Assembly: GCF_058153355.1 (NCBI RefSeq)
Contig: NZ_CM177019.1
Reading direction: 5' to 3' (one strand)
Length of the DNA stretch: 64,000 nt
In this document: positions 1 through 64,000 of the stretch, piece after piece
Layout: each line of letters begins with the position of its first letter
Numbering within the stretch: position 1 is the stretch's first letter
Notes under the pieces: model-generated
The model's input: only the letters and a program-made list of their open reading frames with translations
The model's database searches: none
What the model was told of the DNA's origin: nothing
Translations under genes and position numbers: made by a program

Positions 1-509
1 GATATCACCGTCTCAGCTCCTGTATAAGCAAGGACAGCAGATTTTCATTCACTGCCCCGTTCAACCGAAGGGTGCCGTTTCTGAACGTAATCTCACAGGA
101 GATGCTGTGTATTTCCGGTGTTACTGACGGTCTTGCGGTCAGTGGCTCATTAGCCGGAGCAGTTGGGAGTTGGGCATCAATAGTGACAGGAATTAACTGA
201 GATTCTCTGCCTGATTCTGATGATGGCAATTTTATCTTCCCCTGCCGCCATTTCTGACGCCATTTGAACAACAGATTGGCATTAATACCATTGTCCAGGG
301 CCAGTCTGGAAATTGAAACACCTGGCTGGAATGATGCTTCTATGAGTCGTTGTTTGAATTCAGGAGGATAATTCAGGCACCCTTTAGGCCTTCCCGGAGA
401 GGCATTTTTTTGTATATCTGACATTTTTATCACCCACTATTAATTTAGTGGTGGATACTTTGTCCAAAGCATCGGGAATTTGCCAGACGGTCCTGATAAG
501 ACGCTTACG
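1..509 (-). mobile_element. IS66-family insertion sequence, partial (continues beyond window start); putative terminal inverted repeat ends near 509
   Basis: tnpA-like ORF at 5..433; a GTG overlapping the tnpA stop at the window edge begins a second ORF (V-I-S..., tnpB-like overlap arrangement); minus-strand sequence at 503..509 reads GTAAGCG, the GTAA terminus typical of IS66-family inverted repeats. Confidence 0.4.
5..433 (-). CDS. IS66-family transposase accessory protein TnpA (orf1-like, HTH)
   Basis: 142-aa ORF; motif PEFKQRLIEASFQPGVSISRLALDNGINANLLFKWRQKWRQG matches the HTH_Tnp_1 pattern of IS66 orf1 proteins. Confidence 0.55.
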   Translation of the reverse strand: MIKMSDIQKNASPGRPKGCLNYPPEFKQRLIEASFQPGVSISRLALDNGINANLLFKWRQKWRQGKIKLPSSESGRESQLIPVTIDAQLPTAPANEPLTARPSVTPEIHSISCEITFRNGTLRLNGAVNENLLSLLIQELRR

Positions 510-1244
510 CTAATGACGCTTATTGTCACGCAGAAAAATGAATTGAATTTATTCAGGAAAAAGCATGGTGCTCGTGTCCAGGGGGATGGTTTTTTTGCCC
601 GCTGTCTGTGGTCTGTAACTACATCAACGCAGGGTATAAGAGCTCATCAACCTGATGTCCACGTAGATACCAGCGTTCTGGATAAATTTAACAAACGAGT
701 CGAGGAATTACTTGAACAAACGCTTGCCGGAACCACTCCCAGCGTTCTGCGCTTTTCTGTGGAAGCGGAACATCGCTTTGCTCAATATCAGAATGAAATT
801 GAGCAAAGAATATTAACAGAGAAAGGAGGGCATGAAGCACTGCCGGGAATTTTATCAAAGCTACCTGAGAATGCGGTAAGGCTGGCAGCATTAATGCACT
901 TTTTTTATGAATTTAAGGGTGATGAGATTGATGTAGCAACACTAAACTATATTTTTATGATTATGGAATATTATTACCAACAAGCAGTCAATATTTTGAC
1001 TGCCAGCCTGAGTTCCGATGAGGAGGACGCTAAAAGACTCTGGGAGTGGTTAATGACAGGCCATTTCTCGACGTCTACCTCAGTCGCGAAGTCAGAGATA
1101 AGACGTTATGCGCCCTACCAGCTGCGTGATGTAGTCCGCTATAACAAAGCGTTAAAATATCTTGAGGATATTGGTAGGATATATATAAAAAAGTACAAAA
1201 ACGGTAACGGTACTGTCAGTCAAGTGATTGATATCAATCGTTAA
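480..1244 (+). CDS. hypothetical protein, probably N-terminally truncated by the IS66-like element (possibly a DUF3987/YfjI-like C-terminal fragment)
   Basis: 254-aa ORF whose first codons lie inside the putative IS terminus; no recognisable catalytic motif. Confidence 0.3.
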   Translation: MPDGPDKTLTLMTLIVTQKNELNLFRKKHGARVQGDGFFARCLWSVTTSTQGIRAHQPDVHVDTSVLDKFNKRVEELLEQTLAGTTPSVLRFSVEAEHRFAQYQNEIEQRILTEKGGHEALPGILSKLPENAVRLAALMHFFYEFKGDEIDVATLNYIFMIMEYYYQQAVNILTASLSSDEEDAKRLWEWLMTGHFSTSTSVAKSEIRRYAPYQLRDVVRYNKALKYLEDIGRIYIKKYKNGNGTVSQVIDINR

Positions 1245-1301
1245 TGTAAGATATGCATAACTACTCCTCTGCTTTTCCTGCTCCGAAGAGCAGAAATCGC
1301 A

Positions 1302-1311
1302 GGGGGGGGGG
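1302..1311. repeat. G10 homopolymer tract in an intergenic region
   Basis: direct read: a followed by ten g at 1302..1311. Confidence 0.9.
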
Positions 1312-1508
1312 ATTGCCTGAAAATTTTCCTGCATGAAAAGCACACTTTGTATCCGTATAGGAAAAACCAGACGACAACAGTGTAAACCTTACGGTTAACA
1401 TTTTAACCCAGGTCTGACGACTGTCAGGTTCGTGCTGATGCTTTTTATTTTCTGTGAAGCAGAATGCTTTGCTGAATGACATTTTGAGTTTCTGTATTAC
1501 AGGAGTGA

Positions 1509-1790
1509 TTGATGATTAGGTGCCACCTGAACAGACTGATGGGTGAACGCAGATTAAAGGTTGCCGATGTGGTCCGCGATACCGGTCTTCCGCGTAGCAC
1601 TGTCACAGCGCTCTGGAAAGATAACGCCACCCGGATTGAGTTGCCAGTGCTAAGCATTCTCTGTCATTATTTTAATTGTGATGTCAGTGAGTTACTGGAG
1701 TTTACTTCTGATGAAAGTCACGTTGAGTTATCTCGTCCAGGAAAAGGTTTAAATAATTTTTCACATCGTGTCTGGTTTATGCGTAAATAA
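1509..1790 (+). CDS. small XRE/Cro-like helix-turn-helix protein
   Basis: 93-aa ORF; LKVADVVRDTGLPRSTVTALW ... DVSELLEF resembles XRE-family HTH. Confidence 0.4.
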   Translation: MMIRCHLNRLMGERRLKVADVVRDTGLPRSTVTALWKDNATRIELPVLSILCHYFNCDVSELLEFTSDESHVELSRPGKGLNNFSHRVWFMRK

Positions 1791-1886
1791 GACAAAATCA
1801 TTAGTGGGTTGTATTTTAATGTTAATGATTTTGTCATTATTAATTTTAGATTTGTTGCTTTTTACCAAAGTTTTGTTTATTCATAG

Positions 1887-2606
1887 CTACCATTTTAAAT
1901 AATTACAAGCAGCAGTGTCTGCTCTATATGAACAGTTTATTTTAGCTGCTTCGTAGCCGATTAAACCTATAATGGGGTTATTGTTCTCATTGTCGTTGTA
2001 AATATCTTTTAGGAGGTTATCTCCTTGTTGGCTGGCCCAGCTCTGAGAGTCATTATTAAAATCATAATAATATTTTGCTGAGAGCAGTTGGACGGGTTGC
2101 TCGGTATCTGGCAAAACGCTCCAGATAATAATTTGCTTAACTCTGATGATTTCATTTTCAGCCTGTTTTTTAGCTGCGCTTAAACCTTCTTTCAATTTTG
2201 AATTGTCTGGTTCTTTCTTAAAACAATAAGGATCACTTCCATTGGCGACACAGGCCTCATTGTATTGGTCTATAGAGCGCTTTGCGCTTTCTATCAAACT
2301 GGCGTAGCCATTAGCAAACCGAGTCATTTCCCTTTTCCAAATGCTATTTGTTGCAGATGCCGACATATCACACGTATAAGTAACAGTCTGGTGTCCTTGT
2401 TCATCGGTTCCATCTTCCCATTTAAACAATTCACATCGCTGGCGATGCTCTAATGCAGTCCCAAGGGTTCTGGTTGAGTCTATATTTGATAATACCTGTG
2501 ATTTTATAATTTCCTGATTGTCTGAAGCGGATACATTATCACAGCCAGTAAGAATAAATATTGAGCAACTGATAAACAATCCAATAAGTACTTTTCTTTT
2601 AGACAT
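1887..2606 (-). CDS. hypothetical lipoprotein
   Basis: 239-aa ORF; N-terminal signal peptide with lipobox LTGC. Confidence 0.5.
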   Translation of the reverse strand: MSKRKVLIGLFISCSIFILTGCDNVSASDNQEIIKSQVLSNIDSTRTLGTALEHRQRCELFKWEDGTDEQGHQTVTYTCDMSASATNSIWKREMTRFANGYASLIESAKRSIDQYNEACVANGSDPYCFKKEPDNSKLKEGLSAAKKQAENEIIRVKQIIIWSVLPDTEQPVQLLSAKYYYDFNNDSQSWASQQGDNLLKDIYNDNENNNPIIGLIGYEAAKINCSYRADTAACNYLKW

Positions 2607-2682
2607 GAGTGATTCCTTTTTAAGTTTTGGTAAATTACGTGACCTTGACTAAATCAGGTCTGATAAGATGGTTAATCTGGTT

Positions 2683-3153
2683 TTAATGAATGAAGGGCAT
2701 ATGTTCGATGCCTGTATAAAGTAAATTGCTCCTGGCATTGATCGTATTGGTCAGACAGGCGTGACTTTCAATTTCTTTACCCATAGAGTTCATGACACTG
2801 ATATGAGCATCAGGCTGACCTTTGTACTCTTCATAAGTGATAGCCATAGCGCCTTCTATATTCTCTCCAGTTCCTCGCAATACAAAGACTCTATTGTCAG
2901 TAACATCATTTGCGGTGATGGACTGCTGCGCTTGACCTGAATGAGTATTCAGTTTGATGACTACGCTGCCTTTATCAGAACTTTTATCCTGTGATTTATA
3001 GGTAATATATACGATGTCTTTTTTATGACTCAGTGTCATAACCCCACCAGTATCAAGTGTGCATTTTAGATCCCAGTTTTCCTGACCAGCCAGTGAAGAA
3101 CTGCTTAACAACATTAGTATATAAAAAGATGCTTTTATTTTTACAATATTCAT
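2683..3153 (-). CDS. hypothetical secreted protein
   Basis: 156-aa ORF with hydrophobic N-terminal signal sequence ending ...SSLAGQ. Confidence 0.45.
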   Translation of the reverse strand: MNIVKIKASFYILMLLSSSSLAGQENWDLKCTLDTGGVMTLSHKKDIVYITYKSQDKSSDKGSVVIKLNTHSGQAQQSITANDVTDNRVFVLRGTGENIEGAMAITYEEYKGQPDAHISVMNSMGKEIESHACLTNTINARSNLLYTGIEHMPFIH

Positions 3154-3189
3154 ATAGCCTGCTGATTAAGTGGGGCGACTATTCTTAAT

Positions 3190-3945
3190 TTATGAAGCTG
3201 CTCCTCTATTAATACTCTTTATCTGATGAGCAATATTTTTATATGAACGATGATTAGCCGAGTTCATTACATCATGGATATAAGGAAAATGAGGTAAGGA
3301 TGAGATGAACCGCTCACCCGCAGTGAGATGGCAGATGTCATCTCTGCGCACAAAACTCTCTGTGGTTAACTTCACCTGGATGATGCTGGCTACTGGAATA
3401 ACCCTGATTATTTCGGCCTGACAGGCAACTAAATACCATTTTCCTTCCGTGTGAATAAGACGATAAGGTTCAAAGACCGCGTGAGAATCATTGCCAGTCA
3501 GCAAATGAATACAGTTTTGTTGACAGATCGCCTGTATCAGCCGCTGAAAACATTCTGATGATACAACCGAGTCAGAATGCGATGAAGACCAGATAAGGCA
3601 GGGAGAATACGACGTTTCACCCGTGAGGTAATGCATCAACCTGCGATCAGGTGACGGAAATAATTGAGAGATTCCGGTGTTACGCATAAACGCCAGAACA
3701 TCTAATGAACTGTCTGTAAAGCGTTTCCCGTCAAGTCGCCAGCGCCCATTCTCACTAACGATATTAAGGTGGAGTAATCGCTGGTGGAAATCTCGCTGTA
3801 GCGTTCGTTCAGATACTCCAAACTCTTCTGCCAGGTTTTTTAGGTCAAGAGACTCTCCTGACAGTAACCGGCTAATAATCTGTGTCAGCCTGATGGCAAA
3901 CCGGTCATAACGAGTCGATGTAGTGTTCATCAGAAAAACGTCCAT
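3190..3945 (-). CDS. WYL-domain transcriptional regulator (YfjR/BrxR-like); start codon uncertain (ORF extends to 4068)
   Basis: motif EPYRLIHTEGKWYLVACQ (WYL signature) plus N-terminal HTH-like region LKNLAEEFGVSERTLQRD. Confidence 0.55.
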   Translation of the reverse strand: MDVFLMNTTSTRYDRFAIRLTQIISRLLSGESLDLKNLAEEFGVSERTLQRDFHQRLLHLNIVSENGRWRLDGKRFTDSSLDVLAFMRNTGISQLFPSPDRRLMHYLTGETSYSPCLIWSSSHSDSVVSSECFQRLIQAICQQNCIHLLTGNDSHAVFEPYRLIHTEGKWYLVACQAEIIRVIPVASIIQVKLTTESFVRRDDICHLTAGERFISSLPHFPYIHDVMNSANHRSYKNIAHQIKSINRGAAS

Positions 3946-4166
3946 GGATAACTTACTGTTTTTAATGATGTTATTATGAATCATGAGCACGACAGGATAT
4001 GTCGTAGTAACGGGAGGAATAGAGAAAAAACGTCCAGACAAATAACTAAGTAATATCCTGATTAACAATAACTATTTTTTCCAGAGACAGAACTGAAGCA
4101 GGTCGCGACATATCCTGTCGCTGAAACTCATAATTTTCAGGTGGCTTAACTCAGTGGGTAGATGTA

Positions 4167-5051
4167 TTAGAAAAACCAGTGCCATATTGCGGTAGCTGCA
4201 TTCTCCAGCCCTTCTCTGAGCACTCCCAACCCGTTGCGTATCATGTTGGGGAGAGGTATGGCCTCCAGAATCCTGCTCAATAATTCTCCCAACAAATCCG
4301 CGAAATCCTTTCGGGCCTTCGTCTCCGATTCTTTGGTGCGATGTTCTTTCCTGATCTGGCGAAAGACGCCACTGGTAGCCTCTGGTGGCAGGGCAAAAAT
4401 CATTGTTTCAACTATACGAGACATGTTGTAACCGGTTTTTGCTGAAACAGCATGCACCGGGTAAGGGGTAAAGAACTGGCGGGAAACGGCAGCACTTCTC
4501 GCTGTGAGCGTCATGAGTTGCTTCACTGAAGGAGATCCTTTTTCACGATCCCATTCCAGTGATGGCTCGGCTTTGTCAGCCTGGTTGATAACAAAAACAA
4601 TGCTGTCTGTCGATACGCCACAATCCAGTAGAAAACGGTGGAATTCTTCGTCTGTGGTACAGGCGCGGTCATCGGCTTTCATCACCCAGAGAATGAGATC
4701 CAGCTTCGGTAACTGTTCCTGATACATCTGGCGATATATCTCATCATGCTTCAGCGATTCACCTGCGCCCGGCAGATCGATCAGCGTCAGGCTGCGTCCT
4801 CCAGCGTTCAGGGTAAAATGCAAAGGTTTACGTGTGCAGCCTTCTGCATGGCTGACTGGGCTGAGAGGATGTTCAAAAAGAGCATTGCAAAGCGAGGATT
4901 TTCCGGCACCTGTTTTGCCCATGATGCCAATCACGGGTTCGTAATGAATACTCTGGCGTATATGCTCCAGAACCAAATCGGAGATATGTTCAGGAAGAAT
5001 GGATAAAGGTTGCTTCAGGACATTAATGCCCCGTTCAAAGGAATCAGACAT
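4167..5051 (-). CDS. YfjP/YkfA-family GTPase (P-loop GTP-binding protein)
   Basis: G1 motif GKTGAGKSS, DLPG (G3-like) and NQADK (G4 NKxD-like); GGAGG RBS upstream of the ATG at 5051; ORF extends to 5105. Confidence 0.6.
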   Translation of the reverse strand: MSDSFERGINVLKQPLSILPEHISDLVLEHIRQSIHYEPVIGIMGKTGAGKSSLCNALFEHPLSPVSHAEGCTRKPLHFTLNAGGRSLTLIDLPGAGESLKHDEIYRQMYQEQLPKLDLILWVMKADDRACTTDEEFHRFLLDCGVSTDSIVFVINQADKAEPSLEWDREKGSPSVKQLMTLTARSAAVSRQFFTPYPVHAVSAKTGYNMSRIVETMIFALPPEATSGVFRQIRKEHRTKESETKARKDFADLLGELLSRILEAIPLPNMIRNGLGVLREGLENAATAIWHWFF

Positions 5052-5215
5052 GTAGCCTCCGGAATGAAAAAATTCGATACAGCAACTTCGCTGCAATGTA
5101 TTCATTGCGGTAATACAGGTCTGTTTTTTTTTGCATTCGAATTACGGGGAGGAATGTGGTTTTGTGGAGCAAACCGGGGGCATTGCCCCGGTTCACTGAT
5201 ATGGTGAAATGATAT

Positions 5216-5455
5216 CTAACGTCGCATTACCCATTCATTCAGTTCTGACTCCAGCCAGCCAACGGATTGCCTTCCCAAGCGTTTTTGTTTTGGAAATGTT
5301 CCATCGTAGCGTGGCGATTTTGGATTAAGCCAGTCGTATATGGTTGAGCGTGAAATTCCCATTTTTTTCATTACATCTTTTAGCCTCAAGATCCTCGGTG
5401 AATCAGGAATATTTGCGTAACTGGATGTATGTAAGGAGGGAGGGTTCTGTAACAT
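5216..5455 (-). CDS. alpA: AlpA-family phage regulatory protein (HTH)
   Basis: 79-aa ORF; ISRSTIYDWLNPKSPRYDGTFPK matches the AlpA signature of P4/CP4-57-type elements. Confidence 0.65.
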   Translation of the reverse strand: MLQNPPSLHTSSYANIPDSPRILRLKDVMKKMGISRSTIYDWLNPKSPRYDGTFPKQKRLGRQSVGWLESELNEWVMRR

Positions 5456-5568
5456 CTAGGCTTCCTTAGTATGAGTTTGTTCGGGTGGGTCCATATTGCC
5501 AACCACGCTGGGGCTGTCATACACTGGAAGTAACATTAAAATAAAATCACTTTAGGGATTTACTTTTC

Positions 5569-6450
5569 ATGAAGGATGTGGGTGCGAATTTTTTTGATGA
5601 TTTCTATCTGCAAGTTTGTACCGCTTGTGAGGACAAACTTCTTGAGCTGGAATGGAAACTTGAAGTCGAAAAAAAGGAGAGCAACCAAGATGTTCTGCGC
5701 ACTTACAGGCAAAGAGCCTATGATAAAATTGAAGAATTTAAAATTATTGAGTATTCAAAAATACAATGTCAATATTTTGTAGATATGACTAATAGCGACA
5801 ATATACGCTACTCACAAGAGTTTATAAATGTTGATGGAATAATGGTTGAGAAACCTTTTATTTATAAGGAAACATATGCAGAATATCGGATTGAAATTCG
5901 AGGAAAAATGGACGGGTATAAACTGACAGGATTAGCAAGACTATATGATGCACATTATGAATATATATATCTATCTATGGCTTTAGAAGATTTTTACTGG
6001 GCGCAGTTCCAATATTCATTGGGCAATAAAAAAGAAAGTTGTAAGTTTCTTCTTGATGCTTATTCTTATATGAATGTCTGTATTTCGCGAGATGATAACC
6101 GAGACTCACCGAGTTTTCATCGATTAAGAAGTGGTTTTGATAAAGTATGCAGAAGAGCGCGCTCAAGCGCTGGAGGGAAAAATAAACTTGCAGAACTTGA
6201 ATATATTAAAGATACAGTTGTTATCTTACTTGAAGATATTCCTTCACATAGCGACTGGAAAAATAAACGTCAACTTCTTGAATATTTAATGCCCTATATT
6301 TGTAATAATGATAAAAAGGTCAATCCAGATAAATGGATAAATGATACAGGCGATAGAGAGGAAACTATCCGCCGCAGACTTAATAAATGGTTTACAGGTG
6401 ATCTAAAAGTAGAGATTGATAAAGTCCTAAAGAACAATACTAACAATTAA
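5569..6450 (+). CDS. hypothetical protein, AT-rich orphan
   Basis: 293-aa ORF, strongly AT-rich codon usage, transcribed divergently from alpA; no recognisable motif. Confidence 0.5.
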   Translation: MKDVGANFFDDFYLQVCTACEDKLLELEWKLEVEKKESNQDVLRTYRQRAYDKIEEFKIIEYSKIQCQYFVDMTNSDNIRYSQEFINVDGIMVEKPFIYKETYAEYRIEIRGKMDGYKLTGLARLYDAHYEYIYLSMALEDFYWAQFQYSLGNKKESCKFLLDAYSYMNVCISRDDNRDSPSFHRLRSGFDKVCRRARSSAGGKNKLAELEYIKDTVVILLEDIPSHSDWKNKRQLLEYLMPYICNNDKKVNPDKWINDTGDREETIRRRLNKWFTGDLKVEIDKVLKNNTNN

Positions 6451-6681
6451 TATTATTATGGTTTTGATATTTTTATGTCTATCAGGAGGGCTACTATACG
6501 ATCAGTCTTGATGGGTTTGAAATTACATCGCTATGAAAATACCCCACATAAATCTATTGGAAAACCAATCATTGTTAATATGACTATTGTTATGATGACT
6601 GTTGTAATTGTGTCTACACGAGAAATTGAATGAAATTTATAGGTTTGAAGTAGCCTTAGTGGTAGTCGAAAATAATTATGT

Positions 6682-6713
6682 AAATGGGCCTGCATTTTGC
6701 AAGAAGGCCCATT
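6682..6713. terminator. hairpin between convergent genes (aaatgggcc ... ggcccattt)
   Basis: 9-bp inverted repeat read directly. Confidence 0.3.
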
Positions 6714-6717
6714 TACG

Positions 6718-7047
6718 TCAGGGGTAAATTATATATCCCATAATCGCACAGATTAACCGGTAATCACTCACGTAGAAGATTTCCGGATTCTCAGTGCTTT
6801 GTTCACCGATAAAGAAGACTTGAGCTCTCTCTTTAGCTTTTTTATTTACTGCTTCTTTTGCTTCTTCCTGCACAGTTTCAAGCTCATTCAAAAGCATAGT
6901 CTTTTTGGCTTTTGACCAGTCTCCCCACTCAATGTGTAGTTTATAGCTACGCGAGGGCTTAAACTTACCAGATTCGTCTTTTGCCCATTCTCCCGAGAGC
7001 GGAATGACAATTCGGTTTTCGTCTTGCTCAAATTTCTGCCATAACAA
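6718..7047 (-). CDS. hypothetical protein (109 aa)
   Basis: ORF co-directional with and downstream of the STAND gene; no motif recognised. Confidence 0.4.
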   Translation of the reverse strand: MLWQKFEQDENRIVIPLSGEWAKDESGKFKPSRSYKLHIEWGDWSKAKKTMLLNELETVQEEAKEAVNKKAKERAQVFFIGEQSTENPEIFYVSDYRLICAIMGYIIYP

Positions 7048-7094
7048 CTGCGAATAAAAAACTCGGCGCTCAGGGTAGGGTTGAACCGGGTCTT

Positions 7095-7628
7095 TTAGTT
7101 TTTTAACACGGTCATGTAAGTATCGGCATTAATACCTGGGATAATTAATGACATACCACGGTCATACGGGAAGCGAATAAATGCCCTACAAATCTGGCGA
7201 ATAGCATTAACCGGGCGGCGGGATTGCCGCGCTGGAGCATTTCCCTCGCTGGATGCCGATGTTGTAGAACGTATTGGATTGGGTTTGTTGTTGTTACCAG
7301 TAGTGTCAGGATCAACAACGGGTCGATTTTCAATCAGTTTTAATCCTGCAGGCATCAAACCTGGTGCGCTATCTAACATGCGGCGGACGCTTTTCTTCTG
7401 CCCCTGTTTAACCACTGTGCTTTCTGCATCAGCATCGCAATTAATGTGCTCTTTTCCAGGCATTTTATTAAACGAAGGTCTTTTCTTACTTCCTTTTTGC
7501 CAAGCAGAAGGATACATCTCAATCCCACATCCCCAGCATACGTAACTGTTCGTATCTACAACATCAAGTAACCAAAGATCTTCTGCCTCAATAATCTCAC
7601 TGGTATATTTATCACGTGCAGATTCCAT
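7095..7628 (-). CDS. hypothetical protein (177 aa) with a CxxC motif
   Basis: good RBS (aaaggagaaatc then ATG); starts 45 bp after the STAND gene stop; contains C-W-G-C. Confidence 0.5.
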   Translation of the reverse strand: MESARDKYTSEIIEAEDLWLLDVVDTNSYVCWGCGIEMYPSAWQKGSKKRPSFNKMPGKEHINCDADAESTVVKQGQKKSVRRMLDSAPGLMPAGLKLIENRPVVDPDTTGNNNKPNPIRSTTSASSEGNAPARQSRRPVNAIRQICRAFIRFPYDRGMSLIIPGINADTYMTVLKN

Positions 7629-7673
7629 GATTTCTCCTTTAAACAGAATTCCTGTGAAGGCGGCTACTAGCCT

Positions 7674-10600
7674 TCATTCAAACCGTTGTTCCAATGCCTC
7701 ATCTTCCAATCGCTCGCGTTCTTTTTCCTTTTCAACCCAGTTAGTCAGTTTTTTATAAACAGCTCTAGCCGACTTAGAAATGTCTGCACGCTCGTGGGTG
7801 ACCAACCGGCCTATCGCTTCAACCCTGGGTTGCATCACGTTCGCACGACTACCGGACCATGATGAAGGTGCTACGTGTTCGGCAAAGATCTCAAGGACGG
7901 CTCGTGGCTCGGGTGAGGCTTCTAGAAATCTCAGAGCATCATCCTGCAAGCAAATAGGACTTTGCTCCCCGTCTTTTGACCATAGATTAATACCTGAAGC
8001 GACTGAAGCCCAAACCTGAGGGTCTTTAGTGGTCCCGCACCATTCAATCAAAATATCTACATCGATTTTCGCAATAGGAGACTGATGTGAATCATCATGA
8101 TTGATGAAATGCAGCCGCCTCTGTTGTTGATCCTCCGTACCATCAAAAATGCGACTGAGAAATTCTTTTGGCATCCATGCAGCGGTGATACCGATAGCGT
8201 CTTCGAAAGAAAAAATGTAGCCAAAATGCTCATCAACAACAGCAAAGATTGTATTCAGCCATTCTAGCTTTTCAGCCTCGTTGCCATCGAAGCGCAATGT
8301 GGCATCGATAACACGTTCCATTGCATAATCCAGATATCCGCCGAGATCGTTGTGATCTCTTTGGAACCTCTGGATTGCAGCGGATAGTCCAATTGTTCGT
8401 AGCGCAAGACCTAGTGTATCCGTAGCATCTCCTTTATCAGGTAGTTTCATACTCAATGCTTCCAATACTACTTCATCACCATTCGGTTTACTCAGCAGCC
8501 TTTGAGCAAGCTCGAGAACCCTGCTTTCTGGCAAATTAGAGAATTGCTCACCCCACAGAATTGCCCCATACATATGGGGCCGTATGTCAGAGTCATCCAG
8601 AAGCGACATGCAACGATCCAGATCGATTTCAGTAAACTCCTGCCAAGGATGTAGGTTGACTAATTCGAATCGAAGTTCGGAATGTTGTGCGCACTGATCG
8701 AGCAGTTCCTGCGCTAATGCTTTATCGATAGAATTCGTCTCTTCTATGAAACCTCGAATAACAGAAAAATCACTTTGAGATTTATGCTGTAGATTCATTT
8801 GAGTGATAAGTTTCTGCCAATAAACTCGTAGGTCAGGTGCTCCTTTAGCTAAGCCTTTACCGAATTCGACGCGATAGGGCATCCCATCTCGTAAGAATAA
8901 ATTAGGGCCTAACTCATCAAGTTCATGCGTGGATACTGCAAAGTCTTGCCCTAACTGGAACGCTTTTGCGTTAAGTATTTCCTTTATTTTTATGAATTTG
9001 TTAGGCCCCTCACGCTCAAAATCGGCATTCAGCGCCCAAAAATCACGCCCCTTACTGAGTACATAAGCCATAACTGCCGGAACCAAGTCATTAGGCTCCA
9101 ATTCTCGTTCCAATGTCACAAGTCCTTCCGGCAAAGGAGCTAAATCTTCGTTGTCATTTCTTTTGGTATGGGAAAAGTAAATTGTTGAGCGGACCGCTTT
9201 CCAGCCTTCACCCCAAGGACGATGGGCATGTAATTTGCGAGCCGCATCAATTAATTTTGACCTCATTCCTTCCTGACGCCAAATCCAGCGAAATTTATTA
9301 GCTAAGATCAGCCGAGCATCATCTTCAAGTTCGGGAACTCTTGAAGTTGCTAATCTCACCACAATGTCGATGAAGGTGATTAGCCACTCAACAAGCTCAT
9401 CGTAGCTGGGTCGAAATCCATAATCTCTTGGCCGAGCACCAAACTCATTAATCCCGAATCCTGTCCACGGTGGTCCGCCGAGAGCAGTTTCAAGCATTTC
9501 GAGCCCCAGCCTTCTACGTCCGGCCATACTTGAACCAATGCATTCATCCATGACCGCAACACGTTGTTCTAAAGAGGCATGGGTACCGGATAGATAAGGT
9601 TGGAAAAACCTCTTTATCTTATTTCGAGCCGAATCATAATTATTGCTCGCGCTTTCCTGATCTGCGATACGGATTAAGAGCTTAATGCATCGTTCAAAGT
9701 ATTTCGATTCATATGCAAGTAACTGCAACAATTTGATAATTGCTGTTCGTTGTGGGTTGTAGCGTGATTTAAAATGCTCAAAATTAGACGTAACAAGTGT
9801 TTCTTCAATCCGCTCAAGCAAAGCTCCCGGGGCGACTGGAGCGACATAATTCAGAATGCGTGTCGAAACATCATCTAGGTCTATTATTTTTCCAAGCAGC
9901 CCTTCGGGCTGTAACCAAGCTTCAACAATCTCTTTAGCCACAGCATGGCTGTGCAATAGTCCCAACCTGTGCGCGAACGACATCAATAATCGTTGTCGAT
10001 CCGGAGCTTCAAAGGTCGTCCTAAGTTGATCAATCGGAATACTATTAAGTGCAGATGCTGCCAACTTGTTAGCAATGGCATGGGGAAGGATGGCTCTCCA
10101 GTGGGATCTTTTCTGAACAACGTGACGTTCCATCAACTTCGTAACAGTTTTGAATAACTGGATTTTGGGATACCCAGAGAGCGCACCCAATATTTCCAGT
10201 TCATCGGTAGCTGCATCTGAACTAGATATTGAGAACGAATACACCAGTGACAATATTTCAGCTTGCTCCCGTAAATGGCCGTCGGGATGATTACGTTGTT
10301 CAAACAAGCGATTAAACAACTGCGCATCTGAAAGTAGGGCTAAACTCTCACCTTCCTCCACTCTTTCCGCTATAGCCAAAGCCACTCTTGCATTCCCATC
10401 TGCGAACTTTGCAATCCGACGGGCATTATTCTGACCAATAGAAGGGAAGCGACGGATAAGAAGTTGCTCTGCCACCTCTGGACCATCTGTCTCAATGTGG
10501 ATGACCTCAGTTGTCTGTGGTTTGTCATCCCTAATGTCGTACTCGATCGTGATGAGACTTACTTCTTTCCCTGCGGCTGATACTTTGCTGGCAAGCGAAG

Positions 10601-11525
10601 CATGGAGTTCTGATGGGCAATTATCAAGGATCATAATTGCTCGTCGGCCTTCAGCGAGCAGGTTATCAAGCATTGCTGTAGCCGACGGTACTGGCTCATA
10701 GCCAGTATCAACATAAATAGCTACTGTCCGGTCAAGCGCATCTGTTCCAACAGTATCATCAAAGAGCGCCTGAACGATTCGAGTCTTCCCAACACCAGAC
10801 AATCCTGTAATACGAACAGCCTTATTCGTCGAACGGATCAGTGCTCGCATTGGGTTAATTGCTTCATCAATTTTGAGTTTTTGCCCCTTTCCCGATGGTA
10901 AAGTAATGGTTACGCTTGGGGCTGAGATTAAAGTGTCTGTAACACCTTGTGGTGGATTGCTCCAGGCTCCGTAGGGTTGCCAACCGGAATACCCTTGCCC
11001 AAGCTTTGCTTTTACCCACAGCATGACTGATGGATGTTGGCGCAACCATTGGATGAGTTTGGAGCGGTCGTAGAAATCAAGATGAAGATAACTTTCGTTA
11101 GGATCATCTTTTACTGCATCTCTCATCGCTTTGAGACGATTCTTCTTTCCTGACGGCGAGCAATCATCACCCAGGCTGACAATGATGTAACTGCCTTGCT
11201 TTCTGGCTTGTTCAGAAATGATGGGAGAAAGTGCTTTTCCGGTGCCAATTTCCCTCTCGATTGCAGCCTTAGGCATCTTATGTTTCTTTGCCTGAAAGAC
11301 CGTATCAGGTCTTACAAGAAAGCCTGCTTTCAGTTGATCAACTGGAACCTGAACATGGATGTCAATTCCTCCGTCAGGGGCTGTAATTGAACCAGACCAA
11401 TTTACACATGCTGGGCTATGGCCGTGCATTGCCACTTCAGCTTCTGCTAGCCGAGCGATCAGCTCTTCCAACTGGATATCGGAGAGCCGAAGTAATTCGT
11501 CCTTTTCAATGTCAAAGATTGCCAC
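7674..11525 (-). CDS. Mrr-like (PD-(D/E)xK) nuclease / STAND P-loop NTPase / long helical C-terminal domain protein; Avs-like antiphage candidate
   Basis: 1283-aa ORF; N-terminal DGGID (residues 51-55) ... QAK (78-80) resembles the Mrr catalytic core; Walker A GLSGVGKT encoded at 10782..10805; Walker B-like AIMILDN; GNARVALAIA resembles the GxP motif of STAND NTPases. Confidence 0.7.
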   Translation of the reverse strand: MAIFDIEKDELLRLSDIQLEELIARLAEAEVAMHGHSPACVNWSGSITAPDGGIDIHVQVPVDQLKAGFLVRPDTVFQAKKHKMPKAAIEREIGTGKALSPIISEQARKQGSYIIVSLGDDCSPSGKKNRLKAMRDAVKDDPNESYLHLDFYDRSKLIQWLRQHPSVMLWVKAKLGQGYSGWQPYGAWSNPPQGVTDTLISAPSVTITLPSGKGQKLKIDEAINPMRALIRSTNKAVRITGLSGVGKTRIVQALFDDTVGTDALDRTVAIYVDTGYEPVPSATAMLDNLLAEGRRAIMILDNCPSELHASLASKVSAAGKEVSLITIEYDIRDDKPQTTEVIHIETDGPEVAEQLLIRRFPSIGQNNARRIAKFADGNARVALAIAERVEEGESLALLSDAQLFNRLFEQRNHPDGHLREQAEILSLVYSFSISSSDAATDELEILGALSGYPKIQLFKTVTKLMERHVVQKRSHWRAILPHAIANKLAASALNSIPIDQLRTTFEAPDRQRLLMSFAHRLGLLHSHAVAKEIVEAWLQPEGLLGKIIDLDDVSTRILNYVAPVAPGALLERIEETLVTSNFEHFKSRYNPQRTAIIKLLQLLAYESKYFERCIKLLIRIADQESASNNYDSARNKIKRFFQPYLSGTHASLEQRVAVMDECIGSSMAGRRRLGLEMLETALGGPPWTGFGINEFGARPRDYGFRPSYDELVEWLITFIDIVVRLATSRVPELEDDARLILANKFRWIWRQEGMRSKLIDAARKLHAHRPWGEGWKAVRSTIYFSHTKRNDNEDLAPLPEGLVTLERELEPNDLVPAVMAYVLSKGRDFWALNADFEREGPNKFIKIKEILNAKAFQLGQDFAVSTHELDELGPNLFLRDGMPYRVEFGKGLAKGAPDLRVYWQKLITQMNLQHKSQSDFSVIRGFIEETNSIDKALAQELLDQCAQHSELRFELVNLHPWQEFTEIDLDRCMSLLDDSDIRPHMYGAILWGEQFSNLPESRVLELAQRLLSKPNGDEVVLEALSMKLPDKGDATDTLGLALRTIGLSAAIQRFQRDHNDLGGYLDYAMERVIDATLRFDGNEAEKLEWLNTIFAVVDEHFGYIFSFEDAIGITAAWMPKEFLSRIFDGTEDQQQRRLHFINHDDSHQSPIAKIDVDILIEWCGTTKDPQVWASVASGINLWSKDGEQSPICLQDDALRFLEASPEPRAVLEIFAEHVAPSSWSGSRANVMQPRVEAIGRLVTHERADISKSARAVYKKLTNWVEKEKERERLEDEALEQRFE

Positions 11526-11972
11526 ATCCTAACCCTATTAAAGATACTGCGACTATATAAAAAGTTACCCTTATTCTAACCAATGACAGAAGGAATGTCC
11601 CTTAAACCGTTGCAATTAAAACCATTCTCATCAAGTAGTTAAGATTTTCTTACTCAGCACTATGATGTTGATCTTACCCACTTTGCGTCAAACTATTAGT
11701 ATGTATAAAGCACATTGCTGGCCTGATTAAGAAATGGATTGATATGTGAGTTAATGTCATTTATGAGCTTAAAGCTATTTTTAATCCCCTTTGCTTTACA
11801 ACTCTTTATATTATTTCATTCTTATTTACACCAATATTTATTGGTATGATGGTTTAATTTAATTCATTTTTGTTTTTTTGTTTGAAGCACATTGAAAGGA
11901 TATTATTATTTTCTCCTTCATGTTGAAAACAATTTAATTGGGCGGGTTTGGTTCGATATTATTAATATCTTT

Positions 11973-12000
11973 TTCAAAGAAATTATTTATATGGTATAAT
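11973..12000 (+). promoter_or_regulatory. putative sigma70 promoter with extended -10 (ttcaaa ... tggtataat)
   Basis: -35-like ttcaaa at 11973..11978, 16-bp spacer, TGnTATAAT at 11992..12000, within a long AT-rich tract upstream of the nuclease-helicase gene. Confidence 0.3.
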
Positions 12001-12032
12001 GCAATAAAATCGTATTGAGGTAAGAGGGTACT

Positions 12033-12227
12033 ATGAGTGGATCTTTTGATTTCTTAGCTGGTTCTTTGGCTCTTGAAAATAAACCTTTCCATATGCAGGT
12101 TGCAGAGCTAATAAAAAATAAGTTTCGTCATTGTGAGGGATATATTGGCTATAAGCTTGCAACTTTGGGACGGGCATCGGACTCCGATGTTCCAGATTTT
12201 ATCATTATACAAAAGAACATGGCATAA
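12033..12227 (+). pseudogene. 5' portion of nuclease-helicase gene (NERD/PD-(D/E)xK-like N-terminus), separated from the helicase frame by an apparent -1 frameshift
   Basis: 64-aa ORF with RBS gaggtaagaggg; ends ...SDVPDFIIIQKNMA; adding one A to the A4 run at 12211..12214 gives DFIIIQKEHGIILVDMVESK, continuous with the helicase ORF. Confidence 0.45.
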
Positions 12228-12238
12228 TTTTAGTTGAC

Positions 12239-14248
12239 ATGGTTGAAAGTAAGGTTTCTCGTGCGGATGAGGTGCAGGGGAATGAGGTTTGGTATTATGA
12301 GCATGGAGGTTCGAGTGTAGCAAGGAATTTTATTGTCGAGTTGTATGAGGAGGAGGTAAGAAGTAGATTAAAAAACGATGCAAATTTCTACAACAGAAGA
12401 AAAAAAACATGCACAGTTCCGATTACTAGCGCTGTTATTTTTTGTAAAAATAATAATAGTGAGATAGACAATTTCTATCAAGAGTATGCTGATTATGAAA
12501 GTTCAGCTATTGAATATGGCGAGATTGAGAATTGGTTAGATAGCGTTGAAGAAGGGTTCAATTGCGATTCTAAAGTTCTGGGGCGAATTTTTTCATTGTT
12601 AGAGGGGACGTTTATATATGAAAATAAAAAAATTCTCGATGAAGAACCACCCCTTAACACTGTGAATGATTATATCAAAAAATCTCTAAATATAACATTT
12701 AATCAAGATCACTCACAACGTATTGCTTCAATGCAACTAACCCCGGGCCCTCAGAGAATTCGTGGCTTGGCCGGAACAGGTAAGACGATAGTTCTTTCAT
12801 TAAAAGCTGCGATAACGCACAAAAAATTTCCAGATTATAAAATATTATATTTATTTAATACACAAAGCTTATATCAAAATGTGCAGAGTTCAATCGCCAG
12901 ATACTATACTTTAGAAGCCAAAAAAGCGCCAGATTTTGAATCGAATCTAAATGTCTTCCATGCGTGGGGTGGTAGGCAGAAACCGGGACTGTATTCATAT
13001 ATTTGCCAACAGTATGGATTAACTCCACTAACATTAGGAGATGTACGTGGAGCAAGTGATGCCTTAGCTGTCATATATGCAGAACTTCTCAAAAAAATCG
13101 GTGGTGATATAAAGCCTGAATATGATCTTATTTTAATAGATGAAGCCCAAGATTTTCCTAAAGAGTTGTTTGAAGTGGTCTTTAAACTAGCAAAGGGCAA
13201 ACCTCATGAGAAAAGGATCGTTTGGGCGTATGATGAATTCCAGTCATTGAAAGACACTCAAATTAAAGGTCCATCTGAGCTATTTGGTTTGGCCAAAGAT
13301 GGCACCCCAAATATGAGTGATGATGTTTTAGATGGATTCTATCCTGGTGACATAAAAAAAGATATTGTTTTATCCAATTGCTATAGGACTCCTCGTCCTG
13401 CTCTTATGACTGCTCACGGAGTAGCATTAGGACTTTATACTAATAAGCCGAATGAAATGTTTTATAACCATGATGAATGGAAAGCTATTGGCTATAAAGT
13501 TTTAAATCCTCAGACAAAAATCATTGCAAAAGGCAATGATGTGCAAATAGAGAGACCTAATGAAAATAGTCTAAATCTGTTGGAAGGAATTATGACAGAG
13601 CAGGGTAAGAGGGCCCTTAACCTTATCCAGACTAAGGTGGAAAATGATCGGGAAAGTCAATATGAATATATTGCAAGTAACATCAAACGTTTAATTGATG
13701 AGGAAAATGTCTCGCCTGAAGAAATAGTCATAATTAATTTGAAGTCCTCTAGTAACAAAGATGAGATGCTACGCATTCAATTCATCTTAAATAATTACGG
13801 TATTCACTCTGTAATTCCCGGTTACGTTGAAAGCTCAGATGTCTTTAAACCCAAGGGGTTCGTTACAATCACAACCCCTTTCAGGGCTAAAGGGAATGAA
13901 GCTAATATTGTATTTATTTTAAATAGCCAGTTAGTTGTTAATGATTTTTCATTAAGGATGCGTAATGCATTTTTTGTAGCAGTAACTCGAACAAGAGGAT
14001 GGTGTTATATTGTTGGTTATGGAGAAAAAATGCAAATGCTTGTGGACGAAATTTCAGGAATCAAAAGAGATTTCCCTATATTTAATTTCATTTGTCCTGA
14101 CCCTGATGATGTCAAAGCACGAAAAAGTTATCTCCACAAATCAGACTCTGAGATCAATGAGATGCAAAGAGTACTGGATTTAGTTAATAATAACGAAGAG
14201 TTAAGACGACTGCTACAGGAGCAGCTCATTGATAAGAAAGGAGATTAA
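12239..14248 (+). CDS. SF1 helicase (UvrD/RecD-like), probable C-terminal body of a nuclease-helicase fusion
   Basis: 669-aa ORF; Walker A GLAGTGKT at 12764..12787; Walker B LILIDEAQDF; FVAVTRTRGW motif VI-like. Confidence 0.7.
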   Translation: MVESKVSRADEVQGNEVWYYEHGGSSVARNFIVELYEEEVRSRLKNDANFYNRRKKTCTVPITSAVIFCKNNNSEIDNFYQEYADYESSAIEYGEIENWLDSVEEGFNCDSKVLGRIFSLLEGTFIYENKKILDEEPPLNTVNDYIKKSLNITFNQDHSQRIASMQLTPGPQRIRGLAGTGKTIVLSLKAAITHKKFPDYKILYLFNTQSLYQNVQSSIARYYTLEAKKAPDFESNLNVFHAWGGRQKPGLYSYICQQYGLTPLTLGDVRGASDALAVIYAELLKKIGGDIKPEYDLILIDEAQDFPKELFEVVFKLAKGKPHEKRIVWAYDEFQSLKDTQIKGPSELFGLAKDGTPNMSDDVLDGFYPGDIKKDIVLSNCYRTPRPALMTAHGVALGLYTNKPNEMFYNHDEWKAIGYKVLNPQTKIIAKGNDVQIERPNENSLNLLEGIMTEQGKRALNLIQTKVENDRESQYEYIASNIKRLIDEENVSPEEIVIINLKSSSNKDEMLRIQFILNNYGIHSVIPGYVESSDVFKPKGFVTITTPFRAKGNEANIVFILNSQLVVNDFSLRMRNAFFVAVTRTRGWCYIVGYGEKMQMLVDEISGIKRDFPIFNFICPDPDDVKARKSYLHKSDSEINEMQRVLDLVNNNEELRRLLQEQLIDKKGD

Positions 14249-14250
14249 AA

Positions 14251-14922
14251 TTGAATTTCTCATTAGTGCAGCAAAGCTTAAACCATGTCGAAGCACTTTT
14301 AAAACCTGTAACTCAACAAAAATTAATAGAGTTTAAAGAAAGAGAGAAGGTCATAAGTTGGACAAATAGGAAGCCAGGAATTTACAATGAAGTCTACTAT
14401 CCTATTGAATATCAATGTGTAATTGATGCAAGGCAGTACTCATTATTGCTTCGAGATGGCGATTTTTTTCAATTTTTTTATGAGTTTGATGCGAAAACTG
14501 GCAATCTGAAGAAAGCTAAGTTGGCTTTCTATCCCTCACCAATTGATTGTAGAAATTCGTTGGATGATCTCAATGAAGCAGCTGAATTTGCTTTTGATCA
14601 TAATGAAGAACTCTATAATCATCTTGATAATTGGATTTCGCTATTGGAAATAAAAAACTATTTTCCAGCAAATACATCTCAAGTTAGATTTGATTATGAT
14701 AGTACGGTTACTACACATGAGAAAGCACATCTGCAGTTTAGTAGTGTAAATAAACTTAGACTTCCGGCTGACTTTTTTCCTTTGCCATATGCATTTGTAT
14801 TAATGGTTTCTGATCTTATTAATGGATGCTCAAAGGTAGATGCTAGACATATAAGCTTTACTAAGAGAAACAGCCTAAGATCAAATGTTTCTAATAGAAT
14901 CATAACCTTGAAATCACAGTGA
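14251..14922 (+). CDS. hypothetical protein, helicase-coupled partner (223 aa)
   Basis: TTG start 3 bp after the helicase stop, AGGAG RBS 7 nt upstream; AT-rich; no motif recognised. Confidence 0.5.
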   Translation: MNFSLVQQSLNHVEALLKPVTQQKLIEFKEREKVISWTNRKPGIYNEVYYPIEYQCVIDARQYSLLLRDGDFFQFFYEFDAKTGNLKKAKLAFYPSPIDCRNSLDDLNEAAEFAFDHNEELYNHLDNWISLLEIKNYFPANTSQVRFDYDSTVTTHEKAHLQFSSVNKLRLPADFFPLPYAFVLMVSDLINGCSKVDARHISFTKRNSLRSNVSNRIITLKSQ

Positions 14923-14928
14923 ATTAAC

Positions 14929-14962
14929 AAGCCTCTTTTATAAGGATATAAGAGGCTTGTTA
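14929..14962. terminator. bidirectional hairpin terminator (aacaagcctctt ... aagaggcttgtt)
   Basis: perfect 12-bp inverted repeat between the convergent partner gene and integrase. Confidence 0.45.
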
Positions 14963-15372
14963 TTATTTCGCTAAATCTGATCACTGTCGAGAATTGATTG
15001 ATTTTTTGTGATTATTTATTCCATTCTGAGTTCATTGCCGATTTTATATGTATGTATTTTGTATCGGCTTATCTTGGCTTATTAAGTCTAGCATCACACA
15101 ATGCTTTTCAGGAAATCATCTTACCTATTAACCATATTATTACCGGCCCAACATTTCTCGCATTTACAGCTGGTAGCTCCTGTGTGTAAACGCTATTAAT
15201 CTCATACTCATTGGTTTAATATTAACTTTGAACTTCTGGAGTGCAGATCACCAATCCTAATATTACTACTAAATAGCTGCGCCTAATAACGCGACACCCG
15301 CCGTTTACTGTCTGGTGGCTTAACCTGCAAGGGCTGGCTGAAAGTGGGACACTATTCCGCGCAGCTATTTAG

Positions 15373-16614
15373 TCACCCAACTAGCTTCATTCCTTTTATC
15401 CCACCTTCAATCATGCTTCCACGATCCGCTGCCATCACAAAATTTGCCCACCATTGCATCATCGGGCGACGCTGTTCCAGGTAATCGCTGCGGTTATAAG
15501 CACGACGAACCTCATTCTTATCCACATGGGCCAATGCTGCCTCAATGACATCAGGCGGAAAGCCTTGTTCATTAAGAGCCGTACTGGCAATTGATCTCAG
15601 ACCATGCGAAACAAGCACACCACCAAAACCTGCGCGTTTTAGTGAGGCGTTAACAGTCTGACTGTTCATTGGCTGGTTGGGCTTGATACGGCTGGGAAAG
15701 ATAAATTCTCGGTTGCCGCTTAGCGGTTTCATCATCTCCAGCACAGCTATTGCTTCATCTGACAATGGAACAGTATGATCGCGGTTCATTTTCATGCGTG
15801 CTGCAGGAATCTTCCACTCTCGCGCTTCTATGTCTACCTCTTCCCAGCGAGCTTCAGCCGCTTCGGCAGGGCGGGTAATAGTAAGAAGTTGCCACATGAA
15901 CAGGCAGCGTGTGGAAAGGCTAATGCTGGCTGTTCGCATTGTCTGCATCAATTGAGGTAGCTGATCCGGTCGAATGCTGGGCATGTTCTTTTTCTGAGGC
16001 TTCTCGAAGGCTTTACCGATATTAACGCTGGGAACAGCATCAATCAGCCCTGTGTTTTGGGCATAGATCATGACCTCATTAATGCGCTGACACAGGCGAC
16101 GAACGGTTTCCAGTGCTCCTCTGGCCTGAACTGGTTGGACGGCCTGAACCAGTGTGTGTGCTTTAATATCTGTAACGCTAATGTCGCCAATTGCAGGAAA
16201 GACATCTCTCTCAAGAGAGCGCCAGATATCCTCTGCGTAGTCTTCGGTCACACTGGCTTTCTTCACATTCCACCAACGTTCAGCCACGAGCTGGAAAGTA
16301 TTGGTTTTAGCTTCCAGCGAACTGCGAAGTTGTTCTTGTTGATGTTCCTGGGGATCAATTTGTTTCGCCAGAAGAGAGCGGGACTCTGCCCGATAGTTTC
16401 GGGCATCGGCAAGGGTAACTGACGGGTAGGGGCCTATGCTCTTCTTCGCACGTTTCTTAGTGACAGGGCGAATGTAGCGAAACTGCCAGATTTTACTTCC
16501 GCTGGATTTGATGAGTAGCTCAAGGCCATCACCATCATAGAGAACGTAGTCCGCTTCTTTGGGTTTGGCGGATTCGATTTCTTTAACGGATAGAGGTTTG
16601 GTTTGTCTTGCCAT
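15373..16614 (-). CDS. intA: P4-type tyrosine integrase (IntA-like) next to ssrA
   Basis: 413-aa ORF; C-terminal catalytic region with HGLRS ... EAALAH ... RAY pattern; position immediately 5' of the tmRNA 3' end. Confidence 0.85.
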   Translation of the reverse strand: MARQTKPLSVKEIESAKPKEADYVLYDGDGLELLIKSSGSKIWQFRYIRPVTKKRAKKSIGPYPSVTLADARNYRAESRSLLAKQIDPQEHQQEQLRSSLEAKTNTFQLVAERWWNVKKASVTEDYAEDIWRSLERDVFPAIGDISVTDIKAHTLVQAVQPVQARGALETVRRLCQRINEVMIYAQNTGLIDAVPSVNIGKAFEKPQKKNMPSIRPDQLPQLMQTMRTASISLSTRCLFMWQLLTITRPAEAAEARWEEVDIEAREWKIPAARMKMNRDHTVPLSDEAIAVLEMMKPLSGNREFIFPSRIKPNQPMNSQTVNASLKRAGFGGVLVSHGLRSIASTALNEQGFPPDVIEAALAHVDKNEVRRAYNRSDYLEQRRPMMQWWANFVMAADRGSMIEGGIKGMKLVG

Positions 16615-16818
16615 TGCCGGGTTTCCATAGTTTTAGGCACCTCAAAAACAATAAAGCTTTATGAGGTGCCTAACAAGGTGCCTAAAAGGTTCGGATTTAA
16701 TTAGTTCTCTTCGGACTTCGCGGGACAAATTGAGGGCACAAAAAAGCCCGCAGGGCTTGCGCCGTGCGGACTCTTAGGACTTCATCGGATGACTCTGGTA
16801 ATCACCGATGGAGAATTT

Positions 16819-17181
16819 TGGTGGAGCTGGCGGGAGTTGAACCCGCGTCCGAAATTCCTACATCCTCGGTACTACATGCTTAGTCAGTCTTTACATTCGC
16901 TTGCCAGCTGCGGACGGACACGCCACTAACAAACTAGCCTGATTAAGTTTTAACGCTTCAACCCCAGGCAGGGCTTCCACGCGATCTCTTTTGGGTTTGA
17001 CCTCTCTTGATCCCCGTCCTAAGAGCGGAGGCTAGGGAGAGAGGGCTCTAAGCAGGTTATTAAGCTGCTAAAGCGTAGTTTTCGTCGTTTGCGACTATTT
17101 TTTGCGGCTTTTTACGAGGCCAACCGCCCCTCGGCATGCACCTTGGGTTTCGCAAATCCCGTCGAATCCAGAATCAGCCCC
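16819..17181 (-). ncRNA. ssrA: tmRNA (SsrA)
   Basis: reverse complement begins GGGGCTGATTCTGGATTCGACGGG and ends ...GTTCAACTCCCGCCAGCTCCACCA; tag-encoding region present. Confidence 0.92.
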
Positions 17182-17395
17182 AATGTGTAACGGTAAGTAT
17201 ACCAGATTCATGAGTGCCATGACCAGCATCAATGGCGTTATCGTTAAAGATTTAGCACCCATGTAGCCTGATTTTTATTCGATTAAGCAATGGGATGGCA
17301 ACATTTGTGCCGGATGTGATAGCCAATAAGATGTTCATTCGCGCCGCCGGAGAGGGGGGCGCGGTGAGGAACTGGTCAATAATTGGAGTGCAGAT

Positions 17396-17878
17396 TTAAC
17401 GGTGCGCGTTTTTCATGATACGCGCTTTATCCACCTGCCATTCGCGTTCTTTGATGTCTGAACGTTTATCGTGCTGTTTCTTACCTTTAGCGACGCCGAT
17501 TTTCACTTTGCACCAGGCATTTTTCCAGTACAGGGAGAGCGCCACTACGGTATAGCCTTCTCGATTGACGCGACCGTACAATGAGTCCAGTTCGCGCTGG
17601 TTGAGAAGTAACTTGCGGGTACGGGTAGGATCGCACACCACATGCGTGGATGCCACAGCCATTGGCGTGATGTTAGCGCCAAACAGAAATGCTTCTCCAT
17701 CACGTAGAAGGACGTAGCTGTCGCTGATATTGGCTTTTCCTGCGCGCAGGGATTTAACCTCCCAGCCTTGCAGGGCAAGTCCCGCTTCGAACTCTTCTTC
17801 GATAAAGTATTCGTGACGGGCGCGCTTGTTAAGCGCGATGGTCGCTGAACCAGGTTTATGTGCTTTTTTCTTCGTCAT
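17396..17878 (-). CDS. smpB: SsrA-binding protein SmpB
   Basis: 160-aa translation [25 protein letters not shown]... Confidence 0.9.
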
Positions 17879-18009
17879 AAGCGTCGTGAATCATCGGTAA
17901 TCTGAAATCGAAAACACCCCATATCAATCCTGCGGGGGACAAGGCTCTATCTTAGCATGAACCCGATGTTACCCAGCGCCGGGATAGCGTTTTTTTTACA
18001 GCAGGATAA

Positions 18010-18486
18010 ATGATATTATTTGTTGGATTTTTGTTGATGGAAATTGTTATGCCTCAGATTAGCCGGACCGCACTGGTACCCTACAGCGCGGAGCAAATGT
18101 ATCAGTTAGTGAATGACGTTCAGTCTTATCCTCAGTTTTTGCCGGGTTGTACCGGAAGTCGGATTCTGGAGTCCACCCCTGGGCAGATGACCGCGGCGGT
18201 AGATGTCTCTAAGGCTGGGATCAGCAAAACGTTTACTACCCGCAACCAGTTGACCAGTAACCAAAGTATTCTTATGAATCTGGTGGATGGGCCGTTCAAG
18301 AAATTGATCGGTGGATGGAAGTTTACGCCGCTGAGCCAGGAGGCGTGTCGTATCGAGTTTCATCTCGACTTTGAGTTTACCAATAAGTTGATTGAACTCG
18401 CCTTTGGCCGCGTGTTTAAAGAGCTGGCGGCTAATATGGTCCAGGCTTTTACGGTTCGTGCGAAAGAGGTTTACAGTGCCAGGTAA
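18010..18486 (+). CDS. ratA: ribosome association toxin RatA (YfjG/PasT)
   Basis: 158-aa ORF; conserved synteny next to smpB. Confidence 0.8.
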
Positions 18487-18766
18487 AATTGCCGTTGAGG
18501 TGGCTTATGCTCTACCTGAGAAGCAGTACCTGCAGCGCGTGACGCTGCAGGAGGGCGCGACGGTTGAAGAAGCTATTCGCACCAGTGGCTTGCTGGAATT
18601 GCGTACCGATATCGATTTAACTAAAAACAAAGTCGGCATTTACAGCCGTCCGGCAAAACTGAGCGATACCGTGCATGATGGCGATCGGGTGGAGATTTAT
18701 CGTCCTCTCATTGCCGATCCGAAAGAGCTTCGCAGGCAACGAGCAGAAAAATCAGCGAATAAATAA
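18476..18766 (+). CDS. ratB: RatB/YfjF family protein (GTG start; ORF track extends upstream to 18392)
   Basis: ~96-aa product from GTG at 18476 overlapping the ratA 3' end. Confidence 0.65.
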
Positions 18767-18781
18767 CAGACAGAAAAAGGT

Positions 18782-18792
18782 GCTCATTGAGC
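18782..18792. repeat. IS4 target-site duplication, left copy (gctcattgagc)
   Basis: identical 11-mer at 20219..20229. Confidence 0.7.
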
Positions 18793-20218
18793 TAATGCCG
18801 ATCAGTTAAGGATCAGTTGACCGATCCAGTGGCTGTGTAAGAATCCGGAAACGCTCACTTGTTTCCGGATTTTTTTATGCACATTGGACAGGCTCTTGAT
18901 CTGGTATCCCGTTACGATTCTCTGCGTAACCCACTGACTTCTCTGGGGGATTACCTCGACCCCGAACTCATCTCTCGTTGCCTTGCCGAATCAGGTACTG
19001 TAACGCTACGCAAGCGCCGTCTTCCCCTCGAAATGATGGTCTGGTGTATTGTTGGCATGGCGCTTGAGCGTAAAGAACCTCTTCACCAGATTGTGAATCG
19101 CCTGGACATCATGCTGCCGGGCAATCGCCCCTTCGTTGCCCCCAGTGCCGTTATTCAGGCCCGCCAGCGCCTGGGAAGTGAGGCTGTCCGCCGCGTGTTC
19201 ACGAAAACAGCGCAGCTCTGGCATAACGCCACGCCGCATCCGCACTGGTGCGGCCTGACCCTGCTGGCCATCGATGGTGTGTTCTGGCGCACACCGGATA
19301 CACCAGAGAACGATGCAGCCTTCCCCCGCCAGACACATGCCGGGAACCCGGCGCTCTACCCGCAGGTCAAAATGGTCTGCCAGATGGAACTGACCAGCCA
19401 TCTGCTGACGGCTGCAGCCTTCGGCACGATGAAGAACAGCGAAAATGAGCTTGCTGAGCAACTTATAGAACAAACCGGCGATAACACTCTGACGTTAATG
19501 GATAAAGGTTATTACTCACTGGGACTGTTAAATGCCTGGAGCCTGGCGGGAGAACACCGCCACTGGATGATACCTCTCAGAAAGGGAGCGCAATATGAAG
19601 AGATCAGAAAACTGGGTAAAGGCGATCATCTGGTGAAGCTGAAAACCAGCCCGCAGGCACGAAAAAAGTGGCCGGGACTGGGAAATGAAGTGACAGCCCG
19701 CCTGCTGACCGTGACGCGCAAAGGAAAAGTCTGCCATCTGCTGACGTCGATGACGGACGCCATGCGCTTCCCCGGAGGAGAAATGGCGGATCTGTACAGT
19801 CATCGCTGGGAAATCGAACTGGGATACAGGGAGATAAAACAGACGATGCAACTGAGCAGGCTGACGCTGAGAAGTAAAAAGCCGGAGCTTGTGGAGCAAG
19901 AGCTGTGGGGTGTCTTACTGGCTTATAATCTGGTGAGATATCAGATGATTAAAATGGCGGAACATCTGAAAGGTTACTGGCCGAATCAACTGAGTTTCTC
20001 AGAATCATGCGGAATGGTGATGAGAATGCTGATGACATTGCAGGGCGCTTCACCGGGACGTATACCGGAGCTGATGCGCGATCTTGCAAGTATGGGACAA
20101 CTTGTGAAATTACCGACAGGAAGGGAAAGGGCCTTCCCGAGAGTGGTAAAGGAGAGGCCCTGGAAATACCCCACAGCCCCGAAAAAGAGCCAGTCAGTTG
20201 CTTAACTGACTGGCATTA
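18793..20218 (+). mobile_element. insertion sequence IS4, complete (1426 bp)
   Basis: terminal inverted repeats taatgccgatcagttaag (left) and cttaactgactggcatta (right); encodes full-length transposase. Confidence 0.88.
18877..20205 (+). CDS. insG: IS4 transposase InsG
   Basis: 442-aa product from ATG at 18877 ([14 protein letters not shown]...). Confidence 0.88.
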
Positions 20219-20229
20219 GCTCATTGAGC
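20219..20229. repeat. IS4 target-site duplication, right copy (gctcattgagc)
   Basis: identical to 18782..18792. Confidence 0.7.
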
Positions 20230-20263
20230 ACCTTTTTTAACGTCTTTGAGAGCAACTTTATTA

Positions 20264-20605
20264 TTAGTTACCACTCAGCGCAGGTTTGTTATCAATGTTG
20301 GTCAACACCCCGCTACTGTTAAAGGTCAGCGTCAGCGTTTGCTGCGTTACACCTTCATGACCTGGTTGCTGGCGGAAGACATAGAACCAGGTATTCGTAC
20401 CAAATGGATCGGACATCAGCGGTGTACCCAATGCGTACGCAACTTGTTGTTGCGTCATGCCAACACGTATTTTGGATACGTCGTTAGCGGTCAGATAGTT
20501 CCCCTGGTTGATGTCAGGACGGTAAACCACTCGCTCCAGAGTGGAACAGCCTGCGGTCAACATCAATAGTACTGCTGCTGCAGCAGTCAGCGTTTTACAG
20601 CGCAT
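20264..20605 (-). CDS. bamE: outer membrane assembly lipoprotein BamE (SmpA)
   Basis: 113-aa ORF with lipobox LTAGCS. Confidence 0.9.
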
Positions 20606-20753
20606 AGTGATTTGATTCCTTTTCGGGCCCGAGCAGTACGTGGCTCATCTGTAATATGCCGATGATAATAGACCTTTCATCACTTTAAAACCTTTTGCTT
20701 TCCGGTCTTACGGCGTTTTGCTGTTTACTCTGACCGTGAAGCAGGAAAAAAGT

Positions 20754-22415
20754 TTACGCCGCAAGCAGTTCTTTCGCATTCGCCAGTGTGTTACGTGTGA
20801 CTTCACTGCCACCAAGCAGGCGCGCCAACTCTTGTAACCGCGCTTTTTTATCCAGGGATTGCATATGCGTTTCTGTCATCGCACCATCGGTTTCTTTGCT
20901 GACAAAATAGTGTTGATGACCACATCCCGCGACTTGTGGCAGGTGGGTAACACACATCACCTGAGTTGATTCGCCAAGTTGACGTAGCAGTTTGCCGACA
21001 ACTGCCGCTGTTGGGCCGCTAATCCCTACATCCACTTCATCAAAAATCAGTGCCGGGGTTTCCATTTTACGCGCGGTAATGACCTGGATTGCCAATGCGA
21101 TGCGGGACAACTCACCACCGGATGCGACTTTGGCAATAGGCTGCATTGGCTGACCTGGGTTGGTGGTTACCCGAAACTCAATACGATCAGCGCCGTCAGC
21201 GCCCAGGTGATGCTCGTCAAATTTAACATCGATCGTAAACTGCCCATGTGGCATAGAGAGTGCATGCATACTATCGGTGATCAGCTGTGCTAACTCATTT
21301 GCATAATGCTGGCGTTGCTGGTGTAACGCGCGCGCCGTTTCCAGTGCCTGCTGATGATGTTTCGTTACCGCCAGCGCGAGCGTTTCTTGTGAGTCGGCCT
21401 GATCGTCCAGTTGCTGCTGTTCTTCCAGTAGCGACTGGTAATACTGTGGCAATGCCTCAGGGCTGACGTGATGTTTACGTGCCAGCGAAATCTGTTTTGA
21501 GATACGCTGTTCAAGTTCAAACAGTCGGTTGGGATCGAGATCCAGACGATCGCAGTAGTGGCGCAGTTCGTCGCTGGCTTCAGCAATCTGGATGGTAGCT
21601 TCTTCCAGCATATCAAGTACGCCGGACAGTTTGCTGTCCATGCCAATCAATTCGCTCACCAGTTGTTTAGCCGTGTAAAGCTGACTTTGCAGGTTTGCGT
21701 CTTCACCGTCGGCCATTAATGCCAATGCATTCTGGCTGGTGGTCAGCAATTGACCGCTGTTCGCCAGACGTTTGTACTCTTCGTCGATTTGCTCAAACTC
21801 TCCGGGCTGAGGATTAAATTCGTTAAGTTCTTTTAATTGGTATTGCAGCAGCTCCGCACGAGCGGCGCGTTCCTGACTTAACTGTTGATGATGCGCGAGG
21901 TCGCGGCAGCTTTGATGCCACAACTGATAACGTGCGGTCATTTCCTGAAGCAGAGAGGTTTCATTAGCATAGCCATCAAGCAGGAATTTTTGGTGCTCGG
22001 GTTTGGTGAGTAATTGATGGGCGTGCTGACCATGGATCTGAATGAGCAACTGGCCCAGTTCGCGCAGTTGTGACAGTGGAACAGCTGTACCGTTGATAAA
22101 ACCACGAGAGCGACCATCGCTACTGATTACGCGACGAAGCAGGCATTCACGGCCATCTTCCAGTTGGTTTTCTTCCAGCCAGCGCAGTGCTGCGGGTGTA
22201 TCTTTCAGAGAAAAACGGGCGCACAGATCTGCGCGAGCAGCGCCGGTACGCACCATGTCGGCTTCAGCGCGACCGCCGAGACAAAGGCCCAGGGCATCTA
22301 TTGCAATAGATTTACCCGCGCCAGTCTCGCCGGTGATTACGGTCATGCCGCTGTGAAAATCAATCTCAAGCTCACGAACGATAGCAAAGTTGCTGATGGT
22401 CAGTTGTGCCAACAT
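20754..22415 (-). CDS. recN: DNA repair protein RecN
   Basis: 553-aa ORF; Walker A GETGAGKS; SMC-like coiled coil. Confidence 0.92.
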
Positions 22416-22500
22416 AGTTGTTTTCCTGTATGAAAAACCATTACTGTTATTGCGTACAGTATAAACTGGTTTTATATACAGTAAAGAGGCTGGCGTAAAA

Positions 22501-24096
<1,596 letters not shown>

Positions 24097-24150
24097 TTTC
24101 TGTTTTCGTCATAAGTCACGGCCCTGCATGCGAATGCCGGGCCGTTTTCG

Positions 24151-25413
24151 TTACTCCGCCACACTCTCACGCAGCGGTTTCACAGGAAAAACTTTTACCT
24201 GCTTAATCATATTGTCCTGTACATCGAGAATATCGATATCGTACTCGCCAATACGCACGCGAGTTCCTGCGACAGGAATCTCTTCCAGTGCCTCAAGAAT
24301 GACGCCATTAACCGTTCGTGCATCATCTTCCGGTAGATGCCAGTTAAAGGCTTTGTTGATTTCCCGCACGTTGGCAGTGCCATCGATAATCACCGAACCG
24401 TCGTTTTGCGGCGTGACCTCTTCGGCGAGCGTTGGCGACATCGACGTGGTGAAATCACCAACAATCTCTTCGAGAATATCTTCGACCGTCACCAGACCCT
24501 GAATATCTCCATACTCGTTGACGACCAGGCCGACTTTCTTTTTGTTGCGCTGAAACTTCACCAGCTGCGTGCTGAGCGGCGTACCTTCCGGGACAAAATA
24601 GATTTCGTCCGCGGCGCGTAGCATGGTTTCTTTGGTGAACTCTTTTTTCTCCGACATCAACCGCCAGGCTTCACGCACACGCAGCATACTGATGGCGTCG
24701 TCCAGCGAGTCACGGTAGAGCACGATGCGTCCGTGAGGTGAGTGGGAGAGTTGGCGGAGAATCGATTTCCAGTCATCGTTGATATCAATACCGATAATTT
24801 CACTGCGCGGCACCATGATGTCATCGACAGTCATTTTTTCCAGATCGAGTACCGACAACAGCATATCCTGATTGCGACGGGAAATTTGTGACCGCGATTC
24901 GTGCACAATGGTGCGTAATTCTTCTTTGCTTAAAGAGCCACTGACCATGATATCGGTTTTGATGCCCATCATGCGCATTAACATGCGGGTAATAGCGTTC
25001 AGCAACCAGACCAGCGGCATCATCAAAATTTGCAGCGGCGCCAGCAGAAAACTACTTGGATAGGCGACTTTTTCCGGGTACAGCGCGGCAATGGTTTTCG
25101 GCAATACTTCAGCAAAAACCAGTACGACAAAAGTTAGTACACCAGTCGCAATTGCCACGCCCGCATCCCCGTACAAACGCATCCCCACAATAGTACCGAG
25201 CGCGGAGGCAAGAATATTGACCAGGTTATTGCCGATTAACACCAGGCTTATCAGGCGGTCTGGCTTACGCAGCAATTTTTCGACACGTTTGGCCGAGCGA
25301 TTACCCTGTTTCGCCATATGCCGCAGACGATAGCGGTTGAGGGTCATCATTCCGGTTTCGGACCCGGAAAAATAGGCTGAAATGACCACCATGATGATCA
25401 GAATAATGATCAA
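24151..25413 (-). CDS. yfjD: UPF0053 inner membrane protein YfjD (CNNM/CBS-CorC family); start codon uncertain
   Basis: 420-aa ORF; membrane N-terminus, CBS pair, CorC C-terminus. Confidence 0.8.
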   Translation of the reverse strand: MIIILIIMVVISAYFSGSETGMMTLNRYRLRHMAKQGNRSAKRVEKLLRKPDRLISLVLIGNNLVNILASALGTIVGMRLYGDAGVAIATGVLTFVVLVFAEVLPKTIAALYPEKVAYPSSFLLAPLQILMMPLVWLLNAITRMLMRMMGIKTDIMVSGSLSKEELRTIVHESRSQISRRNQDMLLSVLDLEKMTVDDIMVPRSEIIGIDINDDWKSILRQLSHSPHGRIVLYRDSLDDAISMLRVREAWRLMSEKKEFTKETMLRAADEIYFVPEGTPLSTQLVKFQRNKKKVGLVVNEYGDIQGLVTVEDILEEIVGDFTTSMSPTLAEEVTPQNDGSVIIDGTANVREINKAFNWHLPEDDARTVNGVILEALEEIPVAGTRVRIGEYDIDILDVQDNMIKQVKVFPVKPLRESVAE

Positions 25414-25457
25414 CGTAGTAGTAGAAATGTGTTCCAGGGGAAACTCCTTTTCTGGGA

Positions 25458-26249
25458 TTAGCTGATTAACTGCTGGACAATTCGGCTACCGAAGTAGGCC
25501 AGTGTCAGAATGACCGCACCCGCAACGTTAAACCAGACGACGCGGCGTCCACGCCATCCTTCATGATAATGTCCCCACAGCAGCACAATATAGACAAACC
25601 ACGCCACGATAGAGAGCACGGCCTTGTCGATATTTTCCATGCTAAATAAGTTGTGCATGTAGAACAGACCAGTGCAAAGAGTGAGCGTTAACAGCACCAC
25701 GCCAATCTGCGTGATGTGGAACATTTTACGCTCAATACTCATCAACGGCGGCATTTCCTGGTTAAACGCCAGCTTCTTGTTCTTCAGTTGGTAATCAATC
25801 CACGCCAGTTGCAGCGCGTACAGGGCAGCGATAATCAGCGTGGCATAGGAAAAGAGCGATAAGCCAATGTGAACCAGCATCCCAGGCGTTGCTTCCAGAT
25901 GGGTGATGTATTCATTGGGCATAAAGGTTGCCAGCGCCAGGTTGATAAGCGCAAAGGCATAGACAATGGGTAGCAGTAACCAGCCACGATTGCGGGAAGC
26001 CACGATGGTCATTACCGTACAGATCATCAAACTGACCAGCGAACCAACGTTCAGTAAGCTGAGGTTTTGTCCGCTATCACCGTCGGGCAAGATGCGGGCT
26101 TCCAGAGCGATTGCGTGGCAGACCAGCGCGATGACCGCAGAAATAATAGCCATGCGCCGCCAGCCGCCGTTTTTTTGCAGCAGACCGGGAACAATCAGCG
26201 CAAGACTGACGGAGTAGGCGACAAGCGCGAGCAGAGCAAAAACGGGCAT
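25458..26249 (-). CDS. ypjD: inner membrane protein YpjD (CcmC/CcsA-like); ORF extends to 26324
   Basis: polytopic membrane ORF; start placed at MPVFALLALVAY... Confidence 0.75.
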   Translation of the reverse strand: MPVFALLALVAYSVSLALIVPGLLQKNGGWRRMAIISAVIALVCHAIALEARILPDGDSGQNLSLLNVGSLVSLMICTVMTIVASRNRGWLLLPIVYAFALINLALATFMPNEYITHLEATPGMLVHIGLSLFSYATLIIAALYALQLAWIDYQLKNKKLAFNQEMPPLMSIERKMFHITQIGVVLLTLTLCTGLFYMHNLFSMENIDKAVLSIVAWFVYIVLLWGHYHEGWRGRRVVWFNVAGAVILTLAYFGSRIVQQLIS

Positions 26250-26415
26250 AGTAATGTCGACAGTTTGAGCAATAAGAAAGAGAAGCAGTATAGCGTCAGG
26301 TGAACGCTGCTCCAACCGTTGCATAACAACAAAGACGCCTTCATGTTATACTGCGGCAAAATACTGATGATGTGTCGCGATTGCGGCCAACCGTTTCCAC
26401 CCCAGGCGAGAGACA

Positions 26416-27777
26416 ATGTTTGATAATTTAACCGATCGTTTGTCGCGCACGCTGCGCAATATCAGTGGCCGTGGACGCCTCACTGAAGACAACGTAAAAG
26501 ATACGCTGCGCGAAGTGCGCATGGCGCTGCTGGAGGCGGACGTCGCCCTGCCGGTAGTGCGTGAGTTTATCAATCGCGTAAAAGAGAAAGCGGTTGGTCA
26601 TGAAGTTAATAAGAGCCTGACGCCGGGGCAGGAGTTCGTCAAAATCGTCCGTAACGAACTGGTTGCGGCGATGGGCGAAGAGAACCAGACCCTGAACCTG
26701 GCTGCGCAACCGCCTGCGGTGGTGCTGATGGCGGGCCTGCAAGGTGCCGGTAAAACAACCAGCGTGGGTAAACTCGGTAAGTTCCTGCGTGAGAAGCACA
26801 AGAAAAAAGTGCTGGTGGTTTCTGCCGACGTTTATCGTCCGGCGGCAATCAAACAGCTGGAGACGCTGGCAGAGCAGGTGGGCGTTGATTTCTTCCCTTC
26901 TGATGTTGGTCAGAAGCCGGTAGATATCGTTAACGCGGCGCTGAAAGAAGCCAAACTGAAATTCTACGACGTGCTGCTGGTGGATACCGCCGGTCGTCTG
27001 CACGTTGACGAAGCGATGATGGACGAGATCAAACAGGTCCATGCATCGATTAATCCGGTTGAAACCCTGTTTGTGGTTGATGCCATGACTGGTCAGGATG
27101 CGGCCAATACGGCAAAAGCATTCAATGAAGCGTTACCGCTGACCGGTGTGGTACTGACTAAAGTCGACGGCGATGCTCGTGGCGGTGCGGCGCTCTCGAT
27201 TCGTCACATCACTGGCAAACCGATCAAATTCCTCGGCGTTGGCGAGAAAACCGAGGCGCTGGAGCCGTTCCATCCGGACCGTATCGCTTCCCGTATTCTC
27301 GGCATGGGCGACGTACTGTCGCTGATCGAAGATATCGAAAGCAAAGTTGACCGCGCGCAGGCAGAGAAATTAGCCAGCAAGCTGAAAAAAGGCGACGGCT
27401 TCGATCTCAACGACTTCCTTGAGCAACTGCGCCAGATGAAAAATATGGGCGGCATGGCTAGCCTGATGGGCAAACTGCCGGGTATGGGGCAGATCCCGGA
27501 TAACGTCAAGTCGCAGATGGACGATAAAGTGCTGGTGCGTATGGAAGCCATCATCAACTCGATGACGATGAAAGAGCGCGCTAAGCCAGAAATCATCAAA
27601 GGTTCGCGTAAACGCCGTATCGCTGCCGGTTGCGGTATGCAGGTGCAGGACGTTAACCGTCTTCTGAAACAGTTCGACGACATGCAGCGCATGATGAAGA
27701 AAATGAAGAAGGGCGGGATGGCGAAGATGATGAGAAGTATGAAGGGGATGATGCCGCCGGGATTTCCTGGTCGCTAA
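26416..27777 (+). CDS. ffh: signal recognition particle protein Ffh
   Basis: 453-aa ORF; GLQGAGKTT P-loop; methionine-rich C-terminus. Confidence 0.93.
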   Translation: MFDNLTDRLSRTLRNISGRGRLTEDNVKDTLREVRMALLEADVALPVVREFINRVKEKAVGHEVNKSLTPGQEFVKIVRNELVAAMGEENQTLNLAAQPPAVVLMAGLQGAGKTTSVGKLGKFLREKHKKKVLVVSADVYRPAAIKQLETLAEQVGVDFFPSDVGQKPVDIVNAALKEAKLKFYDVLLVDTAGRLHVDEAMMDEIKQVHASINPVETLFVVDAMTGQDAANTAKAFNEALPLTGVVLTKVDGDARGGAALSIRHITGKPIKFLGVGEKTEALEPFHPDRIASRILGMGDVLSLIEDIESKVDRAQAEKLASKLKKGDGFDLNDFLEQLRQMKNMGGMASLMGKLPGMGQIPDNVKSQMDDKVLVRMEAIINSMTMKERAKPEIIKGSRKRRIAAGCGMQVQDVNRLLKQFDDMQRMMKKMKKGGMAKMMRSMKGMMPPGFPGR

Positions 27778-27835
27778 ATGACCTTATGCGACAGAGTTAT
27801 TAACTGCTGATTGCATTTTCTCCAGAAATCAGTAA

Positions 27836-28162
<327 letters not shown>

Positions 28163-28180
28163 TCTGTCACGGTGGTCATG

Positions 28181-28729
28181 ATGAGCAAACAACTCACCGC
28201 GCAAGCACCTGTTGATCCCATCGTTTTGGGAAAAATGGGTTCGTCTTACGGTATTCGTGGGTGGCTCAGAGTGTTTTCTTCCACCGAAGACGCCGAAAGC
28301 ATTTTTGACTATCAGCCTTGGTTTATCCAGAAGGCGGGTCAGTGGCAGCAAGTCCAGCTGGAAAGCTGGAAGCACCACAATCAGGACATGATCATCAAGC
28401 TGAAAGGCGTTGACGATCGTGATGCGGCGAACCTGCTGACGAATTGTGAAATTGTCGTGGATTCATCGCAGCTGCCTCAGCTTGAAGAGGGTGACTACTA
28501 CTGGAAAGACCTGATGGGCTGCCAGGTAGTAACCACTGAAGGCTACGATCTCGGTAAAGTCGTCGATATGATGGAAACCGGATCTAATGACGTTCTCGTC
28601 ATTAAGGCAAACCTGAAAGATGCGTTTGGTATCAAGGAACGTCTCGTACCGTTCCTCGATGGGCAGGTTATCAAGAAAGTCGATCTCACTACTCGTTCAA
28701 TCGAAGTAGATTGGGATCCTGGTTTTTAA
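28181..28729 (+). CDS. rimM: ribosome maturation factor RimM
   Basis: 182-aa product from [10 protein letters not shown]... Confidence 0.88.
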
Positions 28730-28759
28730 ACCACCGGATAAACGGTAAAAGACGGCGCT

Positions 28760-29527
28760 ATGTGGATTGGCATAATTAGCCTGTTTCCTGAAATGTTCCG
28801 CGCAATTACCGATTACGGGGTAACTGGCCGGGCAGTTAAAAATGGCCTGCTGAGCATCCAGAGCTGGAGTCCTCGTGACTTCACGCATGACCGGCACCGT
28901 ACCGTGGACGATCGTCCTTACGGCGGCGGACCGGGGATGTTAATGATGGTGCAACCTTTACGGGACGCCATTCATGCAGCAAAAGCCGCGGCGGGTGAAG
29001 GCGCAAAGGTGATTTATCTGTCACCGCAGGGGCGCAAGCTTGATCAAGCAGGCGTCAGCGAACTGGCAACGAATCAAAAATTGATTCTGGTGTGCGGTCG
29101 CTACGAAGGTATAGATGAGCGCGTGATCCAAACCGAAATTGACGAAGAATGGTCAATCGGCGATTACGTTCTCAGTGGTGGTGAGTTACCAGCAATGACG
29201 CTGATTGACTCTGTTTCCCGGTTTATTCCGGGAGTACTGGGACATGAAGCTTCGGCAACGGAAGATTCCTTTGCTGAAGGATTGCTGGATTGCCCGCACT
29301 ATACGCGGCCTGAGGTGTTAGAAGGGATGGAAGTTCCGTCAGTGTTACTGTCGGGCAACCATGCTGAGATACGTCGCTGGCGTTTGAAACAGTCGCTGGG
29401 CCGTACCTGGCTTAGAAGACCTGAACTTCTGGAAAACCTGGCTCTGACTGAAGAGCAAGCAAGGTTGCTGGCGGAGTTCAAAACGGAACACGCACAACAG
29501 CAACATAAACATGATGGGATGGCGTAA
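28760..29527 (+). CDS. trmD: tRNA (guanine37-N1)-methyltransferase TrmD
   Basis: 255-aa [16 protein letters not shown]... Confidence 0.92.
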
Positions 29528-29565
29528 GCCCCCGAGATATCAGTTTACCCAGGATAAGAGATTAA

Positions 29566-29916
<351 letters not shown>

Positions 29917-29944
29917 GATTTCGCTTAAGCGACATCCTGTTAAG

Positions 29945-29976
29945 AAGGGCTGGCCAATTGGCTGGCCCTTTTTTTA
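29945..29976 (+). terminator. intrinsic terminator after rplS (GC hairpin then T7 run)
   Basis: agggctggccaattggctggccct followed by ttttttt. Confidence 0.45.
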
Positions 29977-29992
29977 TCTGTTTGATCGTGTT

Positions 29993-30475
29993 TTAAGGTG
30001 TAGTAATCACCACTGCGACGCGGCGGTTCTCGGCTCTGCCCTGAGCGGTCTTGTTACTGGCGATGGGATATTTTTTTCCTAAACCCTGTGTGGTGAGGTT
30101 GCTGCGCGGAATTTGTCCACCTATAGCCCATGCATCGGCCACAACATTCGCCCGTTTCAATGATAAGGCTTCGTTGTAACTGTCTTCACCATAGTTGTCG
30201 GTGTGTCCATCCATACGGGCATGCGTTAGCCCTGTCGAGGCCAATTTGGCTGCCATGGTTTGGATCTGTTGCTGGCTTTCCGGGAGCAATTTGTAGTCAT
30301 TTTTTGCGAACAGAATGGCATCTGATAATCCCAGCGACCAGTCGCCGGCGGATTCAGTAAATCCATAAGATTGCATAGCGGCAACTTGCTCAGGAGTAAA
30401 CTTTCCCTGAGGGAACTGGCAGCCAGTCAGTACTAGCGAGGTGAAAATCAGGGGTGCTACCAGGTGCTTTATCAT
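29993..30475 (-). CDS. yfiB: OmpA-family lipoprotein YfiB
   Basis: 160-aa ORF with lipobox LTGC and OmpA-like C-terminus. Confidence 0.85.
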   Translation of the reverse strand: MIKHLVAPLIFTSLVLTGCQFPQGKFTPEQVAAMQSYGFTESAGDWSLGLSDAILFAKNDYKLLPESQQQIQTMAAKLASTGLTHARMDGHTDNYGEDSYNEALSLKRANVVADAWAIGGQIPRSNLTTQGLGKKYPIASNKTAQGRAENRRVAVVITTP

Positions 30476-30490
30476 ATCGATATATCCTTG

Positions 30491-31717
30491 TTATCTCACC
30501 AGCTTTTCGGCACGCTGGTGTTTGGCCTGATACATATTGTGATCGGCCAGCTCTTGTAATTTTTCCGCAGAGGCATGCTCAATGGTCATCGCGTAACCAA
30601 TGCTTAATGTCATGGTGGTCTGATGACCATTATGAAGATCAAACGGGCGATTAAAGATTTGTGTCAGTGCTGAGCAAATCCGCTGCACTTCAGATTCCGA
30701 CTGTACACCATAGAGCACCATCGCGAATTCATCGCCGCCTATGCGGTATGCTTTATGTTGCAGCCCGCCAAATTCTGCTAACCGTTTTGCTACCTCAATC
30801 AAGACCCGATCGCCCGTCGCATGACCCCAGGTATCGTTGATATATTTAAAATTATCGCCATCAAGAAACAGTAACGCCGACGTTTTTCTGGCGTCGGAAC
30901 TGCTCATCAACGTGTTGATGCCGCTACGAAACGCAGCCCGGTTCGCCAGCCCGGTTAATGGGTCATGTAGCGCGGTACGTAGCAGCTGCGCATTTTTAGC
31001 CTGTAAGCGAAGCTGCCACTCTTCCATTTCATCCAGCAGACTGTTGAAGTCGAGAGCGAAGCGGTGAAACTCAGCGATACGTTCTTCCGAAACTCGTCGG
31101 GAAAAATTGCGGTTGGAACGCACATCATGTACGACATCGGTGATATTTTTCAGCGCTTCCACCAGGCCATTGTGCAAATGGCGGGTGAGGGTAATTGCGA
31201 TGCCTGATGCCAGCAGAATACAACCGGTCAGGACAGCGAGCGAAAACCAGATAAAATGGCTGATTGAACTGTCGCGAGCGGTTAAGCGTACTTCGCCAAT
31301 GGTTTCACCATTGTGACGAATCGGCTGAGTGATGGGGGCAGGGAAGAGCCAGTGGCTTATGAAATTGCTGAAAGTATCGCCTGGATCCTTACGGGTGTAA
31401 TGCCAGGATGCCAGAATATTTTGCTGCTTATCACGCACTTCTGCAGTTGAAAATTGCCCTTGCTTCCCCAGCGCTGCCAGTGTTTGAGTTGCTGCAGGGC
31501 CATCGGCAAAAACGACCGCTGCTTCCAGACTGTAAGTCATTGTTGCTGCTGTCAGTGCCAGGTTTTTTTGCGCGTACTGTTTCAGGGTCAGCACCGAGGT
31601 CACGGAAAGCAGCAACCAGATCAGCATCATAGTGATAAATATGCTGGTCATACTGATGTTGCGTAATGCTCTTTTAAACGTGGGGCGCTTATTAAGAGAA
31701 TTATCGTTATCCATCAT
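30491..31717 (-). CDS. dgcN: diguanylate cyclase DgcN (YfiN)
   Basis: 408-aa ORF; GGDEF motif (RIGGDEF). Confidence 0.88.
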
Positions 31718-32225
31718 TTTTCTTCCGTGCGAGCATTAAGACATCTGGGTTCACCTTTACACCGCTACGCGATAAGGCATCCAGGTTTACGGCAAATCTG
31801 ACGTCATTATTGTGGATGATCAGACAAAAGGCGCTGCCAATAATGCACTCGGCATTTTGTTCGGCAATTAATAATAACGCCTTTGACGGATATTGTTCGG
31901 TTAATTCCATCTGGAATGTTGGTGACTCGTTGCCAAAATAAAAACCATTGCAGCCTGATATCATCGCCTCTTGTTGAGAGTGAATGATGACAGGCAGATA
32001 AGGCAAAGATGTCGCGCCATTCTCTTGTAGGGCGGTACTAAAACGTGAAGATGAAAAGATACATAACTTTGGTAGGCCTGATAGCGCAGGCCAGCGAGTG
32101 TAACTGACAATACCGGAAACCATCGTACGCACGTTTTTCGCAACGTCTGAAGGTTCCTGAGCGAGTATTGGTGCTCCCGTCAGGAGGAGAATCAGTAGTA
32201 AGAACAGACGATGAGAAAAACGCAT
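31707..32225 (-). CDS. yfiR: periplasmic repressor of DgcN, YfiR
   Basis: 172-aa ORF with signal peptide; overlaps the dgcN start by 11 bp. Confidence 0.85.
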
Positions 32226-32375
32226 TCAGGGATCCTCACCATCTTCGCTTGCAATGCATCGATAATTTTTCAGAATGCTCATTAAAATATCATTTTTTTA
32301 TGCAGTCGTCATCAGAGTGGGAAATAAAAAATAATAAGTAAAATCTCATGTTTAATTTATTGTTGGGGAGGTTAA

Positions 32376-32741
32376 TTAATTTAATCGTATTGTGCTGGCA
32401 TTCTCATCAGCCCCTTTTTGCCATACTTCATGCAGTTGGCTGGCATTTTCAACATTGTTGCAGCTGGCAGGAAAGCTTTTACCGGAAAGTCCTCGGGCAT
32501 AAGTAAAATCGGTCTGGCAAGTTTTCTTTTGTCCTTCGGCATATCCTTTAAGGTATAGACCGCGATCCGCCTGTGAATCGCTAAATGCATCGTCATCTTT
32601 TATGGCGTTGCCCGATATCGCATCTTCCATACCAACATCATACCAGTCGGTGCTGGTCAAGGTTGGCGCGTGAGTATAAGGATCAATCTGACATCCGCTA
32701 ACCAGTAAAGCCAACAAGGGGGCGATAAACTTTTTCATCAT
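32376..32741 (-). CDS. yfiL: lipoprotein YfiL
   Basis: 121-aa product from MMKKFIAPLLALLVSGCQ; RBS aaaaggagaaagaa; ORF track extends upstream. Confidence 0.7.
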   Translation of the reverse strand: MMKKFIAPLLALLVSGCQIDPYTHAPTLTSTDWYDVGMEDAISGNAIKDDDAFSDSQADRGLYLKGYAEGQKKTCQTDFTYARGLSGKSFPASCNNVENASQLHEVWQKGADENASTIRLN

Positions 32742-32786
32742 TTCTTTCTCCTTTTTCAAAGCATAGCGGATTGTTTTCAAAGGCGA

Positions 32787-32856
32787 TGTAAATTTATTTA
32801 TACACAAACAAGGGTTAAAAGCGCGAATAAATTGCTTGTGTAAAGAAAAATGTACG
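32787..32856. promoter_or_regulatory. TyrR boxes of the aroF promoter region
   Basis: tgtaaatttatttataca (32787..32804) and tgtaaagaaaaatgtacg (32839..32856) fit TGTAAA-N6-TTTACA. Confidence 0.55.
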
Positions 32857-32950
32857 AAATATGGATTGAAAACTTTACTTTATGTGTTATCGTTACGTCA
32901 TCCTCGCTGAGGATCAACTATCGCAAACGAGCATAAACAGGATCGCCATC

Positions 32951-34021
32951 ATGCAAAAAGACGCGCTGAATAACGTACATATTACCGACGAACAAGTTTT
33001 AATGACTCCGGAACAACTGAAGGCCGCTTTTCCATTAAGCCTGCAACAGGAAGCCCAGATTGCTGACTCGCGTAAAACCATTTCAGATATTATCGCCGGG
33101 CGCGATCCTCGTCTGTTGGTAGTATGTGGTCCTTGTTCCATTCATGATCCGGAAACTGCTCTGGAATATGCTCGTCGATTTAAAGCCCTTGCCGCAGAGG
33201 TCAGCGATAGCCTCTATCTGGTAATGCGCGTCTATTTTGAAAAACCCCGTACCACTGTCGGTTGGAAAGGGTTGATTAACGATCCCCATATGGATGGCTC
33301 TTTTGATGTAGAAGCCGGGCTGCAGATCGCGCGTAAATTGCTGCTTGAGCTGGTGAATATGGGACTGCCACTGGCGACGGAAGCGTTAGATCCTAATAGC
33401 CCGCAATACCTGGGCGATCTGTTTAGCTGGTCAGCAATTGGTGCTCGTACAACGGAATCGCAAACACACCGTGAAATGGCCTCCGGGCTTTCCATGCCGG
33501 TTGGTTTTAAAAACGGCACCGATGGCAGTCTGGCAACGGCAATTAACGCTATGCGCGCCGCTGCCCAGCCGCACCGTTTTGTTGGCATTAACCAGGCAGG
33601 GCAGGTTGCGTTGCTACAAACTCAGGGGAATCCGGACGGGCATGTGATCCTGCGCGGTGGTAAAGCGCCAAACTATAGCCCTGCGGATGTTGCGCAATGT
33701 GAAAAAGAGATGGAACAGGCGGGACTGCGCCCGTCTCTGATGGTAGATTGCAGCCACGGTAATTCCAATAAAGATTATCGCCGTCAGCCTGCGGTGGCAG
33801 AATCCGTGGTTGCTCAAATCAAAGATGGAAATCGCTCAATTATTGGTCTGATGATCGAAAGTAATATCCACGAGGGCAATCAGTCTTCCGAGCAACCGCG
33901 CAGTGAAATGAAATACGGTGTATCCGTAACCGATGCCTGCATTAGCTGGGAAATGACCGATGCCTTGCTGCGTGAAATTCATCAGGATCTGAACGGGCAG
34001 CTGACGGCTCGCGTGGCTTAA
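32951..34021 (+). CDS. aroF: Tyr-sensitive DAHP synthase AroF
   Basis: 356-aa product from [15 protein letters not shown]... Confidence 0.92.
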
Positions 34022-34031
34022 GAGGTTTATT

Positions 34032-35153
34032 ATGGTTGCTGAGTTGACCGCATTACGCGATCAAATTGATGAAGTCGATAAAGCGCTGCTGAATTTATTA
34101 GCGAAGCGTCTGGAACTGGTTGCTGAAGTTGGCGAGGTGAAAAGCCGCTTTGGACTGCCTATTTATGTTCCGGAGCGCGAGGCATCTATGTTGGCCTCGC
34201 GTCGTGCAGAGGCGGAAGCTCTGGGTGTACCGCCAGATCTGATTGAGGATGTTTTGCGTCGGGTGATGCGTGAATCTTACTCCAGTGAAAACGACAAAGG
34301 ATTTAAAACACTTTGTCCGTCACTGCGTCCGGTGGTTATCGTCGGCGGTGGCGGTCAGATGGGACGCCTGTTCGAGAAGATGCTGACGCTCTCGGGTTAT
34401 CAGGTGCGGATTCTGGAGCAACATGACTGGGATCGAGCGGCTGATATTGTTGCCGATGCCGGAATGGTGATTGTTAGTGTGCCCATCCACGTTACTGAGC
34501 AAGTTATCGGCAAATTACCGCCTTTACCGAAAGATTGTATTCTGGTTGATCTGGCATCAGTGAAAAATGGACCATTACAGGCCATGCTGGCGGCGCACGA
34601 TGGCCCGGTGCTGGGGTTACACCCGATGTTCGGCCCGGACAGCGGTAGCCTGGCAAAGCAAGTTGTGGTCTGGTGTGATGGACGTAAGCCCGAAGCATAC
34701 CAATGGTTTCTGGAGCAAATTCAGGTCTGGGGCGCTCGGTTGCATCGTATTAGCGCTGTCGAGCACGATCAGAATATGGCGTTTATTCAGGCTTTGCGCC
34801 ACTTTGCTACTTTTGCTTATGGGCTGCACCTGGCAGAAGAAAATGTTCAGCTTGAGCAACTACTGGCGCTCTCTTCGCCGATTTACCGCCTTGAGCTGGC
34901 GATGGTCGGGCGACTGTTTGCTCAGGATCCGCAGCTTTATGCCGACATTATTATGTCGTCAGAGCGTAATCTGGCGTTAATCAAACGTTACTATAAGCGT
35001 TTCGGCGAGGCGATTGAGTTGCTGGAGCAGGGCGATAAGCAGGCGTTTATTGACAGTTTCCGCAAGGTGGAGCACTGGTTCGGCGATTACGCACAGCGTT
35101 TTCAGAGTGAAAGCCGCGTGTTATTGCGTCAGGCGAATGACAGTCGCCAGTAA
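34032..35153 (+). CDS. tyrA: chorismate mutase / prephenate dehydrogenase TyrA
   Basis: 373-aa [20 protein letters not shown]... Confidence 0.92.
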
Positions 35154-35160
35154 TAATCCA

Positions 35161-35188
35161 GTGCCGGGTGGCGTGTTTCACCCGGCAC
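35161..35188. terminator. bidirectional hairpin between convergent tyrA and pheA
   Basis: gtgccgggtg ... cacccggcac inverted repeat. Confidence 0.45.
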
Positions 35189-35195
35189 GATTTCA

Positions 35196-36356
35196 TTATG
35201 CCGGATCGACTGGTACCACATTCTCGCTTGGGTAACAGCCCAGGACTTTCATCGAGCGAGTGATTTCACCTAGCTCTTTCAACGCCTGTTGCATTTCCGC
35301 TGATTCCAGATTGGCCTGAATATCCAGATAAAACATCTCTTCCCACGGGTTTCCGTGAATCGGGCGTGATTCCAGACGGGTCATAATCAGATTGTGGTTG
35401 CGCAGTACCAGCAACGCTTCAACCAGCGCACCAGCTTGTTGTCCGGTCGCCATTAACAACGTCGTTTTCGCCGGAACCTGGTCAGAAACGTTAATGGCTT
35501 TACGTGCCAACACCACAAATCGGGTGAAGTTTTGTCGCTGATTCGCTTCAATATGCTCCAGTACCTGCAAACCGTACAAAGTGCCGCCAGCTTCGCTTCC
35601 CAACGCAGCAACATGCGGTGATTTTGCCTGTGCAACCTTTTCCATTGCCGCAGACGTACTTTCGGTATATTCAATCTTCCAGTGCGGATAACGATTAAGG
35701 AATTTGCTGCATTGCTGGAATGGCTGCGGATGGCTGTAGACCGTATTAATGGTGGATAAATCAGTAGTGCCGGAGACCAACAAACAATGATCGATAGTTA
35801 ACGTCATCTCGCCAACAATCGACAAACTGGTATGTTGCAGCAGATCGTAAACGTCGTTTATGGCACCGGAGCTGGTATTTTCAATCGGTACGACGGCATA
35901 GTCGGCCTGGCCGGTTTCCACCTGATTAAAAATATCGGCAAATTTGGCGCAGCCACTTTCAATGAATTGCTCAAAGTGACGCGCAGCGTACTGACGAGCG
36001 GCAAGATGTGAATAGGAGCCTTTGGGGCCGAGAAAAGCGATGCGTGCTGAGTGCGGATTAATTTTATTGAGATGTTGCTGGAGCAGTGCCTGCTGAGTTA
36101 ATACGGAATCTTCAATGATGAGCTGGAACAGGCGAGTAATGTAATGGGCGTCCAGATGGTGCGCTTTACCGAGCGTAATTAATCTTTCCAGCAAATCGCG
36201 TTCGCGATCAATATCACGTACCGGGCGATGAGAGAGCAGTTTGGCTTTTCCCACCTCGACGGCCAGTTCGCGCCGCTCTGCCAGTAATGCTAATAATTTT
36301 TCATCCAGCGCGCTGATTTTCTCTCGCAGCGCCAGTAACGGGTTTTCCGATGTCAT
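35196..36356 (-). CDS. pheA: chorismate mutase / prephenate dehydratase PheA
   Basis: 386-aa [25 protein letters not shown]... Confidence 0.92.
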
Positions 36357-36365
36357 AGTGTTGCC

Positions 36366-36400
36366 TTTTTGTTATCAATAAAAAAGGCCCCCCGGTTTGG
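36366..36400 (-). terminator. pheA attenuator terminator
   Basis: minus-strand aaggcctcccaaaccgggggccttttttatt hairpin plus U-run between pheL and pheA. Confidence 0.6.
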
Positions 36401-36454
36401 GAGGCCTTATTGTTCGTCTTCGCATTCTGTTTCACACGACGAAACGCCTCCCAT

Positions 36455-36502
36455 TCAGGGGAAGGTAAAAAAGAATGCGAAGAAAAACGGTGTGTGTTTC
36501 AT
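36455..36502 (-). CDS. pheL: pheA leader peptide PheL (Phe-rich)
   Basis: minus-strand ATG AAA CAC ACA CCG TTT TTC TTC GCA TTC TTT TTT ACC TTC CCC TGA = [15 protein letters not shown]. Confidence 0.75.
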   Translation of the reverse strand: [15 protein letters not shown]

Positions 36503-36605
36503 GTTTGTTTCCTTAAGTGACTTCAGTACAGTACCCGTACTGTTTTCACGCTGTCAACAAAAAACGCGCCCGAAGGCGCGTTGGCGATACACTCAATATA
36601 AAGGA

Positions 36606-37001
<396 letters not shown>

Positions 37002-37180
37002 TCAAAATGTGTGATGGAAATCTCATAATTTTGTCACTTTTTGTCAACGAATCTTTTTTGTGAGAAATCGCAGGAAGAGGTGTTTTTTTACTTGAGGAAT
37101 ATCTCAAAGCGAGCCATATTTGATGAGATCGATAGTGACTAAATCGCTTCAGTTTCACAACTAACAGAATAAAAAAACGG

Positions 37181-37193
37181 CAGCTCAAGGCTG
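37181..37193. repeat. target-site duplication of IS4 derivative, left copy (cagctcaaggctg)
   Basis: identical 13-mer at 38003..38015. Confidence 0.7.
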
Positions 37194-38002
37194 TAATGCC
37201 AGTCAGTTAAGCAACTGACTGGCTCTTTTTCGGGGCTGTGGGGTATTTCCAGGGCCTCTCCTTTACCACTCTCGGGAAGGCCCTTTCCCTTCTTGTCGGT
37301 AATTTCACTGGTTGTCCCATACTTGCAAGATCGCGCATCAGCTCCGGTATACGTCCCGGTGAAGCGCATGGCGTCCGTCATCGACGTCAGCAGATGGCTG
37401 GTCAGTTCCATCTGGCAGACCATTTTGACCTGCGGGTAGAGCGCCGGGTTCTCGGCATGTGTCTGGCGGGGGAAGGCTGCATCGTTCTCTGGTGTATCCG
37501 GTGTGCGCCAGAACACACCATCGATGGCCAGCAGGGTCAGGCCGCACCAGTGCGGATGCGGCGTGGCGTTATGCCAGAGCTGCGCTGTTTTCGTGAACAC
37601 GCGGCGGACAGCCTCACTTCCCAGGCGCTGGCGGGCCTGAATAACGGCACTGGGGGCAACGAAGGGGCGATTGCCCGGCAGCATGATGTCCAGGCGATTC
37701 ACAATCTGGTGAAGAGGTTCTTTACGCTCAAGCGCCATGCCAACAATACACCAGACCATCATTTCGAGGGGAAGACGGCGCTTGCGTAGCGTTACAGTAC
37801 CTGATTCGGCAAGGCAACGAGAGATGAGTTCGGGGTCGAGGTAATCCCCCAGAGAAGTCAGTGGGTTACGCAGAGAATCGTAACGGGATACCAGATCAAG
37901 AGCCTGTCCAATGTGCATAAAAAAATCCGGAAACGAGTGAGCGTTTCCGGATTCTTACACAGGCACTGGATCGGTCAACTGATCCTTAACTGATCGGCAT
38001 TA
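37194..38002 (-). mobile_element. internally deleted IS4 derivative (809 bp) with both terminal inverted repeats intact; transposase truncated
   Basis: ends taatgccagtcagttaag and cttaactgatcggcatta; aligned to the full IS4 at 18793..20218 it lacks two internal segments. Confidence 0.8.
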
Positions 38003-38015
38003 CAGCTCAAGGCTG
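38003..38015. repeat. target-site duplication of IS4 derivative, right copy (cagctcaaggctg)
   Basis: identical to 37181..37193. Confidence 0.7.
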
Positions 38016-38038
38016 CCGTTTTGTGTTTCAGGTTTCTG

Positions 38039-38776
38039 TTATGTATTGCTGCTGTTTGCGGCGATGATTTTCGCTACTTTTTCAGCTTGCGCATTCATCT
38101 GCATCTGACGGTATGCATTTTCCATCAGCGGCAGCGCATCACGCGTAGCCTGGGTATCCGGATAGTCGCGCAACATGCCTTCTACGCGGTTAACGACAGC
38201 AACCCATGCACCACGTTCTGTATAATACTCGGCAACGGAGTATTCATATTTCGCCAGACGATCTTTCAGGAATACCAGACGTTTGGTGGCATCGGTGGTG
38301 TACTGACTGTTCGGATAGCCGCGCACCAGTTTGGAAAAGTCACTAAACGCAGCTCGTGCATGTTGAGGATCGCGATCGCTACGGTCAACGCCAAAGAACC
38401 CTTGCAGCGCACTGTCATCCAGCGCCATATTGGTCAGGCCACGCATGTACATGACATAATCGATATTCGGATGGGTCGGGTTAAGGCGAATAAAACGATC
38501 GATGGCAGCCTGTGCTAACGGCAAATCGGCGTTTTTATAGTAGGCGTAGATGAGATCCAGCTGCACCTGCTGCGAATACGGACCAAACGGATAGCGATTA
38601 TCTAACGCTTCCAGTTGCGTTATTGCCTGTCTCCAGTTACCGTCCTGCAGCTTTTGTTGTGCAGTCGCGTAAATTTCATTTGGCGGATTATCAGGTACTT
38701 CTTCCTTTGACCCCGAGCAACCCGCCAAAAACAGGCTTAGTGTGGCGGCTGCCACCAGATATTTCATGCGCGTCAT
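38039..38776 (-). CDS. bamD: outer membrane assembly lipoprotein BamD (YfiO)
   Basis: 245-aa ORF with lipobox LAGCS; TPR-like. Confidence 0.92.
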
Positions 38777-38910
38777 GACGTTTTGACTTTCCTCAAAATG
38801 TAATACGGGAGATTCTCTGTTCCTGCTCCCGGTTAAGACCAGCTACAATAGCACACTATATTAAACGGCAAAGCCGTAAAACCCCAACGATAAACGAAGA
38901 AGCAGTATAT

Positions 38911-39891
38911 ATGGCACAACGAGTACAGCTCACTGCAACGGTGTCCGAAAACCAACTCGGTCAACGCTTAGATCAGGCTTTGGCCGAAATGTTCCCGGAT
39001 TATTCACGTTCGCGAATAAAAGAATGGATCCTCGACCAGCGCGTGCTGGTTAACGGCAAAGTTTGTGATAAGCCGAAAGAAAAAGTATTGGGTGGCGAGC
39101 AGGTGGCCATCAACGCTGAGATTGAAGAAGAAGCGCGTTTTGAACCGCAGGATATCCCGCTGGATATCGTCTATGAAGATGAAGATATCATCGTCATTAA
39201 TAAACCACGCGACCTGGTGGTACATCCTGGCGCGGGTAACCCGGATGGCACGGTACTGAATGCGTTGCTTCATTATTATCCGCCCATTGCCGATGTACCG
39301 CGTGCGGGCATCGTCCATCGTCTGGATAAAGACACCACCGGCCTGATGGTTGTGGCAAAAACCGTTCCGGCTCAGACGCGTTTAGTCGAATCTTTGCAAC
39401 GGCGTGAAATTACTCGTGAGTATGAAGCGGTGGCAATTGGTCATATGACCGCTGGCGGTACAGTAGATGAACCAATCAGCCGCCACCCGACCAAACGTAC
39501 TCACATGGCGGTGCATCCGATGGGTAAACCGGCGGTCACTCACTATCGCATCATGGAACACTTCCGTGTGCACACGCGTCTGCGGTTGCGTCTGGAAACC
39601 GGACGTACGCACCAGATCCGCGTGCATATGGCCCATATCACTCATCCGCTCGTGGGCGATCCGGTTTATGGCGGCCGTCCGCGTCCGCCAAAAGGTGCTT
39701 CGGAAGCGTTTATCTCCACGCTGCGTAAGTTTGACCGCCAGGCGCTTCATGCAACCATGCTGCGTCTTTATCACCCGATCTCCGGCATCGAAATGGAATG
39801 GCATGCGCCTATTCCACAAGATATGGTGGAGCTGATTGAGGTGATGCGCGCCGATTTCGAAGAGCATAAGGATGAAGTGGACTGGTTATGA
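38911..39891 (+). CDS. rluD: 23S rRNA pseudouridine synthase RluD
   Basis: 326-aa ORF; S4 domain plus HRLDKDTTG motif. Confidence 0.92.
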   Translation: MAQRVQLTATVSENQLGQRLDQALAEMFPDYSRSRIKEWILDQRVLVNGKVCDKPKEKVLGGEQVAINAEIEEEARFEPQDIPLDIVYEDEDIIVINKPRDLVVHPGAGNPDGTVLNALLHYYPPIADVPRAGIVHRLDKDTTGLMVVAKTVPAQTRLVESLQRREITREYEAVAIGHMTAGGTVDEPISRHPTKRTHMAVHPMGKPAVTHYRIMEHFRVHTRLRLRLETGRTHQIRVHMAHITHPLVGDPVYGGRPRPPKGASEAFISTLRKFDRQALHATMLRLYHPISGIEMEWHAPIPQDMVELIEVMRADFEEHKDEVDWL

Positions 39892-40619
39892 GTAAGCTGA
39901 TTGTCCCGCAGTGGCCGCTGCCAAAAGGTGTTGCGGCCTGTAGCTCTACCCGTATCGGCGGCGTGAGCTTGCCGCCGTATGACTCGCTCAACCTCGGTGC
40001 CCATTGTGGCGATAACCCGGATCACGTCGAGGAAAATCGTAAGCGACTTTTTGCTGCGGGCAATTTGCCTTCAAAACCGGTCTGGCTTGAGCAGGTACAC
40101 GGCAAAGATGTGCTTAAGCTTACTGGCGAACCTTATGCCTCAAAACGAGCGGATGCCTCTTATAGCAATACGCCCGGCACGGTTTGCGCCGTGATGACGG
40201 CTGACTGCCTCCCTGTGCTGTTTTGCAATCGAGCGGGAACGGAAGTCGCCGCCGCTCATGCTGGCTGGCGTGGACTGTGCGCAGGCGTGCTGGAAGAGAC
40301 GGTTTCCTGTTTTGCTGATAATCCCGAAAACATTCTCGCCTGGTTAGGGCCGGCAATTGGTCCACGCGCGTTTGAAGTGGGAGCGGAGGTTCGCGAGGCG
40401 TTTATGGCAGTAGACGCCAAAGCGAGTGCAGCTTTCATTCAGCATGGAGATAAATATCTGGCGGATATTTATCAGCTTGCCCGGCAGCGTCTGGCGAACG
40501 TTGGTGTTGAGCAAATTTTCGGCGGTGATCGCTGTACATACACAGAAAATGAGACATTCTTCTCTTATCGTCGCGACAAGACCACTGGTCGTATGGCAAG
40601 TTTCATTTGGCTGATATAA
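39888..40619 (+). CDS. yfiH: purine nucleoside phosphorylase / polyphenol oxidase YfiH
   Basis: 243-aa ORF overlapping the rluD stop by 4 bp. Confidence 0.85.
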   Translation: MSKLIVPQWPLPKGVAACSSTRIGGVSLPPYDSLNLGAHCGDNPDHVEENRKRLFAAGNLPSKPVWLEQVHGKDVLKLTGEPYASKRADASYSNTPGTVCAVMTADCLPVLFCNRAGTEVAAAHAGWRGLCAGVLEETVSCFADNPENILAWLGPAIGPRAFEVGAEVREAFMAVDAKASAAFIQHGDKYLADIYQLARQRLANVGVEQIFGGDRCTYTENETFFSYRRDKTTGRMASFIWLI

Positions 40620-40748
40620 CCTAAAGAATCAAGACGATCCGGTACGCGTGATTTTCTTTTCACATTAATCTGGTCAATAACCTTGAATAATTGAGGGATG
40701 ACCTCATTTAATCTCCAGTAGCAACTTTGATCCGTTATGGGAGGAGTT

Positions 40749-43322
40749 ATGCGTCTGGATCGTCTTACTAATAAATTCCAGCTTGCTCTTGCCGATGCCC
40801 AATCACTTGCACTCGGGCACGACAACCAATTCATCGAACCACTTCATTTAATGAGCGCCCTGCTGAATCAGGAAGGGGGTTCGGTTAGTCCTTTATTAAC
40901 ATCCGCCGGCATCAATGCTGGTCAGTTGCGCACAGATATCAATCAGGCATTAAATCGTTTACCGCAGGTTGAAGGCACTGGCGGTGATGTCCAGCCCTCA
41001 CAGGATCTGGTGCGCGTTCTTAATCTTTGCGACAAGCTGGCGCAAAAACGTGGTGATAACTTTATCTCGTCAGAACTGTTCGTTCTGGCGGCACTTGAGT
41101 CTCGCGGCACGCTGGCCGACATCCTGAAAGCAGCAGGGGCGACCACCGCCAACATTACTCAAGCGATTGAACAAATGCGTGGAGGTGAAAGCGTGAACGA
41201 TCAAGGAGCTGAAGACCAACGTCAGGCTTTGAAAAAATACACCATCGACCTCACCGAACGAGCCGAACAAGGCAAACTCGATCCGGTGATTGGCCGTGAT
41301 GAAGAAATTCGCCGTACCATTCAGGTACTGCAACGTCGTACTAAAAATAACCCGGTGCTGATTGGTGAACCAGGCGTTGGTAAAACAGCCATCGTTGAAG
41401 GTCTGGCTCAGCGTATTATCAATGGCGAGGTACCGGAAGGGCTGAAAGGCCGCCGCGTACTGGCGCTGGATATGGGCGCGCTGGTGGCCGGGGCGAAATA
41501 TCGCGGTGAGTTTGAAGAACGTTTAAAAGGCGTGCTTAACGATCTCGCCAAACAGGAAGGCAACGTCATCCTGTTTATCGACGAATTACATACCATGGTC
41601 GGTGCGGGTAAAGCCGATGGCGCAATGGACGCCGGCAACATGCTGAAACCGGCGCTGGCGCGTGGTGAATTGCACTGCGTAGGTGCCACGACACTGGACG
41701 AATATCGCCAGTACATCGAAAAAGATGCTGCGCTGGAACGTCGTTTCCAGAAAGTGTTTGTTGCCGAGCCAACCGTGGAAGACACCATTGCTATTCTGCG
41801 TGGCCTGAAAGAACGTTACGAGCTGCACCACCATGTGCAAATTACTGACCCGGCAATTGTTGCAGCGGCGACGTTGTCTCATCGCTACATTGCGGACCGT
41901 CAGCTGCCGGATAAAGCCATCGACCTGATCGATGAAGCAGCATCCAGCATTCGTATGCAGATTGACTCAAAACCAGAGGAACTCGATCGACTCGATCGTC
42001 GTATCATCCAGCTCAAACTGGAACAACAGGCGTTAATGAAAGAGTCTGATGAAGCCAGTAAAAAACGCCTGGATATGCTTAACGAAGAACTGAGCGACAA
42101 AGAACGTCAGTACTCCGAGTTAGAAGAAGAGTGGAAAGCAGAGAAAGCCTCGCTCTCTGGTACGCAGACCATTAAAGCGGAACTGGAACAGGCGAAAATC
42201 GCTATTGAACAGGCTCGCCGTGTGGGTGACTTGGCGCGGATGTCTGAACTGCAATACGGCAAAATCCCGGAACTGGAAAAGCAACTGGAAGCCGCAACGC
42301 AGCTCGAAGGCAAAACTATGCGTCTGTTGCGTAATAAAGTGACCGACGCCGAAATTGCTGAAGTGCTGGCGCGTTGGACGGGGATTCCGGTTTCTCGCAT
42401 GATGGAAAGCGAGCGCGAAAAACTGCTGCGTATGGAGCAAGAGCTGCACCATCGCGTTATTGGTCAGAACGAAGCGGTTGATGCGGTATCTAACGCTATT
42501 CGTCGTAGCCGTGCGGGGCTTGCTGACCCGAATCGCCCGATTGGTTCATTCCTGTTCCTCGGCCCAACGGGTGTGGGGAAAACTGAGCTTTGTAAGGCGC
42601 TGGCGAACTTTATGTTTGATAGCGACGAGGCGATGGTCCGTATCGATATGTCCGAGTTTATGGAGAAACACTCGGTGTCTCGTCTGGTTGGTGCGCCTCC
42701 GGGATATGTCGGTTATGAAGAAGGTGGCTACCTGACCGAAGCAGTGCGTCGTCGTCCGTATTCCGTCATCCTGCTGGATGAAGTGGAAAAAGCGCATCCG
42801 GATGTCTTCAACATTCTGTTGCAGGTACTGGATGATGGGCGTCTGACTGACGGGCAGGGGAGAACGGTCGACTTCCGTAATACGGTTGTCATTATGACCT
42901 CTAACCTCGGTTCCGATTTGATTCAGGAACGCTTCGGTGAACTGGATTATGCGCACATGAAAGAGCTGGTACTCGGTGTGGTAAGCCATAACTTCCGTCC
43001 GGAATTCATTAACCGTATCGATGAAGTGGTGGTCTTCCATCCGCTGGGTGAACAGCACATTGCGTCGATTGCGCAGATTCAGTTGAAACGTCTGTACAAA
43101 CGTCTGGAAGAACGTGGTTATGAAATCCACATTTCTGACGAGGCGCTGAAACTGCTGAGCGAGAACGGTTACGATCCGGTCTATGGTGCACGTCCTCTGA
43201 AACGTGCTATCCAGCAGCAGATCGAAAACCCGCTGGCACAGCAAATACTGTCTGGTGAATTGGTTCCGGGTAAAGTTATTCGCCTGGAGGTTAATGAAGA
43301 CAGGATTGTCGCCGTCCAGTAA
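40749..43322 (+). CDS. clpB: chaperone disaggregase ClpB
   Basis: 857-aa product from [11 protein letters not shown]...; two AAA+ modules ([16 protein letters not shown]). Confidence 0.93.
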
Positions 43323-43326
43323 TGAT

Positions 43327-43353
43327 AAAACGAGTCCTTCGGGGCTCGTTTTT
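43327..43353 (+). terminator. intrinsic terminator after clpB
   Basis: aaacgagtccttcggggctcgttttt hairpin plus T-run. Confidence 0.5.
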
Positions 43354-43436
43354 GTCTATAAATTAGACGGAAAAGACTATATTCAAGATGTTTTGCCTGA
43401 AAAATGAGCGAACGATAAAGTTTTTATATTTTTCGC

Positions 43437-43464
43437 TTGTCAGGCCGGAATAACTCCCTATAAT
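43437..43464 (+). promoter_or_regulatory. rrn P1 promoter (-35 ttgtca, -10 tataat) with upstream AT-rich UP-like element
   Basis: ttgtca at 43437..43442, tataat at 43459..43464. Confidence 0.6.
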
Positions 43465-43554
43465 GCGCCACCACTGACACGGAACAACGGCAAACACGCC
43501 GCCGGGTCAGCGGGGTTCTCCTGAGAATCTCGACAGAGAAAAGCAAAAAAATGC

Positions 43555-43582
43555 TTGACTCTGTAGCGGGAAAGCGTATTAT
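43555..43582 (+). promoter_or_regulatory. rrn P2 promoter (-35 ttgact, -10 tattat)
   Basis: ttgact at 43555..43560, tattat at 43577..43582. Confidence 0.55.
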
Positions 43583-43620
43583 GCACACCCCGCGCCGCTG
43601 AGAAAAAGCGAAGCGGCACT

Positions 43621-43632
43621 GCTCTTTAACAA
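43621..43632 (+). promoter_or_regulatory. rrn leader boxA antitermination element (gctctttaacaa)
   Basis: exact boxA consensus read directly. Confidence 0.6.
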
Positions 43633-43763
43633 TTTATCAGACAATCTGTGTGGGCACTCGAAGATACGGATTCTTAACGTCGCAAGACGAAAAATGAATA
43701 CCAAGTCTCAAGAGTGAACACGTAATTCATTACGAAGTTTAATTCTTTGAGCATCAAACTTTT

Positions 43764-45305
<1,542 letters not shown>

Positions 45306-45390
45306 CCTTAAAGAACTGTTCTTTGCAGTGCTCACACAGATTGTCTGATAGAAAGTGAAAAGCAAGGCGTCTTGCGAAGCAGACTGATAC

Positions 45391-45466
45391 GTCCCCTTCG
45401 TCTAGAGGCCCAGGACACCGCCCTTTCACGGCGGTAACAGGGGTTCGAATCCCCTAGGGGACGCCA
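45391..45466 (+). tRNA. gltW: tRNA-Glu (spacer tRNA)
   Basis: gtccccttcgtctagaggcccaggacaccgccctttcacggcggtaacaggggttcgaatcccctaggggacgcca; 76 nt. Confidence 0.92.
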
Positions 45467-45660
45467 CTTGCTGGTTTGTGAGTGAAAGTCGCCGACCTTA
45501 ATATCGTTAAAGATGACTTACGAGTCATGTTTAAGATATTTGCTCTTTAAAAATCTGGATCAAGCTGAAAATTGAAACACTGAACAACGAAAGTTGTTCG
45601 TGAGTCTCTCAAATTTTCGCAACACGATGATGAATCGAAAGAAACATCTTCGGGTTGTGA

Positions 45661-48565
<2,905 letters not shown>

Positions 48566-48658
48566 ACAACGCCGAAGGTGTTTTGGCGGATTGAGAGAAG
48601 ATTTTCAGCCTGATACAGATTAAATCAGAACGCAGAAGCGGTCTGATGAAACAGAATT

Positions 48659-48778
48659 TGCCTGGCGGCCTTAGCGCGGTGGTCCCACCTGACCCCATGC
48701 CGAACTCAGAAGTGAAACGCCGTAGCGCCGATGGTAGTGTGGGGTCTCCCCATGCGAGAGTAGGGAACTGCCAGGCAT
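48659..48778 (+). rRNA. rrfG: 5S ribosomal RNA
   Basis: TGCCTGGCGGCCTTAGCGCGGTGGTCCCACCTGACCCCATGCC ... GAACTGCCAGGCAT; 120 nt. Confidence 0.93.
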
Positions 48779-48790
48779 CAAATTAAGCAG

Positions 48791-48817
48791 AAGGCCATCC
48801 GTCAGGATGGCCTTTTT
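48791..48817 (+). terminator. rrn operon intrinsic terminator
   Basis: aaggccatccgtcaggatggccttttt. Confidence 0.65.
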
Positions 48818-48835
48818 GCGCTGGTGCGGAAAAAA

Positions 48836-48875
48836 TGCCGGATGCGACGCTGGCTGCATCTTATCCGTCCTACGC
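48836..48875. repeat. REP-like palindromic element
   Basis: gccggatgcgacgctggctgcatcttatccgtcctac resembles REP consensus. Confidence 0.35.
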
Positions 48876-49102
48876 TCCCACATAAGCCAGATTCAACAGC
48901 GAATACGGCTTCCCCAACTTGCCCACTTCTATACGTCCTCCATACCTGAATTCTATACTGAAGATCCTCAATAACTATTCCCCTGCTAACTAAATTCATG
49001 GTTAAGGTTGCATAATTACATGCAACAAATGTATAACATTTTCTTTGCTAAAAAATAACGATAACCGATAAAGCATCGGATTACGGCAGGAGACATAATG
49101 GC

Positions 49103-50401
49103 ATGGCTGAAAGTACTGTAACGGCAGACAGCAAACTGACAAGTAGTGATACTCGTCGCCGCATTTGGGCAATTGTGGGGGCCTCTTCAGGTAATTTGGT
49201 CGAGTGGTTCGATTTCTATGTCTACTCGTTCTGTTCACTCTACTTCGCCCACATCTTCTTCCCTTCCGGGAACACGACGACTCAACTACTGCAAACAGCA
49301 GGTGTTTTTGCTGCGGGATTTCTGATGCGCCCAATAGGCGGTTGGCTATTTGGCCGCATAGCCGATAAACATGGTCGCAAAAAATCGATGCTATTATCGG
49401 TGTGTATGATGTGTTTCGGCTCACTGGTTATCGCCTGTTTGCCAGGCTACGAAACAATCGGTACCTGGGCTCCGGCATTATTGCTTCTCGCTCGTTTATT
49501 CCAGGGATTATCCGTTGGCGGAGAATATGGCACCAGCGCCACCTATATGAGTGAAGTTGCCGTTGAAGGGCGCAAAGGTTTTTACGCATCATTTCAGTAT
49601 GTGACGTTGATCGGCGGGCAACTGCTAGCTCTACTGGTTGTCGTGGTTTTACAACACACCATGGAAGACGCTGCACTCAGAGAGTGGGGATGGCGTATTC
49701 CTTTCGCGTTAGGAGCTGTGTTAGCTGTTGTGGCGTTGTGGTTACGTCGTCAGTTAGATGAAACTTCACAACAAGAAACACGCGCTTTAAAAGAAGCTGG
49801 ATCTCTAAAAGGATTATGGCGCAATCGCCGTGCATTCATCATGGTTCTCGGTTTTACCGCTGCGGGCTCCCTTTGTTTCTATACCTTCACCACTTATATG
49901 CAGAAGTATCTGGTAAATACTGCGGGAATGCATGCCAACGTGGCGAGTGGCATTATGACTGCCGCATTGTTTGTATTCATGCTTATTCAACCACTTATTG
50001 GCGTGCTGTCGGATAAGATTGGTCGTCGTACCTCAATGTTATGTTTCGGTTCTCTGGCAACCATTTTTACCGTTCCTATTCTCTCAGCATTGCAGAACGT
50101 TTCTTCGCCTTATGCCGCTTTTGGTCTAGTGATGTGCGCCCTGCTGATAGTGAGTTTTTATACTTCAATCAGTGGAATACTGAAGGCTGAAATGTTCCCG
50201 GCCCAGGTTCGCGCATTAGGCGTTGGTCTGTCATATGCGGTCGCCAATGCTATATTTGGTGGTTCGGCGGAGTACGTAGCGTTGTCACTGAAATCAATAG
50301 GAATGGAAACAGCCTTCTTCTGGTATGTGACCTTGATGGCCGTGGTGGCGTTTCTGGTTTCACTAACATTGCACCGTAAAGGAAAAGGGATGCGTCTTTA
50401 G
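49103..50401 (+). CDS. kgtP: alpha-ketoglutarate permease KgtP (MFS)
   Basis: 432-aa [34 protein letters not shown]... Confidence 0.92.
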
Positions 50402-50721
50402 TGATGCGCCAGTTGCCAGACGGTATAGCCAGTAGTTGCACCGGCGACATCCCAGGTAAAATCTTTCCAGCTCCAGCCGCTCCCCTAGGGGCGGCTATCC
50501 CAAAGTTCTTTTGACGCGCCCAGCCCAACAGAGAACATCAGCCCGAAAGTGGCACTGCGATCGCGACTCATCCCCTGATGCTGTGCATATTCATTTCCGG
50601 CGGCGGAAAGCATCGCCGAGGCGATAAAGTGTTGAGCTTTATCCTGCCCGCTCCAGCTATCGTTAGCCATATGGCTGCATCCAGAAAGTAACAATAGCGA
50701 ACAGACAAAAAGAATACGCAA
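50398..50721 (-). pseudogene. yfiM: yfiM lipoprotein gene with an in-frame amber (TAG) codon after codon 78
   Basis: ORF 50485..50721 stops at TAG inside cccctagggg; the same frame continues [28 protein letters not shown] to a stop at 50398..50400. Confidence 0.6.
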
Positions 50722-50765
50722 AACGTGGCCTCCAAAAACAAACCCCGTACAGGACGGGGTTGTGA

Positions 50766-52124
50766 TTACAGGATGCGGCTAATTAATCGGTCGATGCGGA
50801 TACGGCGCAAACGGCGAATGAGTTTACGAACCTTCACCGGATAATCGGCAATACTTTGCAGATCGCGATAGTGCTTAACGATGGTGGTATGCTCGCGGAT
50901 CAGCTCCAGTTCTTTCTCTCGCTGTGGCGCAAGCTCCAGTTGCGGATCGTGAATCAAAATAGCGTTTTCCAGATCCAGACGCCAGGCGCGCGGGTTCAGG
51001 TTATTACCGGTGAGCAACATCCACTTATCATCAACCCACATCCCTTTCAGGTGATAGGTGTTGTCGTCATCTTTCCATAACCGAACCACTAACTGGTCAG
51101 TGTTGACGTAATACTGTAAACGGCTCAGGAAACGACGCAGATTGATCTCATAGAGATAAGGCAATGCGCCAATTATCTTGAAAGGTTCATCTTCCGGAAT
51201 GTAGAAGTCATTCGCGGTTTTATCACCAACAATAATTTCGACCTTTTTCCCTTCGCGCAGCAACTGGATGATATTGCGCACAAGGATTGCTGGCAGGTTG
51301 AAGTATGGCGTACAGATGGTTAGTTTCTGCTCGGCACAAGGCATAAGGTGGAAAATGGTCTTGTTCAACAGACTCGATTTCCCCAGACCTACCAACGGCG
51401 TTACGGAAAGCTGATCGTTGTCAGCATCGCCCTGGAAATGATAAGCGGCATCACGCAGCTCCTGGCGGAACAGACGAATATCGTTCTTGATTTCCGGGCT
51501 TTTTGGCCGATTAACATCATCCAGACGATTAACGCCGCGGCCATTCATAATATTCTGTGTAACCCATTCAAACATAATGTCTGACATCTTACGGTTACGG
51601 ATCAGATGATAACGGTCGTAGCGATATTTATCGTGCTGATGCAGGTAAACATCGTTCAGGCTGGCACCGCTATAAAGTACGCTATCGTCGATGATAAAGC
51701 CTTTAAAGTGCAGAACACCAAGGGCCTCACGGGTATTGATTGGAACGCCATAAACTGGAACATCTACGCCCGGATTTTCCTGTGCCATGCGGCAGTACCA
51801 GTCAGCGTTAGTGTTAGATGCCGCAGCGCCAATGCGTCCACGTTGTGCACGATGCCAGTCGACCAGCACCCGTACATCCAGTTCCGGACGCTGCCGTTTA
51901 GCCTCATACAACGCGTTCAGAATGCCTTTGCCACCGTCATCCTGTTCGAGATACAGGGCGACAATGCAAATGCGCTGCTTCGCGCTGGCTATTTTTTCCA
52001 GCAGCGTCTCCCGGAAGTCGGCGGGAGCGTAAAAGAAATCGACATCATCAACTGATTGAGAAATCTTGGGTAGTTGGGCAAGGTGTTGTTGATGTTTATT
52101 ACGCTTAAATTTTGACAACATCAC
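50766..52124 (-). CDS. pssA: phosphatidylserine synthase PssA
   Basis: 452-aa ORF (M)[16 protein letters not shown]...; two HKD-like regions. Confidence 0.92.
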
Positions 52125-52234
52125 AGTGCATTTCTTCTCTGTTCATTGAAGGGTCCTCTGTGCAATGCAGACGACATAAGCGGGCAATAATAACACCAGT
52201 CCCGATTAAGTGGTCAACATTTCCAGTACCTTAC

Positions 52235-54895
52235 TCATGATTCCTCGCGTTGGGCAAGATTTAGCGTAAGCCCAACGATCCCCTCTTCGAGCTGGATATC
52301 AACGTTAAACCCGAGCTTGCGGGCCAGCGCCACCATGCCACGATTGTTTGGCATCGTAATACCATTCAGACGTTGCAGTCCGTGATCTCGCGTATAGGTA
52401 ATCAACTTTTCCATTAAGCGTCGACCTAAGCCTAACCCTTTGAGATCCGAGCGAACCAGCACGGCAAATTCGGCATCGATGTTATCAGGATCGGAGATCG
52501 CACGCGTGACGCCGAGGATCTCTTCCGTTTGATCAATACGTCGTACCGCTACAAATGCCATTTCCCGATCGTAGTCGATCTGCGTCATGTTGGCTAAATC
52601 TTCATGGGTAAATTCGTTGATCTCGCTAAAGTAGCGGTAATAAAGATCTTCTTTGGTGACTCGCGAAATGAACTGCTGAAGTTGTGGCTCATCTTCTGGC
52701 AAAATCGGGCGGAACAAGCAGCGTTCACCGTTTTTCAATTCTACCCACTCTTCCAGCTGATGTGGATAAGGGCGCACTGCCAGCCGGCTCTCGTTATCGC
52801 CTTCAAACGGCGCGATATCCAGCGTGACATCCAGCGCGGTAAATTCACTGCCAGAAGCCAGCAAAGGATGAATATCCAGACGTTGAATCTCCGGACAATC
52901 GACAATCAAGTTAGAAACCTGCACCAGTAACTGGCTTAATCCCGCCACATCCAGCGGGCGTAGCGCACTACGCGCACGAATCTTTTTACTTTTGATCCCC
53001 TGAATGACCAGATAACGTGCCAGGTTCATGTTCAGCGGCGGTAGTGCGACGACGGCTTGATCTTCAGGACGCCACTCCACACCGCCTTCGCCCAGCATGA
53101 TCAACGGTCCGAAAACCGGATCGTGCTCAACCACTACTCGCAACTCCTGAGCGCCAGCACGGTTAGCCATACTTTGTACCAACAGGCCGTGGATACGCGC
53201 CTGCGGCCAGGCCATTTTTACGCGATCGAAAATAGCATTTGCGGCTTGCTGGACTTCATTGGCTGTACGCAAGTAGAGCATGACGCCCTGAACTTCTGAT
53301 TTATGTGGAATATCCGGCGAGCGTAATTTTAGTGCCACCGGATAACCAATCTGTTCGGCAATATGCACAGCCTCGGTGCTGTCAGTGGCAATCCAGGTGG
53401 GAAGTGTGTTCATGCCGTACGCTTGCAGGATAGGCTGAACTTCATGGGTATCGAGCGAAGTAGCCCCTTCGACAATGGCCTGTTGCAACAGAAGATGCGC
53501 TTCTGCGGTATTAGAGGTCAGATTGCTGGGCAACGCCGGCGTTTCGCGTAGTTGCTTCTGATTACGCCGGTACTCCACCATATGCATAAAAGCGGTGATG
53601 GTTCCTTCCGGGGTGCGGTAGGTCGGCAGCCCGGCTTCGCTGAATAATCGTCGTGCCTCTTGCGAGGAGTGCTCGCCACACCAGTTCGTCAGCAGAGAAA
53701 CATACTTGCTGCGGGGATGATGCTTTACCGCTTCAATTAATGCATGCGCGCTTTCTGTTGCGGGAGCAGCGGCGCTGGGCGAATGAATAACCATCAGCGC
53801 ATCAAAATCCTGACTGTGGAGCAGAATATCCAGCGTTTTAATATAATGCTCGCTGCTGGCGTCATCGCGCAGATCGAGCGGGTTAGAGATTGCTACATGT
53901 TCTGGCAGCGTATCGCGTAGCTTCTGGCAGGTTTCTTCGCTTAGCGTTGCCAGCTTGCCATTGCGTGACCATAAGGCATCCAGCGCCAGCGCGGCAGGCG
54001 CGGCACCGTTGCTGATAATCATCAGCCGATCGCCACGCAGCGGGCGCATATGGCTAAGGGTTTCCACTGCCGAAAACAGTTCGTGGGTATCCTGTACCCG
54101 CAACAAACCGGCGCGCTGAATAGCTGCATCCCAGGCAGGATCCATTCCTGCAGTGGTGTTCAGTAGTCGTTGCGCAGCCGGGCTACGTCCACTTTTAATC
54201 ACCAGAATAGGTTTATTACGTGAGGCGCTACGTGCAGCCGAAACAAAACGTCGCGCATCACTTAATTGTTCGAGGTAGAGCAGGATTGCACTGGTTTTGC
54301 TGTCGCGCGCCAGATAATCGAGCAATTCATCAACGTCGATATCCAGGCTGTCGCCGAGAGCAATAAAGTAGGAAAAGCCCATTTCCCGCTGTTGTGCCCA
54401 GTCGAGGATGGTATTGGAGACGGCGGCAGACTGCGAAATAAACGCCAGTTTGCCGCGTTTAATCGGTACAGGCGAAAAGCTGGCATTCAGGCCTTGCCAG
54501 GGGGCCAGTAATCCCAGACTGTTTGGCCCCAGCAGACGCATGTTATGGCGCAGGGCGCAGGCGCGGAGATCTTCGTGTTGCGATGCCGGGGCGGAAAGAA
54601 TAATGCAGGTTTTACAGCCTTTCTCGCCGAGCTCTTCCAGAAGCGCCAGATTGCGGCTGGCATTGGTACACAGTACAGCAAGGTCGGGTGTAAATGGCAG
54701 ACTGGCGATATCCGGCCAGGCCAACACACCCAACACCGCTTTCCAGGCTGGCGTCACCGGTAACACCGGTCCGTTAAAGCCTCCCGCCAGCAGGTTACGC
54801 ATCATCAGGTAACCAGCGCGATTAGGTTTCATCGATGCGCCAATTACCGCTATTGATTTTGGTCGCAGTAGTGCTTCCAGTCCTCGCTGACTCAT
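52235..54895 (-). CDS. patZ: protein lysine acetyltransferase PatZ (YfiQ/Pka)
   Basis: 886-aa ORF; CoA-ligase-like N-region plus C-terminal GNAT. Confidence 0.92.
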   Translation of the reverse strand: MSQRGLEALLRPKSIAVIGASMKPNRAGYLMMRNLLAGGFNGPVLPVTPAWKAVLGVLAWPDIASLPFTPDLAVLCTNASRNLALLEELGEKGCKTCIILSAPASQHEDLRACALRHNMRLLGPNSLGLLAPWQGLNASFSPVPIKRGKLAFISQSAAVSNTILDWAQQREMGFSYFIALGDSLDIDVDELLDYLARDSKTSAILLYLEQLSDARRFVSAARSASRNKPILVIKSGRSPAAQRLLNTTAGMDPAWDAAIQRAGLLRVQDTHELFSAVETLSHMRPLRGDRLMIISNGAAPAALALDALWSRNGKLATLSEETCQKLRDTLPEHVAISNPLDLRDDASSEHYIKTLDILLHSQDFDALMVIHSPSAAAPATESAHALIEAVKHHPRSKYVSLLTNWCGEHSSQEARRLFSEAGLPTYRTPEGTITAFMHMVEYRRNQKQLRETPALPSNLTSNTAEAHLLLQQAIVEGATSLDTHEVQPILQAYGMNTLPTWIATDSTEAVHIAEQIGYPVALKLRSPDIPHKSEVQGVMLYLRTANEVQQAANAIFDRVKMAWPQARIHGLLVQSMANRAGAQELRVVVEHDPVFGPLIMLGEGGVEWRPEDQAVVALPPLNMNLARYLVIQGIKSKKIRARSALRPLDVAGLSQLLVQVSNLIVDCPEIQRLDIHPLLASGSEFTALDVTLDIAPFEGDNESRLAVRPYPHQLEEWVELKNGERCLFRPILPEDEPQLQQFISRVTKEDLYYRYFSEINEFTHEDLANMTQIDYDREMAFVAVRRIDQTEEILGVTRAISDPDNIDAEFAVLVRSDLKGLGLGRRLMEKLITYTRDHGLQRLNGITMPNNRGMVALARKLGFNVDIQLEEGIVGLTLNLAQREES

Positions 54896-54926
54896 ACCAG
54901 CCTCCCGCAGAAGTGACTGAATGATT

Positions 54927-55625
54927 TTAAATGCTTTCTAACTGTTCTGCTGTGATGCTACCCAGATGTTGCGTTTTTCCTGCCAGATAGCGTGTTTTAA
55001 AGCGAGTGAAATGCTCGCCTAAGCTAGCCGCAGCTCCAGTATCGCCGGCCATATCTAACAGTGCGATGGCTACCTCGGCAGTACAATATTGGCCTTCAGC
55101 CTGGGCTTCACGCAGGCGATAGGCAGAAAGCCGGGAAAGATCGACGGAAATGACGGGAAGATTATCCAGATACGGACTTTTACGAAACATCTTGCGAGCT
55201 TCAGGCCAGGTACCATCGAGCATGATAAATAGCGGAGGCTTACCGGCAGGTGGTGTGAAGATCACTTCCCGTTGCTCATCAGCATACGAGGCGGGAAAGA
55301 CCACCATTGGCTGATAGTCCGGGTTTTGTACCAGATCCAGCAAATCTAGCGAGGGTTCGGTACGCGACCATTGAAACGCAACGGTATCAGGCAAAATATC
55401 AGCAATCAGACGCCCGGTATTACTGGGCTTCATTGGCTCGGTGTCGAACATCAGCAAACAGAAGCGACTTTTTGCTTGTGCTGGGGTAATTGTCGAACAG
55501 AGACATAATTTCTCTGGTAAAAGGCAGCGTTGGCAGCGACGAACGCGATTACCGCGGGCAAGAAAAGGACGTGTTGCGCGCGCAATACGCTCGGCGCGTA
55601 ACTGGAGAACAGCGTTTTCGGTCAT
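54927..55625 (-). CDS. yfiP: tRNA-uridine aminocarboxypropyltransferase (YfiP/TapT, DTW domain)
   Basis: 232-aa ORF with CxxC...C region and DTW motif (MLDGTW). Confidence 0.85.
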   Translation of the reverse strand: MTENAVLQLRAERIARATRPFLARGNRVRRCQRCLLPEKLCLCSTITPAQAKSRFCLLMFDTEPMKPSNTGRLIADILPDTVAFQWSRTEPSLDLLDLVQNPDYQPMVVFPASYADEQREVIFTPPAGKPPLFIMLDGTWPEARKMFRKSPYLDNLPVISVDLSRLSAYRLREAQAEGQYCTAEVAIALLDMAGDTGAAASLGEHFTRFKTRYLAGKTQHLGSITAEQLESI

Positions 55626-55694
55626 AAGAGAGCGTCGAAAAAAACGCCATTGTCGCAGAGGAGAAAACGGGGCACAAGATGCACCCCGACAAGA

Positions 55695-56114
55695 TTAAAG
55701 CGATTCGTTCAGCCAGCTATCGAAAGGTGCTTTTGGTACTGCGCCATTAAGCATGTCGACAACCTGACCGTTTTTGAAAATCATGATTGTCGGAATGCTA
55801 CGAATACCAAAGCGGCTGCTTAATTCACGTTCAGCTTCGGTATTCACTTTCACAAAGCGCACTTTACCGCTACGCTCTTGCGCAACATCTTCAAAAATTG
55901 GTGCGAAATTACGGCAGGGGCCGCACCACGGTGCCCAGAAGTCGATCACCACAGGCAGATCATCTTTCAGCAATTTATCGAGCGTTTCACCGGTCGCATT
56001 AATCACCTCTCCGTCAAACAAGTCGTGACCGCAGCGTCCGCATTTTGCCGCATCTTCGATCCGATCGTCGGGAATGCGATTGATGGCCTGACAATGGGTA
56101 CAAACGGTATTCAT
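55695..56114 (-). CDS. trxC: thioredoxin 2
   Basis: 139-aa ORF; N-terminal zinc-finger cysteines; WCGPC active site. Confidence 0.92.
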
Positions 56115-56320
56115 AACTAACCTCGGGATGAGTAAGGAGACTTATCGGCAACGACGCCGGTATGTTTCTAATATGTTACATATTATCGGGGACATTGTTC
56201 CAGACAACAATCTGTTTTATTCAATAGGTATGATAGTCGCAGGCTTTGGTACGAAATCATGGCGAACCGCGCGCACTTCGGGTAATCTGCGCGCTTCGCG
56301 CAGCGCTGGTGGAGAAAAGC

Positions 56321-57358
56321 ATGAACGATGAGATGAAAGGTAAAAGCGGCAAGGTCAAAGTGATGTATGTCCGCAGTGATGATGATTCTGATAAACGTAC
56401 CCACAACCCGCGTACCGGGAAAGGGGGCGGGCGTCCAGGAAAATCTCGTGCTGACGGTGGCCGTCGCCCCGCCCGCGATGACAAACAAAGTCAGCCCCGT
56501 GACCGCAAGTGGGAAGAGTCTCCGTGGCGCACGGTTTCCCGCGCACCGGGTGATGAGACGCCGGAAAAGGCCGATCACGGTGGCATCAGTGGTAAAAGTT
56601 TTATTGATCCGGAAGTTTTGCGTCGTCAGCGTGCGGAAGAAACCCGCGTCTACGGCGAAAACGCCTGTCAGGCACTGTTCCAGAGCCGCCCCGAAGCGAT
56701 TGTTCGCGCCTGGTTTATTCAGAGCGTAACGCCACGTTTTAAAGAAGCATTGCGCTGGATGGCGGCAAACCGCAAAGCGTATCATGTGGTGGATGAAGCG
56801 GAACTGACCAAAGCGTCAGGCACGGAACATCACGGCGGCGTTTGCTTCCTGATCAAAAAGCGTAACGGTACAACCGTGCAGCAGTGGGTAAGTCAGGCAG
56901 GTGCGCAGGATTGTGTACTGGCACTGGAAAACGAATCTAACCCGCATAACCTGGGCGGCATGATGCGCAGTTGCGCACACTTCGGCGTGAAAGGCGTTGT
57001 GGTGCAGGATGCGGCGTTGCTGGAATCCGGTGCGGCTATCCGTACCGCAGAAGGCGGTGCAGAGCATGTCCAGCCGATTACTGGCGACAACATTGTTAAC
57101 GTGCTGGATGACTTCCGCCAGGCGGGTTACACCGTAGTGACCACCTCCAGCGAGCAGGGTAAACCGCTGTTCAAAACCAGTCTGCCAGAGAAAATGGTGC
57201 TGGTGCTGGGTCAGGAATATGAAGGGTTACCGGATGCCGCACGCGATCCGAACGATTTGCGCGTGAAGATTGACGGAACTGGGAATGTTGCCGGGCTGAA
57301 TATCTCTGTTGCAACCGGCGTTTTGCTTGGCGAATGGTGGCGTCAGAACAAAGCCTGA
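56321..57358 (+). CDS. yfiF: SpoU-family RNA methyltransferase YfiF
   Basis: 345-aa product from [17 protein letters not shown]...; ORF track extends upstream. Confidence 0.85.
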
Positions 57359-57405
57359 TAAATCAGCCGGGTGGCAATTCTGCCATCCGGCGTTTTCCCT
57401 CAAAT

Positions 57406-58095
57406 TTACTCACTCTCTGCCGGTAATACTGGCATCCAGTCAATCGGTTTCTCGCCACGTTGTTCCAGCCACTGATTTGCCAGCACAAAATGATTGCAGC
57501 CAAAGAATCCACGATGTGCAGAAAGCGGCGATGGATGCGGCGCTTTCAGTACGTGATGGCGTTGCTTATCTATAATCGCCCCTTTCTTTTGCGCATGTGA
57601 TCCCCACAACAAAAACACCACGCCTTCGCGGTGCTGGTTAATCAGGCTGATGACTTTGTCGGTGAAGGTCTCCCAACCGAGGCTGGCGTGGGAATGCGCC
57701 TGACCTGCGCGAACCGTCAAGACGGTATTGAGCAGCAAAACGCCCTGACGCGCCCAGCTCTCAAGATAACCATGACCAGGGCGGGTAAAGCCGGGAATGG
57801 TATTTTCCAACTCTTTATACATATTCAGTAATGACGGAGGAATAGCGATTCCGGGACGAACAGAAAATGCCAGACCATGCGCTTGTCCGGGGCCATGATA
57901 GGGGTCCTGACCGAGGATCACGACTTTGACATCGCCCAACTCGGTAAAGCGAAAGGCGTTAAAGACATCTTTTTGTGGTGGATAGATAGTGATGCCGGAC
58001 TGCCGCTCGCTGGCGACGGTTTGAAGGGTATTAAGGAAATAGGGTTGCTGCTTCTCTTCAGCCAGCACGTCATGCCAGGTTAATTCGTTAGCCAT
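57406..58095 (-). CDS. ung: uracil-DNA glycosylase
   Basis: 229-aa ORF; ILGQDPYH motif. Confidence 0.93.
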
Positions 58096-58399
58096 CTCGC
58101 TCTCCTGCGAATCTTCAATCCGCCTAGCTTAACTGCTTCTTTCTACAGAACAAAACCAGGCTCGTTTTTTAGCCAAAAACACGTGAAAAAAAATGTAAAT
58201 TGGTAAAATTTCACACCCGTATAAGTTGATGTAAAACAATAAAATCCATTTGCGACCACACTTGATGCGTGGTTTTTATTGATTTAAATCAAAGAATCAA
58301 GGGTGTTTGAGGAGTATATATACACTCAAGCAACAATGGTTTTACCAATTGGCCGCGACAGGCTAATCAAATCAAATAATTTTGCCGGGGAGGCATCAC

Positions 58400-58783
58400 A
58401 TGATTACAGGTATCCAGATTACTAAAGCTGCTAATGACGATCTGCTGAACTCTTTCTGGCTGCTGGACAGCGAAAAAGGCGAAGCGCGTTGCATCGTTGC
58501 GAAAGCAGGTTTTGCAGAAGACGAAGTGGTTGCAGTAAGCAAACTGGGTGACATTGAATACCGTGAAGTTCCAGTAGAAGTTAAACCAGAAGTTCGCGTT
58601 GAAGGTGGTCAGCACCTGAACGTAAACGTTCTGCGTCGTGAAACTCTGGAAGATGCAGTTAAGCATCCGGAAAAATATCCGCAGCTGACCATCCGTGTAT
58701 CCGGTTATGCAGTTCGCTTTAACTCTCTGACTCCGGAACAGCAGCGCGATGTTATTGCTCGTACCTTTACTGAAAGCCTGTAA
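58400..58783 (+). CDS. grcA: autonomous glycyl radical cofactor GrcA (YfiD)
   Basis: 127-aa product from [16 protein letters not shown]...; RVSGY glycyl-radical motif. Confidence 0.92.
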
Positions 58784-58838
58784 GGTTTAAGTAGCAAGTT
58801 ACTAAGCGGAAGAGGGCGACCTCTTCCGCTTTTTTTCA

Positions 58839-59426
58839 TTAACAGAAAATGCGCACTGCGCAATAGACCAGCAACAACGCCAGCACGATATTTAACTGGC
58901 GACCATACTGGCGAAACAATCGCTGAAACAGATGCCCCGCCAGCGCCCAGCACACATTGCCAAAGGTCCCAATCATTGCCAGCAAAACGCTGACGCCAAT
59001 CACCCAGCTTAACGCCTGCGTTTGTGGCAGGACAAATGTCGACAGTGCTGTAATGCCGTACAAAATAATTTTGACGTTCACAAACTGCAAAGCAAAGCTG
59101 GCCCAGAAGCTGATCGGTTTGGCCTGAAGTCCGTCTTCCTTAGTTGGACTGGTAGCGATTTTCCATGCCAGCCAGACAATATATGCTGCTCCTGCCCAAC
59201 TCAAAAGGTGCACCGCTGCCGGGTCGATAACAGCCAGTGAAAATGAAATTCCTGCACACAGTAACATCACAATCAAAAATCCCAGACTCATCCCTGCCAG
59301 CACGCGGGTACTCCGACGAAATCCATGCGACGTGGCAGAGCTAAGAGCGAGTATATTGTTTGGTCCTGGCGTCAGGGCGGTAATCAGGGTGTAGGTCCAA
59401 AAAGCACTTAAAAGGGTCGGTGTCAC
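58839..59426 (-). CDS. eamB: cysteine/O-acetylserine exporter EamB (YfiK, LysE family)
   Basis: 195-aa hydrophobic ORF. Confidence 0.85.
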   Translation of the reverse strand: MTPTLLSAFWTYTLITALTPGPNNILALSSATSHGFRRSTRVLAGMSLGFLIVMLLCAGISFSLAVIDPAAVHLLSWAGAAYIVWLAWKIATSPTKEDGLQAKPISFWASFALQFVNVKIILYGITALSTFVLPQTQALSWVIGVSVLLAMIGTFGNVCWALAGHLFQRLFRQYGRQLNIVLALLLVYCAVRIFC

Positions 59427-59483
59427 TTGTTATCTCCTCTGTTTTGGTAGACAGTACCCGACACGAAACATTTAAAAAAATGA

Positions 59484-60410
59484 ATGTTTTCACATTCTAA
59501 ATTCGATATTTTCGATAGGTTTGGAGTTATTGATCTGCGCCGTTTTATTACGCTTAAAACCGTGGTGGAAGAGGGTTCCTTTTTGCGAGCTTCGCAAAAA
59601 TTGTGTTGCACACAATCGACGGTGACTTTTCATATTCAACAGCTTGAACAGGAGTTCTCAGTACAATTGTTTGAGAAAATTGGCCGACGGATGTGCCTCA
59701 CTCGCGAAGGCAAAAAGTTGCTGCCGCACATCTATGAACTCACCAGAGTGATGGATACGCTTCGTGAGGCTGCCAAAAAAGAGTCTGATCCGGACGGAGA
59801 ACTGCGCGTTGTTTCAGGCGAAACGCTGCTCTCTTACCGAATGCCGCAGGTGTTGCAGCGTTTTCGGCAACGTGCACCAAAAGTGCGTTTATCACTGCAG
59901 TCGCTGAACTGTTACGTGATCCGTGATGCTCTACTGAATGATGAGGCCGACGTCGGTGTTTTTTATCGCGTAGGAAATGATGATGCTCTGAATCGACGAG
60001 AATTGGGTGAACAATCGCTGGTGCTGGTGGCTTCACCGCAAATTGCAGATGTCGATTTTACCCAGCCGGGAAGACATAACGCCTGTAGTTTTATTATCAA
60101 CGAACCGCAATGTGTCTTCCGGCAGATATTTGAGAGCACGCTGCGCCAGCGGCGGATCACGGTGGAAAATACCATTGAGCTTATAAGTATCGAAAGCATA
60201 AAGCGTTGTGTCGCGGCGAATATCGGAGTTAGCTATCTGCCGCGTTTTGCGGTGGCAAAAGAGTTGGAGTGCGGAGAATTAATCGAATTGCCTTTTGGCG
60301 AACAGTCGCAGACCATTACGGCAATGTGCGCTCACCATGCCGGGAAAGCGGTTAGCCCGGCGATGCACACTTTTATTCAGTGTGTTGAAGAGTGTTTTTT
60401 GCCGGGATAA
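59484..60410 (+). CDS. yfiE: LysR-family transcriptional regulator YfiE; start codon uncertain
   Basis: 308-aa ORF; N-terminal LysR HTH (RRFITLKTVVEEGSFLRASQKL). Confidence 0.75.
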   Translation: MFSHSKFDIFDRFGVIDLRRFITLKTVVEEGSFLRASQKLCCTQSTVTFHIQQLEQEFSVQLFEKIGRRMCLTREGKKLLPHIYELTRVMDTLREAAKKESDPDGELRVVSGETLLSYRMPQVLQRFRQRAPKVRLSLQSLNCYVIRDALLNDEADVGVFYRVGNDDALNRRELGEQSLVLVASPQIADVDFTQPGRHNACSFIINEPQCVFRQIFESTLRQRRITVENTIELISIESIKRCVAANIGVSYLPRFAVAKELECGELIELPFGEQSQTITAMCAHHAGKAVSPAMHTFIQCVEECFLPG

Positions 60411-60416
60411 AAATAA

Positions 60417-60615
60417 TGCCGGGCTTAAACCCGGCACCCAACTTGTCGACGAAGTGCGTTTTGTTCATGCCGGATGCGGCGTGAACGCCTTATCCGGCCT
60501 ACAAGATCGTGCAAATTCAATATATTGCATGAGCCATGTAGGCCTGATAAGCGTAGCGCATCAGGCAGTTTTGCGTTTGCCAGCACTTTTAATTCCGGGC
60601 TTAAACCCGGAATTA
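60417..60615. repeat. REP/BIME cluster between convergent yfiE and srmB
   Basis: gccggatgcggcgtgaacgccttatccggcctac and inverted partner gtaggcctgataagcgtagcgcatcaggc, flanked by gccgggcttaaacccggc hairpins. Confidence 0.5.
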
Positions 60616-60618
60616 AGA

Positions 60619-61953
60619 TCACTCTTCTGTCGTTTGCGGTGGCACGCCCGTTCCGCTTGGTTTACGGCGCTTACCAATATTTTTGGTATCGCGATGGCGT
60701 TTTTTCACCCGTGGCTTCTCTTTCTCTTTAGCCTTTTTCTTCTCGGCGCGTTTTGCCAGTACTTTCTTCGATGGCTTGCCGGTCTGCTTCTCACTTGGCG
60801 CACGCGTTTTCGGGCGTAACTCATCAATTACGCGAGCTTTAATTGGCTCTTCAATATAACGGCCTACTTTGCCCAGCAGCAGATGGTCATGAGCTTCAAC
60901 CAGTGAAATCGCGGTTCCCTTACGACCAGCGCGAGCAGTACGTCCGATACGGTGTAAATAAGTATCGCCACTGCGTGGCATATCGAAGTTAAAGACATGG
61001 CTGACATCCGGAATGTCGATACCGCGCGCGGCAACATCGGTGGCAACCAGTACGTTAACGCGACCTTCGGTCAGACGCTTGATCGCTTCGTTACGCTTGC
61101 CTTGTACCATCTCACCTTCGAGATAGCAGTTGTTGATGCCCGCTTCGCGCAGCCAGTTTGCCAGTTCATGCACACGCTCACGCTTACGCACAAATACAAT
61201 TGAGCGGGTCGCTTCCGGTTGTTTTAACAGATGCACCAGTAATGCGGTTTTATGCTCAAGATCATCAGCACGGTAATACCACTGATGAATCTTTTTGCGC
61301 TCACGGGTGGATGGATTCGCAGAAACTTCCACCGGATCTTCAAGCAGACGCTCGGCAAAATCCTGAATGGCATCGCCTTCAAGCGTTGCCGAGAAGAGCA
61401 GGGTCTGTTTACGCCAGCGCGTTTCGCCTGCAATATGTTCGATATCCTGAGCAAAACCCATATCCAGCATACGGTCTGCTTCGTCGAGGATCAGCGTTTC
61501 AACCGCGCGGCAATCGAAGTTCTCTTCTTTTATGTATTGCAGCAGACGTCCGGTCGTGGCAACCACGATATCCTGGTTTTCGCTGAATACTTCCGCGTGG
61601 TTCATATAGGCTACGCCGCCGGTGATGGTGGCGATATCCAGATGCGTATGTTTCGCCAGTTCGCGGGCATGATCGGCCACCTGCATCGCCAGTTCGCGAG
61701 TCGGGGTGAGGATCAAAATACGCGGCGGACCGGATTTCTTACGGGGGAAATCGAGCAGGTGCTGCAACGCTGGCAGCAGATACGCCGCCGTTTTACCGGT
61801 GCCTGTCGGCGCAGAACCGAGTACATCACGGCCATCGAGCGCAGGCGGAATGGCGGCAGCCTGAATGGCGGTCGGGCGAGTGAAACCTTTATCCTGGAGG
61901 GCTTCCAGCAGGCTTTCGTCGAGTTCAAGTTCGGAAAAAGTCGTTACAGTCAT
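60619..61953 (-). CDS. srmB: DEAD-box RNA helicase SrmB
   Basis: 444-aa ORF; [14 protein letters not shown] (LILDEADRM), SAT motifs. Confidence 0.93.
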
Positions 61954-62084
61954 GTTCTACCTCTGTGTGGGGCGCTGATTATAGACGTTACGGCTGCAAT
62001 CTTCATCTGTTTGTATGGATATCGCTTCTCGGGTATTGTTCTCACCCGGTGCTATCGCCGTTTTTCCTGCAAGGTTTTATTTTC

Positions 62085-62822
62085 ATGTCACAGTCTACAT
62101 CCGTGCTTCGTCGTAATGGATTTACTTTTAAACAGTTTTTTGTTGCTCACGATCGCTGTGCGATGAAAGTGGGAACGGATGGCATTTTGCTGGGCGCATG
62201 GGCACCGGTGGCTGGGGTAAAACGTTGCCTTGATATCGGCGCGGGTAGCGGGTTGCTGGCATTAATGCTGGCGCAGCGAACCGATGACAGCGTGATGATT
62301 GATGCCGTTGAACTGGAAAGTGAAGCTGCGACTCAGGCGCAGGAAAATATCAACCAGTCCCCGTGGGCAGAGCGGATTAATATCTATCCGGCGGATATTC
62401 AGCAGTGGATCACACAGCAGACAGCACGCTTTGATTTAATCATCAGTAACCCGCCTTATTATCAGCAGGGCGTTGAGTGCGCTACGCCGCAGAGGGAACA
62501 GGCACGCTATACCACTACGCTTGATCATCAATCGTTGCTAACCTGCGCGGCGGAGTGCATTACTGAAGAGGGATTTTTTTGCGTGGTGTTGCCAGAGCAG
62601 ATTGGTAATGGTTTTACTGAACTGGCATTAAGAATGGGCTGGCATTTACGTTTACGGACGGATGTGGCGGAAAACGAAACGCGACAGCCGCATCGGGTGC
62701 TGCTGGCATTCTCCCCACAGGCGGGAGAATGCTATAGCGATCGCTTAGTGATTCGTGGGCCAGACCAGAACTATTCCGAAGCGTATACGGCGCTGACCCA
62801 GGCTTTTTATCTGTTTATGTAA
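62085..62822 (+). CDS. trmN6: tRNA (adenine37-N6)-methyltransferase TrmN6 (YfiC)
   Basis: 245-aa product from [17 protein letters not shown]...; NPPY motif. Confidence 0.82.
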
Positions 62823-64000
62823 TGATTGCTGGGGGAAAGGAACGATGGACCGGAATGCGTGAGTAGCTGTGGGTAATCCAGCGTAAAATGCAGGCCACGG
62901 CTCTCTTTGCGCACCATCGCACAGCGAACAATCAACTCGGCAACCTGTACCAGATTACGCAGCTCCAGCAAATTATTTGATACGCGGAAATGGGCGTAAT
63001 ATTCGTCTATTTCCTGCTGAAGCATATTGATTCGCCGCAGGGCGCGTTCCAGACGTTTCGTTGTGCGCACAATGCCGACGTAATCCCACATAAACAGACG
63101 TAGCTCGTGCCAGTTATGTTGAATCACCACCAGTTCGTCAGGGTTCTCAACACGGCTTTCATCCCACGGCGGTAACGTACTGACGTCGTGGGCATAAGGC
63201 ATACGCCTGGTAATATCCTCCGCCGCCGACCAGCCGTAAACCAGACACTCCAGTAATGAATTCGAGGCCATGCGGTTAGCGCCGTGTAAGCCGGTATAAC
63301 TCACTTCGCCAATGGCGTACAAACCTTCGACGTCCGTACGCCCATGATCATCAACCATTACGCCACCGCAGGTATAGTGTGCAGCAGGCACAATCGGCAC
63401 CGGTTCTTTCGTGAGATCTATCCCCAGCCCGAGCAACTTTTCATAAATCATCGGGAAATGTTGACGAATAAAATCGGCGGGCTTATGGCTGATATCGAGG
63501 AACATACAATCTGCGCCGAGGCGTTTCATTTCGTGATCAATAGCACGAGCGACAATATCGCGCGGAGCCAGTTCGCCGCGCTCGTCAAAATCAGGCATGA
63601 AACGCGTGCCATCCGGTCGCTTGAGATAAGCGCCTTCGCCGCGCAGTGCTTCCGTTAACAGAAAATTGCGTGCCTGCGGATGATACAGCGCGGTAGGATG
63701 GAACTGATTAAATTCGAGATTGGCGACCCGGCAGCCCGCGCGCCACGCCATAGCAATACCATCGCCAGAAGAAATATCCGGATTGGTAGTGTACTGGTAA
63801 ACTTTTGACGCACCGCCGGTTGCCAGCACCACTGCTTTTGCGTGGCAGGTTTCCACCGTTTCTTTATTTCGGTTCCATACCCACGCGCCAACAACTCGTC
63901 GCGTGCCCGGCAGGCCAATTTTGTCAGAAACAATCAGATCAACCGCGTTGCTGCACTCCAGCACACGAATATTCGGATGGTTCTGCGCCTTGCTCACTAG
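62807..64000 (-). CDS. nadB: L-aspartate oxidase NadB, 3'-proximal ~397 codons; N-terminus lies beyond the window end
   Basis: C-terminal translation ...[27 protein letters not shown]; the ORF runs to the window end. Confidence 0.88.

What the first reader, a model, noticed from the sequence alone, without database searches (positions are those of the whole stretch)
37181..38015. 809-bp internally deleted IS4 derivative with intact ends and a 13-bp target duplication
Seen: both IS4 terminal repeats are present and flanked by cagctcaaggctg direct repeats, but alignment to the full copy at 18793..20218 shows two internal deletions of roughly 340 and 280 bp. Each is bounded by short direct repeats in the parent sequence (gccatctgctgacg, gcgcttc), leaving a truncated, frameshifted transposase. 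The restored target, aaaaaaacggcagctcaaggctgccgtttt, is again a palindromic hairpin with a T-run, downstream of bamD and ~240 bp upstream of raiA. Inference: a non-autonomous element that could be mobilised in trans by the intact IS4, and that shows the same palindrome target preference.
Basis: seen in the sequence. Interest (0 to 1): 0.6.

Follow-up and report, generated by a model that had tools for sequence, protein, structure and literature searches.

The report
Decayed, immobile IS4 copy behind bamD
This is a dead, internally deleted copy of the well-known E. coli insertion sequence IS4, stuck in the terminator hairpin after bamD and inherited with its neighbouring DNA, so it is an ordinary transposon fossil rather than an active miniature element.

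Summary
Window 37194..38002 (- strand) is an 809-bp IS4 derivative with both terminal repeats and a 13-bp target duplication. It has two internal deletions of 336 and 281 bp, bounded by 14-bp and 7-bp direct repeats. The insertion splits the bamD terminator hairpin 247 bp upstream of raiA.

Among 5,426 complete E. coli genomes:
- The 809-bp form is in 18, always once and always at this site, and none of the 18 has any other IS4 sequence.
- The E2348/69 lineage (4 genomes) has a 1,089-bp intermediate at the same site with only the 336-bp deletion.
- About 313 genomes have a full canonical IS4 at the same position.

The relic carries an older SNP signature, so the intact IS4 at 18793..20218 is not its parent. 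The adjacent 12 kb of the window is closest to the 809-bp carriers.

Best reading: an old IS4 insertion into a known type of IS4 target decayed in place by short-repeat deletion and is inherited with its flanks. There is no sign of mobilisation in trans.

One oddity remains. The same 281-bp deletion junction also occurs in a second relic between adhE and tdk. Gene conversion between copies is the likeliest cause.

The parts
37194..38002 (-). 809-bp IS4 deletion derivative (IS4 positions 1-604, 941-971 and 1253-1426)
   Evidence: Global alignment to IS4 at 18793..20218: three blocks, 6 mismatches.
37985..38002 (-). Left terminal inverted repeat (IRL) TAATGCCGATCAGTTAAG
37194..37211 (+). Right terminal inverted repeat (IRR) TAATGCCAGTCAGTTAAG. 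It is followed inward by an 11-bp-stem hairpin (37198..37223).
37181..37193 (.). Target-site duplication copy, raiA side (CAGCTCAAGGCTG)
38003..38015 (.). Target-site duplication copy, bamD side (CAGCTCAAGGCTG)
37385..37398 (-). Junction of the 336-bp deletion: single remaining copy of the 14-bp repeat GCCATCTGCTGACG
   Evidence: It is the longest direct repeat in IS4.
37361..37367 (-). Junction of the 281-bp deletion: single remaining copy of the 7-bp repeat GCGCTTC
   Evidence: The identical junction occurs in the adhE-tdk relic of other strains.
37139..37918 (-). Truncated transposase ORF, 259 aa. It comprises InsG residues 1-173 (one substitution, G156E), the in-frame 112-codon gap, about 10 further InsG residues, then a frameshifted tail that runs out through IRR into flanking DNA.
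   Evidence: Pfam finds only Nterm_IS4 (E = 2.8e-33); the DDE domain is not significant.
37170..38022 (-). Split bamD intrinsic terminator. The halves AAAACGGCAGC..CTTGA..GCTGCCGTTTTTTT are separated by the element.
   Evidence: The restored sequence folds at -18.6 kcal/mol (z = -4.6); the bamD-side junction no longer folds better than shuffles. The K-12 empty site confirms the restored sequence.
18793..20218 (+). Intact canonical IS4 (InsG 442 aa) in the yfjF/bamE convergent terminator, with an 11-bp duplication GCTCATTGAGC at 18782-18792 and 20219-20229. It served as the comparison copy, is not the parent, and lies in inverted orientation to the relic 17 kb away.

Best explanation
The element is a fossil of an old IS4 insertion.

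Insertion. An IS4 of an older sequence lineage, most likely a full-length autonomous copy, inserted into the intrinsic terminator hairpin just downstream of bamD. This kind of site (A-run, GC-rich stem-loop, T-run) is what IS4 habitually chooses. The staggered cuts inside the stem produced the 13-bp duplication.

Decay. The copy then decayed where it sat. First, 336 bp were lost between the two copies of the longest direct repeat in IS4 (14 bp). This is the type of event expected from replication slippage or short-homology recombination, and it removed catalytic D209. Later, 281 bp were lost between 7-bp repeats, removing E314 and the YREK motif and shifting the frame.

Inheritance. The 809-bp remnant has since been passed on passively with its flanking chromosomal segment.

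Current properties. It encodes no transposase and shows no sign of having moved. Its plausible present-day effects are loss of the bamD terminator hairpin on the bamD side, which would let transcription run into the element, and service as a stretch of IS4 homology for recombination or gene conversion with intact IS4 copies.

Shown versus inferred. Shown: the structure, the junctions, the population distribution and the existence of the intermediate. Inferred: the order and mechanism of the deletions, the full length of the precursor at insertion, and the transcriptional consequences.
For: - Structure and junctions.
- Catalytic residues removed. Only Nterm_IS4 is left.
- Single locus. The 336-bp junction is found in 22 of 5,426 genomes, one place each. 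Exactly 18 genomes have the 809-bp form joined to the raiA flank, and each has no other IS4 match. The fetched loci L002, L006, L007, L009 and L010 are all bamD-raiA.
- Intermediate. E2348/69 has a 1,089-bp copy at the same position, with the same duplication and orientation. It has the 336-bp deletion but not the 281-bp one, and shares SNPs 68C, 89T, 109T, 1310C and 1311A.
- Older lineage. The relics share 68C/89T/102C/109T, which are absent from canonical full IS4 copies, including those at this very site in SCU-116 and RM14723.
- Inheritance with flanks. For the adjacent 12 kb, most of the best matches (98.8-99.2%) are 809-bp carriers, 16 of the top 18.
- Age. The 809-bp copies differ from each other by about 1%, and one has acquired an IS200/IS605 insertion.
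- Target type. Five independent IS4 sites are all A-run/hairpin/T-run terminators with 11-14-bp duplications of inner stem plus loop. This agrees with the 10-13-bp repeats and strong target-arm specificity reported for the IS4 subgroup (PMC2266710).
- The 14-bp repeat is the longest direct repeat in IS4.
Against: - The same 281-bp junction occurs in another IS4 relic between adhE and tdk. Purely local, independent decay therefore does not explain everything: either gene conversion, recurrence, or movement of a 281-bp-deleted derivative is also needed.
- The 809-bp carriers now lack the adhE-tdk relic that would be the conversion donor.
- The source genome of the window is not in the collections searched, so its other IS4-related copies could not be inspected for second-site 809-bp elements.
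- No transcription or transposition data exist for this element.
Confidence: 0.8

Rival explanations
1. One reading: the 809-bp element is a non-autonomous, MITE-like transposon that reached the bamD terminator as a short element, mobilised in trans by InsG from an intact IS4 such as the copy at 18793.
For: Both terminal repeats are intact and a perfect 13-bp duplication flanks it. An intact IS4 lies 17 kb away. IS4 is active in E. coli K-12 (8 new insertions in mutation-accumulation lines; PMC5009759).
Against: No second-site copy exists in 5,426 genomes. A 336-bp-deletion-only intermediate occupies the same site. All 18 E. coli carriers lack any IS4 that could supply transposase. The SNP signature differs from the resident intact copy. 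From my own knowledge, not tested here: transposases of IS4-family elements such as IS10 and IS50 act preferentially in cis.
Confidence: 0.06
2. A 281-bp-deleted IS4 derivative (1,145 bp, non-autonomous) was once mobile in trans and colonised both the adhE and the bamD terminators. The 336-bp deletion followed at bamD-raiA, and the E2348/69 copy regained the 281 bp by gene conversion from a full IS4.
For: An identical 281-bp junction is found at two unlinked loci. The 7-bp repeat is only one of 77 direct-repeat pairs of 7 bp or more in IS4, so independent recurrence is not favoured. The junction was not seen outside those two loci in any copy fetched. The two relics share SNPs 68C, 89T, 102C, 109T and 1311A.
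Against: It needs both trans-mobilisation and a restoring gene conversion, whereas conversion alone already explains the data. Every junction-bearing copy fetched (7 at adhE-tdk, 6 at bamD-raiA) lies at one of these two loci, among 621 stringent matches. The restored segment in E2348/69 is itself diverged (1137A, 1199G, a 1-bp deletion).
Confidence: 0.12
3. The remnant is retained because the truncated InsG (Nterm_IS4 DNA-binding domain without catalytic core) acts as an inhibitor of IS4 transposition, in analogy to the Tn5 inhibitor protein.
For: The 259-aa ORF is open in all six 809-bp copies examined and keeps the complete Nterm_IS4 domain. None of the 18 carriers has IS4, against 37% of all genomes.
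Against: The window itself carries the relic together with an intact IS4. Carriers are related, so 0 of 18 is not 18 independent observations. Many substitutions in the ORF are non-synonymous (H2L, S22F, P120L, G126S, G156E, A155T, N157T). One carrier has an IS200/IS605 element inserted between the IS4 promoter region and the ORF. With only about 10 substitutions, an open frame is expected by chance.
Confidence: 0.03

Closest known systems
IS4 of Escherichia coli (ISfinder IS4 family, IS4 subgroup; transposase InsG)
   Same: 99.3% identical over all retained blocks. Same 18-bp terminal repeats. A 13-bp duplication, within the 10-13 bp reported for the subgroup. Same kind of hairpin target (PMC2266710).
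   Different: It lacks 617 of 1,426 bp, including two of the three catalytic residues and the YREK motif. It belongs to an older sequence variant than the canonical active copies.
IS4 relic between adhE and tdk in E2348/69, RM14723, LF82 and many other E. coli (annotated 'IS4 family transposase, frameshifted')
   Same: Same old-lineage SNPs, the same 281-bp deletion junction, intact ends, and a 12-bp duplication of a terminator hairpin. It is fixed at one locus and single-copy.
   Different: Different locus. It has no 336-bp deletion and is 1,144-1,145 bp long. It is far more widespread: at least about 600 genomes by the stringent junction match. Up to 1,144 genomes hold some IS4 copy joined to the tdk-side flank; that count would also include any full-length IS4 at this site.
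ISZ / insZ pseudogene of E. coli K-12 (IS4-like)
   Same: A defective IS4-like element with IS4-like ends in a terminator hairpin (the adhE terminator). It gave no new insertions in K-12 mutation-accumulation lines, although IS4 itself moved 8 times (PMC5009759).
   Different: Its interior is not alignable to IS4 at the DNA level. It is a different element, not a deletion derivative of IS4.
Bacterial MITEs and IS-derived non-autonomous elements (for example MITEAba12)
   Same: Terminal repeats and a target duplication without a functional transposase.
   Different: MITEs are defined by multiple dispersed copies that show mobilisation. This element has one locus only, and at 809 bp it is larger than typical MITEs.

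Membership tests
IS4 (element IS4, IS4 family/IS4 subgroup) | Nucleotide identity to IS4 across the retained sequence | tested here: met
   803 of 809 positions are identical to the intact IS4 in the window.
IS4 (element IS4, IS4 family/IS4 subgroup) | Characteristic terminal inverted repeats (-AATR... ends) | tested here: met
   TAATGCCGATCAGTTAAG and TAATGCCAGTCAGTTAAG lie at the two ends. The subgroup end consensus is given in PMC2266710.
IS4 (element IS4, IS4 family/IS4 subgroup) | Target duplication of 10-13 bp | tested here: met
   A 13-bp perfect duplication. Other IS4 copies gave 11-14 bp.
IS4 (element IS4, IS4 family/IS4 subgroup) | Single ORF transposase with D(60-110)D(100-150)E and Y(2)R(3)E(6)K | tested here: not met
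   The intact copy has D133, D209, E314 and Y307/R310/E314/K321. The relic keeps only D133. Pfam detects only Nterm_IS4. It is therefore a defective member, that is, a pseudogene copy.
MITE / trans-mobilised non-autonomous IS derivative | Intact transposase-binding ends and a target duplication, with no functional transposase | tested here: met
MITE / trans-mobilised non-autonomous IS derivative | Several copies at different loci, or insertion polymorphism of the short form itself | tested here: not met
   22 genomes carry the 336-bp junction, one place each. The 18 copies of the 809-bp form all carry the raiA-side flank. All six of the 22 that were fetched (five 809-bp copies and the E2348/69 intermediate) lie between bamD and raiA.
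MITE / trans-mobilised non-autonomous IS derivative | Movement when the cognate transposase is supplied | not testable with these tools
   This needs a transposition assay with InsG in trans.
IS4 target class (intrinsic-terminator-like palindrome flanked by A and T runs) | A-run, GC-rich inverted repeat, T-run, with the duplication covering inner stem plus loop | tested here: met
   The restored bamD site, and the yfjF/bamE, adhE-tdk, crr-pdxK and rpsO-pnp sites, all fit, folding at -18.6 to -21.3 kcal/mol for the three hairpins folded alone (the longer restored contexts reach -36.8). The AAA-N20-TTT consensus attributed to Mayaux et al. 1984 is recalled from memory and could not be read here.

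The most novel reading that the evidence does not exclude
The identical 281-bp deletion junction in relics at two unlinked terminators (adhE-tdk and bamD-raiA) reflects past trans-mobilisation of a defective, 281-bp-deleted IS4. That would make it a natural non-autonomous IS4 derivative that spread between terminator hairpins before being frozen.
Probability: 0.12. Interest if true: 0.35.

Novelty: already known. Interest (0 to 1): 0.15.

Why it matters
The finding matters little on its own. Decayed IS copies are common, and RefSeq already annotates this one as a frameshifted IS4-family transposase pseudogene.

It has three modest uses:
- It is a clean natural series (full, 336-bp-deleted, 336+281-bp-deleted) showing stepwise IS decay at one site by short-repeat deletion.
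- It marks the bamD terminator as a recurrent IS4 target, occupied in 335 of 5,426 E. coli genomes. It shows that IS4 picks bidirectional intrinsic terminators, where insertions are tolerated.
- The relic still offers 604 + 174 bp of homology to active IS4 copies. In the window it lies inverted to an intact IS4 17 kb away. In Shigella sonnei, lineage-defining inversions that start at raiA and at yfjF are reported to be flanked by IS4-family transposases (PMC12795559). Such relics may therefore matter as recombination substrates and as stable lineage markers.

Tried and rejected
- Identifying the source genome. It is not among the 5,426 complete E. coli genomes (best 99.1-99.5%). An exact look-up of the 259-aa ORF found nothing. 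Two scans of the species-representative genome collection, one with the 281-bp junction and one with the IRR/flank junction, both returned nothing.
- A miscount. I first read 2,478 genomes with at least 80% coverage as carriers of the 281-bp junction. That was wrong, because overlapping partial matches to canonical IS4 inflate that count. The defensible figures are 620 genomes by the stringent junction match. The 1,144 genomes hold some IS4 copy joined to the tdk-side flank, which would also include any full-length IS4 there.
- Equating the adhE-tdk relic with K-12 insZ/ISZ. Alignment shows that ISZ shares only the first ~35 bp with IS4, so that identification was dropped.
- A plasmid-borne copy with the 281-bp junction looked like a third locus. 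It is a 542-kb record that carries the chromosomal adhE-tdk region.
- The old primary papers on IS4 target choice are not in the held library.
- I considered that the canonical full IS4 at bamD-raiA in other strains was the direct parent. This was rejected on SNP signature.
- Selection on the truncated ORF was considered but is not supported.

Full report
**1.

The reverse complement of window 37194..38002 (809 bp) aligns to the intact IS4 at 18793..20218 (1,426 bp) in three collinear blocks: IS4 1-604, 941-971 and 1253-1426. There are 6 mismatches in all.

- The gaps are 336 bp (605-940) and 281 bp (972-1252).
- Each junction can slide over a direct repeat present twice in the parent: 14 bp GCCATCTGCTGACG and 7 bp GCGCTTC.
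- The two 18-bp IS4 ends are intact, and the window holds only the four ends belonging to these two elements.
- The 13-bp duplication CAGCTCAAGGCTG flanks the element at 37181-37193 and 38003-38015.

**2. Context**

The local gene order is pheA (-), raiA 36606..36947 (-), the element, bamD 38039..38776 (-), rluD (+). The element lies 36 bp after the bamD stop codon and 247 bp before the raiA start codon.

Deleting the element and one duplication copy gives AAAACGGCAGCCTTGAGCTGCCGTTTTTTT on the bamD sense strand. This folds as a strong hairpin (-18.6 kcal/mol, z = -4.6). It equals the real empty site of K-12 MG1655 apart from one extra C in the loop and a few SNPs.

After insertion, the bamD-side junction no longer folds better than shuffled sequence. 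The whole ~225 bp upstream of raiA is left untouched, so I expect little effect on the raiA promoter (inference).

**3. Coding capacity**

InsG of the intact copy is 442 aa, with D133, D209, E314 and Y307/R310/E314/K321. This fits the family definition D(60-110)D(100-150)E plus Y(2)R(3)E(6)K (PMC2266710).

- The 336-bp deletion is in frame and removes residues 174-285, including D209.
- The 281-bp deletion removes residues 296-390, including E314 and the YREK motif, and shifts the frame.
- The remaining 259-aa ORF (37139..37918, -) runs out through the right end into flanking DNA.
- Pfam detects only Nterm_IS4 in it.

**4. Population evidence**

All counts refer to 5,426 complete E. coli genomes.

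| Form at bamD-raiA | Genomes | Source |
|---|---|---|
| Site occupied by any IS4-derived sequence | 335 | |
| Full canonical IS4, same position and orientation (checked in SCU-116 and RM14723) | ~313 | |
| 809-bp form joined to the raiA flank | 18 | |
| 1,089-bp intermediate, E2348/69 lineage | 4 | |

- SCU-116 has a 13-bp duplication. RM14723 has a 14-bp duplication in a target allele with an extra C. This implies at least two independent canonical insertions at the site.
- The 336-bp junction occurs in only 22 genomes, once each.
- None of the 18 genomes with the 809-bp form has any other IS4 match.
- The five 809-bp loci fetched are all bamD-raiA.
- The 1,089-bp copy in E2348/69 has the same duplication and orientation. 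It carries the 336-bp deletion but not the 281-bp one, and shares SNPs with the 809-bp form.
- By contrast, 2,011 genomes carry IS4 copies that retain the 972-1252 segment (4,128 places).

**5. The resident full copy is not the parent**

All the relics share 68C, and outside the window also 89T/102C/109T. Canonical copies lack these bases, including the full copies at this same site.

The window's relic has canonical bases at 89, 102 and 109 but keeps 40C, 68C and 551A. This looks like a gene-conversion patch copied from a resident intact IS4 (inference).

For the adjacent 12 kb (38016..50000), most of the best matches (98.8-99.2%) are 809-bp carriers, 16 of the top 18. The relic therefore travels with its chromosomal neighbourhood.

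The 809-bp copies differ among themselves by about 1%, and one has picked up an IS200/IS605 insertion. This suggests considerable age.

**6. Mechanism**

The most economical history has five steps:

1. An old-lineage IS4 inserted into the bamD terminator.
2. It lost 336 bp between the longest direct repeat in the element. That repeat is 14 bp; the next longest is 10 bp.
3. It then lost the 281 bp.
4. It was inherited passively thereafter.
5. Canonical IS4 later hit the same hairpin independently in other lineages.

The target preference is real and general. Five independent IS4 sites were examined: yfjF/bamE (seen in both orientations), bamD-raiA, adhE-tdk, crr-pdxK and rpsO-pnp. All are A-run/GC hairpin/T-run terminators, with 11-14-bp duplications of inner stem plus loop. 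This matches the 10-13-bp repeats and the 'spectacular' target-arm specificity reported for the IS4 subgroup (PMC2266710). It also matches the AAA-N20-TTT consensus, which I recall from Mayaux et al. 1984 but could not read here.

**7. An unexplained detail**

The same 281-bp junction occurs in a second relic, 1,144-1,145 bp long, inserted in the adhE terminator between adhE and tdk.

- All seven non-809 copies carrying that junction that I fetched are at adhE-tdk.
- With the E2348/69 intermediate, all four combinations of the two deletions exist.
- One of three things must therefore be true: one deletion was transferred by gene conversion, it recurred, or a 281-bp-deleted derivative once moved and was later repaired.
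- The 7-bp repeat is only one of 77 direct-repeat pairs of 7 bp or more in IS4, so recurrence is not favoured.
- Conversion is the simplest explanation. E2348/69 carries exactly the required pair of substrates, and the window shows a conversion patch.
- The weakness is that present-day 809-bp carriers lack the adhE-tdk relic.

**8. Comparison with known things**

This is a defective copy of IS4. RefSeq annotates it as 'IS4 family transposase, frameshifted'. It meets the structural criteria of a non-autonomous element but fails the criterion that defines MITE-like elements, namely dispersed copies.

K-12's ISZ shares the adhE terminator and has IS4-like ends, but it is a different element. It gave no new insertions in mutation-accumulation lines in which IS4 gave eight (PMC5009759).

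**9. Significance and verdict**

The relic (- strand) and the intact IS4 (+ strand) are inverted repeats 17 kb apart, sharing 604 + 174 bp. The window is collinear with K-12 here: raiA to bamE is 16.7 kb against 16.8 kb.

A Shigella sonnei study reports lineage-defining inversions beginning at raiA and at yfjF that are flanked by IS4-family transposases (PMC12795559). Relics of this kind may therefore act as recombination substrates. This is a lead and was not shown here.

The interpretation as a trans-mobilised mini-element is not supported. The feature is an ordinary, already annotated IS fossil of low interest.

Noticed in passing
L001 2425..3568 (E2348/69), L008 (RM14723), L013, L017-L020; compare window 37361..37367: A second IS4 relic (1,144-1,145 bp, 12-bp duplication CCCCTTCTGGGG) sits in the adhE terminator between adhE and tdk in many E. 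coli. It carries exactly the same 281-bp deletion junction as the window's relic. The E2348/69 copy at bamD-raiA, however, has only the 336-bp deletion. All four combinations of the two deletions therefore exist, which implies gene conversion, recurrence or past mobilisation.
   Followed up: partly
L012 (K-12 MG1655 1294426..1295405, ISZ/insZ): K-12's ISZ occupies the same adhE terminator hairpin. Its ends are IS4-like (CAATGCCGATCAGTTAAGGAT... and ...ACGGCATTG), but its interior does not align to IS4. The annotated right boundary seems a few bases short of the true end.
   Followed up: partly
window 18793..20218 versus L015 (MB31): The yfjF/bamE convergent terminator holds an intact IS4 in the window and in the opposite orientation in strain MB31. 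It is therefore an independent, recurrent target. Only 2 of 5,426 genomes share the window's arrangement.
   Followed up: partly
window 37894..37914 (IS4 positions 89-109 of the relic): The window's relic has the canonical IS4 bases at positions 89, 102 and 109, where every other relic examined (nine copies at two loci) departs from the canonical bases: T at 89, C (A in E2348/69) at 102, T at 109. The flanking old-lineage SNPs 40C, 68C and 551A are kept. This is probably a gene-conversion patch from a resident intact IS4.
   Followed up: partly
L007 1293..2004 (E. coli AST85): In one carrier an IS200/IS605-family element (tnpA) has inserted into the relic between IS4 positions 81 and 82, just upstream of the truncated ORF.
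   Followed up: no
L006 and L007, bamD-side flank: In EC42405 and AST85 the bamD-side copy of the duplication is CAGCCCTTGAGCTG (14 bp) and the raiA-side copy is 13 bp. The sequence between bamD and the hairpin differs from other strains (GATTGAAATAAAAAAACGG versus CCTGAAACACAAAACGG). This suggests recombination in the flank after insertion.
   Followed up: no
window 18793..20218 (+) and 37194..38002 (-): The intact IS4 and the relic are inverted relative to each other, 17 kb apart. A Shigella sonnei study (PMC12795559) lists lineage-specific inversions that begin at raiA and at yfjF and are flanked by IS4-family transposases. The window itself is collinear with K-12.
   Followed up: partly
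L006 3470..5054 and L010 2526..3321: In EC42405 and MFDS1022581 the genes downstream of raiA are a DNA methyltransferase and an ATP-dependent nuclease (or a Com-family regulator) instead of pheL-pheA. This indicates an island insertion or replacement next to the relic.
   Followed up: no

Follow-up and report, generated by a model that had tools for sequence, protein, structure and literature searches.

A premature amber codon in yfiM, private to one rare lineage of Escherichia coli

The reading frame of yfiM, a small envelope gene of E. coli, carries an in-frame amber codon in the DNA considered here, and this codon raises a simple question. Has the gene been lost, is its stop codon bypassed, or has an intact gene been misread? 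The window, by which we mean the whole stretch of DNA that was analyzed, is 64,000 nt long and comes from contig NZ_CM177019.1 of NCBI RefSeq assembly GCF_058153355.1. All three possibilities had been offered in the original prediction, which also drew attention to a palindrome surrounding the stop codon. The features needed to follow the argument are given below by their positions in the window.

50398..50721, minus strand: yfiM frame (107 codons and a stop codon) with an interruption at codon 79 (ORF reading; TTG start and length as in K-12 b2586)
50721..50719, minus strand: yfiM start codon, TTG
50400..50398, minus strand: natural stop codon of yfiM, TAA
50485..50487, minus strand: premature amber codon TAG, Glu79 to stop (alignments with relatives)
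50485..50721, minus strand: open remainder of yfiM, 78 aa ending in DSRP (mechanical ORF list)
50401..50484, minus strand: untranslated yfiM codons 80-107 (28 codons), which encode the helix of residues 85-105, Lipocone H4
50729..50733, minus strand: yfiM ribosome-binding site GGAGG, 7 nt 5' of the TTG (direct reading; identical in all aligned relatives)
50741..50761, minus strand: putative terminator-like hairpin with a T-run in the gap between pssA and yfiM (consensus match only)
49103..50401, plus strand: kgtP, an intact convergent neighbor whose stop codon TAG is at 50399..50401
50766..52121, minus strand: pssA, intact, upstream of yfiM and part of trxC-tapT-patZ-pssA-yfiM

Direct reading bears out what had been predicted about the frame itself. 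The TAG at 50485..50487 lies in frame, and the 28 sense codons that follow it stay open up to the natural TAA. This TAA does overlap the stop codon of kgtP, and the two genes share 4 bases just as they do in K-12, where yfiM occupies 2724128..2724451 and kgtP occupies 2724448..2725746. It had also been stated correctly that K-12 YfiM is a protein of 107 aa with a sense codon at this place. Codon 79 of K-12 yfiM is GAA (Glu), and when the two genes are aligned the reference reads through this position rather than ending there. None of the 28 codons past the TAG is an in-frame ATG, GTG or TTG at which translation could restart, and thus the C-terminal fragment cannot be made. A scan for promoters and terminators returned nothing beyond the hairpin located 3' of pssA, and an Rfam scan of 48500..52500 returned rRNA only.

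Alignment places the changed base at position 50487, where it reads as C>A on the plus strand and as G>T on the coding strand. Codon 79 is GAG in the six closest alleles, which are those of EC42405, 2020CK-00188, NMBU-W13E19, 042, and the draft genomes L006 and L007, and TAG is one base away from every comparator that has GAG at this codon. Because all close alleles carry GAG, the change is a single G>T transversion. The gene is otherwise identical to the intact allele of draft genome L007, and a 107-aa version of the protein that has Glu79 and is exact at all other positions is present in five E. coli contigs. The 28 codons downstream from the TAG likewise match the intact alleles with no further change, which indicates that the lesion is young. 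The window itself is not a K-12 derivative, given that its genes are 92-100% identical to those of K-12. Its best match among complete E. coli genomes is 98.4% over 24 kb.

Carriers of the TAG allele were located indirectly, by means of the exact PatZ and TapT proteins of the window and of a 61-aa gene call that begins at the internal Met18. In assembly GCA_043012465.1, contig DAXYJU010000039.1 (43.9 kb) carries the TAG and is 100% identical to positions 48792..64000 of the window (15.2 kb). The rRNA operon marks the end of this contig, which is typical of short-read assemblies, and the NCBI record of the assembly lists no yfiM product. Since the window spans the rRNA operon, it must derive from a different and more contiguous assembly than GCA_043012465.1. 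In the Logan assembly of run SRR8656992, a 9.9-kb contig also carries the TAG and is 100% identical to positions 48767..58696; here the gene caller reports a 61-aa protein that extends from Met18 to the same DSRP end. The contig recurs in three samples, and these samples and assemblies may represent independent isolates or one isolate that was sequenced repeatedly. A literature search on the run and assembly accessions gave no match. Three further accessions (EGO8353117, EGO8353118, and EGO8353121) point to one more assembly of this lineage, which was submitted directly. Nine other contigs with the 61-aa product were considered as carriers and rejected: their sequences, at 96-97.5% identity, come from other lineages and stop at CCCC, CCCCG or CCCCGA because the contig runs out there.

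The allele is rare. A 61-base query centered on the TAG had no exact match in any of the 669 complete E. coli genomes with this allele type, and the best match in each of the 669 contained exactly one mismatch. Among 4,773 complete genomes with the K-12-type allele, which is the majority type, none had the equivalent change, which would produce TAA. No entry in a collection of 15 billion proteins equals the exact 78-aa product, and an exact 30-mer containing the TAG was found in neither the GTDB representative genomes nor the JGI metagenome contigs, although these last two empty scans only show that the allele is rare. The exact TapT protein of the window occurs in only two to three contigs, from which it follows that the carrier lineage is rare as well. 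The TAG allele is therefore private to one rare E. coli lineage.

What would the product of this allele lack? The protein is about 107 aa long in almost all homologs across the Enterobacteriaceae. When Glu79 is restored, the protein encoded in the window scores 193.3 bits against NCBIfam NF008028 ("YfiM family lipoprotein"; cut-off 117) and 40.3 bits against Pfam DUF2279 (cut-off 28.6). The truncated protein falls to 20.0 bits against DUF2279, which is under the cut-off, and still passes NF008028 with 135.7 bits, a match that covers profile positions 1-78 of 106. Among 20 genera, residue 79 is variable (E/A/G/K/S/N), and the stretch that follows it, residues 80-103, is nearly invariant. Within this stretch, G80, G82, W83-S-W-K-D87, W90-D91, A93-G-A95, G98, and W102-Q103 are the same in all 20 genera. 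A broader set of 64 homologs with identities down to 28% has seven invariant positions (D27, K28, K71, D75, D87, G94, and G98) and six that are nearly so (W23, H31, G68, E72, S84, and W90). Three of the former (D87, G94, and G98) and two of the latter (S84 and W90) lie beyond the stop codon.

An AlphaFold model calculated from the homolog alignment (mean pLDDT 93.4) places helices at residues 2-12, 26-48, 53-75, and 85-105, the first of which corresponds to the signal peptide and lipobox. A fold search of the PDB with this model returned nothing below E = 1. The 78-aa remainder retains the signal peptide, the lipobox LSGC, and the helices of residues 26-48 and 53-75. In contrast, the helix of residues 85-105, which is the most conserved helix of YfiM, is removed whole. 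YfiM has been described as a minimal four-helix Lipocone domain whose predicted reaction is the exchange of lipid head-groups, and the Lipocone pocket is lined by residues to which H2 contributes a His, H3 a Glu, and H4 both an Asp and a capping Gly (Burroughs, Nicastro & Aravind 2025; 10.1101/2025.01.14.632903). With H4 absent, this pocket should be abolished. Both the conservation pattern and the structural model thus lead us to expect that YfiM needs the missing segment in order to function and loses its function along with it. Because the fragment retains H31, K71, E72, and D75, sequence alone leaves room for some residual or altered activity.

These observations are best accommodated by a young nonsense mutation, confined to a single lineage, that changed codon 79 from GAG to TAG and left YfiM nonfunctional, and we hold this account to be very probably correct. 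The pseudogene option of the original prediction is thereby supported, in that a single G>T separates the window from comparators that all encode Glu at this position and the most conserved helix is forfeited. One G>T transversion in one rare E. coli lineage would have converted the Glu codon to a stop, and translation would then end after DSRP to yield a 78-residue precursor that keeps the lipoprotein signal peptide and, of the three helices of the mature protein, only the first two. Such a protein presumably could not form the cone and would be nonfunctional, judging from a pocket that draws on helices 2, 3, and 4. Moreover, the Arg-Pro that immediately precedes the stop codon would probably cause poor termination, SsrA tagging, and degradation, so that the fragment, besides being incomplete, is likely to be present in small amounts. 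A passage of PMC7246954 that cites Hayes et al. 2002 and Pierson et al. 2016 links a C-terminal proline to poor release and SsrA tagging. For an Arg-Pro-stop ending in the library of PMC7246954, expression was only slightly lower (normalized ratio 0.86).

The mutation leaves the other operon genes, and kgtP on the opposite strand, untouched. The genes trxC, tapT, patZ, pssA, and yfiM lie on the minus strand at 56114..50398, and all are intact except yfiM; a neighborhood of five genes encoding thioredoxin, DTW, PatZ, PssA, and YfiM has been described previously (10.1101/2025.01.14.632903). The final 84 nt of the yfiM transcript, which extend into the 3' end of kgtP, lose their translation. Since the yfiM-kgtP pair is among the listed convergent transcriptional overlaps (PMC12288877), kgtP could conceivably be affected to a small extent. 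In K-12, the Keio strain that lacks yfiM is viable, and lambda forms consistently small plaques on it (PMC2900299). The loss of yfiM would thus be tolerated because the gene is dispensable under laboratory conditions. A second private and potentially damaging change is located 9 kb away, where the start codon of yfiE has changed from ATG to ATT. Two copies of IS4 are also present in the window.

The palindrome noted around the TAG requires separate treatment. Two further features are relevant.

50482..50491: perfect 10-bp palindrome CCCCTAGGGG, which holds the new CCTAGG; ancestral sequence CCCCGAGGGG
50475..50496, minus strand: GC-rich inverted repeat of 9 pairs and one bulge, with a 3-base loop that is codon 79; present in both the ancestral and the mutant sequence

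The palindrome is indeed present around the stop codon, but it is no pre-existing signal. The ancestor reads CCCCGAGGGG at this site, and the perfect palindrome is a by-product of the mutation, a side effect, as we would see it, of where the base change happened to fall. When all single substitutions in the ancestral gene were enumerated, 20 of 954 would make a perfect palindrome of at least 10 bp; of the 38 that give a nonsense codon, 2 would do so. The creation of a palindrome by a nonsense change is therefore mildly unusual, and it was noticed after the fact. The predicted DNA fold of the coding strand has an energy of -9.3 kcal/mol for the ancestral and mutant versions alike, and that of the other strand has values of -9.2 and -9.5 kcal/mol for the two versions (z about -2 to -2.7). 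Hairpin energy is essentially unchanged because the mutated base resides in the loop. The tetranucleotide CTAG is strongly depleted in the window, with 37 occurrences observed versus about 249 expected from base composition. The only other copy of CCCCTAGGGG in the window is at position 45451 and lies within the tRNA-Glu gene gltW.

Several routes to the new sequence were considered and set aside. Gene conversion from gltW was rejected as coincidence, given that the sequence shared by the two sites is only about 11 bases long. A Dcm/Vsr origin of the CTAGG was also discarded, because it would call for CCAGG in the ancestor and for a C>T change, where CCGAGG and a G>T are seen. A mutator background of the mutY/mutM type, with its excess of G:C>T:A changes, does not agree with the 35 singleton substitutions specific to the window that were counted across 11.6 kb, only 4 of which are G:C>T:A and 26 of which are transitions.

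Two rival accounts would deny that the gene has been lost at all. If the true codon were GAG, the T could have been miscalled, for example through an oxidative G>T artifact or a systematic error at a GC-rich inverted repeat. G>T is the classic oxidation artifact of sequencing libraries, and codon 79 does sit in a GC-rich hairpin. Moreover, contig ends from other lineages are 2-3.5 times as frequent at this codon (within 0-2 bases) as at two control codons. This ratio rests on 53 index blocks ending at codon 79, compared with control look-ups of products that end four codons earlier (27 blocks) and seven codons later (15 blocks). We read the excess as modest and not as a hotspot, and some of it comes from contigs that read CCCCGA and therefore represent breaks at a common GAG/GAA polymorphism. 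Against a miscall stand the short-read assembly GCA_043012465.1 and the Logan assembly of SRR8656992, which were each built separately from the window and carry the same TAG in sequence that matches it at 100%. In addition, all 42 complete K-12 orthologs in the window, from yfiC to smpB, are gap-free, and the only internal stop is that of yfiM; the other 41 of 41 contain neither a stop nor an indel. With the TAG in two other read-derived assemblies and 41 clean orthologs, this option is effectively refuted, and we regard a base-call error as very unlikely. Alternatively, the stop codon might be real and bypassed, with a natural amber-suppressor tRNA or a high rate of UAG read-through providing useful full-length YfiM. 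The protein would in that case be made at a low and possibly condition-dependent level, through a suppressor tRNA or slow release at Arg-Pro-UAG, with a tolerated residue inserted at position 79. Within its conserved stretch residue 79 alone varies, and because it differs across genera nearly any inserted amino acid should be tolerated. The 28 downstream codons are open and unaltered, and slow release of a peptide with a C-terminal proline would favor competing read-through. However, an intact downstream frame is equally expected of a very recent mutation. The tRNA and tmRNA genes of the window comprise only a normal tRNA-Glu(UUC) and the tmRNA gene, with no suppressor among them; the classical suppressor loci glnV, tyrT, serU, and leuX lie outside the window. 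A strong suppressor would also be costly, as kgtP, 84 nt away, stops at TAG itself, as do many genes. The stop is conserved in no relative and hence is not a programmed recoding site, and the conservation of the codons downstream from this lineage-specific stop simply reflects the ancestral gene. Nothing observed points to amber suppression in this strain, which is unlikely, and there is very little probability that read-through, by either route, supplies a functional protein.

Two other proposals accept the stop codon and concern why or how it arose. A shorter or dead YfiM might benefit the lineage, for instance through altered envelope lipid head-groups or reduced susceptibility to phage. 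The small lambda plaques on the K-12 yfiM knockout (PMC2900299) would be consistent with such a benefit, as would the occurrence of the allele in several assemblies or samples. Adaptive losses usually show repeated, independent hits, whereas this allele is found in one rare lineage with no recurrence, and drift in a clone that passed through a bottleneck would explain the private yfiE change and the two IS4 copies no less well. Selection for the truncation is accordingly given only a slim chance of being correct. The remaining proposal bears on the origin of the mutation and not on its effect: a template switch during replication could have turned CCCC-GA-GGGG into CCCC-TA-GGGG. The G>T is among only two substitutions able to perfect this 10-bp palindrome, just 2 of 38 nonsense changes yield a palindrome of at least 10 bp, and the site is flanked by a 9-bp stem. 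Furthermore, quasi-palindromes are documented hotspots for template switching in E. coli, where they mutate toward greater complementarity (PMC7202029). The site resembles the quasi-palindrome hotspots studied there in E. coli thyA and in lacZ reporters in that an imperfect repeat was, formally, made more perfect. Those hotspots, in contrast, correct mismatches in the arms of longer repeats and recur often, whereas the yfiM change affects a base of the loop or center, leaves stem stability the same, and shows no recurrence. The mutated base lies at the exact center of the palindrome, and all predicted hairpins leave it unpaired in their 3-base loop; an intramolecular fold-back is therefore unable to template it. 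The bulged A in the stem was left uncorrected. Recurrence was 0 in about 5,440 genomes on either allele background, and the G>T change at codon 79, which is also absent from the GTDB representatives and JGI metagenomes, does not behave as a hotspot. A coincidence with a chance of about 2-5% that was recognized post hoc is weak evidence in return. A templated origin would be possible by an inter-strand switch only; we do not favor it and judge it to be improbable.

The preferred reading, that of a young and lineage-private nonsense mutation, places the locus in familiar company. Like other nonsense pseudogenes that are private to lineages of E. coli and Shigella, which the NCBI pipeline labels as pseudogenes with an internal stop, it has a stop codon created by a single base in a syntenic, dispensable gene whose orthologs are full-length. 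It differs from ordinary examples in no substantive way, and the sole oddity is that the mutation added a 10-bp palindrome and the depleted CTAG. Laboratory K-12 strains carry amber alleles, such as rpoS(Am), beside supE or supF suppressors. The yfiM allele shares with these an in-frame chromosomal TAG and an open downstream frame, but its carrier is not derived from K-12. With regard to the protein, the version with Glu79 restored is a typical member of the YfiM-1/DUF2279 branch of the Lipocone superfamily, with a lipobox, a size of about 107 aa, a signal helix followed by three more helices, a His/Glu/Asp pattern formed by H31, E72, and D87 or D91, and the same gene neighborhood. The form that is actually encoded lacks helix 4 and scores under the Pfam cut-off, and the function of the family as a whole is a predicted one. 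A small, dispensable envelope gene has thus recently become an ordinary nonsense pseudogene in this one lineage.

The significance of this allele beyond annotation is little. In annotation, yfiM of this lineage should be entered as a pseudogene with an internal stop, not as a protein of 78 aa or 61 aa and not as a gene that has been silently repaired. Nor should assembly polishing remove the TAG, because read-derived assemblies support it. A strain with the allele would be a natural yfiM null and could serve as a ready comparison in studies of envelope lipids, given that YfiM is a predicted Lipocone enzyme encoded in the pssA neighborhood, although this is a matter of convenience rather than of discovery. 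The TAG allele is also a convenient clonal marker for the rare lineage, and it adds a CCTAGG site (AvrII/BlnI).

The tetranucleotide CTAG is strongly depleted across the whole window, with 37 copies observed compared to approximately 249 expected from base composition. Because the core-genome copies cluster within the rRNA operon and within the ssrA island, the CTAG newly arisen in yfiM is one of few located inside a core protein-coding gene. The same mutation yields a CCTAGG site; there are just three such sites in the 64 kb. Outside yfiM, the palindrome CCCCTAGGGG has a single further occurrence in the 64 kb, which lies within a tRNA gene:

45391..45466, gltW, tRNA-Glu
45451..45460, CCCCTAGGGG in gltW, T-arm/acceptor region

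Identity between the gltW copy and the yfiM site extends for only about 11 bases, and for this reason we judge from the sequences that their common palindrome is coincidental.

Codon 78/79 of yfiM is also a place where some public contigs end. Contigs L014-L022, which come from other E. coli lineages and encode a 61-aa yfiM product cut off at this codon, have ends corresponding to window 50486..50488. More broadly, public short contigs stop 0-2 bases from codon 78/79 in a 2-3.5x excess over two control codons (53 index blocks, compared to 27 and 15 at the controls). It is possible that this excess is caused by a GAG/GAA polymorphism or by a GC-rich inverted repeat.

A deep allele dimorphism distinguishes window 48800..64000 from 17000..48800. 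Among complete genomes, 4,770 match the yfiM segment at 90-95% identity, compared with only 651 at 95-99%. Across the genes yfiM to nadB, identity to the K-12 counterparts is 92-97%, whereas many genes to the left of this stretch reach 97-100%. This pattern of identities suggests that an old recombinant segment is present.

Altered start codons were encountered at two genes near yfiM:

59529..59531, + strand, start codon of yfiE, ATT in the window
48870..48932, - strand, yfiS, a small gene (20 codons in K-12) with first codon ATA in the window and ATG in K-12

The yfiE gene codes for a LysR-type regulator, and its initiation codon is ATG in K-12 and in L006 and L007, two E. coli comparators with the intact yfiM allele. 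The change is a G>T substitution 9 kb away from the yfiM amber codon. A 61-mer at the yfiE start had no exact match among 4,197 complete genomes, the best carrying one mismatch. The ATT codon is a second private change near yfiM, and it potentially lowers expression.

Two IS4-family insertions also distinguish the window from K-12:

18859..20205, + strand, intact transposase gene between yfjF and bamE
37139..37918, - strand, second, internally deleted copy between raiA and bamD

The intact gene codes for 448 aa with Nterm_IS4 and DDE_Tnp_1 domains, and is inserted at a spacer that measures ~60 bp in K-12. The second copy is 99% identical to it across the first 179 residues and then skips to approximately residue 293, and its presence makes the raiA-bamD interval ~820 bp longer than in K-12.

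An integrase-bounded island with defence genes lies at the ssrA site, beside the tmRNA gene:

1..16800, island
3190..4068, WYL regulator
4167..5105, dynamin-like GTPase
7095..7628, PD-Lambda-4 B protein, beside A, covering profile positions 1-176 of 303 only
7674..11525, PD-Lambda-4 A protein, full-length (1283 aa, 2500 bits)
12239..14922, helicase and DUF2290 pair
15373..16614, integrase
16819..17181, ssrA, tmRNA gene
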